Shown here one piece after another: positions 1 to 64,000 of a stretch of 64,000 nucleotides of DNA. Source of the stretch: a virus (Duplodnaviria; Heunggongvirae; Uroviricota; Caudoviricetes); the IMG/VR virus record IMGVR_UViG_3300005253_000530. The stretch is one strand, 5' to 3'. The notes under the pieces are model-generated. The model was not told the origin of the DNA, did not search any database, and was given only the letters and a program-made list of their open reading frames with translations. Made by a program: the position numbers and the translations under genes. Every line of letters starts with the position of its first letter. Position 1 is the first letter of the stretch.

Positions 1-397
1 CTCTCAAATTCTACTTCTCGTTTTTTATAAGGGAATATTTTACCACATTTACTACAGTGGCATCTTGTTGATATTAGTTCTGCTTGGGATTTTTTTGGCA
101 TCTTATTCTCCTATTGGCTAGCACCCCGGCTTATAGATAATTTTCTATTGTTTTGTATATAATACTCCATGTGTCTGTATTATAATGTTCTCGACTTACT
201 GTAAGATATATATGAGGCCCAAAATGACCATCATAGTCAATGTCAGATACACCATCGATGTCTATTAGTTGCCTATATAAAGGCTTTTCAGTGTCCATGT
301 CTTTACGCATGATATCTAATAGATTTTGTACTGATACTTCTAGTACATAATTAGTGGATGCTATTCGTGCTGTTATCATAGTAATCCTCTTTTCGTG

Positions 398-469
398 AGC
401 CGCTACGAGGACTCGAACCCCGTTCAGAGGTTTACAAAACCCCCGCTCTACCAGGTGAGCTATAGCGGC
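398..469 (-). tRNA. tRNA-Thr (anticodon UGU)
   Basis: Minus-strand cloverleaf GCCGCTA/TAGCGGC acceptor, D-arm TAGCTCACCTGGTAGAGC, anticodon stem GGGGU/ACCUC with loop UUUGUAA, T-arm CGGGG-TTCGAGT-CCTCG; read by eye. Confidence 0.75.
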
Positions 470-888
470 ATTTATTCATAGTCTTCTATGTATATTGTTT
501 TTACAAATGATACTACTTTTGTAGGGTGTGCAGAAAAATCTTTTAATACTTTGTCTTCAGCTACCCTTTCTGCTGCTTCTTCTTCAAAGTCTTCGACTGT
601 AGTGAATGTACTTTCCCATGTTCCGTCTGTAAAACATACAGCCACTTCAACATTGTGTTTTTTATAACCCATAGTAATTCTCCTTATAGTTTGCTCAAAT
701 CTATTTTTGAATCAAACCCTTTGATCATATTGCCTTCAAATATGGCAATAGATTCTTGTCCTAATGCTTTAGCCAATTCTCGTATACTTTGGCCTGCGAG
801 ATGTAATACTTCCGGGTCACCATCGGTCTCTCTTATACATACAACAAAATAGGCTTTTTCTTTTAACATGATGATTACTTTCCTTGTG

Positions 889-971
889 TGCCGATAGAGG
901 GAGTCGAACCCACACGCTTGTTAGGCACTGGTTTCTAGGACCAGCGTGTCTACCAATTCCACCACATCGGC
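889..971 (-). tRNA. tRNA-Leu (anticodon UAG), long variable arm
   Basis: GCCGATG acceptor, GGAATTGGTAGAC D-arm like bacterial tRNA-Leu, anticodon stem CUGGU/ACCAG loop CCUAGAA (C at position 33 is unusual), long variable arm, T-arm GGGTTCGACTCCC. Confidence 0.65.
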
Positions 972-1844
972 TAAATTTTTATTTATACATATCTTTCAGT
1001 TTTTTTAATAGTTTATCATCCTCCATACAATAGGGAGCGTTGAACGGCGTCATGACATTTAATAATAGTTGTACAAGTCTAAGATCGGGATTCTTGTTCC
1101 ATATTCTTTCTATTTCTTTTAGTATCTCTGGTATTCTTTTTGGATCTCTCATTTTTGATCCCCTTAGCTGACATAATTATTTCATCATAATTTTTATCAT
1201 CCGCTATTGCACCAGCAAATTCTCCGCCGATGTCTTCCATCCAATCTCCAAGATCTCCATCCCACATAGTGTTAAAAATATTGTCTTTTTTGTTTCCTTT
1301 TTTACCCACTATAGTTATGTTTACTTTTTTGATCGACATTTTAATTCTCCTTCATTTGAAACTTATTAAACCATTCTTCCAGTGTGTATATAGTTGGTGG
1401 AGATTCAAGCGGCGGGCATCTACCAGGACTAAACATACAGTCGCTAAATTCATGGTAGTAATCGTGAGATGCGAATCTAAGACCCATGAACATGAAATAA
1501 CCTCCTCTATCATACATAGTGCCACGGTTTTTGTAGATAGCTTTTGCCAGCTTCATAAAATCATATAAGCATTTCTTTTTTGATTTATATTCCAGTGGAA
1601 CAGTCATCTGTTCTTTGTGCCCGCCATCAACAACTGTACACCTCATTACTAGTTTCATAATTCTCCTTTATATACCCAGTAGCTTGTTCAATTTTTTAAT
1701 AGCATAATCATATTGACTTACATTTGCTGAGTATTCTGGATTCATAGATCCCATCATGTTTGCACCGTGTATTGCGTCCTTCTTTTCTTTCTTTATTTCA
1801 CGGATCATTGCTAATATCTTCTTTTCCATTTATAATCCTTCCTT

Positions 1845-1917
1845 TGCCAGCTCACGGAATCGAACCATATCCTTGGGTACTTCACGCCCTTATGCGGACC
1901 ACCTACACCAAGCTGGC
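1845..1917 (-). tRNA. atypical tRNA-like gene (good acceptor and T-arm, non-canonical D and anticodon arms; possibly Phe-GAA-like or pseudogene)
   Basis: Acceptor GCCAGCT/AGCTGGC perfect, U8, G18G19 present, T-arm UAUGG-TTCGATT-CCGUG; but D-stem does not pair and anticodon arm forms only GGG/CCC with a 9-nt loop CGUGAAGUA. Confidence 0.35.
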
Positions 1918-1925
1918 TTACATGT

Positions 1926-1999
1926 TCGGAGTAGTAGGATTCGAACCTACGGCCCTCGCGCCCCAAACGCGATGCGCTACCCGACTGCGCTATACTCCG
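1926..1999 (-). tRNA. tRNA-Pro (anticodon UGG)
   Basis: Acceptor CGGAGTA/TACTCCG, D-arm GCGC-AGTCGGGTA-GCGC, anticodon stem TCGCG/CGCGA loop UUUGGGG, T-arm GTAGG-TTCGAAT-CCTAC. Confidence 0.75.
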
Positions 2000-2007
2000 T
2001 TTATTTA

Positions 2008-2085
2008 TGGTCGGGGCGGTAGGATTCGAACCTACGGCCCTCGCGCTCCAGACGCGATGCTCTGCGCAGACTGAGCTACACCCCG
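2008..2085 (-). tRNA. tRNA-Pro-like (UGG) tandem paralog, genomically encoded CCA, atypical D- and anticodon loops
   Basis: Same anticodon stem and T-arm as the neighbouring Pro gene; loop UCUGGAG (C33); D-loop lacks GG; 3' end CGCCCCG-A-CCA encoded. Confidence 0.5.
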
Positions 2086-2856
2086 TTATATTTAACAACC
2101 ATCACCTAAATCTTTAGGATCTATACCATCCTCCCAATGATTATGATGTATGAATTCTATTTCATTTATTCTATGCCCGCCCACTCTATTGTAATCAAAT
2201 CCACCATCAACAAAGGTCTCAGCTGGGCAGCCACAACTTTGAAAATCATGACGGTACATTGAGTGTAATACTTTTTTACACGCTGGACATTTTATTTTTC
2301 CGCCTATAATAATTCTCCTTCCATTTTTTACTCATATTTTTACCACGATGCTCCAGCAGGATATTGTAAATAACATCCACATAGCGGGCATTCTACTTCA
2401 GTTATACTTTGCTCAATATTAAACTCAGTCTTACATTTTTCACAGCATATTTTTGTGCCTCCTGGAATATCATCAACAAAAAGCATATCTCTAACAAAAA
2501 GTATGTTTGGTTTGGTGTTTACTTTATTTGGTAGTCGAGATATTTTAACTTCATCGTGAGCAGATGGGGTTGCTTTTGACATAGCTTCATCAAATGTTGC
2601 AGCTTCCACATACCATGTTCTAACAACTTTAAGTTTAGCCATCCTAATTCTCCTTTTGTCTAGGTTTTTAATAGCTGTATTCTTTGGCAGTTGGCATTTT
2701 CCAAAAGATCAATGATCTCTTCTAGTGCTCTTACTTCTACTGTAGTTACGTCTGTGCCTAATATAGGCATAGCCACGCTTTCCATTTTTATCTCGTTCCT
2801 AATTTTTTCTGACATACTTTTTAATAATTCGATTCTATGCACTGTAATTCCTCCTT

Positions 2857-2929
2857 TGCTCCGACCGGGAATTGAACCCAGCTTTCTGCCTTGAGAGGGC
2901 AGTGTCCTAAACCGATAGACGACCAGAGC
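2857..2929 (-). tRNA. tRNA-Glu (anticodon CUC)
   Basis: Strong resemblance to bacterial tRNA-Glu (TCGTCTA...GGACAC, anticodon stem CTGCC/GGCAG loop CUCUCAA, T-arm CTGGG-TTCAATT-CCCGG). Confidence 0.7.
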
Positions 2930-3340
2930 TTACGATTTTTCAAGACTGCCCTGCAATCTTTGTATTACATGGACAAATCTTCTGTGCATACCATTAAGGG
3001 CTGATTTATACTCAGCGTCAGAATTGTAGTGATTATCTGCATTTAAGCATTTATCTAAGTGTAAGTCTGTGCAAGCTGAATCAAACAATTCTTTGAATCG
3101 TTTTTCTTCTATTTGTATAACTTTCATTTTAATTCTCCTTATAGACCATGCTCTTTTTACATATTGGGCACTCACTCAGTATTTTTTCACAGTTATCGCA
3201 GTCGCCGTGTTCGTCGCTATATGTGTACCCCGCTCCTTGATCCTCATCACAGTAACAATCTGAGACTTCCATCTTATGGTCATTGCCACAATTAACGCAT
3301 GTAATATCAAGAAGTCCTACTGACATGATAATCCTCCTTT

Positions 3341-3366
3341 TGCTCCGACCGATAGACGACCAGAGC
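3341..3366 (-). pseudogene. tRNA-Glu remnant (5' and 3' ends of the 2857..2929 gene joined, about 48 nt internal deletion)
   Basis: tgctccgacc|gatagacgaccagagc matches both ends of the tRNA-Glu(CUC) gene; the upstream RBS/gene-start context (aatcctcctttgctccgacc) is duplicated with it. Confidence 0.6.
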
Positions 3367-3658
3367 TTAATAAATCTTTTACTTTTACCAAATATTTGTT
3401 TCTTCTACATAAAGAACACTTCTAACGGGGATAAGTCTGTCACATGGGTCATCTCCTCCTGTTCCCCATTTTCCTATGACAAAAAAGCCTTGTTTACCCC
3501 ATCCCACTATTTCAACAGGGTCTATATTCCAATTGCGAGACCACTTGCTGCGTCCCCGCGCTTTATGTTTATCGTCAAAATATTGATATCCACAGTTATG
3601 CCTGTTTACCTCTACTTTTTCCCCGTTTATTAGTGTTAGCTTCATAATAATTCTCCTT

Positions 3659-3730
3659 TGCTTCCAGAGGGTATCGATCCCACTTCTGCGGGGTGAAGGC
3701 CCGCTATCCTAGCCAGTAGACGATGGAAGC
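3659..3730 (-). tRNA. tRNA-Glu (anticodon UUC)
   Basis: Acceptor GCTTCCA/TGGAAGC, Glu-type D-arm TCGTCTACTGGCTAGGA, anticodon stem GCGGG/CCCGC loop CCUUCAC, T-arm GTGGG-ATCGATA-CCCTC. Confidence 0.65.
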
Positions 3731-4131
3731 ATCTACTATATAAATGCTATACATATTAATGCGGCTATTATACTAATACCTATAAGTATAACAAGAACGT
3801 CATCAAATCCAAGTTTTCTTGGTTTATCCAATTCGTGAAAAAATCTATAATCTTCTGGATATATCATAATTTCTCCAATAAAAAAGGGATTCAGATTGTC
3901 TCTGAACCCCTTGGTGTTTTCTATGTTTCGTTTGTTTTATCCGGGATGTGGATCCGGATCCACCAAGGGATTTCCAATATGATTATCACGTTCTCTGAGC
4001 AAACTGGTGGCGGGCGTCCCTGTATATATAAATGAGACGGATAAACAACTCGGTTTTTGTTGCCTTAGTATGCTCGAAAACATTGTATCCTCCTTGGTTT
4101 AGTTGGTATTAATTTAGTATTGGTATATTAT

Positions 4132-4275
4132 GGTATATTAGGCCCTTCAGGTTTTCTACCACCACAAGGTTTTTTTGCTCCAGGGTCTGGATCAGTAATT
4201 GGTGGCCTCTTTATTGGTTTTTTTGTTCCATCGTCTGGTTCTTTTCTGTTTATTCTACCACCTCTTGGTTTCATT
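4132..4275 (-). CDS. small basic Pro/Gly/Lys-rich peptide (47 aa), strong RBS
   Basis: Own translation MKPRGGRINRKEPDDGTKKPIKRPPITDPDPGAKKPCGGRKPEGPNIP; preceded by AAGGAGGATACA-ATG; the identical RBS/start context is repeated at 4084 for a second small ORF. Confidence 0.4.
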
Positions 4276-4578
4276 GTATCCTCCTTGGTATTTTAGTGCT
4301 CTTTGTAGCACTCATATATATTATAGAACACAATTTCAATTTTGCTAGATTGTTTTTTGACTTTTTTCAAGAAAGGAGTTTGCCATCCAGCCGGTGTCTG
4401 TGCCAGCTGGACGACTTTGAAAGGAGTAAATCATGAAATAGAACAAATACCAAAACAAAACCAAGGAGTTACACCCCTTGTCACCAAATATTTTTATTTG
4501 GCCCACCCACTAAAATGTTATCCCGTTTTTTGTATGTTTTCTGCCCACCCACAAGTTTAATGTTATAGAGTTATAATG

Positions 4579-5259
4579 TTAGTTTTGTTTTCTATTATTA
4601 AAAGACACTCCTATGTAAGAAACGCCTTTTTCTTCTAATTTTTCGATACTCCATACATTGTTTGCTCCAGCAAACGTGGCAATAGATTCTAACTCATCTT
4701 TATCTATACCTTGTATAATTTCCAGCTTATCTTTTTCCTTTTCATCCATTTTTTCTATTGCCCGCTCGTTCTTAACTGCAAGCATTACATATGCATGAGA
4801 GCTATCTGTTCGTACTGATATGAGAGCTTCTTTAATAAGACTAGCTCTACTCATCATACATGGTAATCTTTCTAGTGAATCAGCTATTACAACAAAATCG
4901 TATGCTTCTATGTGTGGCTCTTTGTCATTACAATATGGTAAAAGAGGATCGAATACCTGTAAATCTATTTTGCTTGATATAGATATAGACATTAGATCTG
5001 ACAAGCACGAAGATTTTTGTGGTGCAAAAACTAATACACTACCAAATATAAGTTTCTTCTTAATCAATTCAGATAGTAATGATGTCTTTTGTTTCTTCTG
5101 GCCTTTTTTTAAGGAAACCCCGATTGCTTTGGCAAATTTTCCTTTATCTTTTTTATCTTCTTCGTGTTTTTCGTCATCCATGCGCCATATGTCTGTACTG
5201 TCTATAGTAAAAGGGCTACTATGACCATAATCAGATGAAGTATCGCTATATCTTCCCAT
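4579..5259 (-). CDS. hypothetical protein adjacent to DNA methyltransferase
   Basis: 226-aa ORF, 4-nt gap to MTase gene; no motif recognised. Confidence 0.5.
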   Translation of the reverse strand: MGRYSDTSSDYGHSSPFTIDSTDIWRMDDEKHEEDKKDKGKFAKAIGVSLKKGQKKQKTSLLSELIKKKLIFGSVLVFAPQKSSCLSDLMSISISSKIDLQVFDPLLPYCNDKEPHIEAYDFVVIADSLERLPCMMSRASLIKEALISVRTDSSHAYVMLAVKNERAIEKMDEKEKDKLEIIQGIDKDELESIATFAGANNVWSIEKLEEKGVSYIGVSFNNRKQN

Positions 5260-5262
5260 ATT

Positions 5263-6075
5263 TTAACCTTCCAGACCAGGAAATATTCTATTCTGATCAG
5301 TGTATTTTTGTATTCTCTTTATGGATCTGTTTGTATAGTCCTCACTAAGTTCGAAGCCTATCCATTGTCTTTCTAAAATTTCTGCTGCCAAACAAGTGGT
5401 TCCCATTCCTGAAAAGATATCTAATACTGTGTCTCCTTTGTAAGATAGCTGTTGTATAAGCCTCTTAGGTAGTTCTATCGGGAACATAGCAGGATGTTCA
5501 TACAGTTCATTCATACGAGATTCAGGAGCAAATTCCCATAAAGCCAGGCTATACTCAATAAACTCTTCCTTACTCACGGTTATATTTTCTTTCCGACCTG
5601 ATTTTTTTTGGCTTCCGTTACAAAATATCAGTATGTATTCAAAAGGGGTTGGAAATGAGGGATTGGATGGTGACTTCCAGCTACCCCACGCTGTTCTATT
5701 TCCTATCTGATTTTTGTTCCATATAATTACGGTCTTTATCAAATACCCCAACTCTTTTGTCATAAACTGAATGATATCTGTATGTGTAGGCACCGCCCCA
5801 TTTTTTCCGTCACCTATGTTTATGCATACTCTGCCGCCCTCTACCATTTTTGGCTTTAGAATGGCAAATATATTACATAGCCATCGTATATATTCTTGAT
5901 GATCTAAGTTATCGTTGTAAAGATCATATGGATTTTTATTGTACTTATTTTTTCCCAGATCTACATTATAAGGGGGACTACAAATAGTTATATCTATAGA
6001 TTCATCTGGTAGTTTGGGGATTAACTCTAAACAATCTCCACAGTGTATTTTATTTATCCAGTTTTGTATCGACAT
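5263..6075 (-). CDS. DNA methyltransferase, beta class (N4-cytosine or N6-adenine)
   Basis: Motif IV SPPY near N-terminus and motif I FSGMGTT near C-terminus (IV...I order). Confidence 0.8.
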   Translation of the reverse strand: MSIQNWINKIHCGDCLELIPKLPDESIDITICSPPYNVDLGKNKYNKNPYDLYNDNLDHQEYIRWLCNIFAILKPKMVEGGRVCINIGDGKNGAVPTHTDIIQFMTKELGYLIKTVIIWNKNQIGNRTAWGSWKSPSNPSFPTPFEYILIFCNGSQKKSGRKENITVSKEEFIEYSLALWEFAPESRMNELYEHPAMFPIELPKRLIQQLSYKGDTVLDIFSGMGTTCLAAEILERQWIGFELSEDYTNRSIKRIQKYTDQNRIFPGLEG

Positions 6076-6950
6076 TATATATATCTACCTCTTTTATCAC
6101 GATTTCTTTGTGCAGTGCCCCAATAGTATTCTAGATATTTGTTATCTATTAGATAATTAAATTTTTTATTCTTTCTTTCCATAAATATAGATGCATCTCT
6201 ATAAATATAATGGTAGAATGAAAGTATATTTTTTTTGCGTGTTAGAATAACATACCACAATTTATTTTTTGCTTTCTTATTCATATAGGGGGTGATTTGG
6301 CAGCCCTCCATACCTTCTCTTACTAGTATTTCTTTTATAAAAGACATAACACTTTTTGTACCAGCTATATTTAATATCGGAGCTGGATATTTAGATCTTT
6401 TTTGATACACAATAGATATACTACCGTCGCCATCAAAATATCCTCTTATAAAATGCTTTTGTAAGTTTACTGGTAATATTGTATCTTCTGGAAATGATAG
6501 TATCAAGGACTTTCTTGGCATACATCCTTTTGATATCAACGCTTTTACTAGTTTTTTGCTACCAATTTCTATTTGATATACATTAGTATTTTTAACAGGC
6601 TTAAATGGGTAATTTGAATTAAGACATTCATTAAATTTTATAAATATATCTTTGTCTCTTTTATGTTGTTTAAATGATAATGAATGGCTTGTGTCTTTTC
6701 TGATTCTTACACACCCATCAGCATATAAAAATCCTAGCCAATATGCTTTATGTTCTGTATTTATAGTTTCAAAATAAGTTTCATCTATTTCATATATTCT
6801 GGATGTATTCATCTCTATTTGATTTGAATACAATATTCTTCTGATAGGTGTTATAGATGTCTCTAGTATTTTGGCTACTTTGCGTAATGATCTACATTCA
6901 TTATATAATTTTATGACCTGCTTTTTATTCAATTCTATTATGGATGGCAT
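6075..6950 (-). CDS. LAGLIDADG homing endonuclease (two-motif, free-standing)
   Basis: Two LAGLIDADG motifs WLGFLYADGCV and FIRGYFDGDGSI; stop overlaps MTase start (TAATG). Confidence 0.8.
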   Translation of the reverse strand: MPSIIELNKKQVIKLYNECRSLRKVAKILETSITPIRRILYSNQIEMNTSRIYEIDETYFETINTEHKAYWLGFLYADGCVRIRKDTSHSLSFKQHKRDKDIFIKFNECLNSNYPFKPVKNTNVYQIEIGSKKLVKALISKGCMPRKSLILSFPEDTILPVNLQKHFIRGYFDGDGSISIVYQKRSKYPAPILNIAGTKSVMSFIKEILVREGMEGCQITPYMNKKAKNKLWYVILTRKKNILSFYHYIYRDASIFMERKNKKFNYLIDNKYLEYYWGTAQRNRDKRGRYI

Positions 6951-7079
6951 CTTTTACTAACCCCTCTTTGTTATGTAGGAGATGTTATAACATCCCCCCT
7001 ATAATAGAAAAGTTAGTTTATTGATAATATAATTTTGTGGCCAAATTCTCACTACGACCATGGTAGATATTATTTAGTT

Positions 7080-7496
7080 CTAACATATACCTATTACATG
7101 CCTTTCATCTATATATTTTAGTACACTGGTACAAATTGGACACTTCCAGGGAAACTTATTATTAGTTATGGTCACATAAGCAGCTCCCATGTCTCCAAAA
7201 CCAGTCATAGATTTATCTGTAGTAGCTTTCTTTAATGGGTTTGGGTAATATCTTTTGCTATTATGTTTAGAACATATCCAAAATCCAAAATTTTCATTAC
7301 CAAATATATTTTTCATAACTTTAGATGATATACTGGCTATATCCATTTTACTAGCACATAGGTGACAAAGCTTATCTTTGTCAAGTTCTTCTAATGAAGT
7401 AAAAATACCTTTCAGATAACCATTCATGTGTTCTACTTTAAGGTAGGCATTACACTTTATGCATTTATATTTTACTAGCATTGAATTTAATAACAT
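7080..7496 (-). CDS. Cys-rich zinc-finger protein, hypothetical
   Basis: Multiple CxxC pairs (CIKCNAY, CHLCASK, CPICTSV). Confidence 0.5.
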   Translation of the reverse strand: MLLNSMLVKYKCIKCNAYLKVEHMNGYLKGIFTSLEELDKDKLCHLCASKMDIASISSKVMKNIFGNENFGFWICSKHNSKRYYPNPLKKATTDKSMTGFGDMGAAYVTITNNKFPWKCPICTSVLKYIDERHVIGIC

Positions 7497-7511
7497 TTAT
7501 TACCCCCGCAA

Positions 7512-7548
7512 GGTGTGGGTGGGGGAGTTGAACCCCAACCCCCACACC
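7512..7548 (-). other. GC-rich tRNA-minihelix-like hairpin (acceptor-like 8-bp stem + T-arm-like TTCAACT loop), probable tRNA remnant
   Basis: GGTGTGGG..GGGG-TTCAACT-CCCC..CCCACACC; a second orphan T-arm (ATTGG-TTCAAGT-CCAAT) lies at about 7573-7600. Confidence 0.4.
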
Positions 7549-7700
7549 CCTTGCTGACATGAAAAAGCAATTGGACTTGAACCAATGACCGCTTACTAAG
7601 TATTCTCGCCAATACAATTTCCAACATTAACTTTTCAGCAGCTCTACTCTTCTGAGACTTACACTTTTCCTATATGAACTCTACAATGAGCAGAGTTTTG

Positions 7701-8102
7701 TTATAATTTTCGAGTGAATCCTTTGAGAAAAAAATCTCGGTTAGAATTATCGCAAGTACAGTTTGTGCTGTTCTTTATAACTGTTGCGACATTTCCACCT
7801 TCGATATATCTCTTTGTTAAATATCTATATTGTGACCACGATCTGCCACAATCTTTGCAGTACCAATCGAGTTCGTATCTATATCTGATATCTGTTGAAG
7901 AGATTGGTGTAGCTAGTTTCATTTCTGCGTGACGAACTACTGTCTTTGCTTTATGACATGTTGTACATGTATCCCCGACATGGTGTCTAATATTTTTTTC
8001 ATATACTTTTTCTATTTTTTCATGTAGTCCATAAACAGAATAACTTCCTGTTTTACCACATCCGTTACATATATATTGTACTATCATATCTTTTATTATC
8101 AC
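7701..8102 (-). CDS. Cys-rich zinc-finger protein, hypothetical
   Basis: CNGCGK, CTTCHK, CKDCGR motifs. Confidence 0.5.
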   Translation of the reverse strand: MIIKDMIVQYICNGCGKTGSYSVYGLHEKIEKVYEKNIRHHVGDTCTTCHKAKTVVRHAEMKLATPISSTDIRYRYELDWYCKDCGRSWSQYRYLTKRYIEGGNVATVIKNSTNCTCDNSNRDFFLKGFTRKL

Positions 8103-8449
8103 GGTAGGTCTTCCTTGCTCATATATGCTTCTGATTCTTTCATAGCATCTATTTCATGTTGCACTTCTTCCATATCATCTTTCATTTGTCTGCGAGCTTT
8201 AGCTGTAGCAATGTGCTTTCTTATTGTGTTGACTACGTGATTAAACAACTTTGGATTACCATTATAGAATAACCTGAGGTTTACATCATCTATTTTTTCT
8301 GGATTTACTTCTATGTTCTCAAGCTTTTCATCTACTAATCCTGATTCTTCTTCTCTAATAGATTCTTCAGCAAACCCCATGATACCACCCAATATTGCAG
8401 CATCTTGTATATCGAAGTCTCCATCATTATCAAAATCTAAGAAGCTCAT
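8099..8449 (-). CDS. acidic hypothetical protein
   Basis: 116-aa ORF, start overlaps upstream gene. Confidence 0.45.
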   Translation of the reverse strand: MSFLDFDNDGDFDIQDAAILGGIMGFAEESIREEESGLVDEKLENIEVNPEKIDDVNLRLFYNGNPKLFNHVVNTIRKHIATAKARRQMKDDMEEVQHEIDAMKESEAYMSKEDLP

Positions 8450-9422
8450 GATACTCTCCTATTATTTTCGGTGGGGCTATTTCGAACTTGACGATTAAGG
8501 TACGTTGCTTTTCCCTACTATAATTTCAGTACTTCCCTTCACCCGTACGCCCATGTTCACGCTTATCCCCAAACGCTTTAAAAAATATAAATATCCCGCC
8601 CCTAGCCCACTCGATCTCAATCCATGACACCACTCAATCAAATCAACGAGCTGCTACCCTCATTGGAATGAAACAGCACATACTAACGGCAAGTTACCCC
8701 GCTTTCTAGTATTAAGGTGTCGAATCATTATTGACTAAAATTTATTTAGGGACGCTCCTAGTCGTTATACAATAGATCATCGGTAGCGATAATAGAAAAC
8801 CGTTAGGTGTTCCGCACGATATCCTCCCAATTGTAAATACGTCCATCTTATATCTAATTTATTGTTTTACCTACATCTATAATGTTCAAATCACGGACAA
8901 CTCTCATTAAATCATCTTTTTCCTTTACTTTCATCACGAGATCTTCAGCCTTTGCAAGAATCATGGTAAGTATTTCTACTCGTCTATGAGATTCTAAAGC
9001 TTTAGAACACATTTGATGTTCAGGATTCCATAAGTCACAATAGTTTAAGGCACATTTATCACCCTTCATGGCTACACAAATTCCACTTCCATCCATAGCT
9101 TGCTCCTTACCAACTTACGCTGATTAAATAGTTTCCTGCTGGAATCTCTCCTTTTTTACATAAGTAACACAGCAGCATTCCAGTTTCATGGCAATCCCAT
9201 TTTTTTATTTCGAGCACTTTTTCCATCTCCTCTTCGTCCCACTTGTCTAACTCAGGCTCAACAGTTATACTCTTTTCCGAATCATTACTCATCTCCTCGG
9301 CTGCGACAAACTCATATTTTGGATCAAAACTGAATCTTTCCGTGAGAAACTCATCTAAGTCCCAACAGCTCACCTCAAGATACTTTTTTGTAGTTATTTT
9401 TAGCTTCATACTACTTTTCTCC

Positions 9423-10790
9423 CTATTTCAGTGCTGTGGATAAATATTTAGACACTTCCTCTATAAGAACGTCTCTTTGGTTCATCGATTGATCCTCTAT
9501 TACTATAGATAATAAATAGTTTAGTATATGACCTATAGTAGGACCAGGCTTCAAATTGAATTCTTCTATGAGTACGGTGCCATCTATATTCAGATCTTTA
9601 ACATGTAGCACTCTAGATTGATTATAGACTTGTTTTATACGTTTCTCAAAAGATATTTGTCTCGGTGATATTTCACTGAGATTTAGACCATTTGCTGCTC
9701 TGTCAGCTTTTCTTAGTAAAAATACTGGCATACGGCTTAGCTTTTTTATTTCTTTGTTCGAGATATGTATTTTAGCTATAAATCTGCGAACTGCTGCATC
9801 TGACCACCTATTAGGCTCATAGTTGTACATATGATTATATATTAGGTCAGATACTACTAATGCCATTTCTTTGTCGAATTTTAACCTTCTTAGTATGCGC
9901 CTCGCCATTTTTGCGCCGGTGACTTCATGATTATAGAACGTTACTTTATATTTGCCTCCTCTTACAACCTCTTCTCTTACCTGTGGCTTGCCGACATCAT
10001 GTAATAAAGCTGCTAATCTCAATACCAAGTCTCTTTCGGCATTACCACAAGCTGTTAAGCAATGAGTTAATACATCATATTTATGATATTTCCTGTTTTG
10101 TGTTACCCCGTCACATATACTTAGTTCAGGTATGATCATATGCATAAGACCTGAGTCGTGCATTGTTCTCAGATATTTTGAAGGCTTTTGGCTCATAACT
10201 ATTTTTATGAACTCAAATTTTATTCTATTTATAGATACTTTCTTTACTAATGCATGGTTTGATTTAATCGCATAAAATAAATTGCTATCTATTCTGTAAT
10301 TGAGGTGTGCTGCCAGCGACAGAGTTTCCATCATAATAGCTGGATTTTGTTTCGTAACTAGATCTGCCTTTCCAATGACTTTAATTTTTCTGTTCCGAAT
10401 ATCGTTTCGACCACGATAAATGTCTATAAGACCTTTTGGGCCTTTTGATGCTATAGGTAGATACATCGCATTTACTGTAAATGCCTTTTCTTTTGCATCC
10501 TCCTTTAATGTGAAATATGGACTATATTTACCTCTTTTCTTTGGATTCCGTATAATGAAATTTATGTCATCTGTGGAAAACGAGATACATCCCTTTAACT
10601 TCTCTATTTTTAGATTTTTACGATGCCGGCGTAAATATTTTGATACTGTTTGTAATGATATTTGTCTTACTACTATCTCTATTTTGGTGGACTTTTTTCG
10701 CCTCACAAGATTACAAACGTATCTGCCTGCATAATATATTTCAGCCGGAGTCTCCTTGTTTAGTTTCTTCAGTATTGATATTATTTTCAT
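9423..10790 (-). CDS. CCA-adding-enzyme/poly(A)-polymerase family protein with HD domain; head-domain catalytic motifs degenerate
   Basis: Class-II NTase body motifs FTVNAMYL, DIYRGRNDIRNRKIKVIG, ETLSLAAHLNYRID and HD motif LLHDVGKP; but GGxxRD...DxD replaced by AGRYVCN...KIEIV. Confidence 0.65.
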   Translation of the reverse strand: MKIISILKKLNKETPAEIYYAGRYVCNLVRRKKSTKIEIVVRQISLQTVSKYLRRHRKNLKIEKLKGCISFSTDDINFIIRNPKKRGKYSPYFTLKEDAKEKAFTVNAMYLPIASKGPKGLIDIYRGRNDIRNRKIKVIGKADLVTKQNPAIMMETLSLAAHLNYRIDSNLFYAIKSNHALVKKVSINRIKFEFIKIVMSQKPSKYLRTMHDSGLMHMIIPELSICDGVTQNRKYHKYDVLTHCLTACGNAERDLVLRLAALLHDVGKPQVREEVVRGGKYKVTFYNHEVTGAKMARRILRRLKFDKEMALVVSDLIYNHMYNYEPNRWSDAAVRRFIAKIHISNKEIKKLSRMPVFLLRKADRAANGLNLSEISPRQISFEKRIKQVYNQSRVLHVKDLNIDGTVLIEEFNLKPGPTIGHILNYLLSIVIEDQSMNQRDVLIEEVSKYLSTALK

Positions 10791-11604
10791 GTTTTATACG
10801 CGCTCCGTATTTTTTCACAAGTAAATCTTTCAGATTTTGTATTCTTATATGTAAAGTTGATGCTTCCACACCAAATGGGCCGCTTAGCTCTCTTTCAGTT
10901 TCTCCACCTACATAATGTCTGTACAATAGGTCGTAATCTTCCTCTGATAGACTTTCTTTTATTTCTTTCACAAACACAATGTTGGAGAAGGCTGAATCAT
11001 CTGTTGTGGCTGTTGCGGCTATGGTGTCCAGATTGGTATAAATTATTTCAGGAAAGGATACTGGAGAGAGCTCCGCACGCTCTAATAATTGTATAACTGA
11101 AGTATGAGATCTGTCAGCTAAATTTTGAATACTTTGCTGTATTCTGATAACATCCTCCATAAGAGATTCTTTGTTTTTTGGAGGATTGTCCTTATAATAT
11201 TCGGAAGCTGTCCATATATCTACAAAAGTTAACCGTCTAAGACCATCCATTTTTTCTAGAACTTTTTGTAGTGATTCTGTTAGATTTGCTGCATTCTTTA
11301 CATATTGAGGTATCTTTATATTGCTCCCTTGCGTGGTTATGTACTCACGAAGAGCGTCCTTGATTTTATAAATAGCATAAATTCTAAACTTCTCACTTCT
11401 TTCCCGCTCGAAATCTCTATAGGCTCTCGCCAAGCCGATTAGACCCTCCTGGCGCAGGTCTTCCTTGTCTACACCGGTAATAGCTGAAAGTTTATTTGAT
11501 AGAAAGCTGATGTCTTTCTCGTATTTTTTTAATAACTGTTCGGCCTGCTCCTTAGTATCTGCGAGAAAGTGCTTACTAAAAACTTCACCGTCACGTATTG
11601 GCAT
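10741..11604 (-). CDS. sigma-70 family RNA polymerase sigma factor
   Basis: Region 2 DLRQEGLIGLARAYRDFERERSEKFRIYAIYKIKDALREYI and region-4-like C-terminus. Confidence 0.8.
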   Translation of the reverse strand: MPIRDGEVFSKHFLADTKEQAEQLLKKYEKDISFLSNKLSAITGVDKEDLRQEGLIGLARAYRDFERERSEKFRIYAIYKIKDALREYITTQGSNIKIPQYVKNAANLTESLQKVLEKMDGLRRLTFVDIWTASEYYKDNPPKNKESLMEDVIRIQQSIQNLADRSHTSVIQLLERAELSPVSFPEIIYTNLDTIAATATTDDSAFSNIVFVKEIKESLSEEDYDLLYRHYVGGETERELSGPFGVEASTLHIRIQNLKDLLVKKYGARIKHENNINTEETKQGDSG

Positions 11605-12081
11605 GTTAACTCTCCTTTAGTTAAGTTGTCCTTTTATATTTGCTATAGTATTTAATATCTATAAATCATTTTTATGTTAGCCTGCCTCCTTTCTGCAACA
11701 TATCATATATAATACCGGAATAAATCAATTCTTCTCGTTCTGTCAATGGATATTTGTTAAATTTCTGTGCATTTAGGGGTGCTTCTAGTATTTGTAGGTT
11801 ATCTTGATGGTGTAAGCCCCCTTTACTAAGAGGAAGAATATGATCTATAACATATTTTTCTTTTTCAAGCTGTGTTCCTTTTTTTGTTCCGAATTATTAA
11901 TATAATATTTACTATTATACTCTGGATTATTTTGGTGCCATTGCTTCACATATTTACTTCTACAGTGCCTACACTACGAATTCCTGCGGCCCTTACTTTT
12001 ATTCCGCCAACTAAATTCCTCTATATCCTTTTCCTTTTCACACTTAGTACATATTTTTCTCGTCATGGTATATTATTAATA

Positions 12082-13125
12082 TTACATCTCCCTATCAAAA
12101 TTTCTTGGAATATCTACATAATCTCTTTTTATGGTTGATTTTATATGTCCATTATCGAGTAAATATTTTCTACCTTGGTCTGTTATTTTCCTTCCTTTTG
12201 GTGCTCGAAGAATTAGCCCTCGTTGTATAAGATATGGCTCCATAGTTTCAGATATAACTTTTGGTGACTCATTCAGTCGTACAGCTATGTTATCCAGCCC
12301 TATAGGATCTTCAACTTCGTACATCATTTTTAGCATACTAATATCTGTACTATTTAGACCGGTTTTATCAATTCCAAGCTCGCTGAATGTTACTATAGCT
12401 ACATCAGAGGTGACAGCCTCCCGATCAATAGCTGCAGCCATATCTCTACACCTTTCAAGTAAGCTGACCACAACCCTTGGTACTCCTCTGCCTCTCTTTG
12501 CGATTTCCAGTGCAGCTTTCTCGCTTATTTTCATTTTTAACCGCTCTGCATGTACAATAGCTATTTGTATAGACTCTTCTTGTGAATATGGCGTGAATAC
12601 AAATCGCATTTTAAATCTATCTCTAAACGGCTTACTTAACTTGCCGTCATTTGTAGTAGCACCTATTAGTGTAAATGCAGGGCTCCATCGTGTTCTTTCT
12701 GTAGCATCATTAAAAATGTCCAGTGGATCAGATTTCATTTCTCGACTAGTTACTGGTATATACCATTCTTCCATTAATACGCCCATATGTTCTTGGCCAG
12801 CCAGTGACAGGTTGTGTATTTCATCTATAAATATTATATTATGCCGGATACACTTGTCTTTCAGTTTTTTGCCGTATATATCATACCCAGTTCGATCGAA
12901 CTCTTCCACTATCTGTAATAGATCGGATCTACCTTTAATAGAATCACAGGCCACACTCGCAAATTTACCACTAGTTATATCGGCGATATATTTGGATGTA
13001 CTAGTTTTTCCACACCCAGCAGCTCCGCTCATGAGCATATGTGGTATTGATCTGTTTTCTTTGATAGCGGATTTTATAGCAATGTCTATCTGTACAAGAA
13101 TACCTTTATTACCAATCAATTTCAC
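12082..13125 (-). CDS. ruvB: RuvB-like AAA+ ATPase (Holliday-junction branch-migration helicase family)
   Basis: Walker A LMSGAAGCGKTS, Walker B IIFIDEIHNL, C-terminal winged helix ISETMEPYLIQRGLILRAPKGRKIT matching RuvB EPYLIQ..RTPRGR; GTG start with GAGGT RBS. Confidence 0.75.
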   Translation of the reverse strand: MKLIGNKGILVQIDIAIKSAIKENRSIPHMLMSGAAGCGKTSTSKYIADITSGKFASVACDSIKGRSDLLQIVEEFDRTGYDIYGKKLKDKCIRHNIIFIDEIHNLSLAGQEHMGVLMEEWYIPVTSREMKSDPLDIFNDATERTRWSPAFTLIGATTNDGKLSKPFRDRFKMRFVFTPYSQEESIQIAIVHAERLKMKISEKAALEIAKRGRGVPRVVVSLLERCRDMAAAIDREAVTSDVAIVTFSELGIDKTGLNSTDISMLKMMYEVEDPIGLDNIAVRLNESPKVISETMEPYLIQRGLILRAPKGRKITDQGRKYLLDNGHIKSTIKRDYVDIPRNFDREM

Positions 13126-13168
13126 GTAAGTACCTCACTTTTTTAGAATTCTACATATATTATAGAAT

Positions 13169-13197
13169 AATATAGACATTTTGCTAGCTTGTGTCAA
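13169..13197 (-). promoter_or_regulatory. sigma-70-like promoter upstream of ruvB-like gene (TTGACA-N17-TATATT on minus strand)
   Basis: -35 TTGACA at 13197..13192, 17-nt spacer, -10 TATATT at 13174..13169, about 40 nt upstream of start codon. Confidence 0.4.
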
Positions 13198-13209
13198 GTA
13201 AAAAATTCA

Positions 13210-14004
13210 TTATAATCCTGCGTATCCGCTATATCCATATACTTCTTCCATATGAGCTTGGTCCGTAGTTTCAGATTTGTCCCCTTTTTTTTCTCCTTCT
13301 TTTGGTTCTTTATCTGCTGGTATTTCAGCAAGTTTTGGAGCTTTGTAAGTACCCTCTTTAATAGCCTCTATCTTTGTTTTCATTCTCTCAATAGCACTAG
13401 ATATTGGATATTTTGTTGTTCTTCTTATCACAAAAGTTTCTATTTCTTTTTTCTTGTAGGTAGTGATAGGCCTATTATGATACGGAGCACCAGAATAAGC
13501 ATGGTTTACAGGGTTATAGGTTGCAGCTTTGCTAGTAGTTTTGTTAGCAGGTTTGTACGTAGGTTTTATATCGTCCTCTACTAGTTTCTTTGTCGCCTCT
13601 GGTACATTCGTATAACCATCTGTATCAATAAGTCCATTAGGGCGTAGCATATCGTACTCTTTTAGGGCTTCCTGGACACACGTCAGTCTTTCAATGTTCA
13701 CTTCTTCTTTATAGGCAGAATATTTAGTGTAAGAGCCATTTATATTGATTTCCATAAACTTGATCTCGTAATGGCTGAGATTTAGCATTTGAACTTCTTC
13801 ACCCTTCATCAGCCATACGAAAAGATCATTTTTATTGACCAATTGAACATTGATATCAACTAATCCACGCAAACCGAGGAAATACCCGGCAATTACTGGG
13901 CCTTTCTTGTCGGCTTTCGCCGTAAGCCCAACCACCACATATTTGATACCCTTAAGTTTCTCTGTTGTGAATGCTTTTTCTGTGACCATTTTTTCTCCTC
14001 GCAA
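13210..14004 (-). CDS. hypothetical protein
   Basis: 264-aa ORF in operon between ruvB-like and GNAT genes. Confidence 0.5.
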   Translation of the reverse strand: MRGEKMVTEKAFTTEKLKGIKYVVVGLTAKADKKGPVIAGYFLGLRGLVDINVQLVNKNDLFVWLMKGEEVQMLNLSHYEIKFMEININGSYTKYSAYKEEVNIERLTCVQEALKEYDMLRPNGLIDTDGYTNVPEATKKLVEDDIKPTYKPANKTTSKAATYNPVNHAYSGAPYHNRPITTYKKKEIETFVIRRTTKYPISSAIERMKTKIEAIKEGTYKAPKLAEIPADKEPKEGEKKGDKSETTDQAHMEEVYGYSGYAGL

Positions 14005-14404
14005 ATATTATAATATGTCTACCACGACCCCATCTTTTCCCTATAGGTCTCATACCTACCCGTAAATTATTCCTTATATTCGTGTGATTATCACTACCAA
14101 CAGCACCATATACAAATTCAGTAGTAGCCGCTTGAATGCCTTTTTCAAGTAGTTTTTTACCTAGTCCTCTTCTTCTATAATTAGGATGAACGCATAGGTG
14201 CTTGAGCTCAGTCGTAAGGCCATATTGCTCAAGCCCTATCACGCCCGTTATTATTTCTCCATCTAATTCTATTAGATATTTTACTGGACTAAGAAGTATT
14301 GAACTTTCGTTCAGTCGGGCCCATAGCTGATCTCCAGCATTGATCATATCTGCTATCTGTACAGCTATGTTCCTGGCACCGACTGTTAGTACAAATTTAC
14401 TCAT
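13952..14404 (-). CDS. GNAT family N-acetyltransferase
   Basis: Acetyl-CoA-binding motif LCVHPNYRRRGLGKKLLEKG. Confidence 0.75.
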   Translation of the reverse strand: MSKFVLTVGARNIAVQIADMINAGDQLWARLNESSILLSPVKYLIELDGEIITGVIGLEQYGLTTELKHLCVHPNYRRRGLGKKLLEKGIQAATTEFVYGAVGSDNHTNIRNNLRVGMRPIGKRWGRGRHIIIFARRKNGHRKSIHNRET

Positions 14405-14408
14405 TTAC

Positions 14409-15494
14409 TCACATGTCTCCCCTCATTAAGGCGGCTATTACGGCTTGTGCTTCTTCATCATTACGAACATTACGCATAACTCTGGTCATACCGCCATTAG
14501 GAGCCTCATCTGCTACTGCTGCACCAACCGCTCGGCCCCGTCTTGCTGCAGGCGCCGGTCTTGCTGCAGGACGTTCTTCTCTAGCAGGAGCCTCAATTTC
14601 ATTGATCTTGGCCCGGAATGCTTCCACATATTTCTGTAAAGCTGTTCCTTGTAGACCGGGGCCGCTGTTGATCTCGATAAGATAAGGGTTATTGTCCAAT
14701 CCAATTGCGCAATCGACCGCACCAAAGTCCAAACCGGTAACTTCTACGGACTTTATGGCCATAGCCTTCAATGCGTCTGAAACATTATTTAACGTGACGC
14801 CGGAAAACTTCCATCCCCTTTTGTTGCTTCGGACTATACGATCTGGCAGTTCAGCTTCCTTCACTAACAGGCTAAGAACATAATTCAAAGTGGATTCATC
14901 CAGATTTTGATTATTTTTCTGTGCATAATCTAGCACTTTTTCTTTACGCTGTGCGATCCAGCCGGCATCGGTCGGGTTTTCAACCTTCTTTACTGCATAT
15001 ATAACCTGACCAAAAGCCACATGGAGCCGATATTCGTCTTTGATGTCAATATAGTTCTGAAAATACTGGGCACCGTCATGAATGGCTCTTTCAACATGTT
15101 GCTTATTTAAACATGTCCAGAATCCTTTACCGCCCTGGTGAAAATTTGTGCGACCAACAAGCGGCAATTTGATGTCACTTCTCCGCCGGTCCATTGCAGC
15201 TATGACCTCATCAGCTCCGCAAAAGGCTGAGATAGCCGGTTTTGTCGCTCGATTTCCATACAAAGATGTCAATGTACTCATTTTGTTCCGGTTGTTTCGA
15301 ATTTTATCCGGGTGATTAAGTATGGTTGCGTTATCCAAACGTACAGCCGCATCTGTCTTGGCTCCCCATCCGATTATGATATCACCATTTTGGATACTCC
15401 GGGGCTTTGACTTTGTACCAGTTAATCCCAATGCGTCCGCTAAAGCCTGGCCGGTTACATCAGTTGCTCCACTAAACCAAATATATTTTGACAT
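14409..15494 (-). CDS. ATP-grasp ligase (RimK/alpha-L-glutamate-ligase-like) with GC-rich Ala/Arg/Pro-rich C-terminal tail
   Basis: ATP-grasp motifs EYRLHVAFGQV, GLDFGAVDCAIGLDNNPYLIEINSGPGLQG; last about 60 aa PAREERPAARPAPAARRGRAVGAAVADEAPNGG encoded by locally GC-rich DNA. Confidence 0.75.
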   Translation of the reverse strand: MSKYIWFSGATDVTGQALADALGLTGTKSKPRSIQNGDIIIGWGAKTDAAVRLDNATILNHPDKIRNNRNKMSTLTSLYGNRATKPAISAFCGADEVIAAMDRRRSDIKLPLVGRTNFHQGGKGFWTCLNKQHVERAIHDGAQYFQNYIDIKDEYRLHVAFGQVIYAVKKVENPTDAGWIAQRKEKVLDYAQKNNQNLDESTLNYVLSLLVKEAELPDRIVRSNKRGWKFSGVTLNNVSDALKAMAIKSVEVTGLDFGAVDCAIGLDNNPYLIEINSGPGLQGTALQKYVEAFRAKINEIEAPAREERPAARPAPAARRGRAVGAAVADEAPNGGMTRVMRNVRNDEEAQAVIAALMRGDM

Positions 15495-15764
15495 GTTATT
15501 TCTCCTTATTTTAATAGGTTAAAATCCCTTTCTACTCCACTCCTCCTATTTAGCTACCACCGTGTCTATACTGACAGGCGCTGTGACAACCGCTGTTATC
15601 TCGTCTTTTGCTGGGTTTGCAGTCATGGTGACAAAAGACTGACTATTAGGAAAGCTATAGCGTGCCTCAATATACTCTGCTATAGCCTGCAAGATATTAT
15701 CGTTCGTCAAAGTAAATATAGATTTCTCTTTATTGCCTAATAGTTCCATGTTATTCCCCCCTTG

Positions 15765-17108
15765 TTATATTATGAAATTACTATTACCAACCCATGTGTG
15801 CTTCAATCCTTTCTCCCTTTCATTCAGCACATTCTGAGGTAATCTAACTACCTCTATAAATTTATCTATATAATCAGCATACTCTCTGTATGTCTGTAAT
15901 GACCTGTATCTTGACTTTAGCTCATCGAAATAACTTTTTCTGAATTCTATTTCCCATTTATGTAATATATTTTGCATAGCTCCAGAGCTAGAAGTAGTAT
16001 TAAATGCCTTTGTAATTTCTATATTCTTCCATTGATCAAAAGACATATCGAAGAAAGTCAAATCAGTGTGGGCATACCAATCATCGGTCTCTTGGTGTTC
16101 TTCGGTCATAATCAAAGAATGCTTAAAATTACCATCTTCTAAGGCTCTAAAATATGCGTGAGCTATAGCTTTTACTGTGCCTATGACTATTCTGGCCAGT
16201 TCTGGATGAGTTAACCACTCACCACTTAAAGTACGATACTCTAATCTATTATGATCAGTCTTGTGATCTCCAAAGCGACCAAATGACTTTCTACGCTTCA
16301 TTCCATTCTTTTTACCATCAAGCTTCATCATTGGTACAGCTACATAATCGTCTAATATTCTTTGTAGACACGCGTACACTGCGTGTGAGTAATTACTACC
16401 AAATGAACTTATCTTTTGAGCTAAATTTGCTGGTGTCCCTAAATGTATGTGGCCTCCAACAGGCCAGTCCCTTCGACTGTTGTCAGGATCCGCACCCGAT
16501 TCATGCCCAGAATGGTTACACCCACCGACCCATTCATACAGAGCTATTAACTTTGTATTAGGGTGATTTGTTAGTATGCCATGTATATTACTTACAAAAT
16601 CTTCTACTAGTATCGCAGGCTTTGGCCTTAGTTCAGCCAATGGCCCGTCTGATCCGAGCTCGTCATTATGACTCAGATTATTTACTTTTGATGCATACAT
16701 TATGTTACCATCCTTATTAAATAACATAAACTCAGGGTCACCGCCTACTACTGTGTCCTCAACTGTATCTGCTAACCATATATTCTCTTTACTCCCGCTA
16801 CCGTTCTTACAGACATAGCTAAATATAGTAGAAGTTACAAAACCAACCCTTTCAAAATCGTCAGCACTCATAGATTCTTTAGCTTTTTTTAGATCTGAAG
16901 AGTAAGCTTGGAATATTTCGAGACTTTTACTTCTGTTTATTCGTCCATTTGTATCAGTATTAGGCCATACCTCTACAACTTTTTCATCAGCTAGCCCAAG
17001 ATTTTCTCTAGCTTTTACTCCTAGTCTGATCAGACCGTTTTCATTCCTATCATTCTTTCTGTTGGAATCCATTCGGTCTGATATGACTAATATTAATGGA
17101 GCTTTCAT
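15765..17108 (-). CDS. GCS2/glutamine-synthetase-like carboxylate-amine ligase (amidoligase), paralog B
   Basis: GGDPEFMLFNKDGN ... GSDGPLAELRPKP ... GGHIHLG; shared with 22726..23928 and 41042..42268. Confidence 0.6.
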   Translation of the reverse strand: MKAPLILVISDRMDSNRKNDRNENGLIRLGVKARENLGLADEKVVEVWPNTDTNGRINRSKSLEIFQAYSSDLKKAKESMSADDFERVGFVTSTIFSYVCKNGSGSKENIWLADTVEDTVVGGDPEFMLFNKDGNIMYASKVNNLSHNDELGSDGPLAELRPKPAILVEDFVSNIHGILTNHPNTKLIALYEWVGGCNHSGHESGADPDNSRRDWPVGGHIHLGTPANLAQKISSFGSNYSHAVYACLQRILDDYVAVPMMKLDGKKNGMKRRKSFGRFGDHKTDHNRLEYRTLSGEWLTHPELARIVIGTVKAIAHAYFRALEDGNFKHSLIMTEEHQETDDWYAHTDLTFFDMSFDQWKNIEITKAFNTTSSSGAMQNILHKWEIEFRKSYFDELKSRYRSLQTYREYADYIDKFIEVVRLPQNVLNEREKGLKHTWVGNSNFII

Positions 17109-17120
17109 ACGTCATCCCTC

Positions 17121-18944
17121 CTAACTTTTTGTTTCTTTTGCTTTCTTAATGACTTCTTTTACCTCTTTAATCATTTCTTGTTCTCGGGTATTAAATACTT
17201 CTGCTATTTTATCCATGTTCACTGAAATGTCACTTCCAGACACTGCGTTAAACAGTCTGGCTCTTGCACTAAGATTTTGGCCCTTTCCATTGCTAATACT
17301 TGAAGTCACATCATAGAATTTTGCAAGTGCTAGAACCATAGACTTCAATCCAGCTATATGACTTTCTCTGCGTTTAGATTTCTCGTCGTCAGCTGAAGAT
17401 GGGCCTTCTGATTTTTTCATAGCTGTTTCATATCCGGCCATGAACCCGTCCTTCCAGTTGATATTGAATGCTCTGTTGGCTACCATAACTATGCCAAGCT
17501 GTTCGGCTTTCTTCTCATTTTGAATATCTATAGCAGAAATAAGATCTTCCATGTTCCCATATCCCTTTTTATCTATAGGCATGTCAGTATATGCATTAGT
17601 AGCAGCTTCTATAATCTCTTTGGGATATTGCTTCATGTTAACTTCAGTTACTTTGATATCTTTTTCATCTATATCTATGACTTCATCATCTGATCCTTTA
17701 TTCTCAGTATATGTTGTTTTGTCATCGATATCCACCGAAGAGTCACTATCTTTTTGCTCAATAGTATCCTTGTCTCCATCATCAGTGTCTGATTTTTTAT
17801 TAGCTATTATCATTGCTGTTGTAGTAGATCCAGTGGTTGTATTCTTTACTGTTTTGACCTCGTCAGTATCTACAGATATAGCAGCAGACTCGTCATCTTG
17901 TATTTCAGTATCTCCAATTTTTACTACATACTTTTTCGTAATCTTATCAAATACTCTACGTGTTGGTTCTTCCTTTTTCTCATCGGGTTTATTATAAGAG
18001 TACGGCTTACCGTAATTTTTACCGGTGCTATATGTCGTAGCAGTTGTAGCTATCCATATTTTGCTACTTCGCTCTATTTTACTCCACTCACCTAGGTCAT
18101 CAATGGTAGTATCTTCTGTAACCTGCTGAGTCAAATCAAATATCATAGCGGAATCATCTGGCAGACTTTTCTTTTCAACAAGCTTTTTATTGAGAAAGGT
18201 TGGTAGATCCGAACCACAAAGCTCAGGATAATATCTAGGCCATCTTACATATCTGAAATGTATTTTATTCCAGAACTTTTCTTCAGATATTATTAGTAAT
18301 ATACCGTATTCTTTCAGCAGCACAAATTCTACAGGGCGACTATCACGAAATATTGGTACTTGATATGGGTTATCAGCATTGAACAGGGAGATTGCAAACT
18401 GACCATCTAGTCTATTTACTATATTTTGTATCATATTCATAGTAAATGGCTCTTTGCCACAGTTCGTGTAATGATCAAATAGCCTGAATATTGCTTCACT
18501 GTCTACTTTTCCATCTCGTTTGCATCCAAGCTTTTTGAATATTTCATCTGGATTCCTAATCACTCCATTATGAATGCCTATTAAATTACCAATTTTGATA
18601 GGGTGATTATTTTCATTGTCTTCTTTATCACCGGCTGTAGCAGCTCGACAATGTCCCAGAAAAATTCTACTAGGGGCTTTATGTTCTCTCCACACTTTTA
18701 ACAGGCTGCCGTACCATTCTTTCGATTCACCAAACATAGATAAGTAATCAGTGGCTCGTTGGCCTCTTTTTAATCCCATATATTTGCCATCATCGAACAA
18801 TATGGCTGCTCCTGTGGCATCTTTGCCTCTTTCTTCGGTGGCTATCAGCAGTTCGGTTGTGAAGTATTGCATTACCCCTTGCCTTACGATTTCGTCCTTT
18901 TCGCTTAATTTGCCGAATGCCAGTGCAACTACTATTCCGCACAT
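17121..18944 (-). CDS. class-II glutamine amidotransferase (Ntn, N-terminal Cys) with long low-complexity C-terminal extension
   Basis: MCGIVVALAFG N-terminus (catalytic Cys2), GHCRAATAG, Gn_AT_II-type core; Thr/Asp/Ser-rich linker then C-terminal domain. Confidence 0.7.
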   Translation of the reverse strand: MCGIVVALAFGKLSEKDEIVRQGVMQYFTTELLIATEERGKDATGAAILFDDGKYMGLKRGQRATDYLSMFGESKEWYGSLLKVWREHKAPSRIFLGHCRAATAGDKEDNENNHPIKIGNLIGIHNGVIRNPDEIFKKLGCKRDGKVDSEAIFRLFDHYTNCGKEPFTMNMIQNIVNRLDGQFAISLFNADNPYQVPIFRDSRPVEFVLLKEYGILLIISEEKFWNKIHFRYVRWPRYYPELCGSDLPTFLNKKLVEKKSLPDDSAMIFDLTQQVTEDTTIDDLGEWSKIERSSKIWIATTATTYSTGKNYGKPYSYNKPDEKKEEPTRRVFDKITKKYVVKIGDTEIQDDESAAISVDTDEVKTVKNTTTGSTTTAMIIANKKSDTDDGDKDTIEQKDSDSSVDIDDKTTYTENKGSDDEVIDIDEKDIKVTEVNMKQYPKEIIEAATNAYTDMPIDKKGYGNMEDLISAIDIQNEKKAEQLGIVMVANRAFNINWKDGFMAGYETAMKKSEGPSSADDEKSKRRESHIAGLKSMVLALAKFYDVTSSISNGKGQNLSARARLFNAVSGSDISVNMDKIAEVFNTREQEMIKEVKEVIKKAKETKS

Positions 18945-18946
18945 AT

Positions 18947-20188
18947 TTATACCTCCTCCTCTTCAAAAAGTTTCGTTTGTAAATAATCCGACCTACCCGT
19001 TACCTTCTCCTTTACGACTTTACTTTTGTTATTTTTGATATTTACATCATTCGGAATTTCTTTTGATATCTTATCCCTAACCAAGCTCATAGCTTTTGAT
19101 GAGCGCATGTCATGTGGTCTACGTATTGCTTCACCATCAATTGTAAACACATTTTCTTTAGATTTAGAAAACACAAATCTATAAGTGGCGGACTTCATTT
19201 TTGAGATTATGTCCTGCCCTTTAATTGACGAGTTTGTAATAAATACTTCCATACATATACCACTGGCTTTTTTAGAGTCAAATATTGGTAATACATCCCC
19301 TAATTCATAAAAGCTTATAGATACAATATCAGTTATTACTTTTACACGGTTGTGAGGATATTGAAAGAAACTTATATGGTGGGGATATGCTTTTGTCAAC
19401 ACACTATAAAAAGAATTTATATCCTCTAACATATACTTCAAGTTAGATGTACCGACTCCTGAAAATGTGTAGTTTATAAATCTATTACTTTGCAAGCGCT
19501 CAGATAATAGATCAGGGAAATTAGAAACATCAGAACTATTATGTACATCAGAAAGCCTATCTAATTCTGTATGTATGCCATTATCAAATATTAAAGGCAA
19601 TGATCCATCTATATAAAATTTTTTTGTATTTGTCGAATGGATGACATAGTCTATTGTAGCATTCCATATACTAAATGGAATAATAACATTTATATTATCT
19701 AAAGAGTTGGATAAAATGCTATTTGCTTTTGCCAAATCCTTTTTAGCTATGTGATATATATCTTTGGCTGTAGACTTCTTAGCTTCAGTGGGTATAGGCT
19801 TTTTAGGCTCAGGCTTTGAATTAGTTATTTTACCTGTAGTTATTTTACCTGTAATTGTTTTATTCGGAAGTCTTTCTTCATCCCCCCTTCCTTCGTAACA
19901 TGATAATCCTTCTACGTAACTGCGGACACCTCTATCACTTGTTGGTGATCTAGGCACAGGTCGACCAGATCCACTAGGTAAAATTGGTACCATTGTTGAC
20001 TTAGATAATTCCCAAGAATTATGTGAATTATTACGGCTAATTATACCATCATATACAACGAATGGTTGTATAATGGCAATACATGGAGTACCTACTGACA
20101 TATCGTCATATGTAGAAGTGGTGATACCGGCTATACAGTTATCTTCTGGATAAATTTCTTGTAAAAATTTTAGTTTCTCTACGTACAT
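18947..20188 (-). CDS. hypothetical protein in amidoligase operon
   Basis: 413-aa ORF, stop/start coupled to neighbours; ITGKITTGKIT short repeat. Confidence 0.5.
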   Translation of the reverse strand: MYVEKLKFLQEIYPEDNCIAGITTSTYDDMSVGTPCIAIIQPFVVYDGIISRNNSHNSWELSKSTMVPILPSGSGRPVPRSPTSDRGVRSYVEGLSCYEGRGDEERLPNKTITGKITTGKITNSKPEPKKPIPTEAKKSTAKDIYHIAKKDLAKANSILSNSLDNINVIIPFSIWNATIDYVIHSTNTKKFYIDGSLPLIFDNGIHTELDRLSDVHNSSDVSNFPDLLSERLQSNRFINYTFSGVGTSNLKYMLEDINSFYSVLTKAYPHHISFFQYPHNRVKVITDIVSISFYELGDVLPIFDSKKASGICMEVFITNSSIKGQDIISKMKSATYRFVFSKSKENVFTIDGEAIRRPHDMRSSKAMSLVRDKISKEIPNDVNIKNNKSKVVKEKVTGRSDYLQTKLFEEEEV

Positions 20189-20200
20189 TTACTACCTCCA

Positions 20201-21130
20201 TTAATATCCATTCATAATACAATTAGAACATACTCCTGCGTTACATTCAGACATCATGTCATATCCTGTATTGCATAGACTGCAATCATGTGCATTACTA
20301 TTACCCCCAATTTCTCTCCGTTTTCCAGCAGACCATGGATGCTTATAGTCGTCATTGTCTAAATCGAATTCTAATATTTTGCCAGTTTCCAGGTCTATTC
20401 TTACCCCGCTCATAGAGATGTCTATACTTTTACTGGTATGTGCAGGGTTTAGCCACTTAGAGTGCTCTAGAGATTCATTTAGTATGAATTTACTAGATGC
20501 AAAAACCATACTTCTTACATTTTTGTATATATATAATATTGCATTGGGATATGATAGTGCATTACTGAATAGAGTCAAATACCTTGGCATATCAGTGTGT
20601 ATAAAAGCACAAGCATATGATCCTGTCATCTCTCCGTGAGCAAGTTTTACTGCTTCAACTATTGTTTTGCCAGTAGAAATATGATAATCTATTAATCTAA
20701 ATATTATTTCACTATCTACTTGCCCCAGTCTGTTTATACAATCTGAATATTTACTAAATAAACTATCATCATTACCCACCATGCCATTATGTACTCCAAT
20801 AACTTTATTAGCTATTATCGGATGGTTGTTTTCATTTAAACGCTGAGTACCTTTAGTTTTTTGTCTTGTGTGCCCTATCATAGCTTTAAAGTTTTTAGCG
20901 CAGTTTATATTTTTTACGACGTCACTATATTCAGTAGTACGCACCAGCTTTGATCCTTTGAAAGCCTCTTTATATACAGAAACTTTTTCTTCTGTCAATA
21001 CACATATACCCGAAGCATCTTTACCTCTTGATTCTGATGCTTTAAGCAAATTATAAGTGGCTTTACGAAATGAATGAGCTTTATCATAAGAATTTGGCCC
21101 ATAGTTTATCAACCCAAATATTCCACACAT
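20201..21130 (-). CDS. class-II glutamine amidotransferase (Ntn, N-terminal Cys), short form
   Basis: MCGIFGLINYG N-terminus, GHTRQKT, NNHP motifs. Confidence 0.7.
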   Translation of the reverse strand: MCGIFGLINYGPNSYDKAHSFRKATYNLLKASESRGKDASGICVLTEEKVSVYKEAFKGSKLVRTTEYSDVVKNINCAKNFKAMIGHTRQKTKGTQRLNENNHPIIANKVIGVHNGMVGNDDSLFSKYSDCINRLGQVDSEIIFRLIDYHISTGKTIVEAVKLAHGEMTGSYACAFIHTDMPRYLTLFSNALSYPNAILYIYKNVRSMVFASSKFILNESLEHSKWLNPAHTSKSIDISMSGVRIDLETGKILEFDLDNDDYKHPWSAGKRREIGGNSNAHDCSLCNTGYDMMSECNAGVCSNCIMNGY

Positions 21131-21143
21131 AAAAGTATTTCTC

Positions 21144-22772
21144 CTATACAGACAACATGCATCCAGTAGAATCCGACCAGATCATTTCGCCTTCTCTCAT
21201 TTTTGTATCTACAAATAATTCAATTTCCTCTTTACTGACTGTATCAGTAAGATCTTCGTCTTCTGATAAGCACTTTTGGACTTCTATTACCCATTCATCA
21301 CAGCTTACGCAGTCATCAATTAGTTTTAGATCGATTATTTCACTCAACTTCACTTCTAATATATCTGTACTCTTTATTTCAACAGCTAGATCCTCTTCTA
21401 TTTCTTTCCATGTTTTTCCATCCATTAAGTGTAAGGAAGCAGGACGTTCGGCTAACTTAATAAGAATATTGTATGCTGGGCCTATCTTCAGTAATATACT
21501 TTTCAATTGATTTACTAGATCAAGGCTTTCTTCTACAAAGTACTGCGTATTGTCCAACAAATGTCTAGTATCACTCATGCGACTACTATCGTTATAATCA
21601 CCGCAGCCATTCAGGATTGTTTCTTTCATAGCCTTAGCCTTCTTCAACCAAGCCTCATCCCCAACTTTCAATAATCCGTATCTGCTTATTTCGACCGCCT
21701 TTATAACAATAGCATAATGTAAACAAGCCAAAGCTGCATAATAGGTGGGACACATAGTTGAATCCGCCTGCCTGAATTCAATATGAAATCTATCTATATC
21801 TCCACCACTAAACCTGGTTTTGTTATAATTGATAAATCCATATTTGTTGCCACCAGCATGTCTAGATACATCTTCAATAACACGCCTCATATCCTTTGTA
21901 ACGGGCGATACATCAAGGATACCTACTCTAAATTTTTCCCAGCGAGTCATGTGTCTGGGGTCACCTAGGGCTATGGTCATCCATGTTAATGCATTCTGAT
22001 ATCTCCTGCATAACTGATGAAAATTTGCAAGAACTATTTGGGGCATAGGTTTTTCTAATTCATTGGCCCCATCACCCTCATAATAACTGGTTAATACGTG
22101 CATATGGGAACCAGTTCTTTCGTTTAAATATCCACCATATTTTTCTACTTTATCCAATATTCTTTTGGACATTGTATAGAATTCCCAGAAGTCTACACGC
22201 CGGCCAACGGTTATAATCTCTACGCCTTTGTCACCAAGTAGAGAACCATCTGTTGTTATACCGACAACACCAGATGGGCCTACCTTACCGTATGTTTTAC
22301 TAGGCTGCAACTCCGTATTCAAATTTTGCCTAATGTGCTTTGGGTCCTTATTTATGTTATACTTTTTAGAACAACTACCACAGTTCTTATCGAAATGATT
22401 ACATGTAAAACACGCACTAATAAAATCCACACAAGTACTACCTATGCATGAGAACTCATATTTATTGCATTTTTTACACTTGTCTGGCTTACATTTTCGG
22501 CTTTGTGCTATACATGTATCATAGCATTTTTCTTTTTGACAGACTGGTGTATTAGTACATTCTTTCCAGCAGCCATCGCCTATACGAGTACAAGGACATT
22601 GTATATTATCACCTTTACAGGATCCTTTTTGATCTGGTAAGTTGAATTCAAATTCAATTCCAACTTTCAACAGTTTCCGCATTGATTCTTTCCAATATCT
22701 AGCCTCTGCTGCACCTAGTGCTGGTTTAGACGGATGACTGTAGAACTGCCATTTCTCTCTGTTGTTCCTCAT
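21144..22772 (-). CDS. Cys-rich GS/GCS2-like amidoligase-family protein
   Basis: N-terminal LLKVGIEFEFNL (GxExE strand of carboxylate-amine ligases) followed by a Cys-rich insert (about 25 Cys). Confidence 0.45.
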   Translation of the reverse strand: MRNNREKWQFYSHPSKPALGAAEARYWKESMRKLLKVGIEFEFNLPDQKGSCKGDNIQCPCTRIGDGCWKECTNTPVCQKEKCYDTCIAQSRKCKPDKCKKCNKYEFSCIGSTCVDFISACFTCNHFDKNCGSCSKKYNINKDPKHIRQNLNTELQPSKTYGKVGPSGVVGITTDGSLLGDKGVEIITVGRRVDFWEFYTMSKRILDKVEKYGGYLNERTGSHMHVLTSYYEGDGANELEKPMPQIVLANFHQLCRRYQNALTWMTIALGDPRHMTRWEKFRVGILDVSPVTKDMRRVIEDVSRHAGGNKYGFINYNKTRFSGGDIDRFHIEFRQADSTMCPTYYAALACLHYAIVIKAVEISRYGLLKVGDEAWLKKAKAMKETILNGCGDYNDSSRMSDTRHLLDNTQYFVEESLDLVNQLKSILLKIGPAYNILIKLAERPASLHLMDGKTWKEIEEDLAVEIKSTDILEVKLSEIIDLKLIDDCVSCDEWVIEVQKCLSEDEDLTDTVSKEEIELFVDTKMREGEMIWSDSTGCMLSV

Positions 22773-23928
22773 TACCTAGCAACCTCCAATTCAACTCTAT
22801 ATTTTCATTAAACCTTGCTTTTTTATGAGCGTAATTCAATATGTAGTCAAAATAATTTATTATTTGTGTCTGGTTATCTTTGAATCCTATCATCATAGAC
22901 AGATCGTTTAGTATTGCATCTATGTGTGACATGGACTTATTCATTGTTTCTGAAACTACGCTGTCATGTACTACATTTTCATTCGGTAAATTAGGGTATA
23001 GTTGTCTAAGATCTTTGTAATCTCTAAACCATATCTTTTTCCTAAATCTATCAGAATGAGCACTTAATCTACTCAGTATATCTTTCATAACAACTATACT
23101 TATAGACAAAATGCCAGATGAAAGTATAGGGTGCCGTAATAAGTGGCCTCCTGGTACTCTATACTCTAATGTCATCATGTCATGCCTGAAATCTCCAGGT
23201 TTACCATAATGACTGAATCTCTTAGATCGTCGATAGAAATCCTCGTTACCTTCAGGTAATACAGCTGGTATTCCAACGTAGTAATCCAGGACACTTACTA
23301 TATTTCCAAGTAAGGCGTGCATGTTTTGTAACATAAATTGTGGTAGTCCAAAATGTATGTGGTATCCAGCAGATGCATTATTACAATGGGAAGAAGCTTC
23401 CATTCTTATGTCTTGTTTTCTAAATAATACTCTGTTACTAATATGCTCATGTGCTCTGGCCATTAGTTTATACAATTCCTCTGATACACCTTTTTCCTTT
23501 AAACTTGGCCGTGGTCTTATCTCTGCCAGGCCACAATCACTCCCAACTTCTCCATAATGAGGAAAAAAGTGGCTTGCTGATACATTGAATCCGGTAGTCT
23601 TATTCACCAGAAAAAATTCCGGGTCACACCCTATAAGTATATCATCGGCTGGTTTTATACTTGATATTAGATTTAGATCCAATAAATCATGTGTGTCTGT
23701 ATTTACATATACGCTTTCATTGTCTTCAAAGGCGTCAATTTCATAAGCTGTTGATACTTGTAGTGCTATTGGTTCTCCATCTTTGCCGTTTAGGCATAAA
23801 AAAAGTCCGGGCTCTAACCCGAACTCTTCTCTCAATTTTAGGGGTATTCGTATCAACCTATTTTCAATAGACCCCAACGGAGATGTATCTTTCCCCATAG
23901 ATGGAGATACTTTTATCTTGAACCTCAT
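22726..23928 (-). CDS. GCS2/GS-like carboxylate-amine ligase (amidoligase), paralog A
   Basis: IGCDPEFFLVNKTTG ... GSDCGLAEIRPRP ... AGYHIHFG. Confidence 0.6.
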   Translation of the reverse strand: MRFKIKVSPSMGKDTSPLGSIENRLIRIPLKLREEFGLEPGLFLCLNGKDGEPIALQVSTAYEIDAFEDNESVYVNTDTHDLLDLNLISSIKPADDILIGCDPEFFLVNKTTGFNVSASHFFPHYGEVGSDCGLAEIRPRPSLKEKGVSEELYKLMARAHEHISNRVLFRKQDIRMEASSHCNNASAGYHIHFGLPQFMLQNMHALLGNIVSVLDYYVGIPAVLPEGNEDFYRRSKRFSHYGKPGDFRHDMMTLEYRVPGGHLLRHPILSSGILSISIVVMKDILSRLSAHSDRFRKKIWFRDYKDLRQLYPNLPNENVVHDSVVSETMNKSMSHIDAILNDLSMMIGFKDNQTQIINYFDYILNYAHKKARFNENIELNWRLLGNEEQQREMAVLQSSV

Positions 23929-23940
23929 ATGTTTCCTCCG

Positions 23941-24606
23941 CTAATATTGGATATCGTCCTCCTCAAGCCCACGGGCCTCCCTAGCACCTTTGTATAATCT
24001 GAGCAATCTTTCCACTTTAGATGCTGATGTTTTTTTTGCTACGTTTTTCTTCCATGCTCCTAGATTCATTTTCTTTAATTCTTCTCTCTTCTTTTTATAA
24101 TACACCAATTTCTTTGCGTCTTCCTTTTTCAGCAGAAACATTATCAAACCCTTGCCGTTACCGTTACTAGAACCATTCTCCCATGGCTTGAGTCCATAAG
24201 GGATGCCTCTTATTAGAAAGGACTCTTTTTTTTCAGAAATCGATGCCATTTCACGTTTGCTTACGTGTGTTACGAATTTGCATATATACCTCGCTGCTAT
24301 TTGTTTGACTATTGGACCATAACCAGCGGCTGTATTTAACTTATGCCAGTGATTGTCCTTACATACATTGGTGCGTGGATACACTATGGACTTAGCTGTT
24401 TTTTTGATACAGTCAACGGCAGCAACATAAGTTCTTCCGCTATGGTGGGTGGTCACATAAAATTCTACTAAGCATGGATATGTATGTGGATAATAGCTCA
24501 AATATCTACCTAGCTCTTCTGGATTACGAACCCGTATATCGGTTTTATCCTGCATATAGCTTATAGCTTGTTGCTCGTAGGCAGGTGGATCACTTACAAT
24601 TATCAC
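23941..24606 (-). CDS. hypothetical protein, paralog of 60210..61115
   Basis: Shared block YP.L..V.T...G...A..C.K..K..VYP.TN.C with the 301-aa ORF at 60210..61115. Confidence 0.5.
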   Translation of the reverse strand: MIIVSDPPAYEQQAISYMQDKTDIRVRNPEELGRYLSYYPHTYPCLVEFYVTTHHSGRTYVAAVDCIKKTAKSIVYPRTNVCKDNHWHKLNTAAGYGPIVKQIAARYICKFVTHVSKREMASISEKKESFLIRGIPYGLKPWENGSSNGNGKGLIMFLLKKEDAKKLVYYKKKREELKKMNLGAWKKNVAKKTSASKVERLLRLYKGAREARGLEEDDIQY

Positions 24607-24617
24607 AGCTTACTCTC

Positions 24618-26018
24618 CTATCCGTCTATTATCTTCATGCCTAGTAGTCGATAAGTCATCGCTCTGTGCATGAATTGATTTTTTAATATACCAATATTTT
24701 CATCTACATAATCATATATTATCGCGTCTTTTTTTCCCTCGCACGCTCTTTGTATCCTACCAACTGCCTGTTCTACTCTTGTCTTCTCCCTAAATGGTAA
24801 GGCTATGAATCCTCTATTTAGTTTTGGTACATCAAATCCCTCACCTAATAGTTCAAATGTAGTAATTAGAACTGTGGCTTCACCTCTTTCTATTTTTTCA
24901 ACTTGTTCGTTATTGTGTTTACGACTGTAGTCGCCGGTAGCTATTACTGCTTTATCCCAATAAGGGAGTAAAGTTTCTAGTATCATTTCGCAATATTGTT
25001 TTCTTGTATTTATTACTATGCAGTAATTTCCTTTAGTAGCTTCCCTATGTATATCTTGTACTATCATTGAGAGCCGAAGTTCGTTTGTTAATAACAACTC
25101 TGTAATGATATAAGGGAAATCATTTCCTTCCCATTTTTCTGATGGTACTATTCTTTTTACTACTATAGGAGTTATTATACTTCCTAATTTCTTTACTTCT
25201 TCTCGTGCTACTTTAGCATTAGGCAGTCCTATAGTCGCAAACATAACATTTTCTAACTTGTCACGCCTATATGGTGTGGCAGTGAGGCCATATAGGTAGT
25301 AACTTGAGAAATAACTAATTACTTCTAGGAATGTTGAGGCTGGTACATGGTGAGCTTCGTCTATTATTACAATACCAAATTTCTTACCAATTGCTAAAAG
25401 TTCGTCTTTTCTTCGTACCAGTGTAGGTATCATTCCTATAGTGATCCTATCTCCCAATTTCATCTTCCCGCCGCCGATAAATCCTATCTCATCCCTTGTT
25501 ATATCTGAAAAAGCAGGTGGGTGATCATCTGTACCTATAATTCTTTCGATAACTTGGTTCGATAGCCTATTCGTATGAGTAAGCCATAGCATTGATTGTC
25601 GAACTGAGGCAAACAGATCGAGGCCCATAATTGTTTTCCCAGACCCTGCTGGTGCTACTAGCATACCATTTGGATGACTTAACAAATTGAATTTAGCTCC
25701 ACGCTGGTATGGTCTTAGCTTTATATTGGATGAAATAGATATTGGCGGGGTAAGTATCCTATTATCCTTTATAGAAATATTTAGCCCTTGCCCTATAATA
25801 GAGTCTTCTATTATTTGTAAAAATCCTCTTGGTAGAACTATTCCATTTGGTAACCTCCTGTATAATTTTATATATTGTCTTATACTATTAGTATATCTAC
25901 CATATTTCATAGCTTCTTCGAACTTTGGATTATTAAATGTCAGCTGTTCTATAAACCAATCGGTTACATCCTTTGGTGCGTCTAAAAGTTTAAGTGAACT
26001 GTCTATTATCAACTTCAT
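24618..26018 (-). CDS. SF2 DEAH-box helicase (UvsW/XPB/type-III-res-like)
   Basis: LRPYQ, Walker A APAGSGKT, DEAH box IIDEAHH, motif III GLTATP, motif VI QAVGRIQR. Confidence 0.8.
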   Translation of the reverse strand: MKLIIDSSLKLLDAPKDVTDWFIEQLTFNNPKFEEAMKYGRYTNSIRQYIKLYRRLPNGIVLPRGFLQIIEDSIIGQGLNISIKDNRILTPPISISSNIKLRPYQRGAKFNLLSHPNGMLVAPAGSGKTIMGLDLFASVRQSMLWLTHTNRLSNQVIERIIGTDDHPPAFSDITRDEIGFIGGGKMKLGDRITIGMIPTLVRRKDELLAIGKKFGIVIIDEAHHVPASTFLEVISYFSSYYLYGLTATPYRRDKLENVMFATIGLPNAKVAREEVKKLGSIITPIVVKRIVPSEKWEGNDFPYIITELLLTNELRLSMIVQDIHREATKGNYCIVINTRKQYCEMILETLLPYWDKAVIATGDYSRKHNNEQVEKIERGEATVLITTFELLGEGFDVPKLNRGFIALPFREKTRVEQAVGRIQRACEGKKDAIIYDYVDENIGILKNQFMHRAMTYRLLGMKIIDG

Positions 26019-26019
26019 A

Positions 26020-26679
26020 TTATTTTGCTAGATAAGCATCTATTTGCTTCCCCCACTCTTCATCATTATCATTATAAAAGAATGCGGTAGTTACTTTCTT
26101 TCTCCTTTTTATTATCTTACTTTTTTTATGGTTTGTTGTAGCATAAAGTCCCGCTAATTTTAAAGAATTTCCAAATTTTTTACGCATTTTCCCGACTGTT
26201 TTCTTCACTTTTTTACGATCTTTTTTATCTTTTATGAGCTTGAGAGGATCATGCACCCTAATACTATATTCATCTCTTCCTACCATAAAGGTCTCTATAC
26301 CAGAGTACGATGCATATATCTGCATTCGTGTTTTGGGAGCAAGCTTAGCTCCACATTGTCCTATAAATGATTCATAACAAGCAATTTGGACTGATATATT
26401 TTGACATGGCCCACTACATCGCGGGCATGGGATTATACTATTGCAAAACGTTCCACAGAAGCCAGCATAAGTAAATAAATCCTTAAACTTCTTTTGATTA
26501 GTGAACCTAAGACCAATCATATACTGCATTTTTTTCCAGAAATCTTCTTTGTCTTTAGCATACTGAGCTAAGCAGAATTTAGGATCAATAGGTGGTCTAC
26601 ACATTGTGCATTTCACACATATATTCTCTGTGAATGCTTTTTTATAAAAATTCTGTCTTTCTTGGTGCCAATTATCCAT
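26020..26679 (-). CDS. Cys-rich hypothetical protein
   Basis: CVKCTMC, FCGTFC, CPRCSGPC clusters; basic C-terminus. Confidence 0.45.
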   Translation of the reverse strand: MDNWHQERQNFYKKAFTENICVKCTMCRPPIDPKFCLAQYAKDKEDFWKKMQYMIGLRFTNQKKFKDLFTYAGFCGTFCNSIIPCPRCSGPCQNISVQIACYESFIGQCGAKLAPKTRMQIYASYSGIETFMVGRDEYSIRVHDPLKLIKDKKDRKKVKKTVGKMRKKFGNSLKLAGLYATTNHKKSKIIKRRKKVTTAFFYNDNDEEWGKQIDAYLAK

Positions 26680-27748
26680 GATTATCCTTTATTGAACGAT
26701 TCTTTTACGTTTTTGCCGTCTGGCAATTTCCAGAACGTCCAACCACTCCTTCTTACCCCGCTTACGCCTTCAGCTGCTGCCGATAAACTTTCATATCTGG
26801 TAATACCAACATAGAAACCGCCGTCTTTGATATGCATAAAGTAATTTAATCCCTTAGTTGTGCCAGTTAGTACGGTACCTTCTGGAATTTCTACTCTATT
26901 TTCTTTTTTCTTTTTCTCAATAACAGCCCCAATGATTTTGTTTTTATCTGTATCTGCCTTATTTGCCAGATCTTTTACCATAGTGAACAAATTATCCAGA
27001 GAGCTGGTTAGAAAAGATACTCTTTGATCCAGACTCACTATCTTTTCTTCAGCAGTCTGAGGCTGTCTTTCTTCAACTTGAACCTCTTCAACATCAGCAT
27101 CATCTCCCAGAGCCACACATCTTACTTCCTCTTTAGCTACATCTTTAGTTATCATTACCCAGTCTCCTCATTTATTTCTTTAACTATATCCATCACTTTC
27201 CTACTGCGTTCCTCCATAAGTACTGTAATATAACTTATGTCAGGAAATAATAATGCTGGCAAGTCTTCTTTTTCAGATACTATCTTCTCCAACCTCTCAT
27301 GGGCTTCCGCTTCTGTGTCCGCGTCAACCTGTAATTCGTATATACCCATGGTTTTATATATTTTAGCGTGCCATTTTGGCATTTGTTTTCTCCTACTACA
27401 TTTTTATTTTATTCTTTTCACTTGGTGACAGGCTGTTTATTGCATGTTGAGCTTCCTTTATCTTGCGGGAGCTTTCTCTCTTTTCGCACATCTTTTTTTC
27501 CGATAGCCAGTACTTACATTTCTTTGGTATGTTGTCGTTTTCGAGTCTATAAGGAGGCAAGCCCTCTGTGGAGCTCGAACAAGTAGTGCCGCTGCCTTTT
27601 CCAAGCTTGGTCAGTTTCAGACAGTACGGTACATCATATCCGGCATTTGGGTCTGCATGATAGCATCTATCACAACGTATGAGTCCATTATCTTTACACA
27701 CTTTCTCTAGATGTCTCATATCAGTAGCACTACATATATCATCATCCA

Positions 27749-28312
27749 TCATCTTCTATATCTATCCTCCGGCTTTATGAAATTAGGATTGTCGTCCTTC
27801 CTTGCCATTATTTCTTTTACCTGATCAAAAGAAAGCGGGAAGAAATTGGTATTATCCACACTAATACAATGCCTTTTACCTGGTAAATTCAAGTCTTTGT
27901 GAGAATGCGCATATAGATGCCAACTGTTATAATGAGATCGAGCCCATGTATGCATGGCGTAATGACAGACTACAAGAAATTCATCATTCTTCTTGTCCAT
28001 CATATTTGACCATATATCATGGAAATGGCTGGCACGAGCGGACATCCACTTATCGTGATCTCCTCTTAAGAATATTTGACGACCATTTAGTCTAGAAATG
28101 TAACTATATGCATTATCATTGGAGTTTCTTGCTGCATATTGTTTAAACCAACAAAAATCGCCGGCATTGATAACTGTGTCATCCTTGCCTACAACCTCAT
28201 TGTGTTTGGCTATCATATCTTCATCCATTTCATTTTCATTTTTATATGGCCTATCACAATGTTCTATAATACGCCCATGGCCATAATGCTGGTCTGCAGT
28301 AAAAAAATACAT
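27749..28312 (-). CDS. calcineurin-like metallophosphoesterase
   Basis: Motifs DQHYGH, INAGDF, RGDHD. Confidence 0.7.
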   Translation of the reverse strand: MYFFTADQHYGHGRIIEHCDRPYKNENEMDEDMIAKHNEVVGKDDTVINAGDFCWFKQYAARNSNDNAYSYISRLNGRQIFLRGDHDKWMSARASHFHDIWSNMMDKKNDEFLVVCHYAMHTWARSHYNSWHLYAHSHKDLNLPGKRHCISVDNTNFFPLSFDQVKEIMARKDDNPNFIKPEDRYRR

Positions 28313-28644
28313 TATCTTGTAGAGTCTCCTTCATCCATTAATTTTAATATTTCATCCCCAGTTTCTCTTACCTTTATTTTGTTTCTATGTTGCCATCTTG
28401 CAGTGATTACTATTGTTCGATTACCATAGTTATCTTCCCTCTCAGGAATTATCTCCACTATATCTCTTCTGTTTATTACACGCCAGTCAATCCTATTATT
28501 ATACCCGGCTATATGTAAAGTTATCATATCATCTCTTAAATTCATTATCTTTCCCCTGTAAAAAAGTTTGGGTGCCCAGGAAGAATACATGAGAAACCTG
28601 GACACCCTTTGAAAGGAGGTATTACACCTAATGGTGTTCGCAGA

Positions 28645-28775
28645 CCCCTATATTAAAGTTAGGTGGTGTGGGTGGTAGGATTCAAACCTACGACCTTTCA
28701 GAACGCCTTTCCGTAGACGGCTGAGTGCTCCACTTATGAGCTACACCCCTTGTTCACCTAACTTTAATATAGGGG
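28645..28775. repeat. perfect 21-bp inverted repeat (cccctatattaaagttaggtg / cacctaactttaatatagggg) bracketing the tRNA-like gene
   Basis: Arms at 28645..28665 and 28755..28775, exact reverse complements. Confidence 0.85.
28664..28750 (-). tRNA. tRNA-like gene with encoded CCA and extra arm, anticodon not resolvable; enclosed by a perfect 21-bp inverted repeat
   Basis: D-arm TAGCTCATAAGTGGAGC with U8, T-arm GTAGG-TTTGAAT-CCTAC, 3' CACCCAC-A-CCA; acceptor pairs only 5 of 7. Confidence 0.35.
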
Positions 28776-29147
28776 CCTACTTTAAGAGGAAAAGTACACC
28801 TACTAATATTATAGAATAAAGTAGGAATTTTATTAACTAATAGGTCTATTATCTGTCCATATCCCACACATCTTTTTTGTCTTTCGGATTAACAGGTACT
28901 TTGACTAATACCGGGTAATCTGAGGAAGGATCCAACATTCGCTCAACCAGTTCTTCTGGACTAAATCTTTCTGTGGGATGAGAATAAAGTTCTATTTTAC
29001 CATCCTCACTTTCTTCTATATCACGGTGAAAGTAGCATTTTACCGCCTCTAGTGGATCTGTCCACGCACCATCTATACTTGTTTCAAACACTATCAAATA
29101 TATGTGGTCCATATTTGCTTTCCTTTCTATATGAAAATTTGTAAAAT

Positions 29148-29510
29148 CTAACCCATTGGCGGCCTACCAGTCGGTGCCGTAGATGGGCCACCGCCTGTAC
29201 CCTTGGGTTTGAATCCGAACCCTACACTTAGAACTGTGAACACATGATGATTCTGGCCTTCTGCCGTCCAAGCTTCATACTGGCATTCAATCCACAGCTC
29301 TTGGCCTTCTACCACATACTGTTCGATCAAATCAGCTTTCTTATCAGATGCAAACATGGGCACATCCACCGGTTTATCCACCCATTGTCCGTTTGCGTCG
29401 GGTCGTTTTTTATTAACAACGAGGTGAAAGAACGCTTGCTTTTTACCATCAGGCGACGAAATTTGCAATCCCTTAACCTTTCCGATAAACATTGTTTTAC
29501 TATAATCCAT
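29148..29510 (-). CDS. ssb: single-stranded DNA-binding protein (OB-fold SSB)
   Basis: MFIGKVKGLQISSPDGKKQAFFHLVVN...WIECQYEAW pattern typical of bacterial/phage SSB; Gly-rich tail. Confidence 0.7.
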   Translation of the reverse strand: MDYSKTMFIGKVKGLQISSPDGKKQAFFHLVVNKKRPDANGQWVDKPVDVPMFASDKKADLIEQYVVEGQELWIECQYEAWTAEGQNHHVFTVLSVGFGFKPKGTGGGPSTAPTGRPPMG

Positions 29511-29512
29511 AC

Positions 29513-32500
29513 TTAGTCTCCTTTAATTAGAATTTTGTCTATGTATGCTGCCAACTCTTCGTATGCGGCTCGCATGTTTTCAGTTGTCAGCACATTACGA
29601 ACTTTTATTTTCTTAGCCTTGATCCTATCTAATACATCCTCTACATCTTCTCTTTTCGACTTCAAGATTCTGAACAGCATGAAGCTGGGAAGATCCAACG
29701 GTGCAGATCGTAAATGGTCCAAGAGATTAAACGGGCCTAACAACGCCCTACTTGCGAAATATATCTTATTTTTCCTCCTTACAATGAAATTGATTATCTT
29801 GCTTCCTCTTCCTTCTTTTGCGGCTTGGTGAAAACTGACCAAATCCCATATCCTTAGACTGGCAGCCTCTAGAAGTATCAAATCGCATAGCAATTGGCTT
29901 GCCTCCCTGTCGAAACCCAGCCCAACCATCTTTTCTGTATCTGCGACACATATAGCATCTGTTGCCTCTTCCTGTAGAGATTTGATACCATGTTTTTGCC
30001 TAAAAACAGTATTACCAAGAAAATCCAGTAGGACTTCTAGATGTACATGACTTTCTGCTTCCGTATAAGGGACACAGCGCTCAACTATCCGCATTAGATT
30101 ATAAGCCAATGCAATTACCGGTCCAGTATGACTTTTTACACCAGTAGCTTTCCTTACAAGCTCCGCATGCTCCTCGTTAGTAGGTTTAGGAAATTTACAT
30201 ATCTGAAAATCGTCCAAAGTCATTTCCCTATGCTTAGGAACTTTCTTTGCATTCATACTCTCAATGATCCTATTACATAGATCGTTTGGTTCTCTCATCT
30301 CTTTGCGTAGTAATTCAATAGACGCAGGGTTATGAAAGGACGCTATAAATAGGCTGTCACCATCAAAATCAAGATTTTCAGAAGTAAGACTGTTTCCACT
30401 AACCCTTATGACATATTTACACTGTGGATCATTTGTGACTCTTACATATTGAGGACGTATGGACATGAATCCAAGACAAGGAAATCTTTCCACTAATACC
30501 ACATCCCCCGTCTTCACCTTTAGTGCTCGTGCCATATCACTATGAATTTCTATTGTATTTTTGGGCAAATTATCCACAACACAATGCTTCAGTTCAGTAG
30601 GATAGTCGTCCTCGTTGTCGGCTAGGGCAGCAGTTGCTCTACTGGAATAAGGATATCTTACTGCCATACCATATGTGCTTAGCTCCCCGTTCTTTCCACC
30701 CATCATCCTGGATACATTCTGAAAGTATCTTGTAACAGCTCTCATCAGTTCATTCTGATCATTTACATCTCCTGTTTCTATAAATTTATGAGAAGCTATT
30801 ACTATATGATTGACATATAGCCCAACGGTATTCAGTCCCCATTTACCAGACGGATGACGCCAGCACCTTCGAGATAGAGCATTGGGTATAAATATTGTAT
30901 TATAAATATACTCTATCTTCTGGCCCGGATCTAATATTTCTTGTGGTAGACCCATTGTATATGATTCTACATCTTCTTTGTCCACGATAGCCTGAAAGTA
31001 ACTTGGTATACGCAGTATAAATCCTTCTGGCATATATTCGTCATCAACTATAGTACCTTTGATATTAGCCAAATCGTGAAATATACCCTGGGTTGTATCC
31101 ACGCATGCCACATCTTTGGCATCAATTACTGGAATGCCAGCATCTATTTCACCCTTAGCAGACCTGAGAATGTCTATTCCGTCCTGCAACATGGATACTC
31201 CCTGCGAATAGGACATTATTTCTTCCAGCAGTGGGTTACCTTGGCCGAATCTGGTAGTCAGAGCCTTCATCTCTACATGACTGAACTTTAGCCCAGATGT
31301 CCTCAGTTCTCTGTTATTGGTTAGCTCTGTCCTATCTTCTTCCCACAACTGATCTTCCGGGTCCTTAGTTACTCCCCAAAACATCTTCCCCACTATTGCC
31401 TGAGATTCTCCAAAATATGTATCGATCATCGAAGTTCCATCTTTTGGGAATCCTTTGGATTCTAACGCTGCTTCAAGTTTAGATTTTTCCACCAAAATAT
31501 CATCTTTGACCACGATAGGAACATTTCCCTCATTTAAGTTATTTGCGAGAGCCTCAAGAATTTGACCAAAGTTCTTACGCTTATTGATAGATGTGCCAGA
31601 CATCATTACATCTATTTGCACTTCTTCACCGGTTCTTGGATCCACTTGATGCCCCAGGTCCATAAAGCGTATAATGCCTTTATTACCATGTAAATTAGAG
31701 AATTTACTACCATCCCTTAGAAATCTCTTCCCCTTCACAGTTACCACTACGAGCTTTATTTGTTCGCCATTCAGATCAGTTACAGTTCTGTTTACCTTTG
31801 TTATCTTTGCCTCATCACAACGCATATCCATCATAACTGGCTGACCATCTTTTGAAAATCCAAGCACATCCCCAGTTCTTACCTCTTTACCAGCCTTTGC
31901 AAGTATGTGATCACCATAGATGGCAAATCTCTTTGTTACTGTGTGTGATAACCCTCTGTGCCGGTTGTCTGCAAGAATTTGATCCTCGAAGTTTAGAACT
32001 GTATCGATAATAGCAGTTACCATGTTCCAGCCTTTTCTATCGATGCCTTTCTCAACCAGCTTTTGTATGGACTCAGACCTGATATTTGGTAACTCGTCGC
32101 CTTTCATCCCAAGAGTAGAATATAGATTTCTCTGGGGATTATGGTATTGTCCAAACGGAGTTATATCTCGTAGATCTGTGGTCATTAGATAGTTTTTATC
32201 AGACAACACACCGTCAGATAATCCTATAGCTGTCCACCCAAATTTACCGTAATATCTTTTGTTCTTGTCGACCTGGTACTCCAGTTTCTCGTTGGGATCA
32301 GATATATACTCGAAAACTGGGTCTATAATAATAAGCCGATGATTCATCGCCCAGCTATTCATATCTGTCTCATGTAGTGGCATAATGTTTATAACACTGT
32401 TTAACAGCCTCTGAGTCTCACTCACCATATACACCACTCGATCCCTGTCAAAGGACTTTACGATCTTGTGTACCATCGGACTACCACTCATTTGCGACGG

Positions 32501-33004
32501 TATAATTACATTTACATCTTCACAAAGTAGGCTTTCAACGATTTGATGAAAATTCATCTTTTTCTGCTCCCGCTCCAACCAGAAATCACACAATACTCTA
32601 ACGACATCGTTGTTCTTCAGAAATTCTATACCGTTCTTGCCTACCGTTGGAAGCGGTATTTGTAGACATTTTTCCACATCCTCTCGACTAAACTTAATCC
32701 ACAGAACATAATCAATTACTTCGGTAGTCATGATTATGCCGGCTTTAGTTATACTATTTATACGGTTAAATTCGGCTGCGATGTTGACCAGTAATAGGTC
32801 TGTACGTCTATCGAGAGTTTCCTGATCACAAATCTCCCTCTTTGCATGAGAGAGGAAAGCTTCATGCCGAGCAATCTCCTCCTTTAGCTGTATAACTCTC
32901 TCAAGCCTTTTTATTTCATTGTTTAACTTCTGAACACGGATATCCTTCTCGAGCTGGGATATCTCTGTATTCAGCGCCTTCATCATTTCTGTGTTATTAC
33001 TCAT
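29513..33004 (-). CDS. single-polypeptide two-barrel (multisubunit-type) DNA-dependent RNA polymerase, beta-like N-half + beta'-like C-half
   Basis: beta DPBB motifs RDGSKFSNLHGNKGII...NFGQILEA (cf. RpoB GRHGNKGV...NIGQILE); beta' motifs RFPCLGFMSIRPQYVRV...ENLDFDGDSLFIASFHNPASIELL (cf. RpoC NADFDGDQMAVHVPL); DFDGD encoded at about 30355..30378. Confidence 0.8.
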   Translation of the reverse strand: MSNNTEMMKALNTEISQLEKDIRVQKLNNEIKRLERVIQLKEEIARHEAFLSHAKREICDQETLDRRTDLLLVNIAAEFNRINSITKAGIIMTTEVIDYVLWIKFSREDVEKCLQIPLPTVGKNGIEFLKNNDVVRVLCDFWLEREQKKMNFHQIVESLLCEDVNVIIPSQMSGSPMVHKIVKSFDRDRVVYMVSETQRLLNSVINIMPLHETDMNSWAMNHRLIIIDPVFEYISDPNEKLEYQVDKNKRYYGKFGWTAIGLSDGVLSDKNYLMTTDLRDITPFGQYHNPQRNLYSTLGMKGDELPNIRSESIQKLVEKGIDRKGWNMVTAIIDTVLNFEDQILADNRHRGLSHTVTKRFAIYGDHILAKAGKEVRTGDVLGFSKDGQPVMMDMRCDEAKITKVNRTVTDLNGEQIKLVVVTVKGKRFLRDGSKFSNLHGNKGIIRFMDLGHQVDPRTGEEVQIDVMMSGTSINKRKNFGQILEALANNLNEGNVPIVVKDDILVEKSKLEAALESKGFPKDGTSMIDTYFGESQAIVGKMFWGVTKDPEDQLWEEDRTELTNNRELRTSGLKFSHVEMKALTTRFGQGNPLLEEIMSYSQGVSMLQDGIDILRSAKGEIDAGIPVIDAKDVACVDTTQGIFHDLANIKGTIVDDEYMPEGFILRIPSYFQAIVDKEDVESYTMGLPQEILDPGQKIEYIYNTIFIPNALSRRCWRHPSGKWGLNTVGLYVNHIVIASHKFIETGDVNDQNELMRAVTRYFQNVSRMMGGKNGELSTYGMAVRYPYSSRATAALADNEDDYPTELKHCVVDNLPKNTIEIHSDMARALKVKTGDVVLVERFPCLGFMSIRPQYVRVTNDPQCKYVIRVSGNSLTSENLDFDGDSLFIASFHNPASIELLRKEMREPNDLCNRIIESMNAKKVPKHREMTLDDFQICKFPKPTNEEHAELVRKATGVKSHTGPVIALAYNLMRIVERCVPYTEAESHVHLEVLLDFLGNTVFRQKHGIKSLQEEATDAICVADTEKMVGLGFDREASQLLCDLILLEAASLRIWDLVSFHQAAKEGRGSKIINFIVRRKNKIYFASRALLGPFNLLDHLRSAPLDLPSFMLFRILKSKREDVEDVLDRIKAKKIKVRNVLTTENMRAAYEELAAYIDKILIKGD

Positions 33005-33013
33005 AGCAGACTC

Positions 33014-34114
33014 CTATTTATGTTTTTCCTGTTTGAGCAACTTCTCTTCAAAAACTCGGGCAAGAGCCGCACTACTGGTGATTCCCTCCTTTCTTATAAA
33101 ACATATTCGGTCACACATGCTTACTAAATTGGAATTACTCATTGGTAAGAATCTTTTAATTTTTGCCAGTTTGGTATATGTATCGCCAGGGGTAAATATA
33201 GCTCTGAGTATTATAGAAAAGACAACATCAAATCTCCATGTGTAATCTAGCTTTACAATATCCCATCTACTATGTTCCCATACATCTCTAAATGAATCTG
33301 AAAAGCCCTTATTTATATTGTTAATTATATTATCATCTGAGCGATTTATGTGCATAAAAGACAATGTTTGAAATTCTCTTATTGTATCTATCAATCTTTT
33401 TTTGCTTCCGCTACTTAAATCTCTTCTGGATGGTAGATGTATAAAAGTACCAATCGGTGACTCTTTTATCTTAAACATTGGCAATAAGCCTACATAAAGT
33501 TTATTAGCTCTATCTTTTATAGTGCTATTAGCATCTGGGCTGGATACATGAGTAGCTAAGTTTGGCAATTCAAATATATGAGCATTTAGACATGGTGTCA
33601 TGGATCTAATCCATGCTTTTAGATCTGTTTGACCTATGTATTTTTTGTGTCCAGAGTGTATACTGGCTAATCCTATATGACCTACAGGTATTTTTACAAA
33701 AGTTTTTGCAGTTGTTTTACCAGATTTATTAGAAATTCTACTCCATAAGCCGTCAGCTCCATCTATATATGGTATATTGACTACATTACTTCCTGATACA
33801 AAATAGCCACACACAGTTAAAGGTATAATGTGTTTATTATATAAATAGAACTTTTTAGTCATTCCTGTAGTAAGTATTTTCTGTCGTAGATGGATATTCA
33901 TACCAAGATCTATAATTAGTTTTTTCCTTTCACATCTGGAGGGCTCTGTTGATTTGTCGGACTTATAGCTAGAGAATATGGCGTCTAACAAAATAAATCG
34001 GTCTGCATAGAATAGATACATATTATTCAAGTACCCAATATCACCCACGGAAGGATGATGCCTTTTGGAAGCAGAGCTTTCTGTTATAACTATCTTCTGA
34101 CCTCTGTAGAACAT
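33014..34114 (-). CDS. hypothetical protein downstream of RNAP
   Basis: 366-aa ORF; weak N-terminal similarity to next ORF. Confidence 0.5.
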   Translation of the reverse strand: MFYRGQKIVITESSASKRHHPSVGDIGYLNNMYLFYADRFILLDAIFSSYKSDKSTEPSRCERKKLIIDLGMNIHLRQKILTTGMTKKFYLYNKHIIPLTVCGYFVSGSNVVNIPYIDGADGLWSRISNKSGKTTAKTFVKIPVGHIGLASIHSGHKKYIGQTDLKAWIRSMTPCLNAHIFELPNLATHVSSPDANSTIKDRANKLYVGLLPMFKIKESPIGTFIHLPSRRDLSSGSKKRLIDTIREFQTLSFMHINRSDDNIINNINKGFSDSFRDVWEHSRWDIVKLDYTWRFDVVFSIILRAIFTPGDTYTKLAKIKRFLPMSNSNLVSMCDRICFIRKEGITSSAALARVFEEKLLKQEKHK

Positions 34115-34134
34115 AGGAATTATCCCTCCTGTAT

Positions 34135-35076
34135 TTATTCAGGGTATCTTTTATACTGATATCCCATTTTTTTCTTAGTAAATACTTTCTTACCTGATTT
34201 TAAGGCTTCTTGCTGTCTTGGACTTACCGGCAAAGAGCCAGATGGATTATCTTTGTACTCTTCTTCTCCCTCCTGTACAGATTTTAGATCGTTCTTCTTT
34301 TTTCTATAGTATGACAACACATCATTAATATGAATTTCTATATCTTTATACACTCGTACTGCATGTGATTTATAGTTTGCATCTCTGTCTTTCACTATAA
34401 CCATAGACATTATTATTTTATCCAGACACTCTTTGCGTATTGCTTGGTTATTAAACAAACTAAGATATGAATCTTCAAAAGACTTGTTTTTATTTTCTAC
34501 ATCATACTCCAGACCTCTTATAACACAGTATCCCATATATTCTGGACTCATAAGTCTTGGATCTTTATGTTCAATAAAGTCAGCTGCTCCTAGTAATAAA
34601 GGCATAGATACTAACTGATGTGATATCTTACCATGCCGTAATCTATTTAGATATAATGATAAGGCGGTAAAATAGCCAAGAAAATCCCAGGTGTCTATAT
34701 CTAACAAATTTTTACACTCTATATCAGTTGGTATTATTATAGATGCGCCAATTTCTTGTGTATCTATGGGCTCAAATCTATGTGCCCTACGTTTGTTAGA
34801 GTTTGGTCGAGGAAGTAATCCCTCAACAACTTGCACAGTGTCAAGAATTCCTCTATCTGATTCCTTTAATTGATCACTAGTAAACATTCGTGTAGAAAAC
34901 CCTAACACGCTTATTCTTCTTTTACCTTTTTTACCATATCTTGTGAATACAGATACCATTTGCCATGCATTATAGTTAAGTATAGAGTCCTGGCATACAA
35001 AATATCCTACAGAGCCAGCTTTGCATTGCCGGTTACTTTTCACAACCTCTATTTTTTGAGTTGGTCTTAATATCAT
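34135..35076 (-). CDS. hypothetical protein downstream of RNAP
   Basis: 313-aa ORF. Confidence 0.5.
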   Translation of the reverse strand: MILRPTQKIEVVKSNRQCKAGSVGYFVCQDSILNYNAWQMVSVFTRYGKKGKRRISVLGFSTRMFTSDQLKESDRGILDTVQVVEGLLPRPNSNKRRAHRFEPIDTQEIGASIIIPTDIECKNLLDIDTWDFLGYFTALSLYLNRLRHGKISHQLVSMPLLLGAADFIEHKDPRLMSPEYMGYCVIRGLEYDVENKNKSFEDSYLSLFNNQAIRKECLDKIIMSMVIVKDRDANYKSHAVRVYKDIEIHINDVLSYYRKKKNDLKSVQEGEEEYKDNPSGSLPVSPRQQEALKSGKKVFTKKKMGYQYKRYPE

Positions 35077-35358
35077 GTGTACACTATTCCTCCTCTTCTT
35101 CTGCCGCCACTTCTGGTGGATCTATCGAATTGTATTGTAAATAACTACCAAGTTCTGCTTGATCGGGTCTCACTTCTGGCTCCTCAGCCTCAATAGGCGC
35201 TCGTCCCATCTCTGTAGTATCAATACTAACTAGATCACCATCTGCATCCACTGAAACTACAGCATTCTGTTGTATTGAGTTTGTTGTAAATGCAGCATTT
35301 TGTAGTGTGTTCATTACAAGCGGATTACTACTATCTACATAGTTAAGACCGGTCTCAC

Positions 35359-36372
35359 CTAGGAAACTGTTGTTGTACTTAGATCATAAGATGTAGCTTC
35401 GACAGTAGGAATATGCAAGGAGCCAGCTCCTGATCTTAACTGGTTTTCTATTTGTTCAAGTGCCCATCTAAAATTATCAATGTTGAATACCAACATTCTA
35501 GAATATAGCTCTCTTCCATTGACGAATGTAAAGTTTACGCCTGTATCACTGTGTTCATCTGGTTTAACAAGTATATAGCTGGGTAAATCATTCATAACTA
35601 ACACAGAATAATAGGCTAAGTCTCCTGGGTTAATACGTTTTTTGAATTTTATACTACCGCCGACTACTTCATCAAGGTGTACTTTTATAAATCTAGTATT
35701 ATGGGAATACCATATGCGCATGTTCTGTAATTTCTGCACAATCGACGCTATCTCAGTTGATATAAGTTCTGTACTTTCTTGTTCCTTTTCTAAGTGCTGT
35801 CTCTTTACTACACTAGAAAGTATTATTAGTTCTATGAATTTATCAGGGACATCCTCACCATACTTTTCAACTATTCTTTGTAATTCTTGGCCGCTTAAAC
35901 CCTGTTGACACCTAGCCCATACATTTATGGATTTAACAGGCCATTTAGATATATCCGGCATTCTGGTGTTAACCTTTACTATGTCCATCTGTGACATAAA
36001 TTTTTCACTTGTCGATATTACTGCTCCATATATGTTTATGCCTAATACTTTTGTAGGAAATTTTTTGGTTAACAATATATCTTTTACATCGTTTATATTA
36101 AAGGTAACCTCTTTTCTACCTAATAAGCTAATCTTATTGTTATTGGTTCTGGAGATAGTATATTGAGTACTATCTACACAAGCTGCAAATAACCATACTC
36201 GCTTATCAGGCTGTCTAATAGATATTATCATAGATACTAATGGCATAAGTCCAGAAAGTTCGTTGTTATTATATGCTTTAATATTAGAATTTATGAAGAA
36301 TACGTCTCCAAGCTTGGCTTCTATTGCATCAGAAGCTGATCCTTGGGTTATACTAACAGTTGGTCGTTTCAT
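35359..36372 (-). CDS. hypothetical protein
   Basis: 337-aa ORF. Confidence 0.5.
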   Translation of the reverse strand: MKRPTVSITQGSASDAIEAKLGDVFFINSNIKAYNNNELSGLMPLVSMIISIRQPDKRVWLFAACVDSTQYTISRTNNNKISLLGRKEVTFNINDVKDILLTKKFPTKVLGINIYGAVISTSEKFMSQMDIVKVNTRMPDISKWPVKSINVWARCQQGLSGQELQRIVEKYGEDVPDKFIELIILSSVVKRQHLEKEQESTELISTEIASIVQKLQNMRIWYSHNTRFIKVHLDEVVGGSIKFKKRINPGDLAYYSVLVMNDLPSYILVKPDEHSDTGVNFTFVNGRELYSRMLVFNIDNFRWALEQIENQLRSGAGSLHIPTVEATSYDLSTTTVS

Positions 36373-36691
36373 GTTGTCTTCCTAATAATATAATCATTAT
36401 CATCCTCACATTTAAGACATTTATGATTACCCATGTATGACATATATCTTACAATGGGTGATATAAATATTTTCTGTGTGGTATCACCATAGTCTGATGT
36501 AGCTATTACAAATCTTTTATTATAGCAATCACTGGTTACTGAATTCATAGGCATACTGCCTGATGTAAATACCTTTCTACCGGCATCTGGGCTATTCATT
36601 ATTGCTCTACATTCCTCATTATTTATAAAACCTATCAATCTACCAGTCAATAATGGCTTGCTATTTTTCCATACTTTTACTCTGAGCATGT

Positions 36692-37171
36692 TTAGTCCTC
36701 ATACACATCTTTTTGTACTATGGTTTCGCCGGTTTTCTCAACCACCAAGGCTAAATCCATTTCTTCACCCATTATTACCGCAAAATCATCTATTGAAATA
36801 CCTTCGTCTGAATCTAGTGCTTTTTCTATGGAATCCGTTACTTCCTGTATATCATTGCATGGTTCCATAATTATAGAATTGCCTACATCATTCATAAGTA
36901 ACCATAACCGATTATCCTGCAGACTGCTGGCTGGGATTTTTACTGGTAATGCAAGAGGATCTAATACCCACCCATATATCAATATTACAGTACTGATATC
37001 ATCATGAGGGCCTATTAGGCATTCATCACTACATAGATATTTATCCAAATCGTTTTTCCACGATGATCCAATTATGATGTCGTTGATTTTAACTATGTAG
37101 ATACACTTATCTACTTTCTCATTAATTTCTTTTATTGTGTCCACTAAGCTATTACTAACTACCATTATCAA
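36692..37171 (-). CDS. hypothetical protein, distant paralog of 37712..38215
   Basis: Shared C-terminal block I(D/E)DFAV(I/L)(M/I)G. Confidence 0.45.
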   Translation of the reverse strand: MIMVVSNSLVDTIKEINEKVDKCIYIVKINDIIIGSSWKNDLDKYLCSDECLIGPHDDISTVILIYGWVLDPLALPVKIPASSLQDNRLWLLMNDVGNSIIMEPCNDIQEVTDSIEKALDSDEGISIDDFAVIMGEEMDLALVVEKTGETIVQKDVYED

Positions 37172-37709
37172 TTTCCTCCATTCTGTTTTCTTTGTAAAGC
37201 ATAAGAAACATATTGAACATTATTATGAATGCGGGAGAATAATTTTGTTCATTTTTTTCTACATCTGTGATAAGATCTTTAAGTGAGCAAGTTATTAATT
37301 CCTCTACTTCATCACATGATATTCTTACATCTTCTTTTTCCGGGTCTAATAGGTAGGTATATAATGCCACAAATTCATTACCAGTTTCTTCTGAAGGAGA
37401 CACTTTAGCTATATTAATAAGATCTGTTTTGTCTATATCTATACCTAACTCTTCTTTTGCCTCTCGTACTACAGCCTCTTGATACTTTTCTACTAAGCGG
37501 ACATGTCCAGAAACAGCTGAACTCCATTTCCCGCCGTTTTCTGTATGAGGAGCTTTTTTCTGTATAATAATTTTGCCGCCAAAAACTTCAATAATTAAAT
37601 GTATAGATCTGTGTAGCTTTCCTCCTCTGTGTAATTGTTCTTTATCTTTAACTGCATACATAAAATTATCATTGCCGTCAACTACGGCAAAAGATTCTTC
37701 ATGTATCAT
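37155..37709 (-). CDS. NUDIX hydrolase
   Basis: Nudix box SGHVRLVEKYQEAVVREAKEELGI (Gx5Ex7REUxEExGU). Confidence 0.75.
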   Translation of the reverse strand: MIHEESFAVVDGNDNFMYAVKDKEQLHRGGKLHRSIHLIIEVFGGKIIIQKKAPHTENGGKWSSAVSGHVRLVEKYQEAVVREAKEELGIDIDKTDLINIAKVSPSEETGNEFVALYTYLLDPEKEDVRISCDEVEELITCSLKDLITDVEKNEQNYSPAFIIMFNMFLMLYKENRMEEIDNGS

Positions 37710-37711
37710 TG

Positions 37712-38215
37712 TTATTCTCCTTTGTTTTCCATTCTTTCTAATCTTTTTTCTTCTATTTTATTTATAATCCTTGTTTTAATAATACCACTTAATCCAATAC
37801 CTATTAAAACGGCAAAATCTTCTATTTCCATATATGTGTGTGTAGCCATTGCAGCTTCTATATAATCTGTAGCTTCATGCATATATCCAAACTTACTTAC
37901 ACCAAACTCGTCATTCAGTACAAACACACTGGCTGATAGCGGCGGAGTAAACGGTAAATCAGCTGGGTCTGCTATTAGTACACGCATCACTGTCATATGT
38001 TCTGGATTTATTGGTTTGTCAAATATACGAAAATAATCAGAGTAAAATACAATATCTGATAGACAATCACATCCCACTATAGTCATATCTGTATTGTCAT
38101 TTGCTATCATTATACATGGTCTTTTGCCATGATGGGCATTTAATTCAGATATACTCATCATGACATTAACTACTGCAGTTTGTACAGTAATAGGAATTTT
38201 TTGTATCGTCGTCAT
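37712..38215 (-). CDS. hypothetical protein
   Basis: 167-aa ORF. Confidence 0.45.
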   Translation of the reverse strand: MTTIQKIPITVQTAVVNVMMSISELNAHHGKRPCIMIANDNTDMTIVGCDCLSDIVFYSDYFRIFDKPINPEHMTVMRVLIADPADLPFTPPLSASVFVLNDEFGVSKFGYMHEATDYIEAAMATHTYMEIEDFAVLIGIGLSGIIKTRIINKIEEKRLERMENKGE

Positions 38216-38217
38216 TA

Positions 38218-39015
38218 TTATTCCCCTGTTTTCTTTTCGACTAAAATCTTGTCTTCCTCGTACTTAATTCTTTTCTGAAAATTACTGGACACATCCGTGA
38301 TTAATGCTGATTGGATTTTCTTGAGTTCTCCCAATAGAACCTGCACATTATCAAACTGACCATCAGCGTGCAGCTTATTGTAGATATTCAGTACAAGAGT
38401 AGACGGCTCGATGTTATCGCGATCAGAAGCATATATAGCTCTTGATGTAGCTTCTACTTGATCGCAGAGCATCAGAATTAATGATTCCAAGGAATCTGGC
38501 CTACCAGTTTTATATCTAAACGCATTAATATTAGCTTTAGGGTCTTTAGACTTTGCTTTCTCAAATATAGATTGTACTGGACAGGTTCCATGGTGCTGGC
38601 TTACGATTCTTATTACATCATCAGGAAAACCATTTGCTACTAGAATAGTGACGGTGTCAGACACATGTCTTGTGATAAGCACGTAACTAACCCATGGTGG
38701 TAAGCCATCATGTATATTGTCTTTGCCTTGATTTTCTGTATATGATTCCGGAAACCACATTTTGCCAATATCATGGTATAGAGCGGACATTTGCAATTTA
38801 TGTGGATCTTTATCTACAGCTGCACAAACATTTTCTACTGAACCCATCAGAGATTGGTCATGTTTATGACTTCCCGGAGCTTTCTCTCGAAACTCTTTCA
38901 ATAAGTGAAATTTAGAATCCATAGGCCCAATTTTCTTGTCTTCTTTATCCTCATACACTTCTTGATCTGCTTCTACCATGGGACTTCCTCCTGCTATATC
39001 TTTGTACAAAGTCAT
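38218..39015 (-). CDS. HD-domain metal-dependent phosphohydrolase
   Basis: HD motif LYHDIGKMW and downstream His/Asp residues. Confidence 0.65.
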   Translation of the reverse strand: MTLYKDIAGGSPMVEADQEVYEDKEDKKIGPMDSKFHLLKEFREKAPGSHKHDQSLMGSVENVCAAVDKDPHKLQMSALYHDIGKMWFPESYTENQGKDNIHDGLPPWVSYVLITRHVSDTVTILVANGFPDDVIRIVSQHHGTCPVQSIFEKAKSKDPKANINAFRYKTGRPDSLESLILMLCDQVEATSRAIYASDRDNIEPSTLVLNIYNKLHADGQFDNVQVLLGELKKIQSALITDVSSNFQKRIKYEEDKILVEKKTGE

Positions 39016-39664
39016 GCATATCCATTTTTATGAAATCTTTTACCATAGTTAAATAATGTAGCCTAGCAGTAGAATTTATTGTCATAAACTCTGGGTGGTA
39101 TTGAACTCCCATCGAGTTGATTTTAGGGAATATTGCTGCCTCCACCTCTTCATCTGGTGGATTCTTTCTAGTACCTTTTGGGCCTATATATGCCGCAGAT
39201 CTTCTCGGCTCTGCCCAAGCTACAATTTCTGCATCTTTTCGTAGCTTCACTAGTTGGTGATGGGTACTTGTCACATCCATAAAAGAATCCATGTGGCTTA
39301 CATACACACCATGTTGTCTAGCTATACTATGATTGGTTATATGTTGATACATAGATCCACCAGCCATAACATTCAGGAATTGAAAACCACGGCATACACC
39401 AGTCATTTTTATATCATACTTTCTACAATAATCAAATATTTTTTTTTCGTACATATCACGTTTGAAATTCGTCATACATATTTTTCTTGGATCTTTCCCA
39501 TTGTAAAAATAGGGATGTATGTCCTCACCACCAGTAAATAATGCAAGCGATATTTTTTCTGGCGTCTTAATGAGTTTATCTACGCTCTTTGTAACGGATC
39601 CAACTTTATTGAGTAAATGTTTGTAAAGAGGATCTCCTCCAACTATTAGAATTTTATCCTTCAC
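38951..39664 (-). CDS. class-I glutamine amidotransferase-like / peptidase C26 (gamma-glutamyl hydrolase, PuuD-like)
   Basis: Catalytic Cys motif MTGVCRGFQFLNV and C-terminal His region GVQYHPE. Confidence 0.65.
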   Translation of the reverse strand: MKDKILIVGGDPLYKHLLNKVGSVTKSVDKLIKTPEKISLALFTGGEDIHPYFYNGKDPRKICMTNFKRDMYEKKIFDYCRKYDIKMTGVCRGFQFLNVMAGGSMYQHITNHSIARQHGVYVSHMDSFMDVTSTHHQLVKLRKDAEIVAWAEPRRSAAYIGPKGTRKNPPDEEVEAAIFPKINSMGVQYHPEFMTINSTARLHYLTMVKDFIKMDMHDFVQRYSRRKSHGRSRSRSV

Positions 39665-40754
39665 TTGTGATCTCCTTTTGCTTTGATGCTCTTTTATATT
39701 TTATTATTGATCTGCTTTTTAGGAATTTTGTTACATACATTCGGGATGTGGTATCTTCAGCAGCCATTATTGCCTTTATTATATCAGGATCTAATGCCTC
39801 ATATATGTTTATATTAGCATGTATGGCAGATATTTTACCAATAATAGATGAGCACAAGAAACTACTTGTGCATTGATGTGCTAAATTTTTATCGTGTTTC
39901 TTTGGGTTTGTTGCAAATCGTTGTAAACCTATCATCCAGCTTATATCAGTAGTAGCAGCTTCAATATTAGATAGCTTAGTCTTTGTTTTTTTGTACCTAC
40001 CAGTTTTTGGATTTATCAGTCGTGGAACTTCATTGTACTTTCTAAACACAGTTATAGTGTGGTGTTCAGTAGTACTAATAGCTATACGGCTCGCAAATAC
40101 ATAGGCAGCATAAAAGTTCATCTTACATTTATCAGTGAGGTATATCGCAACTCTAACAAGCCCAGGATCTTCCCTTAAAACTCTTAACATTGATAGGTAT
40201 AGATATAATTGAGCTTGAGTTAAATCTGTGAGATCCAATACTGCAGTACCCTTTCCAACTGCGTTGTGTTCATTATAAGAATAATTGCCATTACCCAGTT
40301 TAATAGGAAATTCAAACATTTCTATCAAATTTTCATCTATATAATCCGGTAGCATTTTATGCTCTTCAGCAAGCTGTATCCATCTGATACATTCTTCCAT
40401 ACTCAGCAGAATATTAGCACCAGGATTATAGTATTTTCGCTTTTTACTATAAGGCTCCTTAAGATAAATAGTATAAAATATTCGATTATATTTATCGCTT
40501 TGTTTGTATAATTTGCCTAATAACCCTGCAAAACACGCATGATTAGTGTTTTTCCAGATGTCCTTTGTATTTGAATCAATGTCATGTATATCATCTGGCA
40601 GCCTATCATCATGGAACAAGCCATATTCTGTATAGTTGATCCCAGGTGCATAGCTCATGTTTACTATATCTCTATCTATCCATGGTTTTTGCCTATGAAT
40701 GGATGGCAGTGTTTTTTTTACGCTATTGTCAGATCGTTCGTTGGCTGTTCGCAT
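39654..40754 (-). CDS. hypothetical protein
   Basis: 366-aa ORF. Confidence 0.5.
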   Translation of the reverse strand: MRTANERSDNSVKKTLPSIHRQKPWIDRDIVNMSYAPGINYTEYGLFHDDRLPDDIHDIDSNTKDIWKNTNHACFAGLLGKLYKQSDKYNRIFYTIYLKEPYSKKRKYYNPGANILLSMEECIRWIQLAEEHKMLPDYIDENLIEMFEFPIKLGNGNYSYNEHNAVGKGTAVLDLTDLTQAQLYLYLSMLRVLREDPGLVRVAIYLTDKCKMNFYAAYVFASRIAISTTEHHTITVFRKYNEVPRLINPKTGRYKKTKTKLSNIEAATTDISWMIGLQRFATNPKKHDKNLAHQCTSSFLCSSIIGKISAIHANINIYEALDPDIIKAIMAAEDTTSRMYVTKFLKSRSIIKYKRASKQKEITSEG

Positions 40755-41041
40755 GCGTTTTCTTTTTTCTCCTTTTCCGCAACTTCTATAAACATCAATT
40801 CGGTCATTCGGATTGCAGGTATGAGCTTGAATACAACATCTTTGCTAGTTGAATTATCTTCAATTCTGATAATATAATGTGATTCATCTCTTTGATTTAT
40901 ACCTTGATACCCATCCCTTTTAAAATAGATGTCTGTTACCACTAAGTCTTCCATACCAACAGGAGTTTTTCCAACTTCATAGGTAAAATCATTAGCTATT
41001 AAACATACAATTTTTTTCATAGTATTAATACCCCCTTTGTT

Positions 41042-42268
41042 TTAGTACAATTCTTTCAAAAGACTTGCTTGAAATTTCATAAAATCCTTATTATCCTTTA
41101 GCTTTTGATATGATCCCATTACCATGCCGCGGCTTGACCGAAAGTCGTTGTTTACACACCATTCCTTTTTTAGATCTTTATCAATTACACTATATACACC
41201 GTTTTCACGCATGTATTCAAATGAAGCCAATGAATGTACAATTTGACCTTCTGGGCCTTGTGGCGGATTTTCCCACGGCGAATGCCCTTCCTCTACGTAA
41301 CTTTGTATAGATCCTCTTAAAGATCCTATATGTAAAGGGTTACATGAAGACAGCCCTGTAGATGCAAGGTAGGGTCGCAGATTTTTCCATATTTTATCCG
41401 CTGTGATAATATCGCTCTCATCGATAACTCCACGAATAGTTTCTTCATCGAATCCTACGGCTTCTCTATAAGTTTCGTCCATGTTAATAGTCACCATTGA
41501 CCATGCCATTCTTGCCAATCCATATACTAATGATACGAACATTGGCGATTTTAGCCACCAGCAACTGGGAGTTCTGTACTCTATGCCATAAGGAGTCGGT
41601 CTAAAACATCCGGCTTTACCATATTTTGATCTTCTCAGTTTAGATCCATTGTCGTTATCAAGGCGCATTGTAGGTATGGTAAGTAGTAAATCCAAGAATC
41701 GTATAAGCCGAATATGCCCGTCTTCTGTTTTTGCAAGCTTGTACTCCGGCTGATCCTTCGATAGATACGGTGAAGACAATCCAAGGTGTATGTGACCACC
41801 GGCGTATCTATGTGGATGCTCAGAGGCGTCCATTTCTGGAGTGTTTGTGGTACATGTATAAGCATTGAAATCTGGTTCGCATCCAAATACACGTGCTTCT
41901 GGATCAGCTTTGTTTATAACTGACTCGCGGATTTTTTCAGCTGGAGAAAGAATAATTTGATGATTCTTTGGTATTCTATTATAAACTTCTCTCCATACCT
42001 TTTCGATATTACCTGCGAAGTATTCTCTACACGACTGATGAGCTACAGCCATCTCGGCCTGTATACCATCGAAAAACAGTCTGCTAAGTTTACCGTCCCT
42101 GGCTTGTACTTTTATAGGATCATTTTTGCTGGGGAAGAAATTATCAGCACTTCGCACCCGGCCTTTCTCATCACCTATAAAAAACTCTGGGTCTCCACCT
42201 ATCCTGGGTAAATAATTGACTTTGTATATTCTGCGTCCTATTTCCTTATCTATCTCCGAAATCTTCAT
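41042..42268 (-). CDS. GCS2/GS-like carboxylate-amine ligase (amidoligase), paralog C
   Basis: IGGDPEFFIGDEKG ... RYAGGHIHLG. Confidence 0.6.
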   Translation of the reverse strand: MKISEIDKEIGRRIYKVNYLPRIGGDPEFFIGDEKGRVRSADNFFPSKNDPIKVQARDGKLSRLFFDGIQAEMAVAHQSCREYFAGNIEKVWREVYNRIPKNHQIILSPAEKIRESVINKADPEARVFGCEPDFNAYTCTTNTPEMDASEHPHRYAGGHIHLGLSSPYLSKDQPEYKLAKTEDGHIRLIRFLDLLLTIPTMRLDNDNGSKLRRSKYGKAGCFRPTPYGIEYRTPSCWWLKSPMFVSLVYGLARMAWSMVTINMDETYREAVGFDEETIRGVIDESDIITADKIWKNLRPYLASTGLSSCNPLHIGSLRGSIQSYVEEGHSPWENPPQGPEGQIVHSLASFEYMRENGVYSVIDKDLKKEWCVNNDFRSSRGMVMGSYQKLKDNKDFMKFQASLLKELY

Positions 42269-42302
42269 TACTACATATCCTCCTTTTTATTCTTATTATT
42301 TT

Positions 42303-42980
42303 CTATTTCGTTAGTGCATCACGTATTCTATATGCACTTATTAAAACCTTGTTGACATACGGTATCTCATAGTATCTTTTTCCTTTTGGTAACTTTGTAC
42401 TTCCTGTATTGTAGCGATGTAGAGTCTTCACTACATTGAATTCAGCATGCTCATAGTATTCGCTGAATATAGCAATGCCAGATTTTATGTTTATATCTAT
42501 CCAGTATAAACTTCCTTCCTTTCTCGCACCATTTTCTAGTAGTGCAGGCTCCTTCTTCCACACCTTGTACCTTATTTGCATCAATCCTATTGCATCTTTA
42601 TTACTTTTAGCAAATGGATCAAATCTAGACTCTACCCACATTATAGCAGCTATAAGTATGGGGTCAATGCCGTTTCGGGGAGCTTCTTCAAGTATGTAAA
42701 GCACTATTTTTTCGGCGATCTTCCCGTCTAATTTGGGCTGAAAATCCATTATCACTCTTATCAATCCTTCCCTTAGTTCCTTTGATGCAGATAGCCTTAT
42801 GTTCATAGCGGTTTCATCGGCTGTTACTCTTTCCACCATTCTCAATTGTTGCCAATGGGATTTTTTCAGAGCTTTTGTATCAATAAATTGCCTATATCCT
42901 AGAAGTGCTACAATTAGCAAGAGACTTACAAGAAGTGTTATTGCAAGTGTTGATTTACTTACCCTTTTTGATTGTTCCAT
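42303..42980 (-). CDS. lytic transglycosylase (SLT domain) with N-terminal signal anchor
   Basis: SLT motif AIMWVESRFDPFAKSNKDAIGLMQI; N-terminal TM helix. Confidence 0.75.
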   Translation of the reverse strand: MEQSKRVSKSTLAITLLVSLLLIVALLGYRQFIDTKALKKSHWQQLRMVERVTADETAMNIRLSASKELREGLIRVIMDFQPKLDGKIAEKIVLYILEEAPRNGIDPILIAAIMWVESRFDPFAKSNKDAIGLMQIRYKVWKKEPALLENGARKEGSLYWIDINIKSGIAIFSEYYEHAEFNVVKTLHRYNTGSTKLPKGKRYYEIPYVNKVLISAYRIRDALTK

Positions 42981-43135
42981 GTTTGATCCTCCTCAATAGA
43001 ATATTTACCACACCACATTAGTCTACACCTTTTACCACAAATATCACATTTACCGTTTATGTCACCCGCATGTGTACGAGCATTACAATTTAATACATTT
43101 TTATCAGCTTCATGACACTTATGATATATAAACAT
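42959..43135 (-). CDS. small zinc-ribbon protein (58 aa), first of three tandem paralogs
   Basis: Own translation MFIYHKCHEADKNVLNCNARTHAGDINGKCDICGKR...; start overlaps stop of next paralog (ATGA). Confidence 0.45.
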   Translation of the reverse strand: MFIYHKCHEADKNVLNCNARTHAGDINGKCDICGKRCRLMWCGKYSIEEDQTWNNQKG

Positions 43136-43308
43136 CACGCACCAGCCTTTTTATATATAAGTTTATCATAACAAATACATTCGAAAGTAGGATTATGTAT
43201 TCCACAAATTTCGCATTTGCCCCATTCCAGAAAATGGTGTGCATATTCACCTAATTCACATTCTGTTACTTTTTCATCTCTATTGTGGCATTTTGCACAT
43301 ATTTTCAT
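43135..43308 (-). CDS. small zinc-ribbon protein (57 aa), second tandem paralog
   Basis: Own translation MKICAKCHNRDEKVTECELGEYAHHFLEWGKCEICGIHNPTFEC... Confidence 0.45.
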   Translation of the reverse strand: MKICAKCHNRDEKVTECELGEYAHHFLEWGKCEICGIHNPTFECICYDKLIYKKAGA

Positions 43309-43552
43309 TATTTTTTCCTCTTATCTTGAAGAATGGATCATTCCAGCTATTTGTGCTATGATATGGGCCCTTTTCACTATCACTATGTGACACATGCGCA
43401 TCATACCCGTAGCACGTATATACTGTTTGACCTTTTATACCACAAATATCACATTTTGTTACAAATCCAGCACATCCTATATGCATGGCCAGAGTATGTG
43501 GGCAGTTAGTTACATTTCTATCTTTTTCGTGACATGCTTTACATACGTCCAT
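43280..43552 (-). CDS. small zinc-ribbon protein (90 aa), third tandem paralog
   Basis: MDVCKACHEKDRNVTNCPH...KCDICGIKG shares the C.CH..D..V..C...KC.ICG pattern. Confidence 0.5.
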   Translation of the reverse strand: MDVCKACHEKDRNVTNCPHTLAMHIGCAGFVTKCDICGIKGQTVYTCYGYDAHVSHSDSEKGPYHSTNSWNDPFFKIRGKNNENMCKMPQ

Positions 43553-45564
43553 TATTTATATACCTATACCAAAAATATTGAGTATAAGATGAATAGTAGA
43601 AGAATCAACCAAATCAGCAATTCAACATCAATCCGTGACACCAAGTTCAGACCTATACCCTTTAAATGCATGAGTTTCTTTTTCATAATTAATACTCCCT
43701 TTATGTGAAAGTAAAGCGTATAGTGATTTAGTCATGGTTTTTCCTATTTCACTCAGCTCCTGATCTGCAACAGCACTTACCATAAATCCAAGCTTTTTAG
43801 TATCTATGCTTGACACCATAAATAAACTACTATTAGGAAATAAACTTATATAGCTAATAACCATTGTTATATCTGGCAGTTCTTTTTTACTACTTGTTAG
43901 TGTAAACTCTATACTATGTTTCTTTGGTAAGAATTTGACATTAGTTATATAATATTCCTCGATATCATCTGCTTTTATAATTTCTATTATTTTCATGTAT
44001 AAAACTCCTATGACCAAGCCAACATCATAAGTAAATTTTTTACTACTTCACTTTTTTCCTCTTTCATTGATCTTGCCAGTGTCACTGGTACTCTTATACC
44101 ACTTTCTGGGTCATCAAGACTATTTGTGATATTATCTATAATAAACTTGCCAGCTACTTTATGACATCTAAAGGTTAGCTTCATTGGTGGATAGTCGTTG
44201 AGGTAGTGTAGCATATCCATAATCACTGTTTGCTCTCTAGGATTATGAAGATTATATTTAGGCTTCTCCACATATATACTTGCTATATTATATTTTTCAA
44301 GGTCGTACCAAGTTATCCATTCCATTTCATGCTCCAACTACTATCCATTCTTCATGGGCTCTACCAAAAATTCTGTGTTCTCTTGAAACTTTTTGACTTT
44401 TTACCACTTCATTGAACCTTTTCTGTAGTTTAGGGTTCGTACATTGATTGCTACATAGTTTGCTTATACCCTCCATAGCATGATATTTGTAGCTGGATTT
44501 GTTGAATGTATCTTTCATAGGGAACCCTTTAAACATTTTGTTATAGTTGCGTAATAGTGGGTCCCAGTATTCTATAGTGGTATTAATTGTAGGTCTGTCG
44601 CCTACCACCACCCCTTCAACACTAAACTTCTTTATGTGTTTCATGATACTTTTATATAATCTGAGTCTATTGGTTGTAGAACTTCGCATTCCCCTGTGTG
44701 TATTAATTCTAAAGATCAGAGTAAATAGCGAAAGCATGTGAGGAGATCTCATCCACTTCTTTGATGCCACAAGCATATAAATTTTATCTCCATGTGAGTA
44801 AGGTTTTATAGGATAGGCTTTAGTAAGCATCCATTTATGTTCTTTTTCAACTATATTTAACATATGAATGGCGGCTTTTGTCCATTTATTCATCGTTTTT
44901 TGGTATCCTCTTTGTGTTTGTGGATGATTACTGCTTGACGCTATTTTTACTACTAGCCTGAGCTTATCCGTTGGTATAGTTCGTTTTGTTGTTCTACTTA
45001 TTACATCAAATATTCTACAGCAGAGAGTCTCTCGGCAGGTATCAAATCTACTGAGCTGTTTGACTTTGCCTTTGGCAGGGTGACTGCATAAAGCCCATTT
45101 TATAAAAGTATGGTCCTCTTGGCCGCCATAACTATACATGTTTGGATTTTTGTATTTTGATAAACTATATTTATATTTCATTTATAAACCTCTCCACTAC
45201 TTTTCTTCTATTTCCACACCACATAACCATGCCTCTATAATATACCATGGCATTTTATAGTAATTTCCACATGAAAATGGGGTAAATAATACTCTTAATT
45301 TATCTTTAAATGTAAATTGTTTTACAAAGAAAGGTATTTCATTGTGTTCTTCAAAAGCACTGATAGCCCAGTTGCGGCCGAAAGCTATTACACGCTCTCT
45401 ATACATAACGGTCTCCATATACTTTTGTAGTGCTAAATTTAAGCGGGCTATATTCCATGGATTCCATGGCGACCATTTTATATTCATGTATATTATTGTA
45501 GTATAATATACCACTATTGATATATAATATTTTATATACTTCATTTTCCTTAGTATCCTTTTTT

Positions 45565-45795
45565 TTATATTTCTATATCCCTTGGTAGTTTCTTAATTTC
45601 CCTTCTTGAGTCTCTGTATAGCTCTATTAGATACATTACTATTACTATGTAAAAGCCTATGCCAAAGAAAACGCCGGCTATAGCACCGACTACTATAAGA
45701 ATCGCCAAAGGTATCAGTATAGCTATTAATGCCCATGCTAATATGATTGCTAACACTCCAATAATTATCGTACTTATAATCTCAAGCACTATCAT
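45565..45795 (-). CDS. small two-TM membrane protein, holin-like
   Basis: 76 aa, two hydrophobic helices then charged C-terminus ELYRDSRREIKKLPRDIEI. Confidence 0.3.
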   Translation of the reverse strand: MIVLEIISTIIIGVLAIILAWALIAILIPLAILIVVGAIAGVFFGIGFYIVIVMYLIELYRDSRREIKKLPRDIEI

Positions 45796-46263
45796 GACTT
45801 CCTCCTTTATCTTCTTACTGGGTGGTATAGGTGTATATGAAGAGCTATAGCACCTATGTCCAGATTACTTTTGGCAGCTCCTATTAATTTGAGAGCTGTG
45901 TTAGGATCAGAATATATACACTGAAGAGCTGTCTTTAGTTGATTAATAGCGTTTTCCAGGGGTGTTTCTATTTTTTTGTTGCGTTCCATTATGATTTTTC
46001 TCCTCTATCCGCCACTTCTATCTTAGACACATAGTCTGATGAGCCATCATTGATAATGACTATTTGAAGACCGTAGATCTTTAATAACTTGTCTACGGAT
46101 TCAAGGCATACATCCGTCCGGTTATTATCACAAAATTTATAGATTGTGCCTTTGGTATCGCCATTATTTTCTTCTAGTTTGCGATCAAATTCCTTATATT
46201 CATCTGAGCCATATTCTGCTGTTCTCATATCTGTATCCTCCTTTTATCCATTTCTAAATAAGA

Positions 46264-46330
46264 ACTCTGGCTGATCATCTATCCAGATATTGGGTTCAAT
46301 ACCTAATTTCTTAAGAAAGTGCCATCATAG
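46264..46330 (-). pseudogene. remnant of HAD-like gene (copy of 49515..49808 with internal deletion and frame disruption)
   Basis: Encodes ...KLGIEPNIWIDDQPEFLFRNG* matching C-terminus of the 49515..49808 product and YDGTF in another frame; no start codon. Confidence 0.55.
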
Positions 46331-46366
46331 TCTACACATATAATAAATTGGCTCATTTCTTCTCCC

Positions 46367-46849
46367 TTAATCTTTATAAAGCTTTACTTTATATTCTTTA
46401 GACTTTATCTTATGGTAGTACTGTTCCACTTCTTTGACCCCGACAATTCTAAATCTACAAATATCATCTGGTGTTTCATCTTCTTCATTGAGCTTCCATG
46501 TAAGGCATTCTTCCGCTTCCTCTATTGTATCAACTAATCCTACTATGACTGGTTTAGCATCACCAGATGTATTAATTATTAAATAATAAGTAGGTTCTTC
46601 AGACTGCTCTAATGATAGGTTTAGTATAGATCTGCACTTTTTACAAGTAATTGCTCCAGCTAAAAGTGCTCTATCATTATCGGTTAGATTTGTATTATGA
46701 AGTATTGGTTCGTTTGCTAACCATATCCCACAAAACGAAGAAAATGAAGGGGAATGGTATGGATTATTGTTTTTATCTATATTTCTTTTTAATCCATGTG
46801 TTGTTTTATTTTTATATATATTACCTATGTAATCTTCTCTGATTTTCAT
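46367..46849 (-). CDS. hypothetical protein, paralog of 49801..50019
   Basis: N-terminus MKIREDYIGNIYKNKTTHGLK...FCG parallels MEIRKDYRGNITSGKTTHGLK...FCG. Confidence 0.5.
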   Translation of the reverse strand: MKIREDYIGNIYKNKTTHGLKRNIDKNNNPYHSPSFSSFCGIWLANEPILHNTNLTDNDRALLAGAITCKKCRSILNLSLEQSEEPTYYLIINTSGDAKPVIVGLVDTIEEAEECLTWKLNEEDETPDDICRFRIVGVKEVEQYYHKIKSKEYKVKLYKD

Positions 46850-49514
46850 GATTAACTTCCTTTATTCAATAGCTTATATACTATTAGTGTGCGTGTAACT
46901 TAGCTATTAAACGATCAATATTACAGACACATTCTTCGTGGTGGTTTAACATCTTACGGTATTCTTCTATTCTTTCTGTACCTACAGGGATCTTTTTAGA
47001 ACCCCATTTTCTTAGCTGCAGATCAAACAGATTTGCTTCACTTTGATGGTTATTTCTATCAGCCTTGAGACGGTCAACCATAAATTTTCTTTCAGACCCT
47101 GATAATTTAATAGGTACACTCATAAGTCTCCCCCCTTTTATTTAATAGTCTAATCAAGTCCCCAATGGTTTATGTGCTATTTCTTCTGCTTGCTTGAGTA
47201 TAGCAGCAAAGACAAAATCACTTCTATTTTCTGCTAATATGCCCATTTCATCGAAGAAATCATCCACTGTATAGTTTTCCAATAAGTCTGGATCATTTGT
47301 TTTCTTCAACCATTATTCAGCTAAGTTTTTACTCATGGCCATATCCCCCTTATTTTTACAGATAAACTGTTGATTCTTTCCCGTTCTTTTTTGCCTTTAT
47401 GACGATCTGTACTTTTTTAAGACTCATTTCTTTGCCTTCCCATAGCATTTTATTGGTATGTTTATGTATGGGCAATCTTCTATATAACATCTGTGAAATA
47501 AACTAACATCTGATGCGCACCTATTATTAGATTGTTTATATTCACATTCTTTACTATCCATCTTGAATACAACTACTTTGCGGTCCATCATCTCTTTACT
47601 CCCCTATAGCATTTTATTGGTATGTTTATGTGTGGGCAATCTTCCATGTTAGTCGTAAATGGAGCATGGAAAGTGTAGATAGATTTTTTAATTCTCCCAC
47701 TAGTCATGTCTTTACCCTCTCTCCACTCTCTATAAGTCAGTGGAGATAAGTGTGTACGCCCATGAACCCACATAACTTGACCCTTGCTGTCTCTAGCAAC
47801 CTTTATTAGTTTTTTCATTTCTTTACTCTCCTGTAATACTCCTTGGGATGTCTCTCCAGGAATTCCCCCTCTTAGAACTGATTGTTCTTCAGCACGAATT
47901 TTTCCATACTATTTATGGTTAGGTTTTTGCCATAATTTTTTCCCTTCTCATACACATGCTCCAACATGCCAATGATTTCTTCGGAGGTCAGTATCTCAGA
48001 GACAATTTCCTCTTCTGTCAACGCGGTGTGCTTGCCTTCGACCCAAATGTTTACTAGGTTGGTGTTACTCATATACTCTATTTGCGTGTAGTGAGGGTCT
48101 GTTATGTCCATCGTGTAGGATACGCTAAAGTATTTGCCCACCATAATATTCATGAAACTTCTGTTTTCCGGCCTATTTTCTTTGTCGATCCTTTTAAATT
48201 TATTTGGCATCTTAATTCTCCTATTTTTCATTTTTTTGACCTCTCTTTTACTTATTTTTCTGACCGATTTTTTCTCTTTATCTTTCTTTTCTGTTCTTAT
48301 TGTTATCAAATAGAAAATCCAGTAAAGCCATACAAGAGGGCCATGTGCTATAATAACCATCCGCTTAGTCTTGAAAAGTGTCGGAGTGTTAGAACCTATA
48401 AAAAAAGAAAACTCCTAAAATAGCCCACATACCAATTATACTTCCCATGTTTATACCCTCCTAACTATACCATAGTCTATCAGTACCTTCTTCCAATAAA
48501 GATGCCGTCTCATCACTAAGTATGTCGGCGATGTCAAAATCATCTGGCTCTCCTTCTATTGGCTTATTTTCAATCAGTTCGGATTCATACAGGTCTCTGA
48601 TATTTTCTTGTAATTTAAGCAAGTCATTGAGATACCTGGCCACTGCTTTGGCCATAATCTTAGCGTTATGAATATTATGTGGCCCTCCGCCACCCATGTC
48701 TATTACCTCACCGTCCTTTGCATCAATTAGACCGAAGCCTATTTCTTGTTTCATGATTTATCTCCCTTATGAATATTCCATAATCTATATCTTCCTATCT
48801 ACTTCTTTGTAATCATATAGTGATCTTGCATTAATGTTTTTACTGGTTTATTTTCCTTTATTGATATTCTGTCTGCCCACCCATCTCCTAATGGGCAGGA
48901 AACAGGCTCTACTTCCAAAGTAAGGCCGCTTTCGAATTCCAGGATAAAGCCACGGTCATATCCAAAAGGGTCATGAGCGGTTACTTTTTTGACCGTCTGG
49001 CCCTCAGCCTTTATCATGACCCTCGCTTTCAATGCCAATCAGTTTTATTCCCGCCCTCTTTTCAGCTTGGTCTTTATAATATTTATATATCTCCCCTTTT
49101 AAGTTCACTTCTCTTCTCATAAAACATCCGCCGGGAAAAACATTCCCATTTCTTTCTATGTATTTACAAGAAGTATATCCTTCTTTATATATTGTTAAGT
49201 ATAAGCAAAAGCCGGTCTCGGTCCCATCAGTTGATCCTTTTATACAAGCAGGAGCTGAAATACAGCATACGCCGCATCTAATACATTTTGTGTACTTTGG
49301 CATTATTACTAACCTCCCATAGATAAACTATGGATTAGTTTCTACTATTTTCTTCACTCTTTTGCATTTCTTGTATTTTAATAATATGATGAGCTTCTTT
49401 CTGAAAAACATTTCCGCATCAGCAACTTTTGCTCGCGTGACAGCCGTTGTTTGCTCATAAGCAGATTCCATTATAGTTTTGTCAAGTATGTTATCATCAT
49501 GTTTACAAAACATG

Positions 49515-49808
49515 TCATGTCCCCCTTTGTCCGTCTCTGAATAAAAACATAGGCAGGTCATCTATCCATATATTGGGTTCAATGCCTTGTTCTTTAAGAA
49601 AAGGTAGTTTGGCTCTACGGCTTGTGAATATTACTTCACATAGTTTGCCTATGGATTCTAATACTTCTTTTCCCTCATACTCATATCGCATAGTAGCACA
49701 GATGACGCGGTGTCCTGCTTTTTTAGCGGCGACAACAAAATCTGTCAACAGCTCTGGGATAGCACTGAATGTACCGTCGTAGTCTATGCATATAATAAGT
49801 TTACTCAT
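49515..49808 (-). CDS. small HAD-superfamily-like hydrolase
   Basis: Motif I IICIDYDGTFS (DxDGT) and C-terminal IWIDD. Confidence 0.45.
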   Translation of the reverse strand: MSKLIICIDYDGTFSAIPELLTDFVVAAKKAGHRVICATMRYEYEGKEVLESIGKLCEVIFTSRRAKLPFLKEQGIEPNIWIDDLPMFLFRDGQRGT

Positions 49809-50019
49809 TTATACTTTTACATGTCTTACAAGTAATTTTTCTAGCCATAGCTTTTCTTTTGTCTTCAAGCCACAAATCGTTTGCAAGAGGTATCTTTGTT
49901 GGGCTAACACGAATATGTCCGCAAAACGAAAAATGTGTCTCATCATCTGCGGCTGCTTTTAGCCCGTGTGTTGTTTTACCACTTGTAATATTACCTCTGT
50001 AATCTTTTCTTATTTCCAT
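49801..50019 (-). CDS. hypothetical protein, paralog of 46367..46849
   Basis: See paralog. Confidence 0.45.
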   Translation of the reverse strand: MEIRKDYRGNITSGKTTHGLKAAADDETHFSFCGHIRVSPTKIPLANDLWLEDKRKAMARKITCKTCKSINE

Positions 50020-52312
50020 GATAATCCTCCTTTATTCTATACCTTTTCAGCTAAAACATCTGGCGAGCGAAATATCCTATAATTGGATTTCCATTTATAG
50101 CAGCCTACCGAACAATCTATATGTCCTTTTACAGCTATCTTAGCCAACTTTTCTTCTAGTTCTCCCTTATTGAAACACATTGTTGTCGTACCTCTATCTT
50201 GTATGATATAGACATCTGCACGTTCTATATCTAAGCACTCTATTTCTAATGCCGCGTCTTCTAATTGATCACACATGATAATACCTCCTTTATTCGATAG
50301 TTTAGTCAGGTTCTGGATAGCACAGACACAAATTAGGCAATATAAATACCTTCCTTTTAGCATCGTATTCGAAATCTATTATACTAACTGTGCATTCATT
50401 GCCGTAATGCTTATCCGCCTCAAAGCGGATCATAGCTTCAGGATTTTTCTGTAGAAGCTTTATAAGATCTTTTGATTTTAATGCCATACCTAACCTCTTT
50501 TATCCTTTTAACCATCTACCTAGTTTTTGAGCACCAAGTACTATTGGTGTTATTATCCACATTAGTGGCCCACAAGCTATAATAGCGACAACGTTCTTAT
50601 ATAGATCTTCAGCGGGCAGTGTTTTATCTATGTAGAAAGCACCGGCCGTTATTGCGCCAACTATTGTCCAAAGTATAAGTATTACATACAGCATATCTAA
50701 CCTCCTTTATTCAACGGTTTGTCCTCCTAATACAATACTTCTTTCGAAGTAGCAGAACCGCATTTGGCCCCTTATCTGTTCTGTTCTCTATAAATTACGA
50801 TCTGAGTATAATACCGTCCCAATATATGCAAGATCCTGCTTGCTTATACTGTTTGCAGAACTCATATGCCTGAGCAAATGGTATAAATCCGAATAGGACA
50901 TTTTCTAATCGGTTGGTTCTTTCCTTGACAAACATTTTGTCCTTCATTAATTGAGCAAGTATTTGCGCCTCAATAATTCCGAACGAGATAACTGGGCCAT
51001 TCTTGTACCGAAGGTATGAATGTAGAATAAATCTATTTTCCTTGGATCCTTCCCATATGCGTCTGATCATACCCTCTATATCTGGCACATAGTCTGAATT
51101 CTGGTCTTCCAGTTTGATTGTAAATGTTCTGAAGTTACAGTTCCATTGTACTCTTGGGAATAGAGAGCCAAGGAGCTCGTCTGAAAAACTGAACCGTTTC
51201 AAGAACGGCCTCACCATCTTTATATAGTCCTCCTTACTTTCTCTTGCCCTAATTACTTCACCTAATCTTGACATATCTAATCTCCTTATTTCAAAAATTT
51301 TTGCGGGTAAAGAACGACGCCTTGGATGCTAATCAACACTTTCAATGTTCTTATCTGAAATAATTTTCTTTACTTCGTTCTCCATATTCTCATAATGATC
51401 CATGAGAGTTTCATTGATTCTATTTAGTTTTTCTTGAATAAGTTCTACTGCTTTCTCCTTTATTCGTCTGTCATCTTGTTTTTCTAAGTCTTTAAAGGTT
51501 TTGAGTAACGGAAGTTCAATTCCTTCGATTGTAAGTTTGATATCCCATTTGCCGTCTTTTGGGCGATCCATGCTATTTATAATTTTACGGCCAGACTGTT
51601 TATCTTTTAAAGTTATTGCATGAATAAAAAACCAATCAAAGAGAGAGTTTTCCTTTCGTATATCATCATAGCTGATTTTCATGACAATCCTCCTTTATTC
51701 AATAGGTTTATGTCTCCGCTATATCACAATTATCACATATATCTCTGCAATCGTGGAAGGTGGTTTCTTTCAATACAAATTCCTTATCGTTGGCAACAAT
51801 CTCTATTGTTACTCTATCACCAGGCTCGAAAGCTTGATTAACCATAGCGCCTTCTAATATCTTTTCTATGAAATCTCCACGCCATGTAGTAGCCTGGATT
51901 TTTGACTTACCGTCAGGGCCTTTTACCTCTGTTCTTGCTTTATATTCACCATATTTCATGATTATATCCCCATTTAATTTCCTATATGTACATAAAGATC
52001 TACTAATGTTTTTATGCCAGTTTCTTTACAACATTTGTCGCACAACATATGCATTTCGTCGCTATCTATTATTGTTACTACCCAGAACCACCTTGGCTGA
52101 GCTATTTCACGCCCAATATGTCCTTCTTCTAGTACTATTGGCCGGTTATCATCACGGCATTGATCTTTATTATTCCAATCTACCTTGGCTATATGTATCT
52201 TACCATTCATATATGACCCGCCAACTATAATGCATTCATAAGTAATGCCGGTTTTATGTATATTAGTTTTGTCTCGAACCTTGTTACATTCGAATATTTC
52301 CATAATACACTC

Positions 52313-53200
52313 CTATAAATACTTATATATCAATATTTCCAGATCTTTCAACAGCTGTTTCTCATCAAACGGCTTAAAGATAGCTTTTTCTAAGCTACCA
52401 TAGTGCATCTCCAGACATTCCAGTAGTAATGCTTTGATAGCTCCTTCATCTGGGGAATGTTGTAGCTTACTTTTAGTGTATAGTTCTTCTAAGGATTTCT
52501 CCTTCATTTCGAAGTACTCTACTATCTGGTGCTGTTTCCATTCACCCCGCCGGATAGATTTTAACTGCTCTCTGTTTCTTTCCAGATCTAAGTCCGCCTC
52601 CATCAAGATCTGTTCCACTTCGTTAAGTAAGCGAACAACATGATAGGCAAACTTCACATCGTATCCATATTTTTCTACTAGCTCTTTTCTTTTACCCTCA
52701 GGGTTCTTGGTGTTCATCTTGTGCATCTGACCATATGCGTAGCCTTTGAACTTATGCCAAGATCCCTTATGTAAGAACATTTTTCGGTTTTCACGAACAT
52801 GTTCACCTATCTGAGTGGAATGTATGATACATCTTCTTGGAACGAACAAGCTGTCTATCATATTGGGATTGTTGTCCATACATAACTGAAAGAACTTTAC
52901 TATATTATAGATAGCCAGATCATATTGAATATGTCGTCCATCATTTGAATCTATGTGGTGTTGTTGGTATTGTTCAAATTTCTTTTTCTGCCTACCAAAT
53001 CCTTGGATCTCTCCAGCTAAATGTGGGAATATTAGATCTTTTGGGGGTATAGCAAATCCATATACATCCATATCAGAGTTATCAGAGGAGGCCCCATAAG
53101 CTGTAGATCCCATTATACACTCATAATGTATATTATTTTTGAGGAATGTGGGCGGAGTTATAAGTCCTTTACTGATTAGTATGTCAACTAATGATCCCAT
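52313..53200 (-). CDS. Pol-beta-superfamily nucleotidyltransferase (minimal NTase core + helical C-terminal domain)
   Basis: IMGSTAYGASSDNSDMDVYGF fits GS-x9-13-DxD NTase signature. Confidence 0.6.
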   Translation of the reverse strand: MGSLVDILISKGLITPPTFLKNNIHYECIMGSTAYGASSDNSDMDVYGFAIPPKDLIFPHLAGEIQGFGRQKKKFEQYQQHHIDSNDGRHIQYDLAIYNIVKFFQLCMDNNPNMIDSLFVPRRCIIHSTQIGEHVRENRKMFLHKGSWHKFKGYAYGQMHKMNTKNPEGKRKELVEKYGYDVKFAYHVVRLLNEVEQILMEADLDLERNREQLKSIRRGEWKQHQIVEYFEMKEKSLEELYTKSKLQHSPDEGAIKALLLECLEMHYGSLEKAIFKPFDEKQLLKDLEILIYKYL

Positions 53201-53295
53201 CTTAATTCTCCTCTTCTTCTATTACAGTAATAAGATTGTCGCCTTCGTAATGAGCTTTACCGTGAGATACTTTGTTATATATTTCAGTTATCCAT

Positions 53296-53433
53296 TCAGC
53301 TGTCTATATTATCTTTAGCTTGTTCCATCAGCTTCAGTGCAAATTTAGAATCAGAGTATATAGATTGCATAGCTACCTCTAATTGTTTAATAGATCTTTG
53401 TATTGCTCTTTCTATTTTTATATTACGTTCCAT
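53296..53433 (-). CDS. small protein (44 aa), paralog of 45807..45989
   Basis: Own translation MERNIKIERAIQRSIKQLEVAMQSIYSDSKFALKLMEQAKDNIDS vs MERNKKIETPLENAINQLKTALQCIYSDPNTALKLIGAAKSNLD. Confidence 0.45.
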   Translation of the reverse strand: MERNIKIERAIQRSIKQLEVAMQSIYSDSKFALKLMEQAKDNIDS

Positions 53434-53698
53434 AATATTTATCTTTGTTATTCCTTTCTTTTCTTTTCTTTTCCATCAAAAACTCATCTTCCTTTTCCTT
53501 CCAGGTCCAACTTGTATACCAATTCAACTGAACATAGTTTGTTACACCACAATGTTTGCAAACAAATTCGGACTCTATATTTTTTTCCATTATATATCCG
53601 TCGGCATTGGCTTTTGCATCAGGCACTATGTCGTATTCAAATGGCGTAATCATGCTATCATGTAACCAACCACACTTTGCGCATTTAATCCTCATCAT
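53423..53698 (-). CDS. zinc-ribbon protein, copy 1 of duplicated module
   Basis: MMRIKCAKCGWLHDS...CKHCG; paralog of 58480..58662. Confidence 0.55.
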   Translation of the reverse strand: MMRIKCAKCGWLHDSMITPFEYDIVPDAKANADGYIMEKNIESEFVCKHCGVTNYVQLNWYTSWTWKEKEDEFLMEKKRKERNNKDKYYGT

Positions 53699-53707
53699 AA
53701 ACCTCCA

Positions 53708-53944
53708 TTATTCCTGTACAGTTTTACAACAGTAGATCCACCTAATGTAACGTATTTCCTTTATCAATGCCTTATATAGGGACATTTTACGCACAAGTAG
53801 CTCATCATACCCCCACTCATCAAGCACTTTTTTGAGTGCAAACGCGGCCATGTTTATAATAAAAAACGTTGCCAGCGCGACAATAAGTAATGGTTTGTTA
53901 GTTTTCATTAATAGTTCTCCCCGGGACATTTTTGGTTCGGGCAT
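53708..53944 (-). CDS. small membrane protein, copy 1 of duplicated module (true start probably MKTNKPLL)
   Basis: One TM helix; about 80% nucleotide identity to 58700..58957 over the core. Confidence 0.5.
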   Translation of the reverse strand: MPEPKMSRGELLMKTNKPLLIVALATFFIINMAAFALKKVLDEWGYDELLVRKMSLYKALIKEIRYIRWIYCCKTVQE

Positions 53945-54821
53945 ACAGTATCCATTCCATCATTCTCTGGGAACCATGCTCCGCAATCCGGGCAAAACTC
54001 GTCTTCGTGTTCTTGGTACCAGTCGATAAAGTCCAGATTAGTATCAAAATCTTTGTTAATTAATACCATATCCGATTCTGGTACCCATGCCATCCCACCA
54101 TCAGCAGTGTTGGGATCTTTTCTTTTAAAATCTTTCACCCCTTTACCAAGAAGCATTACAGAAAAGTCGCTTTGGCTTCTTTCAACTAAAAGAACTTCAC
54201 GTCCTCCAAAACTTTCTCGCCATGAGCTTTCATTAGCAAAAAATCTAGGCCCTGTTTGTTTTGGCTTTTCTTTGATAGTTAGAATACGAGCCCGACAGCC
54301 AATAGTAAGTCGTTGTTTCTTTTTCATCATAATTCTCCTATAGACCGATTAGAAACCATTTTGCACATAATCCCAGCATAAATTGCATGCTCTACAAGTT
54401 CTATCTGATGCTGACTCACCCTCGCACATACAAACCAAATCTTGGCCACATATTGGACAGATTCTGACATTGACACAGCGTTTTTCGTATTCACGCTGTT
54501 TGACTTTCTTAAGTATCTCAGCTTTTTCTTTTTCCGTGACATACTTTCCTCTAATTTGCATTCCCAGCAAAATAGCCTTAATACTTGTGTTCATCATAAT
54601 CCTCCCCCATTGTCTTTCCACTATAAATGTTCTGGTTTTATCGCAAAAACTGCTTATAAAATTTATTGTACTTAACCATACTATGCATTACTTTCCTACA
54701 GTTTTTACATGTAACTTTCTTACCAGACCGTTTTGCGTGACTTATGTTTATTCCACACATCGCTAAATATTCCCTATTAATCCCCTGCCTCAAATGTACT
54801 TTGTTAAGTTTGCAGAACATA

Positions 54822-56192
54822 TTATAGTCCTCCCATTGTAAATGCTCTAAGTATTAGTTCGTACATTAGTTTATCGTTGGTAGGGTCCAGTTCGTTATCT
54901 ATTATATGATCTTCTACCTGCTGTATGATCTGGCCTACGATTGGCCCAGGTTTTATACCTACGATCTCCATTACTCTTTTTCCACTTACCAGCTTTTTTG
55001 GTTTTTTAGTTACTTGGTCATGCCACTTCTCTGTAATTTCATATACCCGCTTCATTTCTTCTTCAAACTTGCCTTTATGTTTGAACTTTTCACCTCGACA
55101 AAACTCGTCCACTCTGGCAACCTCGGCCAGTACATCAAAATTCCCACTACCTACAAGTCTGGCAATTTTAGACGGCTTCATCTCTGATAGGTAGTGTAGT
55201 TTCATATGGTTTGCAGCTGCAAATACAATACTTTCTTTATGATACAGGCTGAATTTAAGCCTATCACATATATCGGCTGCCATCTTTGCACTATGGTATT
55301 CATGTCTTTTATAAGTAGGGTTTCCATCTATTTCTTCGAAAGTGACACATTTGCCTATATCATGTAAAAGGACAGCTATCTTGTAGATAGGATCTCCTTC
55401 CTTCATTAGATTAAGACATGCTATCACATGACCAAAAACGGTCGGGCTTTCAGGATGATACTCCATATTGTGTTCAAAGCATTTCATATCCCATACTTCC
55501 GGAAGTATCAGCTTAAGTAATCCTAAATCATCAAGTATAAGTATAAATCTTGCAAACTGAAGACCGGACTTTTTAGCAGCTTTTATTATTTCCACACGTA
55601 TTCTTTCTGGTGTGACCTTATGTATGAGTTCAGATAGATCTATTACAGCTTGCTTGGTTCTTTCGCCCAAAAAAAAACCTTCGAAGGCTGCAAATCTCGC
55701 TGCCCGTATCATTCTTAAGTGATCTTCTTGAAATCTCTTATAGGGATCTCCTACTGCTCTAACCAGCTTACTTTGTATGTCTGCTGTGCTACCTACATAG
55801 TCTATAAAAACTCCATTACTATCGAGACCAAGAGCATTTATAGTGAAATCTCTTCTGACAACATCCTGCTTGAAATCATTCACTATTTCTACACTGTCAG
55901 GGCGTCTACCATCCTTATACTCACCATCTGAGCGAAACTGAGCCACTTCAAACATAAACTCGGCCCATCTGACTGTGAGTATACCAAAGTTTTTGGACTT
56001 TCCTATATTGTAGGCCGTAAAGTTCTTTTCCAGGATTTCTATTGGGCAATTAGTGGCTATATCCACATCATTACTTACTTTATCAAGCATAAGATCTCTC
56101 GGTGTGCCTCCCACTATGTAAGCCTTATATCCAAGCTCTTCTATTCTTTTCAGGAGGTCTATACCAGTATCTAATAGATTGTTAGTTTTCAT
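54822..56192 (-). CDS. cca: tRNA nucleotidyltransferase (CCA-adding enzyme) with HD domain, catalytic motifs intact
   Basis: YIVGGTPRDLMLDKVSNDVDIAT (GGxxRD + DxD), RDFTINAL, ... LLHDIGK HD motif. Confidence 0.8.
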   Translation of the reverse strand: MKTNNLLDTGIDLLKRIEELGYKAYIVGGTPRDLMLDKVSNDVDIATNCPIEILEKNFTAYNIGKSKNFGILTVRWAEFMFEVAQFRSDGEYKDGRRPDSVEIVNDFKQDVVRRDFTINALGLDSNGVFIDYVGSTADIQSKLVRAVGDPYKRFQEDHLRMIRAARFAAFEGFFLGERTKQAVIDLSELIHKVTPERIRVEIIKAAKKSGLQFARFILILDDLGLLKLILPEVWDMKCFEHNMEYHPESPTVFGHVIACLNLMKEGDPIYKIAVLLHDIGKCVTFEEIDGNPTYKRHEYHSAKMAADICDRLKFSLYHKESIVFAAANHMKLHYLSEMKPSKIARLVGSGNFDVLAEVARVDEFCRGEKFKHKGKFEEEMKRVYEITEKWHDQVTKKPKKLVSGKRVMEIVGIKPGPIVGQIIQQVEDHIIDNELDPTNDKLMYELILRAFTMGGL

Positions 56193-56668
56193 AGCTCTCC
56201 TTCATCCTCCTCCCACTCCTCGTAGAGTTCTCCTTCTATGTCTACGATTTTGAAACTGGTACGTATTTTTAATCCAAAGGTACTAAATTCTTTTTGAAAA
56301 AATATACCTGGATAATCATCATCTATCCAGTAATATGTGTCATGATCTATTTCGTACGACTCTTCGTCTGCCATAACAATAGTATGATTTTGAGCATGAA
56401 ATACATCCACTTCCTTATAAGTACCGTACTCATATCTTACTGGTACAACTAAACATAATATTACACTAAGTGCCGTAACTACTATTAAAACTGTAAAACC
56501 GCACCACATTATCTTTTCGCCTATTATTTGATTCTGGTGTTGTTGATTCCGAACACTAATACCAGACAACAGTTTGTGACGGCTATATCCTTGTAAAGTC
56601 ATGTTATATCCGAATGCAATAGCCATTATGCTTACGGATATAAGTATTATTGATATTAGCATTATCAT
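56189..56668 (-). CDS. membrane protein (2 TM), translationally coupled to cca
   Basis: Hydrophobic N-terminal and central helices; acidic C-terminus. Confidence 0.45.
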   Translation of the reverse strand: MIMLISIILISVSIMAIAFGYNMTLQGYSRHKLLSGISVRNQQHQNQIIGEKIMWCGFTVLIVVTALSVILCLVVPVRYEYGTYKEVDVFHAQNHTIVMADEESYEIDHDTYYWIDDDYPGIFFQKEFSTFGLKIRTSFKIVDIEGELYEEWEEDEGEL

Positions 56669-57005
56669 TATAAGATCCTTCTATTTATTCTATATTACAC
56701 CTATAATCTACCTTCTTCGTAATGTCCGGTACCACTATCTTGCCGCCTTTGATTATTAGCATAGCTGATCCTTCTTCGCAGTTTAAATCTTCAAGCCACT
56801 CTAAGGGATTATCTACACCACCAGTAAGGGCTTCAACAAACTTCGTGGTTTCATTCGTGTGTGTATCTAACCAGGCTATGAGTTCTTTTTTAGTGAGCTC
56901 GATTATAATTATTTCACCATCTGCCTCTACTAATATGACATGATAAATTTCTTCTGCCATCTCCTGGTCCTCCTGTATATCTTTTATATTACGAAAGTAC
57001 TCATC

Positions 57006-57039
57006 AAAAAAAAAGCCGGGAGTCGTTGTAACGACCCCC
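57006..57039 (-). terminator. rho-independent terminator downstream of SPFH gene
   Basis: Minus strand GGGGGTCGTTACAACGACTCCC hairpin (9-bp stem, 1 mismatch, UACA loop) followed by nine U. Confidence 0.7.
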
Positions 57040-57071
57040 AGCCTTACTTAACAGTCATAACCTGCAAGCGT

Positions 57072-57953
57072 TTACTTACCTATATTGATTAATGGCGTGG
57101 CCTGTGAGGCGCCGTCGGTAATAATGATCGTGTTTCCGTCTATTTTATCGTACAATTTGAGCTTGGCCTCAATTTCTCTCAGCCGGAGATACTCTTTGGT
57201 CAACGACTTGCCCATCACAAGATTATATGTGGCTTCTGCCTCGGCTTCTGCTGCCCTCGTGATCTTCATTTGCTGAGCGATCTTCAATCTGTTCTTCACT
57301 TGTAGTAGCTTGATGGCCTGAGTGGCTTTCTCCCTGCCGATCTCAATCTCTCGCTCTTTCTTAAGGGTCATAGCCCTGGTAATGACGGGGGGATAATCAA
57401 GGTTGGAAGTTACCACCATTGTGATCTCAACTGGAGTACCTTTAACAGCAAGCAATAATTCGTCACGGATAGCCTTTTCGATCTCTTTCCTGTTCTTTCG
57501 GATGTCCGTGGTGTTATACCTTGATACGATACTACGAGCAATGGATACGGCAGGCTTTTGGACATAGGTGTTGTATAGATGCCCAAACGCAAGTCTACCG
57601 GAGTCGCCGATCCATCTGATCTTTGCGCCTTGGCGCTTTAGAACCGCCTTGAGACTTTTACCGTCCTGGATTTTGAGCCTGGATCTTATTTCGAGATCAA
57701 ATTTCATATTCAAATCGTCCAAGCACAGCACTTCCATCTTCTCCGTTTTTGTGACCTCTTCCATTGACACCAATATCATACGGTCTCTATTATAGGCCGT
57801 GTGGTTACCCGGCTGCAACACTTTACCGGTTAAACCATCAGGGGTTTGAACCATACCAATATATCCAGGCGGCACACGCTCGGTACATCCGGCGAACACG
57901 ATAAACAATGCTAAAACTGCAATAAGTGTCATAAATCTTGTAAATATTTTCAT
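57072..57953 (-). CDS. SPFH/band-7 (stomatin/prohibitin/HflKC-like) lipoprotein
   Basis: Signal peptide with lipobox FAGC; SPFH core and coiled-coil C-terminus; local GC content clearly above genome background. Confidence 0.7.
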   Translation of the reverse strand: MKIFTRFMTLIAVLALFIVFAGCTERVPPGYIGMVQTPDGLTGKVLQPGNHTAYNRDRMILVSMEEVTKTEKMEVLCLDDLNMKFDLEIRSRLKIQDGKSLKAVLKRQGAKIRWIGDSGRLAFGHLYNTYVQKPAVSIARSIVSRYNTTDIRKNRKEIEKAIRDELLLAVKGTPVEITMVVTSNLDYPPVITRAMTLKKEREIEIGREKATQAIKLLQVKNRLKIAQQMKITRAAEAEAEATYNLVMGKSLTKEYLRLREIEAKLKLYDKIDGNTIIITDGASQATPLINIGK

Positions 57954-57981
57954 GGGAATATCCTCCTATTCCTGTTTAAGG

Positions 57982-58419
57982 TTATTGGTTTTGATACTTT
58001 TTCTTGATTTCATCAAGATAAGCATCTGCCTCTTCCTGTTCAGCCTTGAAGCCTTCTCTCTGTTTCTTCAAGAACGGATTGACTTTGGCCTCGGCTTCCT
58101 TTTGGATCTCAGCCGGTGTCTTCATATCCGGCGCTTTGTCTACATATTCCATTACGCCGATGTCTGAAGGCAGTTCTTGCGGTGGTGTTCCTGGGCCAAA
58201 TGCGCTGAGGGTAGCAAATAAAAATGCAGCCAAAACGAATGATTTAAACGCTAACCATTTCGTATATGACTTCCATAATCCGTCCTCATCTCGTAAGCTT
58301 ACATAGAGCCTATAGACGGCTATCAATACCCACACACCAAGTAGGATGTAGATAAGGATCTTTAGAAACATTACCCATCCTACTAACCCAGTGCCGATGT
58401 TCAGCAACCAATCTAACAT
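57982..58419 (-). CDS. polytopic membrane protein, probable partner of SPFH protein (NfeD/YqiJ-like role)
   Basis: 3-4 TM helices then charged C-terminus; same GC-elevated block, immediately upstream of SPFH gene. Confidence 0.45.
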   Translation of the reverse strand: MLDWLLNIGTGLVGWVMFLKILIYILLGVWVLIAVYRLYVSLRDEDGLWKSYTKWLAFKSFVLAAFLFATLSAFGPGTPPQELPSDIGVMEYVDKAPDMKTPAEIQKEAEAKVNPFLKKQREGFKAEQEEADAYLDEIKKKYQNQ

Positions 58420-58479
58420 ATTATCCCTCCTTTCTGTTTTTTAGACAAGTTTTATATAGATATACAGTAGGCGTACATC

Positions 58480-58662
58480 TTATTTTCCTATTGTATACCA
58501 TATGATACTTATCTTGTTAACTAGTCCACACTTCCCACACACAAACTTTGAATTTGATCTCTTCCAATTAGAAGACACTTGTCTGGAAGGAACAACGTCA
58601 TATTTGAACGGAGTTGATGTACTATCGTGCATATGCCCACACTTTGCACATTCTATTCTCAT
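58480..58662 (-). CDS. zinc-ribbon protein, copy 2 of duplicated module
   Basis: MRIECAKCGHMHDS...CGKCG. Confidence 0.55.
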   Translation of the reverse strand: MRIECAKCGHMHDSTSTPFKYDVVPSRQVSSNWKRSNSKFVCGKCGLVNKISIIWYTIGK

Positions 58663-58699
58663 TTTCTTACCTCCTTTTAAGTTTTTCTATAACCTTCTC

Positions 58700-58957
58700 C
58701 TATGCTTGTGTAGTTTTACGGCGGTATATGTCCTTAATATAAAGCACCTCATATTTTAATGTTTTAAATAAAGATTGACTGCTTATTAATAGTTCACCAT
58801 ATTCCCACTCATCAAGCACTTTTTTAAGTATAAATGCCGTCATATTTACAATAAAAAATAATAGTAGTGCAACAATAAGCAATGGTTTGTTAGTTTTCAT
58901 CATAATCCTCCCCTGGACATTTCTGATTTGGACATACAGTATCCATTCTATTTTCAT
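58700..58957 (-). CDS. small membrane protein, copy 2 of duplicated module
   Basis: MKTNKPLLIVALLLFFIVNM...; N-terminal extension is out-of-frame remnant of a 140-aa gene's 3' end. Confidence 0.5.
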   Translation of the reverse strand: MKIEWILYVQIRNVQGRIMMKTNKPLLIVALLLFFIVNMTAFILKKVLDEWEYGELLISSQSLFKTLKYEVLYIKDIYRRKTTQA

Positions 58958-60209
58958 TTATTCACCTCCTCCGTTGCTGAACGCTATCTGGGATAGACTT
59001 TTTCCGTCCCAGGCCCTCACTATACTGGGGTGTATCTGAGGCTCTAAATTGTCACTGTTATTGAAATATATTAAAGCTCTGCCTATTTTTTCCTCTATCC
59101 ATTCCGGATTCTTACCTATAAGGGATTGCTCATGGTAGTCTCGTACAAGATGTATTTTAGCAGCTAATCCAGCTTCTCTACCCCAGTACTCTTGCGCTAA
59201 CAGAATGCCTCTTTTATTATGCAAAAAAGTTCGGTGATATTCGGTAAATGTACCAACATCAAATACTTCTGCATATTGATCAAGAAATTTATGAACTTTC
59301 TCGAATGGTCTACCTAATAAGGCTTTACAATCTTTACAATGGTCTTCTATTTGGGCCATACCCATACTCCTTATCTGGTATAATCCACTTCATACTCACC
59401 ATCGTCAAACCAATATTGGTTGATGGTCTCATGGCCTGTCACTGTCAATAGCCCTCGTTTCGTATTGATACTATGGCTTCGTATTTCGTAAACATTGAAT
59501 AAAGCTTCAGCATTATCTCCGTTCGTTATCAAAACGAATCCTGATACATAGTCCAGTACAACTGTTCTGCCATTAGGCCCCGCCATACAGGAAAAGTTTA
59601 CCAATCTGATAGACTTATAGTTGTCACTTTTTGTGAATTTGGTAAGTATTTCTGTTGAATCGTCTATAAGTTCGCCTATTGTTTTATTTTTGTAGTTTTC
59701 TGGCATTTATTTTTCCTCCTTAGTTCCTTCTACATTGCTCGTGCAAGCATAGCCATTATAGATATTGATGCTATACTTAATACAAGTGCTATACATATTG
59801 CTGCCACCGTCGCTCCGGCTATCAGCGCGATAGAATCATAGATTCTTATTCTTTTATCCTGCTTAATGATTCTATTCATACGATTTATTCTATTTATACG
59901 AGAGAATATTATGGATCGATAGGGTCTCATTTTATTCCTGTTTATTGTCACACTCTGAGCAGATAAGGTGGTCTGTTACTTCAGATAATTTCTCGCCACA
60001 TACTATACAATAGGGGTGATAGCATGACTTCTCTATCTTAACAGGAAATGCTGGGTGTCTGTAGTGTTCTGAATTCTCCATTATTTCTTCTCCCTTGTAA
60101 CTCTGCAAAGATATTGTCGATCATTTCCTCATCGTACTCATCAATATAGGATTGTTGCAAAGCACTGGCAATAATATATAAATCAGTATTCTTAGGCATG
60201 TCTTCCTCC

Positions 60210-61115
60210 TTATCCTAACATAGCTCTTTTTAGAAGACTTTGATTTACACTATCGCGCAGTACTTCTTGTGGAAATCGCCTTGCATTTGTTCGTCTTTGA
60301 GCTTTTCTCCAGTCAGTGAATGCCCTAAGAGTACGACTTATATAATTACGTTTATCATTATCTCTAACGTTTTCTAAGTCTCCATTCATCTCTATGTTCA
60401 TATTATCTAATTCATGCTGCTCGCGGAATACAAAATCGCTCTCCACAGCCTGGACAAATCTAATTATACCAGGAGTACTGGCTGATAGATTTATTACCAT
60501 ATGGCCTCTGTATATATTACGTATGGGTACAGCCTGCCGTTGTACTATTACTGTTGGTTGTGTTTGCGTTATTTCCTGTGAAAGACTGGGTGCTATTACC
60601 ATCTTAGATTTTTTCGGTGGCTTATAATATATCAGTTTCTTTGCTGTATAAAGTGGTAATACTATCGGCCTAAACAGCCTAGTTTTTCTAGCTGTGGTAG
60701 TATTTATATATGTATAAAGAACAGGAAAAGCTTCATTCATATTACAAATACGATGCACTTTATCAAGTATTCTTGTTTGTACGCGATCAATTTCCATATC
60801 AGCTGGTCTAAGATCTACATTGATTAATTCCCATAGAGTATTCTTATTCTCAACAAATCGAAAACTATTTGCACCACGACACTTATTTGTACTTGGATAT
60901 ACTAGTCTTTTAGCTTCAGTCTTATAGCAGTAAATATACGCAAATCGTGGTACACTACCATAGTTATAAGTTAATACAACGGCCTCTAAACATGGATATC
61001 TATAAGGTACATGAACGTCAGTGCCTGGACGGTGATATCGAGTATTCCCTTCAACAACCCATACCTCTTTTGTATGTCTTACAACATCATTTGAGTCTTT
61101 TATTAATCTAAACAC
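60210..61115 (-). CDS. hypothetical protein, paralog of 23941..24606
   Basis: Shared YPCLE...VYPSTNKC block. Confidence 0.5.
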   Translation of the reverse strand: MFRLIKDSNDVVRHTKEVWVVEGNTRYHRPGTDVHVPYRYPCLEAVVLTYNYGSVPRFAYIYCYKTEAKRLVYPSTNKCRGANSFRFVENKNTLWELINVDLRPADMEIDRVQTRILDKVHRICNMNEAFPVLYTYINTTTARKTRLFRPIVLPLYTAKKLIYYKPPKKSKMVIAPSLSQEITQTQPTVIVQRQAVPIRNIYRGHMVINLSASTPGIIRFVQAVESDFVFREQHELDNMNIEMNGDLENVRDNDKRNYISRTLRAFTDWRKAQRRTNARRFPQEVLRDSVNQSLLKRAMLG

Positions 61116-61881
61116 TGTCTAGCTCCTTCACGAGCTGTTCACTTATTTTCTCTAACCTTTTCCGCAATAGTTCTTTTGCAGCTTCGCTTAGGTTAGAAAG
61201 ATGCCCACAATAACTACGGCTATGATATTTATAGTTATTACTTACATTTACATAGCTGTGGACTTCACATGCTAGATTATTCCATGGAAATCTTAGTACA
61301 AAGTGTAGGTCCAGCAAGTCATTAGGATTTGTAGCTGGTACTGTTATTTGTACCCGAGCTATTTTGAGCTGTTCCACCAGTCCTTTAGTTATTTCGCCCA
61401 TCATTTCTATTCGTTCCCCTTAGTGTAATTTAGTACTTGCTGGAACAGCGGACTCTATTTTGTCTTTAAGGTTATTTATTTTATCTGAGTAAGACAAAAC
61501 TATACTTGAGATTTCTGTCATTGATTCTGTCATCCAGCTAGCGCTAGCATTCATCACCTTTTCTTCGATATATGATGAATGACCTACAAACTTTTTACCA
61601 ACATCAGATTTGTAGAACTTTATCAGTTTCTTCAAATCTCTTTTACTAAATATTTCTGCATAGGTAGCGGCAGTAGCTCTAGTTAGCACAAGCACACCGT
61701 CAATGAAAACCCCGTTTATATCATTGGCAAGTTCTGGCATATCAAGAACATTTTTGGCAGCTGTAAATATTGAGCTATCATTTTTTATAATTTGTAAAGC
61801 CCTGTGGAATTTTTCATACATCCCCATTACTCCCATCAGCTTCAGAGCTAATTGCATTTCTTTTAAGCTCATATTGTTCTC

Positions 61882-62316
61882 CTATATAATTGCTATTGGC
61901 CCTTTTCTAGCAGCCTCACCTTTTTCTTTTTTAGTGGCTGATTTACACCACTCTTTCCAATCCTTTATTTTCGTCAGTCCCTGGACGTCACCGCAATAGG
62001 TATAAATTATTGCTGGGCCTTTCAGTGTCTTGATAGTATTGCGCTCATATAATCCAGTATGGACGCCCTCTATTGCATCCATTATTTCGAGTATGCCCTC
62101 TTCTTGTAACTTGCTAACATACAGCTCCCACACCTCGGCTATAATACTATCGCCTTCGCTTAATTTGGCCCCAGGAACATTACCAACTACATACATGGCG
62201 ATTCCGCCCAGCTCTCTCAAATCCATAGAATGCGATTTTGCCATATTTTTAAAGGATTCAATCCAATCATGTAACTGACCGCCTACTCTAAACGATCCAT
62301 ATACAGCTATTCTCAT
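61882..62316 (-). CDS. gamma-glutamyl cyclotransferase-like (AIG2/GGCT fold) protein
   Basis: N-terminal MRIAVYGSFRVGG (YGS motif) and downstream AEVWEL Glu. Confidence 0.55.
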   Translation of the reverse strand: MRIAVYGSFRVGGQLHDWIESFKNMAKSHSMDLRELGGIAMYVVGNVPGAKLSEGDSIIAEVWELYVSKLQEEGILEIMDAIEGVHTGLYERNTIKTLKGPAIIYTYCGDVQGLTKIKDWKEWCKSATKKEKGEAARKGPIAII

Positions 62317-63028
62317 ATTGGCCTCCTCTTACATGCCTGTGTATTTTATATATTCCCCATGGGAGAATTCTTCGACTGATTGCTTAGTGAGTTTAAGAAA
62401 CTCTTTTAATGTCAGTATATGCTCTTTGAGATCTATACTTGAGAGTGGTAAATATGCCACGCTATCTCCTTCTCTAGTGGCCCAGCAAGTATATTCTGGA
62501 GTCTTCTTATAGCTCGGAAGGACACCCACTGGTCCACCACGATAAAGATTTCGCCATATCTTCCTTGTATATTTGTCTTCTGGAAAACTTTTGATGACAA
62601 ATCTATTTGATTCTTTTTGGACAATGTGGCCCGAAAAATAGGTTATTATTTCGTGCATGCAGAAATGGAACTCACTACGATCAAATAGAGATGCTAGAAT
62701 AACGAGAGGAAAGCCGAATATCCTACGCCAATTAAGTATAAATCTGCCATAAGACATATTGTCGTTATAGACATGAGCAACAATATTTTTCATAATATTT
62801 TCTCCAATCTTCTATATTTAACTTAGGTTTTGTTAGATGTATTTGCCGCAAGACAAACCTTTACCGTTTTCTACAGACTTAATCATGCGGTTCAGCGTAT
62901 TTAATTCAAAGGACAACCGCTTAGCCTCCAGTAAGGACTTCCACTCGTCTACTTGTTCAAGCCCTTTTAGTTTTTTGAGTTCAAGAGCTTTCAATAGTAT
63001 TTCTGTTTCTAATTTAGTTAGCTGCATG

Positions 63029-63442
63029 TCATCCTCCTATAGATGTATTATATACATACACTGCAAGATTCTTACTCTTCGCAGCTTTTATCATGTCTCT
63101 AGTGCCACGAGATTCTCCGTCCCATACAGCGATTAGAACATCACCATACTGAGCCATTTTCTCATTTCGCTGGAAACCAGCCCGGGCATTGTATTGTTTA
63201 CCAAATTTATTAGTTCGGATCAGAGCATTAGGAACAGTAATATCGTCCCACAATGCAGGAAATGGTTCAACCTTGACTCCATGTTCTAGAGCCCACTGTT
63301 CGCCAAGAGTATCAACTCCACCTGCACAGCCTGAAACTATTTCGGTTATTTGGATATTATATTTGGATAGTGTGTTTGATATGACAGCTGAGACTAGCTG
63401 ATAATTCATGATTTGTCGGCTACCGGCTATTATAACCTTCAT
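63029..63442 (-). CDS. SLOG-superfamily Rossmann protein (LOG/DprA-like, DUF2493-type)
   Basis: IIAGSR...SGCAGGVDTLGEQWA...VWDGESRGT glycine-rich loops. Confidence 0.45.
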   Translation of the reverse strand: MKVIIAGSRQIMNYQLVSAVISNTLSKYNIQITEIVSGCAGGVDTLGEQWALEHGVKVEPFPALWDDITVPNALIRTNKFGKQYNARAGFQRNEKMAQYGDVLIAVWDGESRGTRDMIKAAKSKNLAVYVYNTSIGG

Positions 63443-64000
63443 CGCCTATACTCCCAAGGAATCTTGACACAAAAATACAAAGGCCAGCTGATTACGTAAT
63501 AAACGAGTTTAATTAAGCGGCCGGGTACAGCAGGAAGCCTATCAAAAAACTCGCCCAACCTTGTGTGGTGTGTCCTTGTAGCAAAATAACCTACACTCCC
63601 ATCCGCACGAGCACTCTCATAGTTGATATATTTGTGTGAAGTGCTGTGGAATATATTGTGTGGTTCCCACGATAATAGTTTATTAATACGTTTTACTAGT
63701 TTCTTCATTTTAAAACCTTTTACTGATGAAAATAGCTTGTACAAATAGCTGCCCTGGTGGCACCAGCAGGATACCCTCAAACCCTTATTCCGTCCCAAGG
63801 ATTTTTATTTGTGAGATAAATCCTTTGCCCTGACTAATTAAGCCTGAACCCTATATCCTTCACTCGCTGGTTGTCCAGCCGCCATTAGGGGGGGTTTTTG
63901 CTGATCTTTATCACTATTTATACAAGTCTGTTTGATGAGTTATTAGCCTTTAAGGTGTTGTGATATATCGGTGGTGATATTCACTTCATCCAAAAGCATA

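Follow-up and report, generated by a model that had tools for sequence, protein, structure and literature searches.

A conserved candidate structured RNA of a new family between two genes of uncultured marine-sediment phages

Introduction

The ROOL RNA is about 580 nt long and the GOLLD RNA more than 800 nt. Both are large and ornate RNAs of phages and prophages, found near tRNA islands (PMC12286853). In GOLLD it is the 3' region that is conserved and the 5' region that is variable, and ROOL and GOLLD both form nanocages that consist of RNA only (PMC12286853). Phage T4 also produces two RNAs from its tRNA gene region, RNAC and RNAD, the role of which is unknown (PMC3014915).

Here we describe an intergenic stretch of 404 bp, below called the island, in 64,000 nucleotides of a phage genome (the window, that is, the whole stretch of DNA that was analysed). 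The RNA predicted from it measures about 390 nt in the window and 235–603 nt across its relatives, and it is thereby smaller than ROOL and GOLLD. It is like these two in being a large phage-encoded RNA with many helices and predicted pseudoknotting, with a tRNA island nearby and no known function or partner, and also in combining a conserved core with a variable part, here the peripheral modules. Its variability is located at the 3' end and not, as in GOLLD, at the 5' end, and in contrast to both RNAs the island RNA has protein genes on either side and closely adjoins a ribosome-binding site. The analogy to RNAC and RNAD is strongest for another RNA in the window, a tRNA-like one at 7497..7700; the island RNA itself has no tRNA-like T-loop. 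The two T4 RNAs are much smaller, around 120–140 nt, and no sequence relation to the island RNA is expected.

Results

The island lies between two minus-strand genes that leave it uncovered, as the first-pass annotation had stated (Table 1). That annotation also called it free of ORFs, which is true of 8499..8853, where neither strand has an ORF of at least 60 codons, but not of the remaining 49 bp, which are entered by a 61-codon ORF on the plus strand (8313..8498) that runs antisense to the 116-aa gene. The accompanying claim that genes abut or overlap everywhere else does not hold, since the window has about 15 further gaps; stretches of at least 120 bp without a minus-strand ORF of at least 60 codons number 16, among them 7497..7700, 11605..12081 and 47124..47587. 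An ORF-free stretch of 400 bp at 37% GC is ordinary for non-coding DNA. The significance of the island comes only from conservation in related genomes, which was out of reach for the first-pass annotation.

Table 1. Features of the island and its flanks, in window coordinates (RNA position i = window coordinate 8854-i)
Feature	Coordinates	Strand	Remarks
Upstream gene, 80-aa Cys-rich protein	8854..9096	minus	immediately on the 5' side of the RNA in all relatives
Whole intergenic island, candidate structured RNA	8450..8853 (404 bp)	minus	from just behind the UAG stop of the upstream gene to the downstream start codon
5' domain closed by helix P1	8750..8844	minus	GGACG 8840..8844 pairs with CGUCC 8750..8754
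A-rich linker UAAAUAAAU, P1 to central domain	8740..8748	minus	nearly invariant, alignments A2 and A6
Central three-way junction P5/P6/P7	8619..8726	minus	comparative pairing in alignment A6
Hairpin P6, loop GGUAACUUG	8681..8711	minus	
Hairpin P7, loop GGUAGCAG	8644..8665	minus	
G-rich 24-mer GAGAUCGAGUGGGCUAGGGGCGGG	8595..8618	minus	invariant, no covarying cis partner
A/U-rich linker	8577..8594	minus	mostly U-rich; A-rich in L014 and L027
Hairpin H (GCGUUU/AAGCGU)	8559..8576	minus	90% of cells paired, 35–57% when slid
Hypervariable hairpin Px	8484..8558	minus	base conserved (UGA/UCG); interior unalignable between lineages
Conserved 3' tail CGAAAUAG-CCCC-A-CC-GAAAAUAAU	8461..8483	minus	candidate pseudoknot 3' strand 8473..8476, then always a purine
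Shine-Dalgarno AGGAG of the 116-aa gene	8456..8460	minus	start codon 8447..8449
Downstream gene, 116-aa acidic helical protein	8099..8449	minus	query used to find relatives

The GC content was said to be elevated, and it is, but the size of the difference had been overstated, 41 against 37% and not 45 against 30%. The island has 41.3% GC (46% in its richest 200-nt stretch), as compared to a window mean of 36.9% (sd 3.6% for 404-nt windows) and 35.4% in the 1-kb flanks, and one tenth of all 404-nt windows match or exceed it. This contrast is by itself unremarkable, and the GC argument behind the idea of a non-coding RNA is weak. A more striking compositional feature is the strand asymmetry, the RNA-sense strand having 26% G and 15% C.

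Stop codons are frequent in the island, at least seven in each sense frame, and at least five per sense frame in each of nine homologs, whose longest stop-free stretches are either non-homologous or in differing frames. Indels among the homologs are not multiples of three, and the AUG at the 5' end of the island reads UUG in L029. A small ORF with this kind of start, giving a peptide that begins AUGGACGUA, was rejected; it has 34, 10 or 6 codons depending on the homolog and its AUG is UUG in the same relative. An antisense ORF crossing the G-rich 24-mer was also rejected, the versions in the homologs being in different frames. With no conserved ORF, the island is, judging by these comparisons, non-coding.

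Identical copies of the island were found in seven relatives (L001–L007), syntenic homologs in L008, L011/L012, L014, L015, L018, L021, L029 and L032, and partial ones in L017, L019 and L027. All of them are uncultured phages from marine-sediment metagenomes, one on a scaffold of 270 kb. Every syntenic relative has a gap of 235–603 bp between the homologs of the 80-aa and 116-aa genes, and the identity of the 116-aa protein among relatives is 47–87%. The gap holds no conserved protein gene, and the island is itself conserved: in close relatives the 5' and central domains are 0.80–0.98 identical to the window, which equals or exceeds the flanking genes. In the Px region identity drops to 24–56%, and the variation in length is located at the tips of helices, the P1 interior being missing in L018 and the Px interior varying from 6 to about 100 nt.

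Among deposited phages (INPHARED), neither near nor distant DNA similarity searches gave a match, and the same is true of protein, alignment and DNA-pattern scans of IMG/VR. No relatives were found in GTDB genomes, where the sole DNA-pattern match (L028, Pseudoclavibacter) was a chance match to the 24-mer, as was a metagenome match in a high-GC bacterial gene (L020). The RNA is, as far as these searches reach, confined to a clade of uncultured phages from marine sediment.

The alignment supports two large domains. Helix P1 closes the 5' domain, inside which there are P2 (UACAAU/AUUGUA), a short extension and hairpin P3, with GAGGA and CCGAUGAUC as conserved single-stranded segments. By RNAalifold and pair counts, 92.8% of the cells in this domain are paired, as compared to 34–52% with partners slid, and 4 pairs are doubly changed. 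In L018 the interior of P1, about 85 nt, is replaced by a loop of 7 nt (UUGACG-UGCGUAG-CGUCAA) and the outermost P1 pair is changed from G:C to U:A. L015, L018 and the diverged L026 also have the A-rich linker that follows.

In the central domain, the long-range helix P5 is made of three segments (GAUUC/GGAUU, GACACC/GGUGUC and UUAA/UUGA) and encloses P6 and P7. Pairing is found in 90.7% of the cells of alignment A6 against 29–46% with partners slid. The covariation that had been proposed as a check on the annotation is here most evident, with 12 doubly changed pairs against 0–2 in controls, in addition to the 4 of the 5' domain; the observed value was reached in 0 of 500 shuffles, a control that is not to be read as a probability. 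These counts are based on about ten distinct sequences from four or five lineages, all from sediment metagenomes, and consequently on few independent events. In L015, P5 is built from an entirely different sequence (UGUCU/AGACG, UGCUUC/GAAGCA and UCAA/UUGA), and P6 (UACUAAU/AUUAGUA) and P7 (UAGUUGG/CCAGCUA) are likewise rebuilt; L014 also has P6 and P7 rebuilt from different sequences. Each sequence has 1–3 G.U pairs in P5a and H, and since the antisense equivalents of these would be A.C mismatches, it is the sense strand that is folded. The loop of P7 (GGUAG) could pair with CUACC in the 5' domain, and in L015 the two read GGUGG/UCGCC, but with mismatches in L029 and L032 this contact is suggestive only.

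The folding energy gives no such support: on either strand the fold is less stable than that of the shuffles (z = +1.75 and +2.18), and the comparative structure has an energy about 11 kcal/mol higher than the minimum free energy of the window sequence. Synteny, the lack of a conserved ORF and compensatory changes in several helices nevertheless give good support to a structured non-coding RNA on the minus strand, as first suggested. A scan with consensus promoters and terminators found neither at the ends of the RNA. The only terminator-like match was P7, and an intrinsic terminator at this hairpin was rejected, its downstream U-tail being A-rich in L014, L027 and L015.

In every homolog that can be aligned the G-rich 24-mer fits GAGAYCGNGTGGGNNAGGGGYGGG, also in L015 and L018, in which the flanking protein is about 47% identical, and it is lost in L026, the most diverged relative. 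To our knowledge it has no counterpart in ROOL or GOLLD. It occurs once in the 64-kb window, even with three mismatches allowed, and the covariance model also finds one copy only; as a single-copy element it is not a repeated promoter or terminator motif. The cis pairings tested for it were compatible with the substitutions, and none was supported by covariation. One of them, with UAGCCCCAC in the 3' tail, was rejected, the tail being variable (UAACCCC, UAUUCCC, UCGACCUC) and the 24-mer constant. Pairing with the 3' strand of P1 (CGUCCCUA:UAGGGGCG) is possible in most sequences, with no compensatory changes and two mismatches in L018, and would be a speculative switch. A search for a trans target within the window, by exact complementary words and by a duplex-energy scan, gave nothing convincing.

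The 3' module contains a candidate pseudoknot between the GGGG loop of hairpin H (8567..8570) and the CCCC of the tail (8473..8476). It is paired in 11 of 11 sequences with one mismatch, which is not significant against shuffles, and there are two independent double changes, GGGA/UCCC in L021 and GAGG/CCUC in L032, as well as an uncompensated GGAG/CCCC in L012. The stem of Px differs between the relatives: UGAAC/GUUCG in the window, UGAGUA/UACUCG in L008 and L029, UGAGUGCAA/UUGCACUCG in L011, UGAGUAUGAU/AUUAUAUUCG in L017 and UUAGUAGAAC/GUUCUACUUG in L027. The tail, in 12 sequences, reads CCCC, UCCC or CCUC, then A (11) or G (1), then CC, CU or CA, and then GAAAA. From the tail to the Shine-Dalgarno site the spacing is fixed at 13–14 nt in all 12 main-clade sequences, with a conserved GAAAAUAAU in between; in the window the predicted RNA ends 13 nt ahead of this site. 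The Shine-Dalgarno site is outside all conserved helices. L015 and L018 have lost or replaced the 3' module and retained the 24-mer and the upstream domains; in these two and in L026 a small Zn-ribbon gene is downstream of the RNA, and again the ribosome-binding site follows directly.

This module would resemble H-type pseudoknot 3' modules and viral tRNA-like structures such as the tymovirus TLS, in that a loop would pair with a C-rich tail downstream, followed by a purine and often CC, which has the topology of a pseudoknotted acceptor arm. It differs from the tymovirus TLS in that the island has no T-loop motif and encodes no terminal CCA, in that the tail is internal to the transcript with a gene after it, and in that the pseudoknot rests on two compensatory events.

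The families that had been named as candidates (GOLLD or ROOL, group I-like ribozymes, tmRNA and RNase P RNA) were not recovered. Rfam cmscan, which had been suggested as a test, gave only tRNAs and chance-level matches in the window at gathering scores, in 7400..9000 at E<=10 and in six relatives at E<=1, and ARAGORN found no tmRNA in the window or the relatives. GOLLD was rejected by its covariance model although the location near a tRNA island (4.7 kb) fits, and ROOL likewise by its model. The 6S RNA has no match in any of these Rfam scans, and the tmRNA was also excluded by the missing T-loop. For bacterial RNase P RNA there is no model match, and the resemblances (GAGGA... and GGGUGAAGGGAAG) are short or within the non-conserved interior of Px. 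Group I and II introns have no model match either. The upstream ORF has its own stop. The downstream one, with a Shine-Dalgarno site and an ATG of its own, encodes a separate conserved protein in all relatives; the flanking ORFs being independent genes, the island is not an intron. Riboswitch and T-box leader classes were set aside as no aptamer model matches, the Shine-Dalgarno site is unsequestered and there is no terminator or antiterminator. Among motifs looked for by eye (kink-turn, T-box boxes, conserved regions of RNase P, hammerhead core) none was consistent across the homologs.

Neither Pfam nor PHROG gives a function for the flanking proteins, and for the 116-aa protein AlphaFold predicts a helical structure at low confidence (pLDDT 63). 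ARAGORN finds seven tRNA genes (397..3731), which share the strand of the island and lie 4.7 kb away from it. The phage also encodes two CCA-adding-type genes (9423..10790 and 54822..56192), a sigma-like protein and an RNA-polymerase-like protein. A second conserved RNA, tRNA-like and covarying, is located two genes downstream of the island, at 7497..7700. The island RNA, the tRNA-like RNA, the two CCA-adding-type genes and the tRNA island point to an RNA-centred module.

Discussion

Taken together, the comparisons make it very probable that the island encodes a conserved, multi-domain structured RNA of a new family on the minus strand. The best overall explanation, to which we give a probability of roughly 0.5, is that this RNA is co-transcribed with the flanking genes and is a scaffold for the 24-mer. 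The domain closed by P1, the P5/P6/P7 junction and the 3' hairpin with its pseudoknot would make up the scaffold, and the invariant 24-mer would be presented to a partner, be it a protein or a second nucleic acid. From the polycistronic transcript a stable RNA or ribonucleoprotein would be released, as with the other RNA genes of the region. The element most likely functions as an independent RNA, and we rank this above a simple on/off leader; that the scaffold acts in trans is a more tentative proposal, and we hold it at slightly less than even odds.

The strongest competitor is a cis-regulatory leader, that is, a 5' UTR of the 116-aa gene (or the Zn-ribbon gene) that binds a protein or a metabolite, with the 3' pseudoknot as expression platform. 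This is possible but less probable than the scaffold. Like T-box and riboswitch leaders, the island RNA adjoins a ribosome-binding site, also in L015, L018 and L026, it has a multi-helix domain closed by P1, and its G-rich segments could alternately pair with one C-rich tail, where the C-to-U changes still allow wobble pairs with the G runs in the 24-mer and an alternative pairing is thus conceivable. The fixed spacing between tail and Shine-Dalgarno site suits a cis-acting leader at least as well as a stable RNA, and between the RNA and the gene there is no site that looks like a terminator, P7 being internal and its U-tail not conserved. On the other side, the Shine-Dalgarno site is in no conserved helix, and the adjoining 3' module is precisely what is dispensable in L015 and L018, while the 24-mer and the upstream domains persist. 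The size and number of domains are also far above those of most leaders, and no riboswitch or T-box model matches. A module for processing or stability is an unlikely explanation; in this case a tRNA-like or pseudoknotted punctuation would guide the cleavage of the transcript by RNase P, RNase Z or RNase E, after which phage enzymes might add CCA, or it would shield the 5' end of the downstream mRNA. The order of CCCC, a purine and CC, CU or CA does resemble a discriminator base plus trailer, the neighbouring gap at 7497..7700 has a true tRNA-like fold that ends before a Shine-Dalgarno site, and the genome has two enzymes of CCA-adding type. The island itself is without T-loop and encoded CCA, and the evidence for its pseudoknot is thin. 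Such a module, which is missing in L015 and L018, would also leave the large conserved 5' and central domains and the invariant 24-mer unexplained.

An invariant block of 24 bp is typical of a protein-binding site, and with a sigma-like and an RNA-polymerase-like protein encoded by the phage it is conceivable that the 24-mer acts as DNA, in a promoter, a replication origin or a packaging site, the other conservation being incidental. We consider this improbable: the compensatory changes and the many G.U pairs that are valid on one strand only indicate RNA, a motif present once in 64 kb is not a general promoter, and the cumulative GC skew makes no turn at the island, where iterons and AT-rich unwinding repeats were not found. 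Still less probable is a diverged member of GOLLD, ROOL, tmRNA, RNase P RNA, group I introns or T-boxes. The phage origin and the distance to the tRNA island are as usual for GOLLD and ROOL (PMC12286853), and by eye there are scattered resemblances (GAGGA..., CCGUUA, GGUAAC, and GGGUGAAGGGAAG in the Px of the window), but these are unconserved across the homologs or inside the hypervariable Px, the covariance models stay silent even at the permissive thresholds used, and the flanking ORFs are complete genes and not exons. The least credible reading is that of a decayed gene remnant or a neutral spacer without function. It agrees with the window sequence being no more stable than its shuffles, but it is effectively refuted by the compensatory substitutions, and by 5' and central parts that are conserved at least as well as the adjacent coding DNA when the proteins are at 47–62% identity.

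If the island RNA is only the leader of a small gene, it is of modest interest. Large intricate RNAs without known function are rare, and the known ones, ROOL and GOLLD, have been productive. The island RNA would be a further family, unrelated to these two, from a lineage of large sediment phages that is unsampled and absent from INPHARED, IMG/VR and the GTDB representatives. The invariant segment of 24 nt provides a concrete handle for a search for the partner, and the natural minimal version in L018, 235 nt, is suited to structural work.

A bolder idea, which we regard as a long shot, is that the island RNA and the RNA at 7497..7700 form a new RNA system of the phage, with tRNA or translation as its target. 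In that case the island RNA would be a new ornate machine made of RNA only or of RNA and protein, perhaps catalytic or able to self-assemble in the manner of ROOL and GOLLD, with the 24-mer as its active or recognition site and a pseudoknotted 3' end that is matured or tagged by the CCA-adding-type pair.

The tRNA-like RNA itself stops just short of a Shine-Dalgarno site. The only tmRNA fragment match in Rfam (12.5 bits) is to its gap and not to the island, and corresponds to a T-loop at 7522..7536. The sole Tymo_tRNA-like match, a weak one at 7498..7582, is also in this gap and not in the island.

Position and composition of the island

The long ORFs of the window all lie on the minus strand, in a phage-like run of genes on one strand, and the island is what is left uncovered between the gene for a Cys-rich 80-aa protein and that for a 116-aa protein. 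The first-pass annotation had described this gap as free of ORFs, which holds: neither strand of 8499..8853 has an ORF of at least 60 codons, and the island has at least seven stops in each sense frame. The GC contrast it reported was overstated, 41.3% as compared to a window mean of 36.9% (sd 3.6%) and 35.4% in the flanks, and one in ten windows of this size has an equal or higher value. More notable than the GC content is that the sense strand is rich in G and poor in C, 26% and 15%. Nor do genes abut everywhere else; 16 stretches of at least 120 bp in the window lack a coding-strand ORF, and the island is not the sole gap. Seen alone, it is ordinary non-coding DNA.

Coordinates of the island and of other features in the window and in related metagenome loci (L-numbers)
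Feature	Coordinates	Strand	Remarks
tRNA genes (n=7)	397..3731	minus	two adjacent tRNA-Pro(UGG) copies; tRNA-Glu with CUC and UUC anticodons
LAGLIDADG homing-endonuclease gene	6075..6950	minus	low-GC stretch (26-29%)
tRNA-like RNA, second conserved ORF-free gap	7497..7700	minus	GC 44%; two genes downstream of island
Gaps homologous to 7497..7700	L008 4765..4973; L011 4738..4969; L014 4723..4988; L015 4725..5008; L026 1248..1485		
116-aa gene, downstream of island	8099..8449	minus	AGGAG at 8456..8460 precedes start
Island	8450..8853	minus	
G-rich 24-mer	8595..8618	minus	
80-aa gene, upstream of island	8854..9096	minus	
Two paralogous class-II nucleotidyltransferases	9423..10790; 54822..56192	minus	CCA-adding / poly(A) polymerase type, HD domains
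Sigma-like gene	10741..11604		
AT-rich spacer	11605..12081		477 bp, 31% GC
RuvB-like gene	12082..13125		
Antisense ORF	12131..13129	plus	332 codons
Ligase, amidotransferase and ATP-grasp genes	14409..23928; 41042..42268	minus	
RNA-polymerase-like chain	29513..33004	minus	1163 aa
Further stretches of at least 240 bp without a coding-strand ORF of at least 60 codons	3646..4578; 28606..28848; 42981..43279; 47124..47587; 59952..60209		first contains tRNA-Glu
Extra Zn-ribbon ORF (56-66 aa) between RNA and 116-aa homolog	L015 3834..4004; L018 2755..2934; L026 324..524	L018: minus of locus	

Conservation without coding

The lineage was not found in deposited phages, IMG/VR or GTDB representative genomes; exact copies are present in marine-sediment metagenomes (PRJNA259156, JGI 3300005663). 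The 116-aa protein, named LCGC14_... at NCBI, has 13 homologs with 47-100% identity, on contigs that include one 270-kb scaffold. All these contigs have a gap of 235-603 bp in the same position of a common gene order: RuvB-like, sigma-like, CCA-adding-type enzyme, 100-aa gene, ~80-aa gene, gap, 116-aa gene, two Zn-ribbon proteins, DNA methylase. A metagenome scan with a 24-nt block from the first alignment gave further members (L017-L019, L021) and one chance match.

In the comparative alignment that had been suggested as a check, the island is conserved at least as well as the flanking genes in its 5' and central parts, with an identity to the window (in 50-nt bins) of 0.80-0.98 in the closer relatives, and one internal stretch falls to 0.24-0.56. 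A protein gene, even one disrupted by a frameshift or sequencing error, is excluded: every sense frame has at least five stops in all homologs, the longest stop-free stretches are not homologous or, through the conserved block, differ in frame, lengths differ by amounts other than multiples of three, and the otherwise conserved AUG close to the 5' end reads UUG in L029.

A multi-domain RNA fold

The structured RNA proposed in the first-pass annotation is borne out, since the homologs share a multi-domain fold on the sense strand, with an invariant G-rich segment, between co-directional genes. The RNA sense is the minus strand of the window, RNA position i being coordinate 8854-i. Helix P1 (GGACG/CGUCC) closes an 85-nt 5' domain with P2, a short extension and hairpin P3. 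L018, the most distant relative, has a 7-nt loop in place of this interior, and its outer P1 pair is U:A instead of G:C. The conserved linker UAAAUAAAU follows 3' of P1. The long-range helix P5 has three segments, GAUUC/GGAUU, GACACC/GGUGUC and UUAA/UUGA, and inside it lie hairpins P6 (loop GGUAACUUG) and P7 (loop GGUAGCAG). The stems of P5, P6 and P7 in L015, and those of P6 and P7 in L014, are built from unrelated sequences.

In the MAFFT alignment 90.7% of the cells in the central domain are paired, as compared to 29-46% with the partners slid, and 12 pairs are changed on both sides (0-2 in controls), values attained by none of 500 shuffles. The sample is only ~10 distinct sequences from 4-5 lineages, and the counts are conservative because MAFFT misplaces some L014 and L015 helices; the lineage-by-lineage helix table (L014, L015 and L018 stems, G.U counts) was curated by hand. 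The window sequence gains no stability over its shuffles (z = +1.75), and its minimum free energy is ~11 kcal/mol below that of the comparative structure.

Directly 3' of P5 is the 24-mer GAGAUCGAGUGGGCUAGGGGCGGG, which occurs once in the window, is invariant except for four tolerated positions and is retained in L015 and L018; no covarying cis partner was found for it. The P7 loop (GGUAG) may form a tertiary contact with CUACC in the 5' domain; the change is compensatory in L015, two other cases are imperfect, and L018 lacks both partners together.

An A/U linker leads to the 3' module, in which a candidate pseudoknot would join the GGGG loop of hairpin H (GCGUUU/AAGCGU) to a CCCC tail on the far side of the hypervariable hairpin Px. 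Two independent double changes (L021 GGGA/UCCC, L032 GAGG/CCUC) speak for the pseudoknot and one uncompensated change (L012) against it, and it is not significant against shuffles. Px has a conserved base (UGA/UCG), lineage-specific stems and an interior of 6 to ~100 nt. The tail is CCCC, a purine, CC/CU/CA and then GAAAAUAAU.

Identity and possible role

The families named in the first-pass annotation did not hold up. Rfam 15 matched nothing in the island when cut off at gathering scores or relaxed to E<=10 (over 7400..9000), nor in six relatives at E<=1; ARAGORN found no tmRNA, and no T-loop was found in the island. Short look-alikes of RNase P, T-box and hammerhead are unconserved across the homologs. 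An intron is excluded by the flanking genes, which are complete and each conserved separately; a repeated promoter or terminator motif is rejected, the motif being single-copy in the window, and P7, called terminator-like there, fails as a terminator in the relatives. The island is probably a new RNA family, with no role assigned, in an unsampled phage lineage. By function and context its nearest likeness is to ROOL and GOLLD, which occur in phages or prophages, often near tRNA islands, have no known function and consist of a core that is conserved and a part that varies (PMC12286853); tested for membership, the island does not belong to them.

The island would be co-transcribed with the flanking genes, because the upstream stop codon and P1 are too close together to leave space for a promoter, and its folded domains may act as a scaffold that offers the 24-mer to a partner. 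We tentatively favour a stable RNA or ribonucleoprotein that would be freed from the operon transcript (probability roughly 0.45), on account of its size, of a core that stays fixed while peripheral modules come and go and that persists where the gene-proximal module is lost, and of the RNA-centred neighbourhood. The H-pseudoknot module is a main-clade feature, lacking in the more distant relatives L015, L018 and L026. The main rival, possible if doubtful, is that the RNA serves the downstream gene as a cis-acting leader, which would fit the fixed spacing of 13-14 nt between tail and Shine-Dalgarno site in 12/12 main-clade sequences.

A processing or punctuation role would fall to the pseudoknot tail and is improbable. 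A role at the DNA level is very improbable; P5a and H have one to three G.U pairs per sequence, so these helices can form on the sense strand only. The importance of the island would be greater if it proves a machine in its own right with a link to the tRNA-like RNA nearby, and smaller if it is a mere leader.

The neighbouring tRNA-like RNA

The gap at 7497..7700 folds into a tRNA-like cloverleaf. Its acceptor-like stem, of 9 bp, stacks on a T arm (AUUGG-UUCAAGU-CCAAU) and is accompanied by a small D-like hairpin and by an 'anticodon' stem into which 43-90 nt of variable sequence are inserted; a second long hairpin has a T-loop cap. Here 95% of the cells are paired, as compared to 49-57% when slid, with nine doubly changed pairs; neither ARAGORN nor Rfam calls it a tRNA or tmRNA. 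Its end directly precedes the Shine-Dalgarno site of a 138-aa gene. The T4 RNAs RNAC and RNAD, of unknown role and from the T4 tRNA region (PMC3014915), fit this gap more closely than the island, for which they are a looser analogy.

Other features of the window

The LAGLIDADG gene has the look of a recent mobile insertion; L008, L011, L014 and L015 lack it, and in them the 138-aa gene abuts an N6/N4 DNA methylase gene. The tRNA-Glu pair is retained in the relatives. The two nucleotidyltransferases, of which the island-proximal one matches the head domain only weakly, could be a split pair of CC-adding and A-adding enzymes, or have diverged in function. The further stretches without a coding-strand ORF of that length match no Rfam family at gathering score, and the AT-rich spacer has no Rfam match. 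This spacer, most of which (415 bp) is spanned by an odd 30-aa 'gene' of the JGI gene caller, is missing in the relatives, where the RuvB-like and sigma-like genes on its two sides abut. The RNA-polymerase-like chain combines Rpb2 domain 6 (beta) and Rpb1 domain 2 (beta') signatures, and the ligase genes are three phiEco32-like COOH-NH2 ligase paralogs, accompanied by a glutamine amidotransferase and a RimK-like ATP-grasp protein. The ORF antisense to the RuvB-like gene is unusually long for 37% GC.

Follow-up and report, generated by a model that had tools for sequence, protein, structure and literature searches.

The stretch of phage DNA analysed here (64,000 nucleotides; hereafter the window) carries a gene for a sigma-70-family protein and, on the same strand, a gene for an RNA polymerase (RNAP), which raises the question of whether the sigma factor serves the polymerase of the host or that of the phage. 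A preliminary description of this DNA had proposed that the factor redirects the host core RNAP, alongside a phage RNAP of a sigma-independent type. The presence of both genes in one genome was borne out, while the type assigned to the RNAP was not; that interpretation is supported in part. All features below lie on the minus strand, and coordinates are those of the window.

The phage gene encodes a sigma-70-family protein with regions 2, 3 and 4

The sigma ORF starts with ATG, has its boundaries at exactly 10741..11604 and encodes 287 aa; inspection of the nucleotides shows a Shine-Dalgarno sequence, AAAGGAGAG (11610..11618), 5 nt before the ATG. In the HMM searches, the protein matched Pfam Sigma70_r2 (PF04542) over aa 42-92 with 30.5 bits against a gathering threshold of 24 (E=3.2e-7), and NCBIfam TIGR02937, a superfamily-level model whatever its name says, over aa 20-264 with 48.8 bits against a cut-off of 42.9 (E=5.9e-13). 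PHROG 351, 'RNA polymerase sigma factor', also matched (E=1e-15). The region-2 peptide quoted in the preliminary description, DLRQEGLIGLARAYRDFERERSEKFRIYAIY (aa 49-79), falls within the Pfam match. The region-4-like C-terminus that it had noted was found by another route. Pfam Sigma70_r4 gave no match to the window protein itself at E<=10, so that of the two proposed profile searches only that for region 2 exceeded its cut-off on the single sequence; however, a profile of the family aligned over its full length to WhiG (22-256) and RpoH (20-262) and end to end with SigB, with aa 151-263 falling on region 3/4 of Staphylococcus aureus SigB, and several homologues, including P0012, P0013 and P0018, carry precomputed Sigma70_r4 or r4_2 matches (PF04545 or PF08281). 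At the profile level, a region 4 helix-turn-helix (HTH) is thus present. A match of Phage_antitermQ in this region (E=0.027, below cut-off) was set aside as generic HTH similarity. The AF2 model of the protein was all-helical (pLDDT 73), and its best Foldseek matches were SigB, FliA, WhiG and RpoH. These results confirm that the ORF encodes a sigma-70-family protein with sigma2, sigma3 and sigma4.

We assigned region 2 to aa 18-92 (11329..11553) from the Pfam match and the invariant residues; it includes the core-binding 2.2 segment DLRQEGLIGLARA (aa 49-61). A sigma3-like helical block follows at aa 100-178 (11071..11307), as judged from four modelled helices (aa 100-120, 127-139, 146-165 and 170-178), conserved residues (NLA.RS, and R176/E178/P181) and the SigB alignment. 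Region 4 was placed at aa 205-273 (10786..10992), where the model has helices, from the TIGR02937 match to aa 264, SigB region 4 and the region 4 matches of the homologues. The length and the sigma2-sigma3-sigma4 layout are similar to those of the bacterial group-3 sigmas (SigB/SigF/SigG, FliA/WhiG and RpoH). Nevertheless, the scores were far under the group-3 equivalog or subfamily cut-offs (SigBFG, 40.1 against 234; FliA_WhiG, 30.8 against 190; rpoH, 28.7 against 323), and, unlike those sigmas, the phage protein has a clade-specific N-terminal motif. It therefore resembles the group-3 architecture but is not a member of these subfamilies, and no close bacterial sigma was found among the curated families. 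ECF (group-4) sigmas consist of sigma2 and sigma4 only and are about 170-220 aa long. An assignment to that group was rejected because, in this protein of 287 aa, a block of ~80 aa between sigma2 and sigma4 aligns to region 3 of SigB, WhiG and RpoH.

Conservation of the factor was traced in at least 87 homologues, in which region 2.2 (D49 and IGLARA 56-61) and residues of region 2.3/2.4 are invariant; across 46 of the homologues, the invariant set comprises D49, I56-G-L-A-R-A61, R69, F73, K80 and D83. Functional residues stayed invariant down to about 29% identity. Region 2.2 is close to the bacterial consensus, and there the family profile matches primary sigmas (E~1e-13). By contrast, W434 and Q437 of sigma-70 correspond, in an alignment made by eye, to the invariant K80 and D83 of the phage protein. 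The C-terminal tail is also conserved and was considered as a docking peptide; this was rejected, since the conservation is more likely a by-product of a 50-nt overlap with the downstream gene.

The sigma gene occupies a conserved slot

The block to which the sigma gene belongs begins with a RuvB-like AAA+ gene (12082..13125; Pfam RuvB_N, AAA_lid_4 and RuvB_C, and synteny) and ends with a gene for a CCA-adding/polyA-polymerase-like protein with an HD domain (9423..10790), which overlaps the sigma 3′ end by those 50 nt. The same overlap was found in two related loci (L016 and L018), and the order RuvB-like, sigma, CCA/polyA-polymerase-like was found in 12 loci. In the window, a decayed HNH homing-endonuclease remnant (11605..12081) separates the RuvB-like and sigma genes; it is missing in L001, L016, L017 and L018, and in these loci the RuvB-like and sigma genes lie directly side by side.

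The phage RNAP is a single-chain two-barrel enzyme

The RNAP gene (29513..33004) lies 17.9 kb upstream of the sigma gene and encodes a beta-beta′ fusion of 1163 aa, identified by Pfam Rpb2_6 (E=4.5e-11) and Rpb1_2 (E=3.2e-6). The motifs HGNKG and DFDGD are intact: the chain holds a beta-type double-psi beta-barrel with the basic GNKG, including the invariant active-site residues N441-K-G443 (31676..31684), and a beta′-type barrel with DxDGD, here the invariant catalytic D879-F-D-G-D883 (30356..30370). A T7-like single-subunit RNAP was rejected, as Pfam RNA_pol (PF00940) did not match and all structural matches were subunits of two-barrel RNAPs. The phage polymerase announced in the preliminary description is thus real and single-chain; being two-barrel and not T7-like, it is not of the 'sigma-independent type'.

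We further studied where a sigma factor might dock on this enzyme. The RNAP model contains a predicted clamp-helix-like hairpin (aa 726-768; 30701..30829), a candidate sigma2 docking site recognised by motif order rather than by superposition. Its helices (aa 726-744 and 747-768) lie just N-terminal of GKNGELSTYGMAVRYP, in the expected position relative to the lid-like SGKWG and to GK.GELS.YGM.VRYP.SSRA, and its tip is poorly conserved, with a mean column identity of 0.45 over aa 741-760 against roughly 0.65 for the whole RNAP. The least conserved segment of the enzyme is the tip of a flap-like hairpin (aa 401-420; 0.41). The beta flap-tip helix, on which sigma4 docks, is absent from the RNAP model, in which a long beta-hairpin (strands 398-411 and 414-428) closes with a plain turn. 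Because of its beta- and beta′-like halves, the HGNKG and DFDGD motifs and the predicted clamp-helix-like hairpin, the phage enzyme is placed in the class of polymerases that normally need sigma-type factors.

Directly downstream of the RNAP gene is an SSB-family OB-fold gene (29148..29510; E=8.9e-8 in a profile comparison with solved SSBs), and a SNF2/DEAD-type helicase gene (24618..26018) lies downstream of both in all relatives. The order RNAP, SSB, helicase is kept in 13/13 IMG/VR loci. The sigma gene stands outside this neighbourhood, 15-18 kb off. Family HMMs detected no second sigma and no second RNAP in the window.

Promoter-like elements precede the sigma operon and the tRNA genes

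Upstream of the sigma operon we identified a promoter region (13157..13197) of canonical form, TTGACA (13192-13197)-N17-TATATT (13169-13174), which overlaps the element CTAGCAAAAT (13178-13187)-N10-TTCTATAATAT (13157-13167). The region is nearly base-for-base alike in L001, L016, L017 and L018. TTGACA-N16/17-TATATT precedes the operon in the window, L016 and L018, and TTGACT-N17 followed by TATTAT or TATTCT does so in the distant L024 and L025. These canonical sigma-70-type promoters before the sigma operon imply that the host holoenzyme is used by the phage at some stage.

The overlapping element has the clade-specific form CTAGCAAAAT-N10-TTCTATAATA, and copies precede both the sigma operon and a tRNA array. 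The second copy, CTAGCAAAAT-N10-TTCTATAATAT, lies upstream of the array (4318..4348), with orthologous copies before tRNA-Glu(ttc) in L001 and L016; a partial third copy (TTAATA-N17-TATAAT within TTCTATAATAT) lies upstream of an insert-containing tRNA (28806..28836). The CTAGCAAAAT box is limited to the clade of the window, and the sigma factor is much more widespread. When we compared sigma and upstream box for covariation, the distant orthologous sites were either absent, the genes abutting, or plain TTGACT-N17-TATTAT. Host-type promoter-like sites were sparse in the window: the gene strand had 26 and the opposite strand 21, only five of them in intergenic positions. Apart from the CTAGCAAAAT/TTCTATAAT element, intergenic k-mer enrichment in the window and in six genomes returned only the Shine-Dalgarno sequence and AT-rich words, and found no promoter class that could be assigned to the phage sigma or to either polymerase.

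Sigma and RNAP co-occur in an uncultivated phage lineage

Apart from the window, no fewer than 17 metagenomic contigs carry both genes; seven of the eight distant contigs from IMG/VR are among them. One RNAP-bearing contig (L014/L022) has no sigma gene in the conserved slot or elsewhere in the 34 kb examined. The impression of many RNAP contigs without sigma, given by a first list of 87 sigma homologues, proved to be an artefact of search sensitivity, because the RuvB-like neighbour, when used as a handle, led to a sigma gene in the slot (contigs 96878, 76223 and others). In this uncultivated lineage of jumbo phages, which has the single-chain beta-beta′ RNAP as well, the sigma gene belongs to the syntenic core. 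The lineage is common in metagenomes, with at least 382 clusters of the RNAP, and its contigs reach about 330 kb. In IMG/VR, an alignment-based scan detected RNAP relatives, and a scan with the single RNAP sequence found nothing.

Among 50,697 deposited phage genomes, there was no match by megablast with 11 kb, by tblastn with the sigma protein (E<=1e-5) or by tblastn with the RNAP, leaving neither a cultured relative nor an annotation that could be transferred. A host assignment from MAG membership was rejected, since the relatives occurred only on short contigs in MAGs of unrelated phyla, indicating mis-binning. Neither a capsid nor a terminase gene lies in the window, which does contain COOH-NH2 ligase genes of the phiEco32 type. 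The mReC clade (Weinheimer & Aylward 2020) was described from Caudovirales contigs matching COG0085 (beta) and COG0086 (beta′), with a T4-type MCP and TerL; that description is silent on RNAP fusion and never mentions sigma.

Which polymerase the sigma factor serves

The best explanation is that the ORF is a functional group-3-like initiation factor which redirects the host core RNAP; to this redirection we give about an even chance. As to the core bound, the promoters read and the timing, we infer the following course. The canonical TTGACA-N17-TATATT before the operon would be read by the host RNAP with its housekeeping sigma. The phage sigma would then build up, dock through its invariant, bacterial-type region 2.2 on the beta′ clamp helices of the host core and send this core to phage promoters. 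Another class of genes would be transcribed by the phage RNAP, probably with the help of the conserved SSB and helicase encoded in its neighbourhood, and the outcome would be a two-polymerase programme.

Several observations count in favour of the host core. The sigma gene is under purifying selection, its operon has canonical sigma-70-type promoters, and it lies outside the conserved neighbourhood of the RNAP gene; the invariance of sigma region 2.2, set against the poorly conserved clamp and flap tips of the RNAP, argues indirectly in the same direction. To our knowledge, all characterised phage proteins with recognisable sigma-70 similarity (SPO1 gp28 and gp34, phiEco32 gp36 and T4 gp55) act on the host core. 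Reviews likewise assign the sigma homologues of jumbo phages to the host RNAP (PMC7598289, PMC7824862, PMC13282480). On the other side, the phage RNAP belongs to the sigma-using class, it keeps a clamp-helix-like hairpin and no other initiation factor is recognisable; sigma and RNAP co-occur across deep divergence; AR9 and phiKZ, whose RNAPs have sigma-derived subunits, set a precedent for the alternative described next; and host-type promoter-like sites are few, with no class attributable to the phage sigma.

The main alternative is that the sigma protein is a dedicated subunit giving promoter specificity to the fused RNAP of the phage, the two proteins (1163 + 287 aa) making up a minimal holoenzyme. 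Here, sigma2 would sit on the clamp hairpin, promoters like CTAGCAAAAT-N10-TTCTATAATA would be read, and the host RNAP would be required only for starting expression. We regard this as possible but rather doubtful. The candidate docking surfaces on the RNAP are poorly conserved although sigma region 2.2 is invariant, the flap-tip helix for sigma4 is lacking in the model, and the sigma gene is unlinked to the RNAP gene, whose conserved neighbours are SSB and helicase. Moreover, L014/L022 has the RNAP without sigma, the promoter box is confined to one clade while the factor is not, and the co-occurrence of two core genes does not amount to interaction.

A further alternative is that the factor acts mainly as a competitor or decoy, which would occupy the host core, displace host sigmas and turn host transcription off while having little promoter specificity itself, or that it is used by both polymerases at different times. 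An intact, bacterial-like region 2.2 and the missing sigma-specific promoter class would suit this reading, and a phage with its own polymerase could afford to disable the host enzyme. A pure decoy would not be expected to keep and conserve regions 2.3/2.4, sigma3 and the sigma4 HTH, and the phage shut-off factors known to us are small non-sigma proteins; we consider the reading unlikely. That the ORF is what remains of a bacterial sigma gene, captured and now decaying or without function, as the adjoining HNH remnant and the missing Pfam region 4 match might suggest, is effectively refuted by the conservation pattern, with a full-length ORF, a strong Shine-Dalgarno sequence, a slot shared by 12 loci, residues invariant among highly diverged homologues and no close bacterial sigma.

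Comparison with known phage transcription systems

Among the closest counterparts are gp28 and gp33/34 of the Bacillus phage SPO1, phiEco32 gp36 and T4 gp55, likewise phage-encoded members of the sigma-70 family that redirect the host core. As in these factors, the core-binding region 2.2 is kept and a host-type promoter lies upstream. However, SPO1, phiEco32 and T4 have no RNAP of their own, and T4 gp55 is a sigma2-only protein, whereas the window factor has the full sigma2-3-4 layout.

AR9 and phiKZ, like the window phage, combine a two-barrel RNAP with a sigma-related protein in one genome, AR9 gp226 and phiKZ gp68 being sigma-like fifth subunits of the non-virion RNAPs. In sequence, these two show no detectable resemblance to sigma; they were recognised by structure only (PMC9209446, PMC8287921), whereas the window protein passes curated sigma-70 HMM cut-offs; in addition, the AR9 and phiKZ RNAPs are split over at least four polypeptides and that of the window is a single chain. 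If the factor serves the phage enzyme, its function would be that of gp226 and gp68. We put forward only tentatively that sigma and fused RNAP form a minimal two-polypeptide sigma-dependent holoenzyme, which would be the smallest known sigma-using two-barrel transcription machine and, in evolution, a step from the bacterial holoenzyme towards the enzymes of AR9 and phiKZ, in which the sigma-like subunits have diverged beyond sequence recognition.

According to the reviews cited above (PMC7598289, PMC7824862, PMC13282480), sigma homologues are missing from the jumbo phages that encode a two-barrel RNAP, and sigma-bearing jumbo phages lack an RNAP and use the host enzyme. The window lineage breaks this split, since sigma and two-barrel RNAP are both conserved core genes in it. 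Were the factor to serve the host core, this would be a new, mixed transcription programme of host and phage two-barrel enzymes; were it to serve the phage enzyme, the result would be a compact sigma-dependent RNAP of about 165 kDa, with a bearing on the evolution of sigma-core recognition, the origin of gp226 and gp68, and small orthogonal transcription systems.

Both catalytic barrels also share one polypeptide of ~1000 aa in SPbeta YonO and the yeast killer-plasmid RNAP. Under the host-core explanation, phage and host polymerases would be used in sequence here as in N4-type programmes, although N4 encodes no sigma and its polymerases are single-subunit enzymes of the T7-like kind. N4 SSB and gp2 are polymerase cofactors, which the SSB-family gene beside the window RNAP recalls.

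A sigma-70-family factor of group-3-like layout

A sigma gene had been placed at 10741-11604 in the preliminary description, which quoted the peptide at aa 49-79 as region 2 and noted a region-4-like C-terminus. An ORF on the minus strand has exactly these coordinates; it encodes 287 aa from an ATG start, with a strong Shine-Dalgarno sequence (AAAGGAGAG) 5 nt upstream. We found that the protein matched Pfam Sigma70_r2 significantly at aa 42-92 (30.5 bits, E=3.2e-7; gathering score 24) and TIGR02937, the NCBIfam model of the sigma-70 superfamily, over aa 20-264 (48.8 bits; cut-off 42.9), and PHROG 351, 'RNA polymerase sigma factor', matched it with E=1e-15. When a family profile of 46 members was compared with solved sigma factors, E-values went down to 2e-13; the profile aligned to S. 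aureus SigB as two blocks, region 2 followed by regions 3-4, and nearly the whole profile aligned to WhiG and RpoH. The AlphaFold2 model was all-helical (pLDDT 73) with three blocks at approximately aa 18-92, 100-178 and 205-273, and its best Foldseek matches were SigB, FliA, WhiG, RpoH and primary sigma factors. Together, the HMM scores, profile alignments, predicted blocks and structural matches demonstrate true membership of the sigma-70 family and a sigma2-sigma3-sigma4 domain layout like that of group 3. The original sigma call is correct and robust.

An ECF sigma was rejected in favour of this layout, and membership in any curated bacterial sigma subfamily was rejected because every equivalog score fell far below its cut-off. 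Conservation effectively excludes a pseudogene. Six longer homologues (P0013, P0014, P0023, P0027, P0032 and P0066; 380-390 aa) carried an insert of ~100 aa with a second sigma4-like HTH; the insert gave Pfam r4, r4_2 and ECF matches and would be a duplicated region 4.

The phage polymerase is a fused beta-beta' enzyme

The RNAP gene (29513-33004, minus strand) encodes 1163 aa. This single polypeptide holds Rpb2 domain 6 (aa 397-533, E=4.5e-11) and, C-terminal to it, Rpb1 domain 2 (aa 796-885, E=3.2e-6), both recognised by Pfam. Across 45 homologues, with a mean column identity of 51%, neither N441-K-G443 of the beta type nor D879-x-D881-G-D883 of the beta' type varied. The AlphaFold2 model was confident (pLDDT 85.4, pTM 0.79), and in Foldseek its N-terminal half grouped with second-largest RNAP subunits from bacteria, archaea and eukaryotes, mycobacterial beta being the best match (E~1e-14). 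The domain order, invariant motifs, model and structural matches thus show that the RNAP is a fused beta-beta' enzyme of cellular type; a T7-like RNAP was rejected on the Rpb2/Rpb1 domains and the two motif types in a single chain. Bacterial RNAPs of the beta-beta' class require sigma, so the label 'sigma-independent-type' given to the enzyme earlier is unjustified, and it is this mis-typing that makes the case more interesting than had been supposed.

Sigma and RNAP genes coexist across an uncultivated lineage

No relatives of either protein were found in 50,697 deposited phage genomes. Metagenomes yielded at least 87 sigma and at least 382 RNAP relatives on contigs of up to 327 kb, and eight contig sizes (21403, 27500, 34675, 38448, 51856, 66414, 91997 and 189212) were common to the two lists. 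The first sigma list was incomplete, and the adjacent RuvB-like AAA+ gene was then used as a search handle. Contigs that had an RNAP without a listed sigma were fetched, and in each of them a Sigma70_r2 gene of 273-286 aa occupied the identical slot; the order RuvB-like gene, sigma gene, CCA/polyA-polymerase-like+HD gene was also kept in the related contigs L001 and L099. In IMG/VR, the RNAP family was found on 13 viral contigs (35-45% identity, up to 298 kb). A search with the RuvB-like alignment recovered eight of them, seven with a sigma gene directly downstream of the RuvB-like gene (E=1e-13 to 1e-66 with the family profile). The eighth, RNAP-bearing contig 3300035698_010479 (L014/L022), lacked both the sigma gene and the CCA-like gene at that place, and no sigma was found anywhere in the 34 kb examined. 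When only contigs with both genes demonstrably on one record are counted, at least 17 others carry sigma and RNAP together, as the window does; their coexistence, as first described for the window, is a conserved feature of a large uncultivated lineage.

Six other jumbo-phage contigs in IMG/VR (L037, L044, L045, L049, L069 and L084) carried RuvB-like genes only ~30% identical, and sigma-like ORFs lay no more than a few kb away. The RNAP scan of IMG/VR had found none of the six, and therefore the RuvB-like/sigma linkage may be older than the association with the RNAP.

Jumbo phages with an RNAP have been described as having no sigma homologues, which instead mark RNAP-less phages relying on the host enzyme (Sokolova et al. 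2020, PMC7598289; Iyer et al. 2021, PMC7824862; a 2026 jumbo-phage review, PMC13282480). The 'moraphages' have sigma and no RNAP. The window's lineage has both. Weinheimer & Aylward (2020) reported beta and beta' genes in Caudovirales from metagenomes and never mentioned sigma. Full-text searches, in a library lacking most subscription journals, turned up no account of a sigma-70 homologue alongside a fused beta-beta' RNAP in a phage.

Promoters of the sigma operon

The window's genes all lie on the minus strand and are tightly packed (intergenic fraction 8%), and the dominant intergenic motif is AAGGAGG. The best host-type promoter match, TTGACA-N17-TATATT (11/12), lies upstream of the operon of the RuvB-like and sigma genes, and a second element, CTAGCAAAAT-N10-TTCTATAATAT, overlaps it at an offset of ~10 bp. 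This promoter region of ~50 nt was kept nearly base for base in L001, L016, L017 and L018; the L001 sigma is only 45% identical to that of the window. Another copy, CTAGCAAAAT-N10-TTCTATAATA (4318-4348), precedes the tRNA array, and its counterparts in L001 and L016 are placed likewise. Ahead of a tRNA gene that has an 18-nt insert there is a third, partial copy (28806-28836). The -10 part of the element is a perfect TATAAT; its upstream box, TAGCAA at 16-nt spacing, matches TTGACA at 3/6 positions. The most distant lineages have a plain TTGACT-N17-TATTAT or TATTCT ahead of the sigma operon and in other lineages the RuvB-like and sigma genes abut, so that the CTAGCAAAAT box is clade-specific. 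We infer that the host holoenzyme can transcribe the sigma gene.

The preliminary description proposed a two-polymerase temporal programme and a comparison of promoter motifs between gene blocks; k-mer analysis gave no promoter class beyond the host-type site and the CTAGCAAAAT element. Host-type sites were not enriched overall in the window (26 on the gene strand vs 21 on the opposite strand). Terminator-like sites were confined to the gene strand (5 vs 0); strong intrinsic-terminator-like hairpins with T-runs lie at 57013-57044 and 3884-3912 (minus strand).

Which core the sigma factor serves

Redirecting the host core is textbook behaviour of phage sigma homologues, and it was the role first proposed here; we give about even chances that this sigma would do so. 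Several lines of evidence favour such redirection. Region 2.2 of the sigma is invariant and bacterial-like, whereas the putative docking elements of the RNAP are among its least conserved stretches. The clamp coiled-coil of beta' is the main dock for sigma region 2.2. In the RNAP model, two antiparallel helices (H726-744 and H747-768) form a hairpin that follows a lid-like SGKWG and lies directly N-terminal of GKNGELSTYGMAVRYPYSSRA, which we take to correspond to beta' GKRVDYSGRSVI; by motif order and predicted secondary structure rather than superposition, the hairpin is a candidate clamp coiled-coil. The sigma4 dock of bacterial beta is the flap with its tip helix. At the flap position the model has a long beta-hairpin (E398-411/E414-428) with a plain turn, and the absence of a flap-tip helix from this AlphaFold2 model also favours the host core. 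Mean column identity was 0.45 at the clamp-hairpin tip (aa 741-760) and 0.41 at the flap-like tip (aa 401-420), vs ~0.65 overall. The host-type promoters ahead of the sigma operon point the same way, as does the lack of genetic linkage between sigma and RNAP; the RNAP gene instead has an SSB gene and a helicase gene as fixed neighbours. The SSB-family OB-fold gene (29148-29510, minus strand; E=8.9e-8 for its profile against solved SSBs) is directly downstream of the RNAP, followed by an SNF2/DEAD helicase gene (24618-26018, minus strand), and both are kept in every relative examined; the order RNAP, ~120-aa SSB-family protein, helicase was found in 13/13 IMG/VR loci (L003-L015). Phage N4 uses SSB-type cofactors, which the RNAP-adjacent SSB recalls, and both proteins are possible RNAP cofactors, N4-like and RapA-like, respectively.

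That the sigma is instead a specificity subunit of the phage RNAP is a tenable but less probable reading. The RNAP belongs to a sigma-using class and keeps the candidate clamp-type hairpin, the two genes co-occur over deep divergence, and no further initiation factor can be recognised. The sigma also has a near-invariant, clade-specific N-terminal motif, located in a low-confidence part of its model, and the two-barrel RNAPs of phages AR9 and phiKZ use sigma-derived subunits (gp226 and gp68). A decoy or dual-role factor is improbable.

Neighbouring genes and mobile elements

The sigma gene is co-operonic with a divergent CCA-like paralogue, whose start overlaps the sigma 3' end by 50 nt (10741-10790); similar overlaps occur in L016 and L018 (50 and 41 nt). 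The recurring C-terminal tail of the sigma, ..E(S/N)N....E....G.SG, may reflect gene overlap, not sigma function. The CCA-like paralogue belongs to a tRNA maintenance module (54822-56192, 9423-10790, 52313-53200 and 397-3731, minus strand). In addition to seven tRNA genes and an RlaP nucleotidyltransferase, the module comprises a pair of CCA-adding/polyA-polymerase+HD paralogues, of which one has a weak head domain. The tRNA gene with the 18-nt insert, at the anticodon-loop position (28667-28750, minus strand; Rfam tRNA, 33.7 bits), was missed by ARAGORN and default Rfam and found only with relaxed Rfam filters; by eye, an inverted repeat of ~28 nt appears to flank it, and a TTCTATAATAT promoter-like site lies ahead.

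Located between the helicase gene and the sigma operon is a large and conserved gene cluster (13952-23928 and 41042-42268, minus strand) in which phiEco32-type COOH-NH2 ligases and class-II glutamine amidotransferases occur with an ATP-grasp-like protein and a GNAT acetyltransferase. Clusters of this type are usually read as peptide or metabolite modification. A 332-aa ORF (12131-13129, plus strand) antisense to the RuvB-like gene was rejected as a shadow ORF.

A decayed HNH homing endonuclease (11605-12081, minus strand), with a Cys-rich N-terminus and IDHILPLSKGGLHHQDNLQIL and disrupted by stops and frameshifts, forms an insertion between the RuvB-like gene and the sigma gene. The near-identical contig L099 has it too; relatives in which these genes abut do not. 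LAGLIDADG-like motifs were seen by eye in a 291-aa ORF (6075-6950) adjoining an N6/N4 DNA methylase gene (5263-6075; both minus strand), and a faint LAGLIDADG insert lies within the methylase itself in L017 (12121-13050). In this lineage, homing endonucleases seem to be common.

Follow-up and report, generated by a model that had tools for sequence, protein, structure and literature searches.

Two CCA-enzyme homologs in one phage window

The 64,000-nucleotide window, the whole stretch of DNA of a large uncultivated Caudoviricetes phage analyzed here (IMG/VR record IMGVR_UViG_3300005253_000530), contains two genes for homologs of class-II CCA-adding enzymes, both on the minus strand and exactly where the first-pass annotation had placed them (Table 1). 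The head of ORF B is intact, as had been claimed. It matches the Pfam PolyA_pol model over its full length (positions 1-126 of 126, 98 bits) and is followed by PolyA_pol_RNAbd, HD and tRNA_NucTran2_2 domains. The motifs GGTPRD, DVDIAT, FEVAQFR, DGRRPD, RRDFTINA, EDHLRMIRAARF and PERIRVEIIK can all be read in the protein, which thus contains motifs A, B and D, the third carboxylate, the flexible loop and the ERxxxE signature. Across the 31 orthologs of the B family, residues G28, G29, R32, D33, D42, D44, R113, R114, D115, E156, D157 and R160 are invariant, as are all of the HD ligands. The closest sequence in the PDB is 1miv (E 3e-41), and the best NCBIfam match is NF009814 at 223 bits; because the equivalog cut-off of that model is 290, we regard ORF B as a family member by its motifs rather than as the named equivalog. 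The protein is 100% identical to one from Loki's Castle sediment.

Table 1. Positions of ORF A, ORF B and other features in the window
Feature	Position	Strand	Basis or remark
Seven tRNA genes	397..3731	-	ARAGORN
ORF A, CCA-enzyme-like protein, 455 aa	9423..10790	-	Degenerate nucleotidyltransferase head and intact HD domain
ORF A tail domain, residues 371-455	9426..9680	-	tRNA_NucTran2_2 match
ORF A HD (HDIG-type) phosphohydrolase domain, residues 226-370	9681..10115	-	Pfam HD, TIGR00277
ORF A neck / RNA-binding region, residues 141-225	10116..10370	-	PolyA_pol_RNAbd match
ORF A head domain, residues 1-140	10371..10790	-	Fold kept, catalytic residues lost
Sigma-70-like factor, directly upstream of ORF A	10741..11604	-	Sigma70_r2, TIGR02937, phrog_351
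RuvB-like AAA+ protein	12082..13125	-	Member of conserved string RuvB-like, sigma, ORF A
Phosphoesterase	27749..28312		PHROGs match only (phrog_547)
NUDIX box	37443..37508		Inside ORF 37155..37709
HDIG hydrolase	38218..39015		HDIG family match
RlaP-family nucleotidyltransferase (RNA-ligase-associated Pol-beta)	52313..53200	-	tblastn; Pfam PF10127, E 1.3e-18
ORF B, complete class-II CCA-adding enzyme with HD domain, 456 aa	54822..56192	-	Pfam, motifs

In ORF A, the PolyA_pol model is matched only at head positions 73-125 of 126 (30 bits, cut-off 23). The same three Pfam domains as in ORF B follow downstream, with PolyA_pol_RNAbd at residues 164-223 (E 1.2e-13) and tRNA_NucTran2_2 at residues 295-445 (E 1.1e-12), and the tail carries the sequence KPGPT(I/V)GHILNYLL, which is conserved among orthologs. 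An AF2 model is confident over the whole chain (pLDDT 91.3, pTM 0.82) and adopts the head-neck-body-tail fold of class-II CCA enzymes. Its best Foldseek matches are 3wfr and 3wfq, the Aquifex CC-adding enzyme with tRNA, followed by 1miv, with E values of 1e-16 to 3wfr and 1.4e-14 to 1miv over approximately 430-460 aligned columns. ORF A scores below the cut-offs of both curated CCA-adding families that it resembles, reaching 195 bits for its best NCBIfam match, TIGR02692 (model positions 114-457), which is far under its cut-off of 438.8, and 114.5 bits for NF009814 (cut-off 290).

The first-pass annotation had described the two genes as paralogs. One intact and one active-site-degenerate homolog are indeed present, but a recent duplication is rejected: the proteins share 25% identity over ORF A residues 95-446, have different best PDB and NCBIfam relatives and fall into separate clades. 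From these affinities, ORF A evidently descends from a phage clade related to the actinobacterial-type CCA/HD enzymes (TIGR02692), and ORF B evidently belongs to another lineage, nearest to the Bacillus-type CCA enzymes.

The tRNA array, HD hydrolase, phosphoesterase and NUDIX gene that had been grouped as a tRNA-repair toolkit are likewise present, but they do not form a cluster, being scattered across 64 kb of jumbo-phage DNA in which all genes share one strand. Six of the seven tRNA genes lack an encoded 3' CCA; only the second tRNA-Pro (2008..2085) ends in one. The sole repair-type gene close to ORF B is that for RlaP, which the annotation had not mentioned and which lies 1.6 kb downstream. 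It is 5.6 kb downstream of the B gene in a 270-kb relative (L014), and RlaP genes adjoin intact CCA genes in many IMG/VR phages. In another relative (L006), an RNA ligase gene lies near the A-type gene; a tblastn search of the window recovered no homolog of that ligase, only RlaP.

A dismantled polymerase site and a conserved HD domain

The strings AGRYVCN, KIEIV, FTVNAMYL and DIYRGRNDIRNRKI reported for ORF A are all present, and aligning the profiles of the two families with hhalign (probability 100) fixes the register in which AGRYVCN...KIEIV takes the place of GGxxRD...DxD. In this register, A21-G22 of ORF A faces G28-G29 of ORF B and C26-N27 faces R32-D33. The first catalytic aspartate, D42 in ORF B, corresponds to K36, the second (D44) to E38, and the third carboxylate (E82, equivalent to Bst E79) to I79, in a column where the A-family consensus has no conserved acid. 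The RRD of motif B (R113-R114-D115) is replaced by E101-K102-A103, the EDxxR template of motif D (E156-D157..R160) by Q148-N149-P150-A151-I152 (QNPAI), and a 9-residue deletion faces the flexible loop KDGRRPDSV. The alignment therefore bears out the substitutions and extends them: whereas the earlier description covered motif A, the losses also take in the third carboxylate, RRD, EDxxR and the flexible loop. E38, opposite the second aspartate, is the only acidic residue left in register, all other catalytic and nucleotide-templating residues having been replaced.

This loss is a family trait, since conservation is absent at every catalytic position of the head among 112 A-family orthologs. The first-aspartate column is non-acidic in 91 of the 112 (Asn, Lys or Arg in 74) and acidic in about 20, and the second, that of E38, holds Glu or Asp in 99. 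At motif D, the Glu has become Arg or Lys, D154 is Asn in 59 sequences and Asp in 39, and R157 is retained in 23 of 112; at motif B, R110 has given way to Ser, Glu or Thr. The Arg and Asp of GGxxRD persist in most of the 112 orthologs and have additionally been lost in the sub-clade to which the window belongs. Through E38 and these persisting columns, the head may retain some residual binding of metal or nucleotide.

The HD motif is retained in the degenerate copy, as the first-pass annotation had stated. ORF A matches PF01966 at 44.5 bits (cut-off 22) and TIGR00277 (HDIG) at 42.5 bits (cut-off 27.6), and H243, H264-D265, H288, H320 and D363 provide the H...HD...H...H...D ligand pattern of HD metal-dependent phosphohydrolases. 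Among 36 ORF A orthologs, each of these positions, like H236 and D239, is either invariant or conserved in at least 90% of sequences, and the invariant columns of the family (H236, D239, H243, H264, D265, K268, H288, E289, H320, R360 and R364) all lie in the HD domain or tail. Mean pairwise identity in the A family is 35% for the head (residues 1-93) versus 60% for the HD domain, as compared with 55% and 54% in the B family; overall, the two families are equally diverged (mean column identity of 58% in the B family and 57% in the A family). More than 110 full-length orthologs of ORF A, 450-467 aa long and from 88% down to 43% identical to it, share the degenerate head. By all these measures, ORF A is a widely conserved gene and not a decaying one. 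The loss of the polymerase site alongside an intact HD domain suggests that the protein probably works only as a phosphoesterase, with RNA ends as the most plausible substrate. A reciprocal degeneration, with A keeping the HD domain and B the polymerase, was considered and rejected, as the HD ligands of the B family are all invariant too; ORF A is therefore not needed simply to supply an HD domain.

A fixed slot behind a sigma factor

The start of ORF A is overlapped by 50 nt by the 3' end of the sigma-70-like gene. In every relative compared, the A-type gene is placed after the RuvB-like and sigma-70-like genes, and the sigma/ORF A adjacency is kept in contigs L004-L006, L009-L013, L016 and L018-L023. 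None of the neighbors (sigma factor, RuvB-like protein, amidoligase module) suggests a link to tRNA. Because all genes of the window lie on one strand, the adjacency to the sigma factor is weak evidence of a functional tie. On a single 8-kb contig (P0248), a sigma-like and a CCA-like sequence are fused in frame, possibly through a read-through error.

The slot after the sigma gene is occupied in related phages by a canonical-looking version of the enzyme ("EDP", L012) or by a half-altered one ("ESP", L011). Members of the ESP clade have an intact DxD and a conserved ESPIRMLR in place of EDxxR, and from these motifs they may be nucleotidyltransferases with altered nucleotide specificity. In neighbor-joining trees, which carry no support values, the dead sequences form a single clade that is nested next to ESP, also when only the neck, HD and tail are used. 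The presence of EDP and ESP versions in the same slot indicates that ORF A stands at the end of a degenerative series.

A-type and B-type genes occur together on one scaffold in ERZ23486238 (scaffold_747); three further pairs were matched only by the equal size of their contigs. The B-family motif FEVAQFRxDG is absent, among the matches listed, from the IMG/VR contigs of 141-298 kb that carry ESP or EDP slot genes, a distribution that is no more than suggestive of a B-family gene being present just where the slot gene is dead. Large contigs carrying a B gene (270, 230 and 210 kb) were not among the best 120 matches for A-type proteins, so some relatives may have B alone. A search with the DNA pattern for PFRDRFKLRF gave 0 matches, and a RuvB-like profile scan was dominated by the Walker A pattern. 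The IMG/VR search yielded no dead-type member, only three distant intact CCA/HD genes (L001-L003). Against GenBank phages, megablast of positions 8000..20000 found no match, and tblastn of ORF A against phages gave only matches of at most 33% identity.

Candidate functions of ORF A

HD-bearing CCA-adding enzymes are textbook bifunctional enzymes, but what their HD half does in vivo is poorly defined. On balance, we think it probable that ORF A, descended from a phage CCA-adding/HD enzyme, no longer has nucleotidyltransferase activity and works through an active HD domain mounted on a tRNA-binding scaffold. Nucleotidyl transfer would have been lost from that ancestor, and the gene would long have been retained for a metal-dependent HD phosphohydrolase carried on the class-II scaffold of head, neck, HD body and tail. 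CCA addition to the mostly CCA-less tRNAs of the phage, as well as CCA repair, would fall to ORF B. Most likely, ORF A would bind the end of a tRNA or tRNA-like RNA and hydrolyze a terminal phosphate ester, such as a 2',3'-cyclic phosphate, a phosphate at the 2' or 3' position or some related ester. The HD domains of the Escherichia coli and Mycobacterium tuberculosis CCA enzymes have known activities on such esters, and in the latter, which represents the characterized family nearest to ORF A, the DLD57-59ALA variant loses tRNA extension and keeps the HD phosphatase, while H298A loses the phosphatase (PMC10673834). By analogy with these domains, ORF A is predicted to be a phosphoesterase, and we infer that its HD domain is active, that it acts on tRNA 3' ends and that its role lies in repair or counter-defense. 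Action through the HD domain only, which the first-pass annotation had raised for the degenerate copy, is thus the best-supported reading, given the lost catalytic and templating residues and the invariant HD ligands. The HDIG variant occurs in RNase Y as well (PMC10673834). HDIG domains are also found in nucleotide-signal hydrolases, which tempers the assignment of a tRNA-end substrate to ORF A.

Part of the evidence would also suit an HD enzyme that acts on something other than tRNA (second messengers, (p)ppGpp, Ap4A or, like RNase Y, other RNA) and has merely inherited its CCA-like scaffold, perhaps with a tie to the phage transcription module. The constant position beside the sigma-like gene, which the A-type gene sometimes overlaps, the fused contig, the functional diversity of HDIG domains (PMC10673834) and the fact that ORF B already supplies a CCA-linked HD domain would fit such an enzyme. 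We nevertheless consider it unlikely, since the tRNA-binding architecture of ORF A, comprising the PolyA_pol_RNAbd and tRNA_NucTran2_2 regions, is conserved and well folded, and since the adjacency and the fusion carry little weight for the reasons given above. A purely non-catalytic tRNA binder, serving as a decoy or shield of tRNA 3' ends against host nucleases or as a partner that regulates or scaffolds ORF B, seems quite unlikely. Dead paralogs do serve as such partners of some other enzymes, and the retention of the head fold, neck and tail without catalytic residues, along with the co-occurrence with ORF B, is what one would expect of a binder. The most conserved residues of ORF A are, however, the HD metal ligands, and their invariance is the pattern of an enzyme and argues against a non-enzymatic decoy.

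That ORF A is still a nucleotidyltransferase by some non-canonical arrangement, for instance of E38 with other acidic residues, is very improbable. The acid is kept at the E38 column in nearly all orthologs, and a minority of them is acidic at the first position too; but ORF A itself has K36 and I79 and lacks GG, RRD, the EDxxR template and the loop, the catalytic head positions are unconserved in the A family, unlike in the B family, and changing DxD to AxA abolishes activity of the M. tuberculosis enzyme (PMC10673834). We find it scarcely credible that the gene is a pseudogene-like remnant drifting toward loss. Its fast-evolving head and the further loss of RD in the window's sub-clade are in keeping with drift, yet the many intact full-length orthologs, the strongly conserved HD domain and tail, the fixed synteny and the confidently predicted fold all speak against it.

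For the polymerase-dead HD phosphoesterase that we favor, a history can be sketched that is speculative and on the whole doubtful. In a lineage of large phages from sediment and soil, a CCA-adding/HD enzyme would have been handed down at a constant locus after the sigma factor. In one branch, a second, foreign gene, B, would then have taken over CCA addition, and the old slot gene would have become an HD phosphoesterase that targets tRNA and has no polymerase activity. This enzyme might heal or deliberately modify tRNA 3' ends, for instance by clearing the cyclic or 3'-phosphates that host immune nucleases directed at tRNA leave behind. With a dead slot gene beside a second, complete enzyme, the locus may be an instance of a phage gene being first displaced and later repurposed, and should ORF A act on damaged tRNA ends, a healing step would be added to the tRNA-repair and counter-defense repertoire of phages. 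In M. tuberculosis, separating the polymerase from the HD domain required mutagenesis; in the A family, evolution has separated them, and a natural family with the polymerase deleted and the HD domain kept offers a clean handle on the HD role in CCA enzymes. One syntenic locus moreover presents a stepwise series from canonical-looking enzyme through altered template to dead polymerase. The literature describes phage CCA enzymes and RlaP as repair genes; our searches of it found neither a conserved CCA-like family with a dead polymerase nor a degenerative CCA series at a fixed locus described.

ORF A resembles the E. coli "multifunctional CCA addition/repair protein" and M. tuberculosis Rv3907c (TIGR02692) in its four-part architecture, fold and HDIG motif set, and differs from them in lacking the first and third carboxylates, GG, RRD, EDxxR and the flexible loop. 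As known from its sequence, it is approximately a natural counterpart of the M. tuberculosis DxD-to-AxA mutant that retains HD activity only. ORF B fits the CCA-adding enzymes of jumbo phages, which are regarded as RNA-repair enzymes along with RNA ligase and RlaP (Iyer et al. 2021, PMC7824862), with RlaP close by. The presence of two CCA-family proteins in one genome recalls the CC-adding and A-adding pairs of some bacteria. Each member of such a pair is an active polymerase whose carboxylates are intact. We therefore rejected a split pair here: ORF A lacks the catalytic set, and ORF B has every CCA-type motif, ERxxxE among them. The CC-adding enzyme of Aquifex aeolicus (PDB 3WFO-3WFS), which has an HD domain, is the best PDB match of ORF A in both sequence and structure, and the flexible-loop region of ORF A is short, as in CC-adding enzymes (PMC10673834).

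The head and HD domains of ORF A

Both CCA-enzyme genes reported by the first-pass annotation are real: ORF A, a CCA-enzyme-like protein with a degenerate head, and ORF B, a complete-motif CCA-adding/HD enzyme. All ORFs examined in the window (G+C 36.9%) lie on a single strand. The two proteins share the Pfam domains PolyA_pol head, PolyA_pol_RNAbd, HD and tRNA_NucTran2_2 and are 25% identical over ORF A residues 95-446. ORF B fits the PolyA_pol head model over its full length (1-126 of 126, 98 bits); in ORF A the match is confined to the C-terminal positions 73-125 (30 bits).

Coordinates of features in the window
Feature	Coordinates	Strand	Size	Remark
tRNA genes	397..3731			seven
tRNA-Pro(TGG) pair	1926..1999, 2008..2085			8 nt apart
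N6/N4 DNA methyltransferase	5263..6075			
LAGLIDADG endonuclease	6075..6950			
ORF A	9423..10790	minus	455 aa	
Sigma-70-like gene	10741..11604			
GNAT	13952..14404			amidoligase module
ATP-grasp	14409..15494			amidoligase module
phiEco32-type COOH-NH2 ligases	15765..17108, 22726..23928, 41042..42268			amidoligase module
GATase-domain proteins	17121..18944, 20201..21130			amidoligase module
Phosphoesterase	27749..28312			PHROG match only
Rpb2/Rpb1-like protein	29513..33004		1163 aa	
NUDIX protein	37155..37709			
HDIG hydrolase	38218..39015			
ORF B	54822..56192	minus	456 aa	
SPFH/Band_7 protein	57072..57953			

The register between the two proteins was obtained by hhalign of two profiles (36 A-type and 31 B-type orthologs, probability 100). 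The GG pair of ORF B (G28-G29) corresponds to A21-G22 in ORF A, the RD pair (R32-D33) to C26-N27, the first and second catalytic aspartates (D42 and D44) to K36 and E38, and the third carboxylate (E82) to I79. The RRD motif (R113-R114-D115) aligns with E101-K102-A103, the EDxxR template (E156-D157-H158-L159-R160) with Q148-N149-P150-A151-I152, and the KDGRRPDSV loop with a nine-residue deletion. An alternative acid in register, which the first-pass annotation had named as a sign of an intact enzyme, is present only at E38; the other catalytic and nucleotide-selecting residues are absent. In agreement with this loss, the best NCBIfam model for ORF A, TIGR02692 (actinobacterial-type CCA/HD), begins to align at model position 114 and, with 195 bits, falls far short of its cut-off of 438.8. 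An AlphaFold2 model built with the family alignment is confident over the whole chain (pLDDT 91.3, pTM 0.82), with no disordered segment. Its top Foldseek matches in the PDB are the apo and tRNA-bound Aquifex CC-adding enzyme (3wfo-3wfs, E about 1e-16), followed by Bacillus, psychrophilic, Thermotoga and human CCA enzymes. On the strength of this model and its matches, the head is predicted to be a still folded Pol-β-like domain, yet an empty one.

A database search returned at least 120 clusters of ORF A homologs, nearly all full length (450-467 aa), at 88% to 43% identity. Among 112 full-length members, the first aspartate position is N, K or R in 74 and acidic in only 21, while the second is E or D in 99. 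The EDxxR position reads (R/K)(N/D)..(L/R/I/V), with the arginine retained in only 23 members, and the first arginine of RRD is gone. The B family served as an internal control, mean column identity being similar in the two families (58% vs 57%). Its 31 orthologs are invariant at G28, G29, R32, D33, D42, D44, T47, R113, R114, D115, E156, D157, R160, R163 and R166, whereas the invariant columns of 36 A-family orthologs lie almost entirely in the HD and tail domains and include H236, D239, H243, H264, D265, K268, H288, E289, H320, M321, Y322, W329, R360 and R364, with D363 conserved at ≥90%. Mean pairwise identity in the A family is 35% in the N-terminal part of the head, 45% in its C-terminal part plus neck, 60% in the HD domain and 54% in the tail, compared with 55%, 58%, 54% and 44% in the B family. 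By these distributions the HD domain is the main target of selection in the A family, and the catalytic head is under relaxed selection. ORF A belongs to a conserved family and is no wreck.

The closest characterised enzyme type is the CCA enzyme of Mycobacterium tuberculosis (Rv3907c), in which the DLD57-59ALA substitution abolishes tRNA extension and leaves the metal-dependent HDIG phosphatase intact, and H298A removes the phosphatase activity (PMC10673834). Because ORF A amounts to a natural counterpart of this DxD mutant, we consider it very probably dead as a polymerase and, with somewhat less assurance, likely to be active through its HD domain. We infer its biological role from this likeness: the HD domain may act on RNA, and a tRNA 3′ terminal phosphate ester is the most plausible, though tentative, substrate. 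A conserved insertion in the A-type HD domain, YNYEPxKWTDAAVRRFI, is absent from ORF B, so the two HD domains may differ in specificity. CCA-adding enzymes of phages, and CCA enzymes bearing an HD domain, are already known. The literature searched did not, however, describe a large and conserved family that has lost the polymerase, retains an intact HD domain and occupies a fixed locus in phages, together with its intermediates. The A family is a clear, well-supported case of a pseudo-polymerase and raises a question on the function of the HD domain that experiments can address.

Positional orthologs and origin of ORF A

One series of genes always precedes ORF A: GATase, x, GATase, phiEco32-type COOH-NH2 ligase, ATP-grasp, GNAT, x, RuvB-like AAA+ and sigma-70-like. 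It is present in the window and at related loci L004-L006, L009, L010 and L016, whose A-type proteins are only 46-58% identical. Searching 1.84 billion representatives with a profile, together with a third homolog search, revealed two other clades in the identical slot of related contigs. The EDP clade (31 clusters, including P0249 at L012/L013) carries GGxVRD..DxD, the third Glu, (R/H)RDFxxNAM and EDPxRMLR, and looks like a working CCA enzyme. The ESP clade (36 clusters on contigs of up to 302 kb; P0243-P0247 and P0389-P0417, with P0243 at L011 and further loci L018-L022) keeps motif A (GGxVRD..DxD), has Gln for the third Glu, lacks the flexible loop and has a conserved ESPIRMLR in place of EDxxR; it may be a nucleotidyltransferase that is not dead but has changed in specificity. 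The order RuvB-like, sigma, ESP- or EDP-type gene also occurs on IMG/VR contigs of 142-298 kb.

In two neighbour-joining trees without support values, one of the whole protein and one of neck, HD and tail only, the A-type clade is monophyletic, falls beside or within ESP inside an EDP grade, and stands apart from cellular CCA/HD enzymes and from the B family. Together with the slot occupants, this placement makes ORF A the terminus of a series of positional orthologs that degenerate step by step. A recent duplication behind the A/B pair was rejected, since the two proteins are only 25% identical, differ in their best PDB and NCBIfam relatives and fall into separate clades; ORF B, nearest the Bacillus type, is a separately derived CCA/HD enzyme.

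The sigma-like gene shares 50 nt with ORF A, read in another frame (10741..10790), and an overlap of equal length is found in L004, L005, L007, L008 and L009; it is shorter in L006 (4 nt), L010 (38 nt) and L016 (41 nt). Translational coupling is suggested by this conservation. In P0248 (785 aa, on an 8,202-bp JGI contig), a sigma-70-like protein and an ESP-type CCA-like/HD protein form one reading frame, in which the sigma part leads directly into the usual MKT start; this could be a genuine fusion linking sigma and CCA-like functions, or an artefact of read-through or sequencing.

Co-occurrence with ORF B and RNA-repair genes

A 76,223-bp contig (ERZ23486238 scaffold_747) carries A-type P0044 and B-type P0173 about 36 kb apart on one strand, with local neighbours as in the window (sigma before the A-type gene, Band_7 before the B-type gene). 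In three more A/B pairs the longest contigs are equal in size (66,414, 76,726 and 38,448 bp). A scan that required the exact B-family motif FEVAQFRxDG found no match on the four large IMG/VR contigs whose slot gene is of the ESP or EDP type, a hint that ORF B may accompany only the dead slot form. Some large contigs bearing a B-type gene are not among the A-type matches listed, so ORF B may occur alone in some relatives. Contigs from the Loki's Castle marine-sediment metagenome match the window; megablast of 8000..20000 and tblastn of ORF A found no near relative among GenBank phages.

Of the seven tRNA genes, six lack an encoded CCA at their 3′ ends; only the second member of the tRNA-Pro pair has one. 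ORF B would add CCA to the CCA-less tRNAs and serve in repair. An RlaP nucleotidyltransferase gene lies 1.6 kb from ORF B, and many unrelated IMG/VR phages (L147, L168, L146, L172-L177 and others) have an RlaP-family gene directly adjoining one for an intact CCA-adding enzyme. This recurrent pairing agrees with the published assignment of phage CCA enzymes to RNA repair (PMC7824862). The SPFH/Band_7 gene lies about 0.9 kb upstream of ORF B, an arrangement repeated in 270-kb and 76-kb relatives (L014, L017). On the 97-kb contig L006, an RNA ligase (PF09414) and RlaP lie at 17051..18938, about 6 kb downstream of the A-type gene; tblastn found no homolog of this ligase in the window. The HDIG hydrolase, phosphoesterase and NUDIX genes, which the first-pass annotation had joined with the CCA enzymes into a tRNA 3′-end toolkit, do exist, but they lie scattered between the replication, transcription and amidoligase genes of a jumbo phage, and we saw no conserved linkage of any of them with ORF A or ORF B. 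The proposed counter-defence role is a reasonable idea, though a purely hypothetical one.

Other genes of the window

The conserved amidoligase module (13952..23928 and 41042..42268) keeps its gene order in every related contig examined and probably serves the hypermodification of peptides or bases. The 1163-aa protein, with Rpb2 domain-6 (residues 397-533) and Rpb1 domain-2 (796-885) matches, appears to be a fused β/β′-like, single-chain multisubunit-type RNA polymerase. The methyltransferase and the LAGLIDADG ORF preceding it are separate here, whereas L006 encodes one 636-aa protein with Mtase, LAGLIDADG and Mtase matches (14253..16163), which suggests a homing endonuclease that is intein-like or inserted in one genome and split or free-standing in the other.

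Follow-up and report, generated by a model that had tools for sequence, protein, structure and literature searches.

A jumbo-phage gene block that appears to be an expanded form, with added domains, of a widespread predicted amidoligase module

Judging from its sequence, the gene block at 13952-23928 of the window (the whole 64,000-nucleotide stretch of viral DNA analysed here, IMG/VR record IMGVR_UViG_3300005253_000530) appears to be an enlarged, domain-decorated jumbo-phage version of a widespread module of amide-forming and glutamyl-handling enzymes that has been predicted for phages. New here are double-psi beta-barrel (DPBB) domains on two ligases, a 16-Cys insert together with a winged helix on a third (CysLig), a second class-II amidotransferase (GAT-II) and a GNAT. 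As to function, we tentatively propose that this jumbo-phage version may form amide bonds on a macromolecular target, with chemistry centred on gamma-glutamyl and glutamine, a plausible reading that we hold with reserve.

Results

The range 13952-23928 is filled by a tight, co-oriented gene block that lies entirely on the minus strand. The initial annotation had described a ten-gene operon with overlapping stops and starts throughout; we counted nine ORFs of at least 60 aa, with gaps too short for any further ORF, and found a single overlapping junction (ligA/CysLig, 47 nt), the other seven junctions being gaps of 2-51 nt. The family assignments (GS-fold ligases, class-II amidotransferases, a RimK-like ATP-grasp and a GNAT), on the other hand, were all borne out. 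The ORFs of the block are as follows.

22726..23928, minus: ligA, 400 aa, COOH-NH2 ligase (GS/GCS2-like) with an N-terminal Cdc48-N-like DPBB of ~100 aa (PF14395, 1.5e-24)
21144..22772, minus: CysLig, 542 aa, apparently a divergent Amidoligase_2-like GS-fold ligase (GIEFEF), with 16 invariant Cys in an insert of ~100 aa and, at the C-terminus, a winged helix
20201..21130, minus: gatS, short class-II (Ntn) glutamine amidotransferase consisting of that domain alone (GATase_6, 2.4e-9; MCGI start)
18947..20188, minus: fast-evolving protein, 413 aa, in a variable position between gatS and gatL (no family match)
17121..18944, minus: gatL, class-II amidotransferase domain (~1-300), low-complexity linker and conserved helical C-terminal region (GATase_6, 6.4e-13; MCGI start)
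15765..17108, minus: ligB, 447 aa, COOH-NH2 ligase with an N-terminal Cdc48-N-like DPBB (PF14395, 1.6e-25)
15546..15749, minus: 67-aa ORF, lineage-specific insertion (no family match)
14409..15494, minus: ATP-grasp ligase of RimK-like type; its Ala/Arg/Pro-rich linker varies, and a short C-terminal helix is conserved (Pfam RimK, 3.3e-7; phrog_2599, 1.4e-32)
13952..14404, minus: GNAT N-acetyltransferase (Acetyltransf_1, 1.5e-10; Acetyltransf_7, 2.4e-10)

The genes of the block are real; the Pfam E-values of its family matches are beyond chance, and an uncultivated clade of jumbo phages keeps its gene order in 15 contigs, with CysLig identities of 41-90%. In these syntenic contigs, the block is flanked by a helicase on one side and a RuvB-like ATPase on the other, and it is the syntenic core of the clade's replication/transcription gene region. 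The GNAT, in which we read RRRGLGKKLL as a likely acetyl-CoA-binding motif, is found at the same position in all 15 syntenic loci. The 67-aa ORF, on the other hand, is absent in the closest relative (L016, 85% ligB identity, with a 27-nt gap in its place) as well as in all other syntenic loci, and is probably not part of the system.

The window holds three copies of the COOH-NH2_lig family (PF14395), namely ligA, ligB and ligC. Three paralogous DPEF/HIHxG ORFs had been attributed to the block; ligA and ligB do lie within it, sharing the motifs G(C/G)DPEF, LAE(I/L)RP(R/K)P and HIH(F/L)G, but ligC lies outside (41042-42268) and is without the LAExRP motif. The alignment of ligA with ligB spans both the N-domain and the catalytic core, with the DPEF, D, E, HxH, R and ExR positions invariant in both, and the residues invariant in the ligases are E126, E159, H220, H222, E290 and R292 in ligB numbering. 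These acidic, His and Arg residues sit where metal and ATP binding would be expected, from which we infer their roles. The catalytic fold is GS-like, as in the GS/GCS2 carboxylate-amine ligase superfamily. As for the N-domains of ligA and ligB, their assignment as DPBBs is supported both by sequence, with the profile matching designed DPBB proteins at 3.2e-5, and by structure, and in sequence they resemble Cdc48-N/VAT-N rather than RlpA.

CysLig, annotated initially as a fourth, Cys-rich ligase and confirmed here with all 16 Cys invariant, has a GS/GCS2 fold and the invariant residues E40, E42, E185, H223, H225, E332 and R334. It is not matched by the Pfam Amidoligase_2 model (PF12224); hhalign against 21 Pfam-confirmed Amidoligase_2 proteins gave a probability of 75% and an E-value of 2.5e-5, with the DGS, SHxH and ExR motifs aligned. 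We therefore regard CysLig as a probable divergent relative of Amidoligase_2 and not as a member by the Pfam threshold. Its Cys16 module is probably Zn-binding.

In class-II amidotransferases, HNG forms the oxyanion hole, while Arg and Asp bind the free alpha-carboxylate and alpha-amino group of the glutamyl moiety. The conserved R, HNG and DSE of gatS and gatL align with the glutamine-binding residues of this class, and Cys2, R100, H125-N126-G127 and D148-S149-E150 are invariant in both, save that the gatS orthologues of two lineages (L010 and L012) are without Cys2. In gatL, Cys2 is invariant in 32 homologues, and the gatL profile matches the GlmS/GFAT glutaminase domain at 3e-6. Both proteins thus appear to be class-II amidotransferases with intact catalytic residues, and gatS of the two exceptional lineages is a probable pseudoenzyme, a loss that fits a structural role. 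The gatL C-terminal region has no match among Pfam families or PDB sequences, and we found no acceptor (synthase) domain of known type, fused or partnered, gatS being a bare domain.

Additional members are found at two further sites, the second locus having been noted in the initial annotation.

41042..42268, minus: ligC, canonical small-phage-type COOH-NH2 ligase without DPBB domain (phrog_3815, 3.3e-43, full length; PF14395, 3.7e-14)
39654..41020, minus: two ORFs, 366 aa and 100 aa, between ligC and the C26 gene (no Pfam or PHROG match)
38951..39664, minus: class-I GATase/peptidase C26 of the gamma-glutamyl hydrolase type (Peptidase_C26, 7.9e-22)
61882..62316, minus: GGACT/AIG2-like gamma-glutamyl(amine) cyclotransferase (Pfam GGACT, 2.9e-7; 31.5 bits, cutoff 22.8)

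The C26 protein, encoded two ORFs downstream of ligC, carries GVCRG and QYHPE motifs, and its best sub-cutoff NCBIfam matches are gamma-glutamyl-CDP-amidate hydrolase and the gamma-glutamyl-GABA hydrolase of the putrescine pathway. The two intervening ORFs may belong to the system by virtue of their position. An SLT transglycosylase gene lies immediately upstream of ligC, and HD and NUDIX hydrolase genes flank this locus. At the third site, the GGACT-like protein has a YGSF motif, and its ORF is matched at 9e-12 by an HMM of the GGACT-like genes flanking small-phage modules. Members are thus spread over three sites (13952-23928, 38951-42268 and 61882-62316), ~15 kb and ~20 kb apart, with no single contiguous cluster.

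Discussion

The amidoligase module, with PF14395 and PF12224, was reportedly predicted for phages by Iyer, Abhiman, Burroughs and Aravind in 2009 (Mol Biosyst). That prediction is quoted in PMC10580990, which credits the authors with a cell-wall precursor idea for phiEco32, and in publications up to 2025 it is still the sole source cited for the toolkit; we found no experiments on any module member in the searchable literature. [quoted passage not shown] Among the loci of 60 ligC relatives in IMG/VR small-phage contigs, we found the COOH-NH2 ligase in 57, GATase-I in 54, ATP-grasp in 51, GAT-II in 48 and Amidoligase_2 in 32, with all five families together in 27/60 and the C26 gene directly before the COOH-NH2 ligase in 51/60; GGACT genes recur beside these modules and in LUZ24-like phages. 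In Klebsiella phage Klyazma, the kit is annotated beside primase/helicase, sigma factor and DNA polymerase, and the same toolkit is annotated in LUZ24-like phages, in keeping with the initial view of the window as an unusually rich instance of a predicted toolkit.

All six module families are present in the window, counting the divergent CysLig, and their conserved motif residues are intact. The phiEco32/LUZ24/Zobellviridae-type module has the same enzyme families, including the C26/class-I GATase and GGACT, and likewise lies beside genes for replication and for a phage sigma factor. There remained differences between the window and the small-phage module: 1) members occupy three sites in the window vs. 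one contiguous cluster; 2) two extra COOH-NH2 ligases are fused to Cdc48-N-like DPBB domains; 3) a second GAT-II and a GNAT have been added; 4) CysLig, the probable Amidoligase_2 counterpart, has diverged beyond the reach of the Pfam model, and carries the Cys16 insert and winged helix. The small-phage ligases are without DPBB, Cys-rich or winged-helix domains, implying that the basic chemistry does not need them.

Ligases of the GS-fold and ATP-grasp families use ATP to activate a carboxylate as an acyl-phosphate, which is then joined to an amine; in the known characterised members of the GS/GCL/PafA superfamily, the carboxylate is the gamma-carboxylate of a glutamate. We surmise that the chemistry of the window would likewise be centred on glutamate and glutamine, with the ligases acting one after another to form amide bonds, of gamma-glutamyl type or otherwise. 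Either the GAT-II, C26 and GGACT enzymes would donate amide nitrogen to the ligase-activated carboxylates, or they would remove gamma-glutamyl groups in the manner of EgtC, PuuD and BtrG, and the GNAT may cap a free amine with acetyl. The weakest step in this scheme is the substrate. We postulate that it is a macromolecule and not a free metabolite, probably a protein of phage or host that is modified early or in the middle of infection. The Cdc48-N-like barrels on two ligases and the Cys16 module and winged helix on a third make a macromolecular substrate the most likely, but these domains could instead serve to assemble a complex of ligases with glutaminases. We identified no substrate, tag protein or product. 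Two candidate substrates had been suggested previously, and neither is conserved: the ATP-grasp C-terminal tail is a variable linker, and the orthologues of the 413-aa ORF (18947-20188) are 19-41% identical and missing in two loci (L001 and L011).

Alternatively, the ligases might build a free peptide-like or gamma-glutamyl metabolite (e.g. an antimetabolite, a signal or a polyamine/amino-acid conjugate), which we consider possible, if rather unlikely. Gamma-glutamyl would here be a transient protecting or carrier group removed by GAT-II, C26 and GGACT, the GNAT would acetylate product or intermediate, and the extra domains would only assemble the enzyme complex, as is also suggested by the probable pseudoenzyme status of gatS in two lineages. 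In the ergothioneine (EgtA/EgtC), putrescine (PuuA/PuuD) and butirosin (BtrJ/BtrG) pathways, a ligase (GCS2, GS or ATP-grasp) is paired with a gamma-glutamyl-cleaving enzyme (GAT-II, C26 or GGCT), and the families are those paired in the phage module. The sub-cutoff NCBIfam matches toward EgtC, gamma-glutamyl-GABA hydrolase and cofactor alpha-glutamate ligases point the same way, as do the small-phage versions, being bare enzymes without a targeting domain, and the GATase residues apparently retained for binding a free glutamyl moiety. However, those matches fall far below equivalog cutoffs and the other enzymes of the three pathways are absent; the module also comes without tailoring enzymes (oxidases, methyltransferases, carrier proteins) and without an exporter, and Cdc48-N-like domains on two ligases and a winged helix on one are unusual for metabolite ligases.

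It is improbable, in our estimation, that ligase/glutaminase pairs alter the wall by amidating or extending peptidoglycan precursors in the cytoplasm, as MurT/GatD and AsnB-type enzymes do, for superinfection exclusion or lysis tuning. For phiEco32, this idea is ascribed to Iyer et al. (as quoted in PMC10580990). Like the two known peptidoglycan amidation systems, the module does pair a class-I and a class-II amidotransferase with ligases, the SLT gene lies next to ligC, and the DPBB fold also occurs in the glycan-binding RlpA and expansin proteins, but the N-domains are unlike RlpA in sequence, Mur-ligase and lipid-II-related genes are absent, the module adjoins replication/transcription genes rather than lysis or surface genes, and GGACT would have no role in such a scheme. 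Equally hard to credit is an amino-acid-derived or amide-bearing side chain placed on a nucleotide or on phage DNA as protection from host nucleases. In its favour, replication genes consistently surround the module, both here (helicase and RuvB-like) and in small phages (primase and DNA polymerase), a winged helix and a Cys-rich module are found on CysLig, and the second locus is bordered by HD and NUDIX hydrolases, of families that in phages with modified bases often serve to remove canonical dNTPs. Yet we know of no DNA-base modification pathway that employs RimK-type or GS-fold ligases, the ~70 window ORFs scanned yielded no hydroxymethylase, DNA kinase, transglycosylase or glycosyltransferase, and the GATases seem built for binding a free glutamyl moiety.

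Returning to ligation on a macromolecule, PafA/Dop pupylation provides a precedent for this fold, and it too has Ntn-hydrolase partners. In contrast to pupylation, the Ntn proteins here are glutamine amidotransferases and not proteasome subunits, and identity to PafA/Dop is 8-10%. No conserved small ORF that might encode a Pup-like tag is present in the block, the 67-aa ORF not being conserved, and no proteasome or Mpa/ARC homologue was found among the ORFs scanned, in which the sole AAA+ neighbour is RuvB-like. A second comparison is with RimK, the poly-alpha-glutamate ligase of ribosomal protein S6, and with CofF/MptN. The ATP-grasp, conserved over residues 1-300 including an ExN motif, exceeds the Pfam RimK cutoff (30.5 bits vs. 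21, covering only part of the domain), in line with its first annotation, but is far below the NCBIfam cutoffs (rimK_fam, 38 bits vs. 143; S6 ligase equivalog, 22.7 vs. 331). It also matches MptN and CofF weakly, below the NCBIfam cutoffs, and bears a faint likeness to the R2K clade.

Gene content of the operon

Nine ORFs of at least 60 aa, all on the minus strand, fill the region 13952-23928; the gene block proposed in the initial annotation is real, but comprises nine genes rather than ten:

23928-22726, minus: ligA, COOH-NH2 ligase, 400 aa
22772-21144, minus: CysLig, Cys-rich ligase, 542 aa
21130-20201, minus: gatS, short class-II amidotransferase (GAT-II), 309 aa
20188-18947, minus: middle ORF without a family match, 413 aa
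18944-17121, minus: gatL, long GAT-II, 607 aa
17108-15765, minus: ligB, COOH-NH2 ligase, 447 aa
15749-15546, minus: small ORF, 67 aa
15494-14409, minus: ATP-grasp, 361 aa
14404-13952, minus: GNAT, 150 aa

Stops and starts had been described as overlapping throughout, but the sole overlap is that of ligA and CysLig (47 nt), the remaining seven junctions being gaps of 2-51 nt. A promoter and terminator scan, with counts no higher than in shuffled sequence, did not set the limits of the transcription unit. Of the three ligases with DPEF and HIHxG motifs, two (ligA and ligB) are in the operon; a motif search located the third (ligC) at a second locus, 41042-42268.

The assignments as ligase, class-II amidotransferase, RimK-like ATP-grasp and GNAT were upheld by Pfam: PF14395 ("phage phiEco32-like COOH.NH2 ligase type 2") matches ligA (1.5e-24) and ligB (1.6e-25), GATase_6 is matched by both gatS and gatL, the RimK domain by ATP-grasp above cutoff and several GNAT families by the last gene, with no Pfam match for CysLig, the 413-aa ORF or the 67-aa ORF. 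Among PHROGs, phrog_3815 ("COOH.NH2 ligase") matches ligA, ligB and ligC, the last at full length (3.3e-43), and phrog_2599 matches ATP-grasp (1.4e-32). NCBIfam matches were all below cutoff and are to be read at family level (GlmS, PurF and EgtC N-domains; rimK_fam/MptN/CofF; RimI/ArsN2). The predicted structures of ligB (pLDDT 92.3, pTM 0.91) and CysLig bear out the GS/GCS2 fold expected of the ligases, so that the lack of such a fold, which the initial annotation had set as a refuting outcome, did not materialise. An N-terminal, Cdc48-N-like double-psi beta-barrel (DPBB) is common to ligA and ligB and is absent from ligC; it was also detected by sequence, with a profile of the three ligases matching VCP-derived designed DPBB proteins (3.2e-5). 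In BFVD, ligB finds its best structural match in the COOH.NH2 ligase of 267 aa from Salinivibrio phage CW02, a protein lacking the DPBB.

CysLig and the class-II amidotransferases

More than 500 full-length metagenomic homologues of CysLig were found, none with a Pfam domain. In an alignment of 35 sequences, residues E40, E42, N44, D175-G176-S177, E185, R191-R192, H223, H225, E332 and R334 are invariant, as are 16 cysteines within residues 52-134; the AlphaFold2 model has a pLDDT of 84.2 and a pTM of 0.77. Compared by hhalign with 21 small-phage PF12224 (Amidoligase_2) proteins, all Pfam-confirmed, CysLig aligned with 75% probability (E 2.5e-5), the DGS, SHxH, KY and ExR motifs coinciding from just past the Cys-rich segment. 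On these alignments we consider CysLig to be the divergent Amidoligase_2 counterpart of the kit. A search through the full set of 1.84 billion representative proteins gave only 213 relatives of CysLig. Some of these, of ~430 aa, retain the catalytic core and the winged helix and lack the Cys-rich segment, which is therefore an insertion. No relation of CysLig to the COOH-NH2 ligases emerged by hhalign (probability 1.4%), a common fold being the sole link, and a PDB sequence search gave no match for the CysLig profile or for the Cys-rich insert alone.

Both gatS and gatL hold invariant Cys2, R100, H125-N126-G127 and D148-S149-E150, which we take, by analogy with the GlmS/PurF family, to be the nucleophile (Cys2), the ligand of the alpha-carboxylate (R100), the oxyanion hole (HNG) and the ligand of the alpha-amino group (Asp). 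A PDB sequence search with the gatL profile gave a match to the GlmS/GFAT glutaminase domain (~3e-6) and none for the C-terminus of gatL. In two related loci, L010 (11652-12401) and L012 (11650-12381), the gatS orthologues start with MGGIFG and MSDIFG instead of MCG, having lost the catalytic Cys; they are probably pseudoenzymes retained in place, and this retention without a nucleophile hints at a structural role for gatS within a complex.

Dispersed members of the kit

The whole kit is present in the window, but dispersed over three sites. At and beside locus 2, which carries ligC, and at the third site lie the following genes:

38951-39664, minus: Peptidase_C26/class-I GATase, with ligC at locus 2 (7.9e-22; GVCRG and QYHPE motifs)
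38218-39015, minus: HD hydrolase, directly downstream of the C26/ligC locus
37155-37709, minus: NUDIX hydrolase, directly downstream of the C26/ligC locus
61882-62316, minus: GGACT/AIG2-like gamma-glutamyl cyclotransferase, third site (Pfam 2.9e-7)

Two ORFs without a Pfam or PHROG match separate ligC from the C26 gene, with an SLT transglycosylase upstream and the HD and NUDIX genes downstream. The GGACT gene, which the initial annotation does not mention, is ~38 kb away from the operon; it matches the GGACT cluster of the small phages at 9e-12 and is homologous to the GGACT genes flanking their amidoligase modules. Near it lie, on the minus strand, genes for a SLOG/YspA (DprA-like) domain protein (63029-63442) and an SPFH/Band-7 protein (57072-57953). 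A 284-aa protein (44327-45181, minus) is a weak homologue (5.5e-6) of a protein without assigned family whose gene comes directly after that for ATP-grasp in nine modules of small phages, and could be a further member.

Conservation in jumbo phages and candidate substrates

Metagenome look-ups and an IMG/VR scan yielded 15 further loci, with CysLig identity of 41-90%, on contigs of up to 270 kb for the syntenic loci and 327 kb for one in the collection; alignment-based and ligC-based queries of IMG/VR were productive, and ligB alone as a pattern gave no match. All loci share the gene order RNAP – (SSB) – DUF2924 – helicase – ligA – CysLig – gatS – variable ORF – gatL, followed by ligB – ATP-grasp – GNAT – ~250-aa protein – RuvB-like ATPase – sigma-like protein – CCA-adding enzyme. 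Within an uncultivated jumbo-phage lineage the operon thus belongs to the core, lying inside the replication/transcription region. In every related locus the polymerase-like protein is conserved upstream of the operon. In the window it has 1163 aa (29513-33004, minus) and combines RNA_pol_Rpb2_6 (beta-type) and RNA_pol_Rpb1_2 (beta'-type) domains, resembling a fused two-barrel RNA polymerase. A megablast with the complete operon as query gave no match in 50,697 phage records, and the phage lacks a close sequenced relative among them. The "Jug" gut jumbo phages were rejected as a source, since they have a GC content of 27-30%, compared with ~36-37% in the window, and the paper on them names none of the enzymes of the operon.

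None of the candidate substrates qualifies. Both that had been suggested, the C-terminal tail of ATP-grasp and ORF 18947-20188, are excluded as obligatory substrates, the tail by its variability (a variable linker, then a short conserved helix) and the ORF by its fast divergence (19-41% identity among orthologues) and its absence from two loci, L001 and L011. The 67-aa ORF is likewise excluded as lineage-specific, being missing even in an 85%-identical relative, L016. Just past GNAT, a 264-aa protein (13210-14004, minus) has an acidic, aromatic-rich C-terminal tail that recalls SSB-type tails; its position is kept in 12 of 14 mapped loci and its sequence is weakly conserved; it too was set aside, its terminus not being conserved. 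The Ala/Arg/Pro-rich linker of ATP-grasp (~14450-14600, minus) falls within the GC-richest 2-kb bin (0.42 vs. ~0.36-0.37 in the window overall).

A fixed kit in small phages

The sole matches in 50,697 phage records, at 27% identity, were Klebsiella phage Klyazma and one relative. The Klyazma region is annotated as glutamine amidotransferase, amidotransferase, COOH-NH2 ligase, amidoligase and ATP-grasp protein, directly adjoining primase/helicase, sigma factor and DNA polymerase; the LUZ24-like phage UFV-P2 similarly has COOH-NH2_lig, Amidoligase_2, GATase, ATP-grasp and AIG2/GGCT protein, then primase/helicase. Sixty loci from the ligC scan of IMG/VR, mostly of 20-100 kb phages, were scored by HMM.

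Families in the HMM census of 60 loci
COOH-NH2 ligase: 57/60
Class-I/C26 GATase: 54/60
ATP-grasp: 51/60
GAT-II: 48/60
Amidoligase_2: 32/60
All five together: 27/60

Pfam revealed nine additional, divergent Amidoligase_2 proteins among the flanking ORFs, and a GATase-I gene immediately precedes the ligase gene in 51 of the 60 loci. Beyond these, nothing recurred in a set of 117 flanking ORFs except GGACT/AIG2 gamma-glutamyl cyclotransferase and scattered genes of DNA metabolism; by clustering, GGACT-like genes and a primase zinc-finger protein each adjoin the module in 14 loci. The census defines a fixed kit of three ATP-dependent ligases and three enzymes of gamma-amide-cleaving families, a composition which points to gamma-glutamyl and glutamine chemistry.

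This kind of system was reportedly predicted by comparative genomics by Iyer and colleagues in 2009 and is routinely annotated already; in the literature searchable up to 2025, we found only that prediction and no experimental work on the module. The module is found in phages of the phiEco32, LUZ24, HMO-2011 and Zobellviridae types and, here, throughout a jumbo-phage clade; it is among the most widespread phage gene sets without known function. Compared with the small-phage versions examined, the split layout, the duplicated ligases and GAT-II and the added GNAT are new in the window, and the three domain accretions (Cdc48-N-like, Cys-rich and winged-helix) are absent from those versions. Testing is no easier here than in culturable phages; the gain lies in fresh clues and a well-defined kit, with the three domains as concrete handles for a target search.

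Proposed chemistry and target

The kit enzymes are present and conserved, with family motif residues kept. GS, GCL, YbdK, PafA-type and ATP-grasp enzymes form amide bonds via acyl-phosphate intermediates, and the characterised GS-fold members known to us all activate the gamma-carboxylate of glutamate. GAT-II, C26 and GGACT enzymes target the gamma-amide of a glutamyl group with free alpha-amino and alpha-carboxyl groups. Characterised pairings are EgtA/EgtC (GCS2 and GAT-II), PuuA/PuuD (GS and C26) and BtrJ/BtrG (ATP-grasp and GGCT), and every ligase/hydrolase pairing in the phage module has a precedent in one of them. We surmise that the kit performs amide ligations in succession on a glutamate/glutamine basis, with the glutaminase-type enzymes supplying amide nitrogen to ligase-activated carboxylates or removing gamma-glutamyl groups, and with GNAT capping an amine.

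The nature of the target is the weakest step. The PafA/Dop precedent and the extra domains (two Cdc48-N-like barrels, a winged helix and the Cys16 module) lead us tentatively to favour a macromolecule, probably protein, in the jumbo-phage clade, which is quite conceivable if short of an even chance; these domains could equally be there to build an enzyme complex. In one specific form, which we regard as unlikely, the outcome would be a tag-free, pupylation-like conjugation: two ligases would recognise the substrate via the barrels and a third via its Zn-cluster and winged-helix module, choosing a host or phage protein (e.g. a replication/transcription component encoded around the operon) and putting on glutamyl or short peptide adducts via isopeptide bonds; the amidotransferases, C26 and GGACT would amidate or trim these adducts, and GNAT would cap them. 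Were the target a protein, this would be a viral post-translational modification of a new type.

That the product is instead a free metabolite is rather doubtful, though a serious contender. Nucleotide or DNA modification would fit the location among replication genes and the nearby HD and NUDIX genes of locus 2, such pairs often clearing canonical dNTPs in phages whose DNA is modified, but we consider it very improbable. Amidation of cell-wall precursors, the 2009 suggestion as quoted in PMC10580990, strikes us as highly unlikely.

Other features of the window

An N6/N4 DNA methyltransferase (6.7e-40) adjoins a LAGLIDADG homing endonuclease (5263-6950, minus). The window also encodes two CCA-adding tRNA nucleotidyltransferases and an RlaP nucleotidyltransferase of RNA-repair type, together with seven clustered tRNA genes, two of them for tRNA-Glu (9423-10790, 54822-56192, 52313-53200 and 397-3731); collectively, these indicate that the phage invests heavily in supplying and repairing tRNA.
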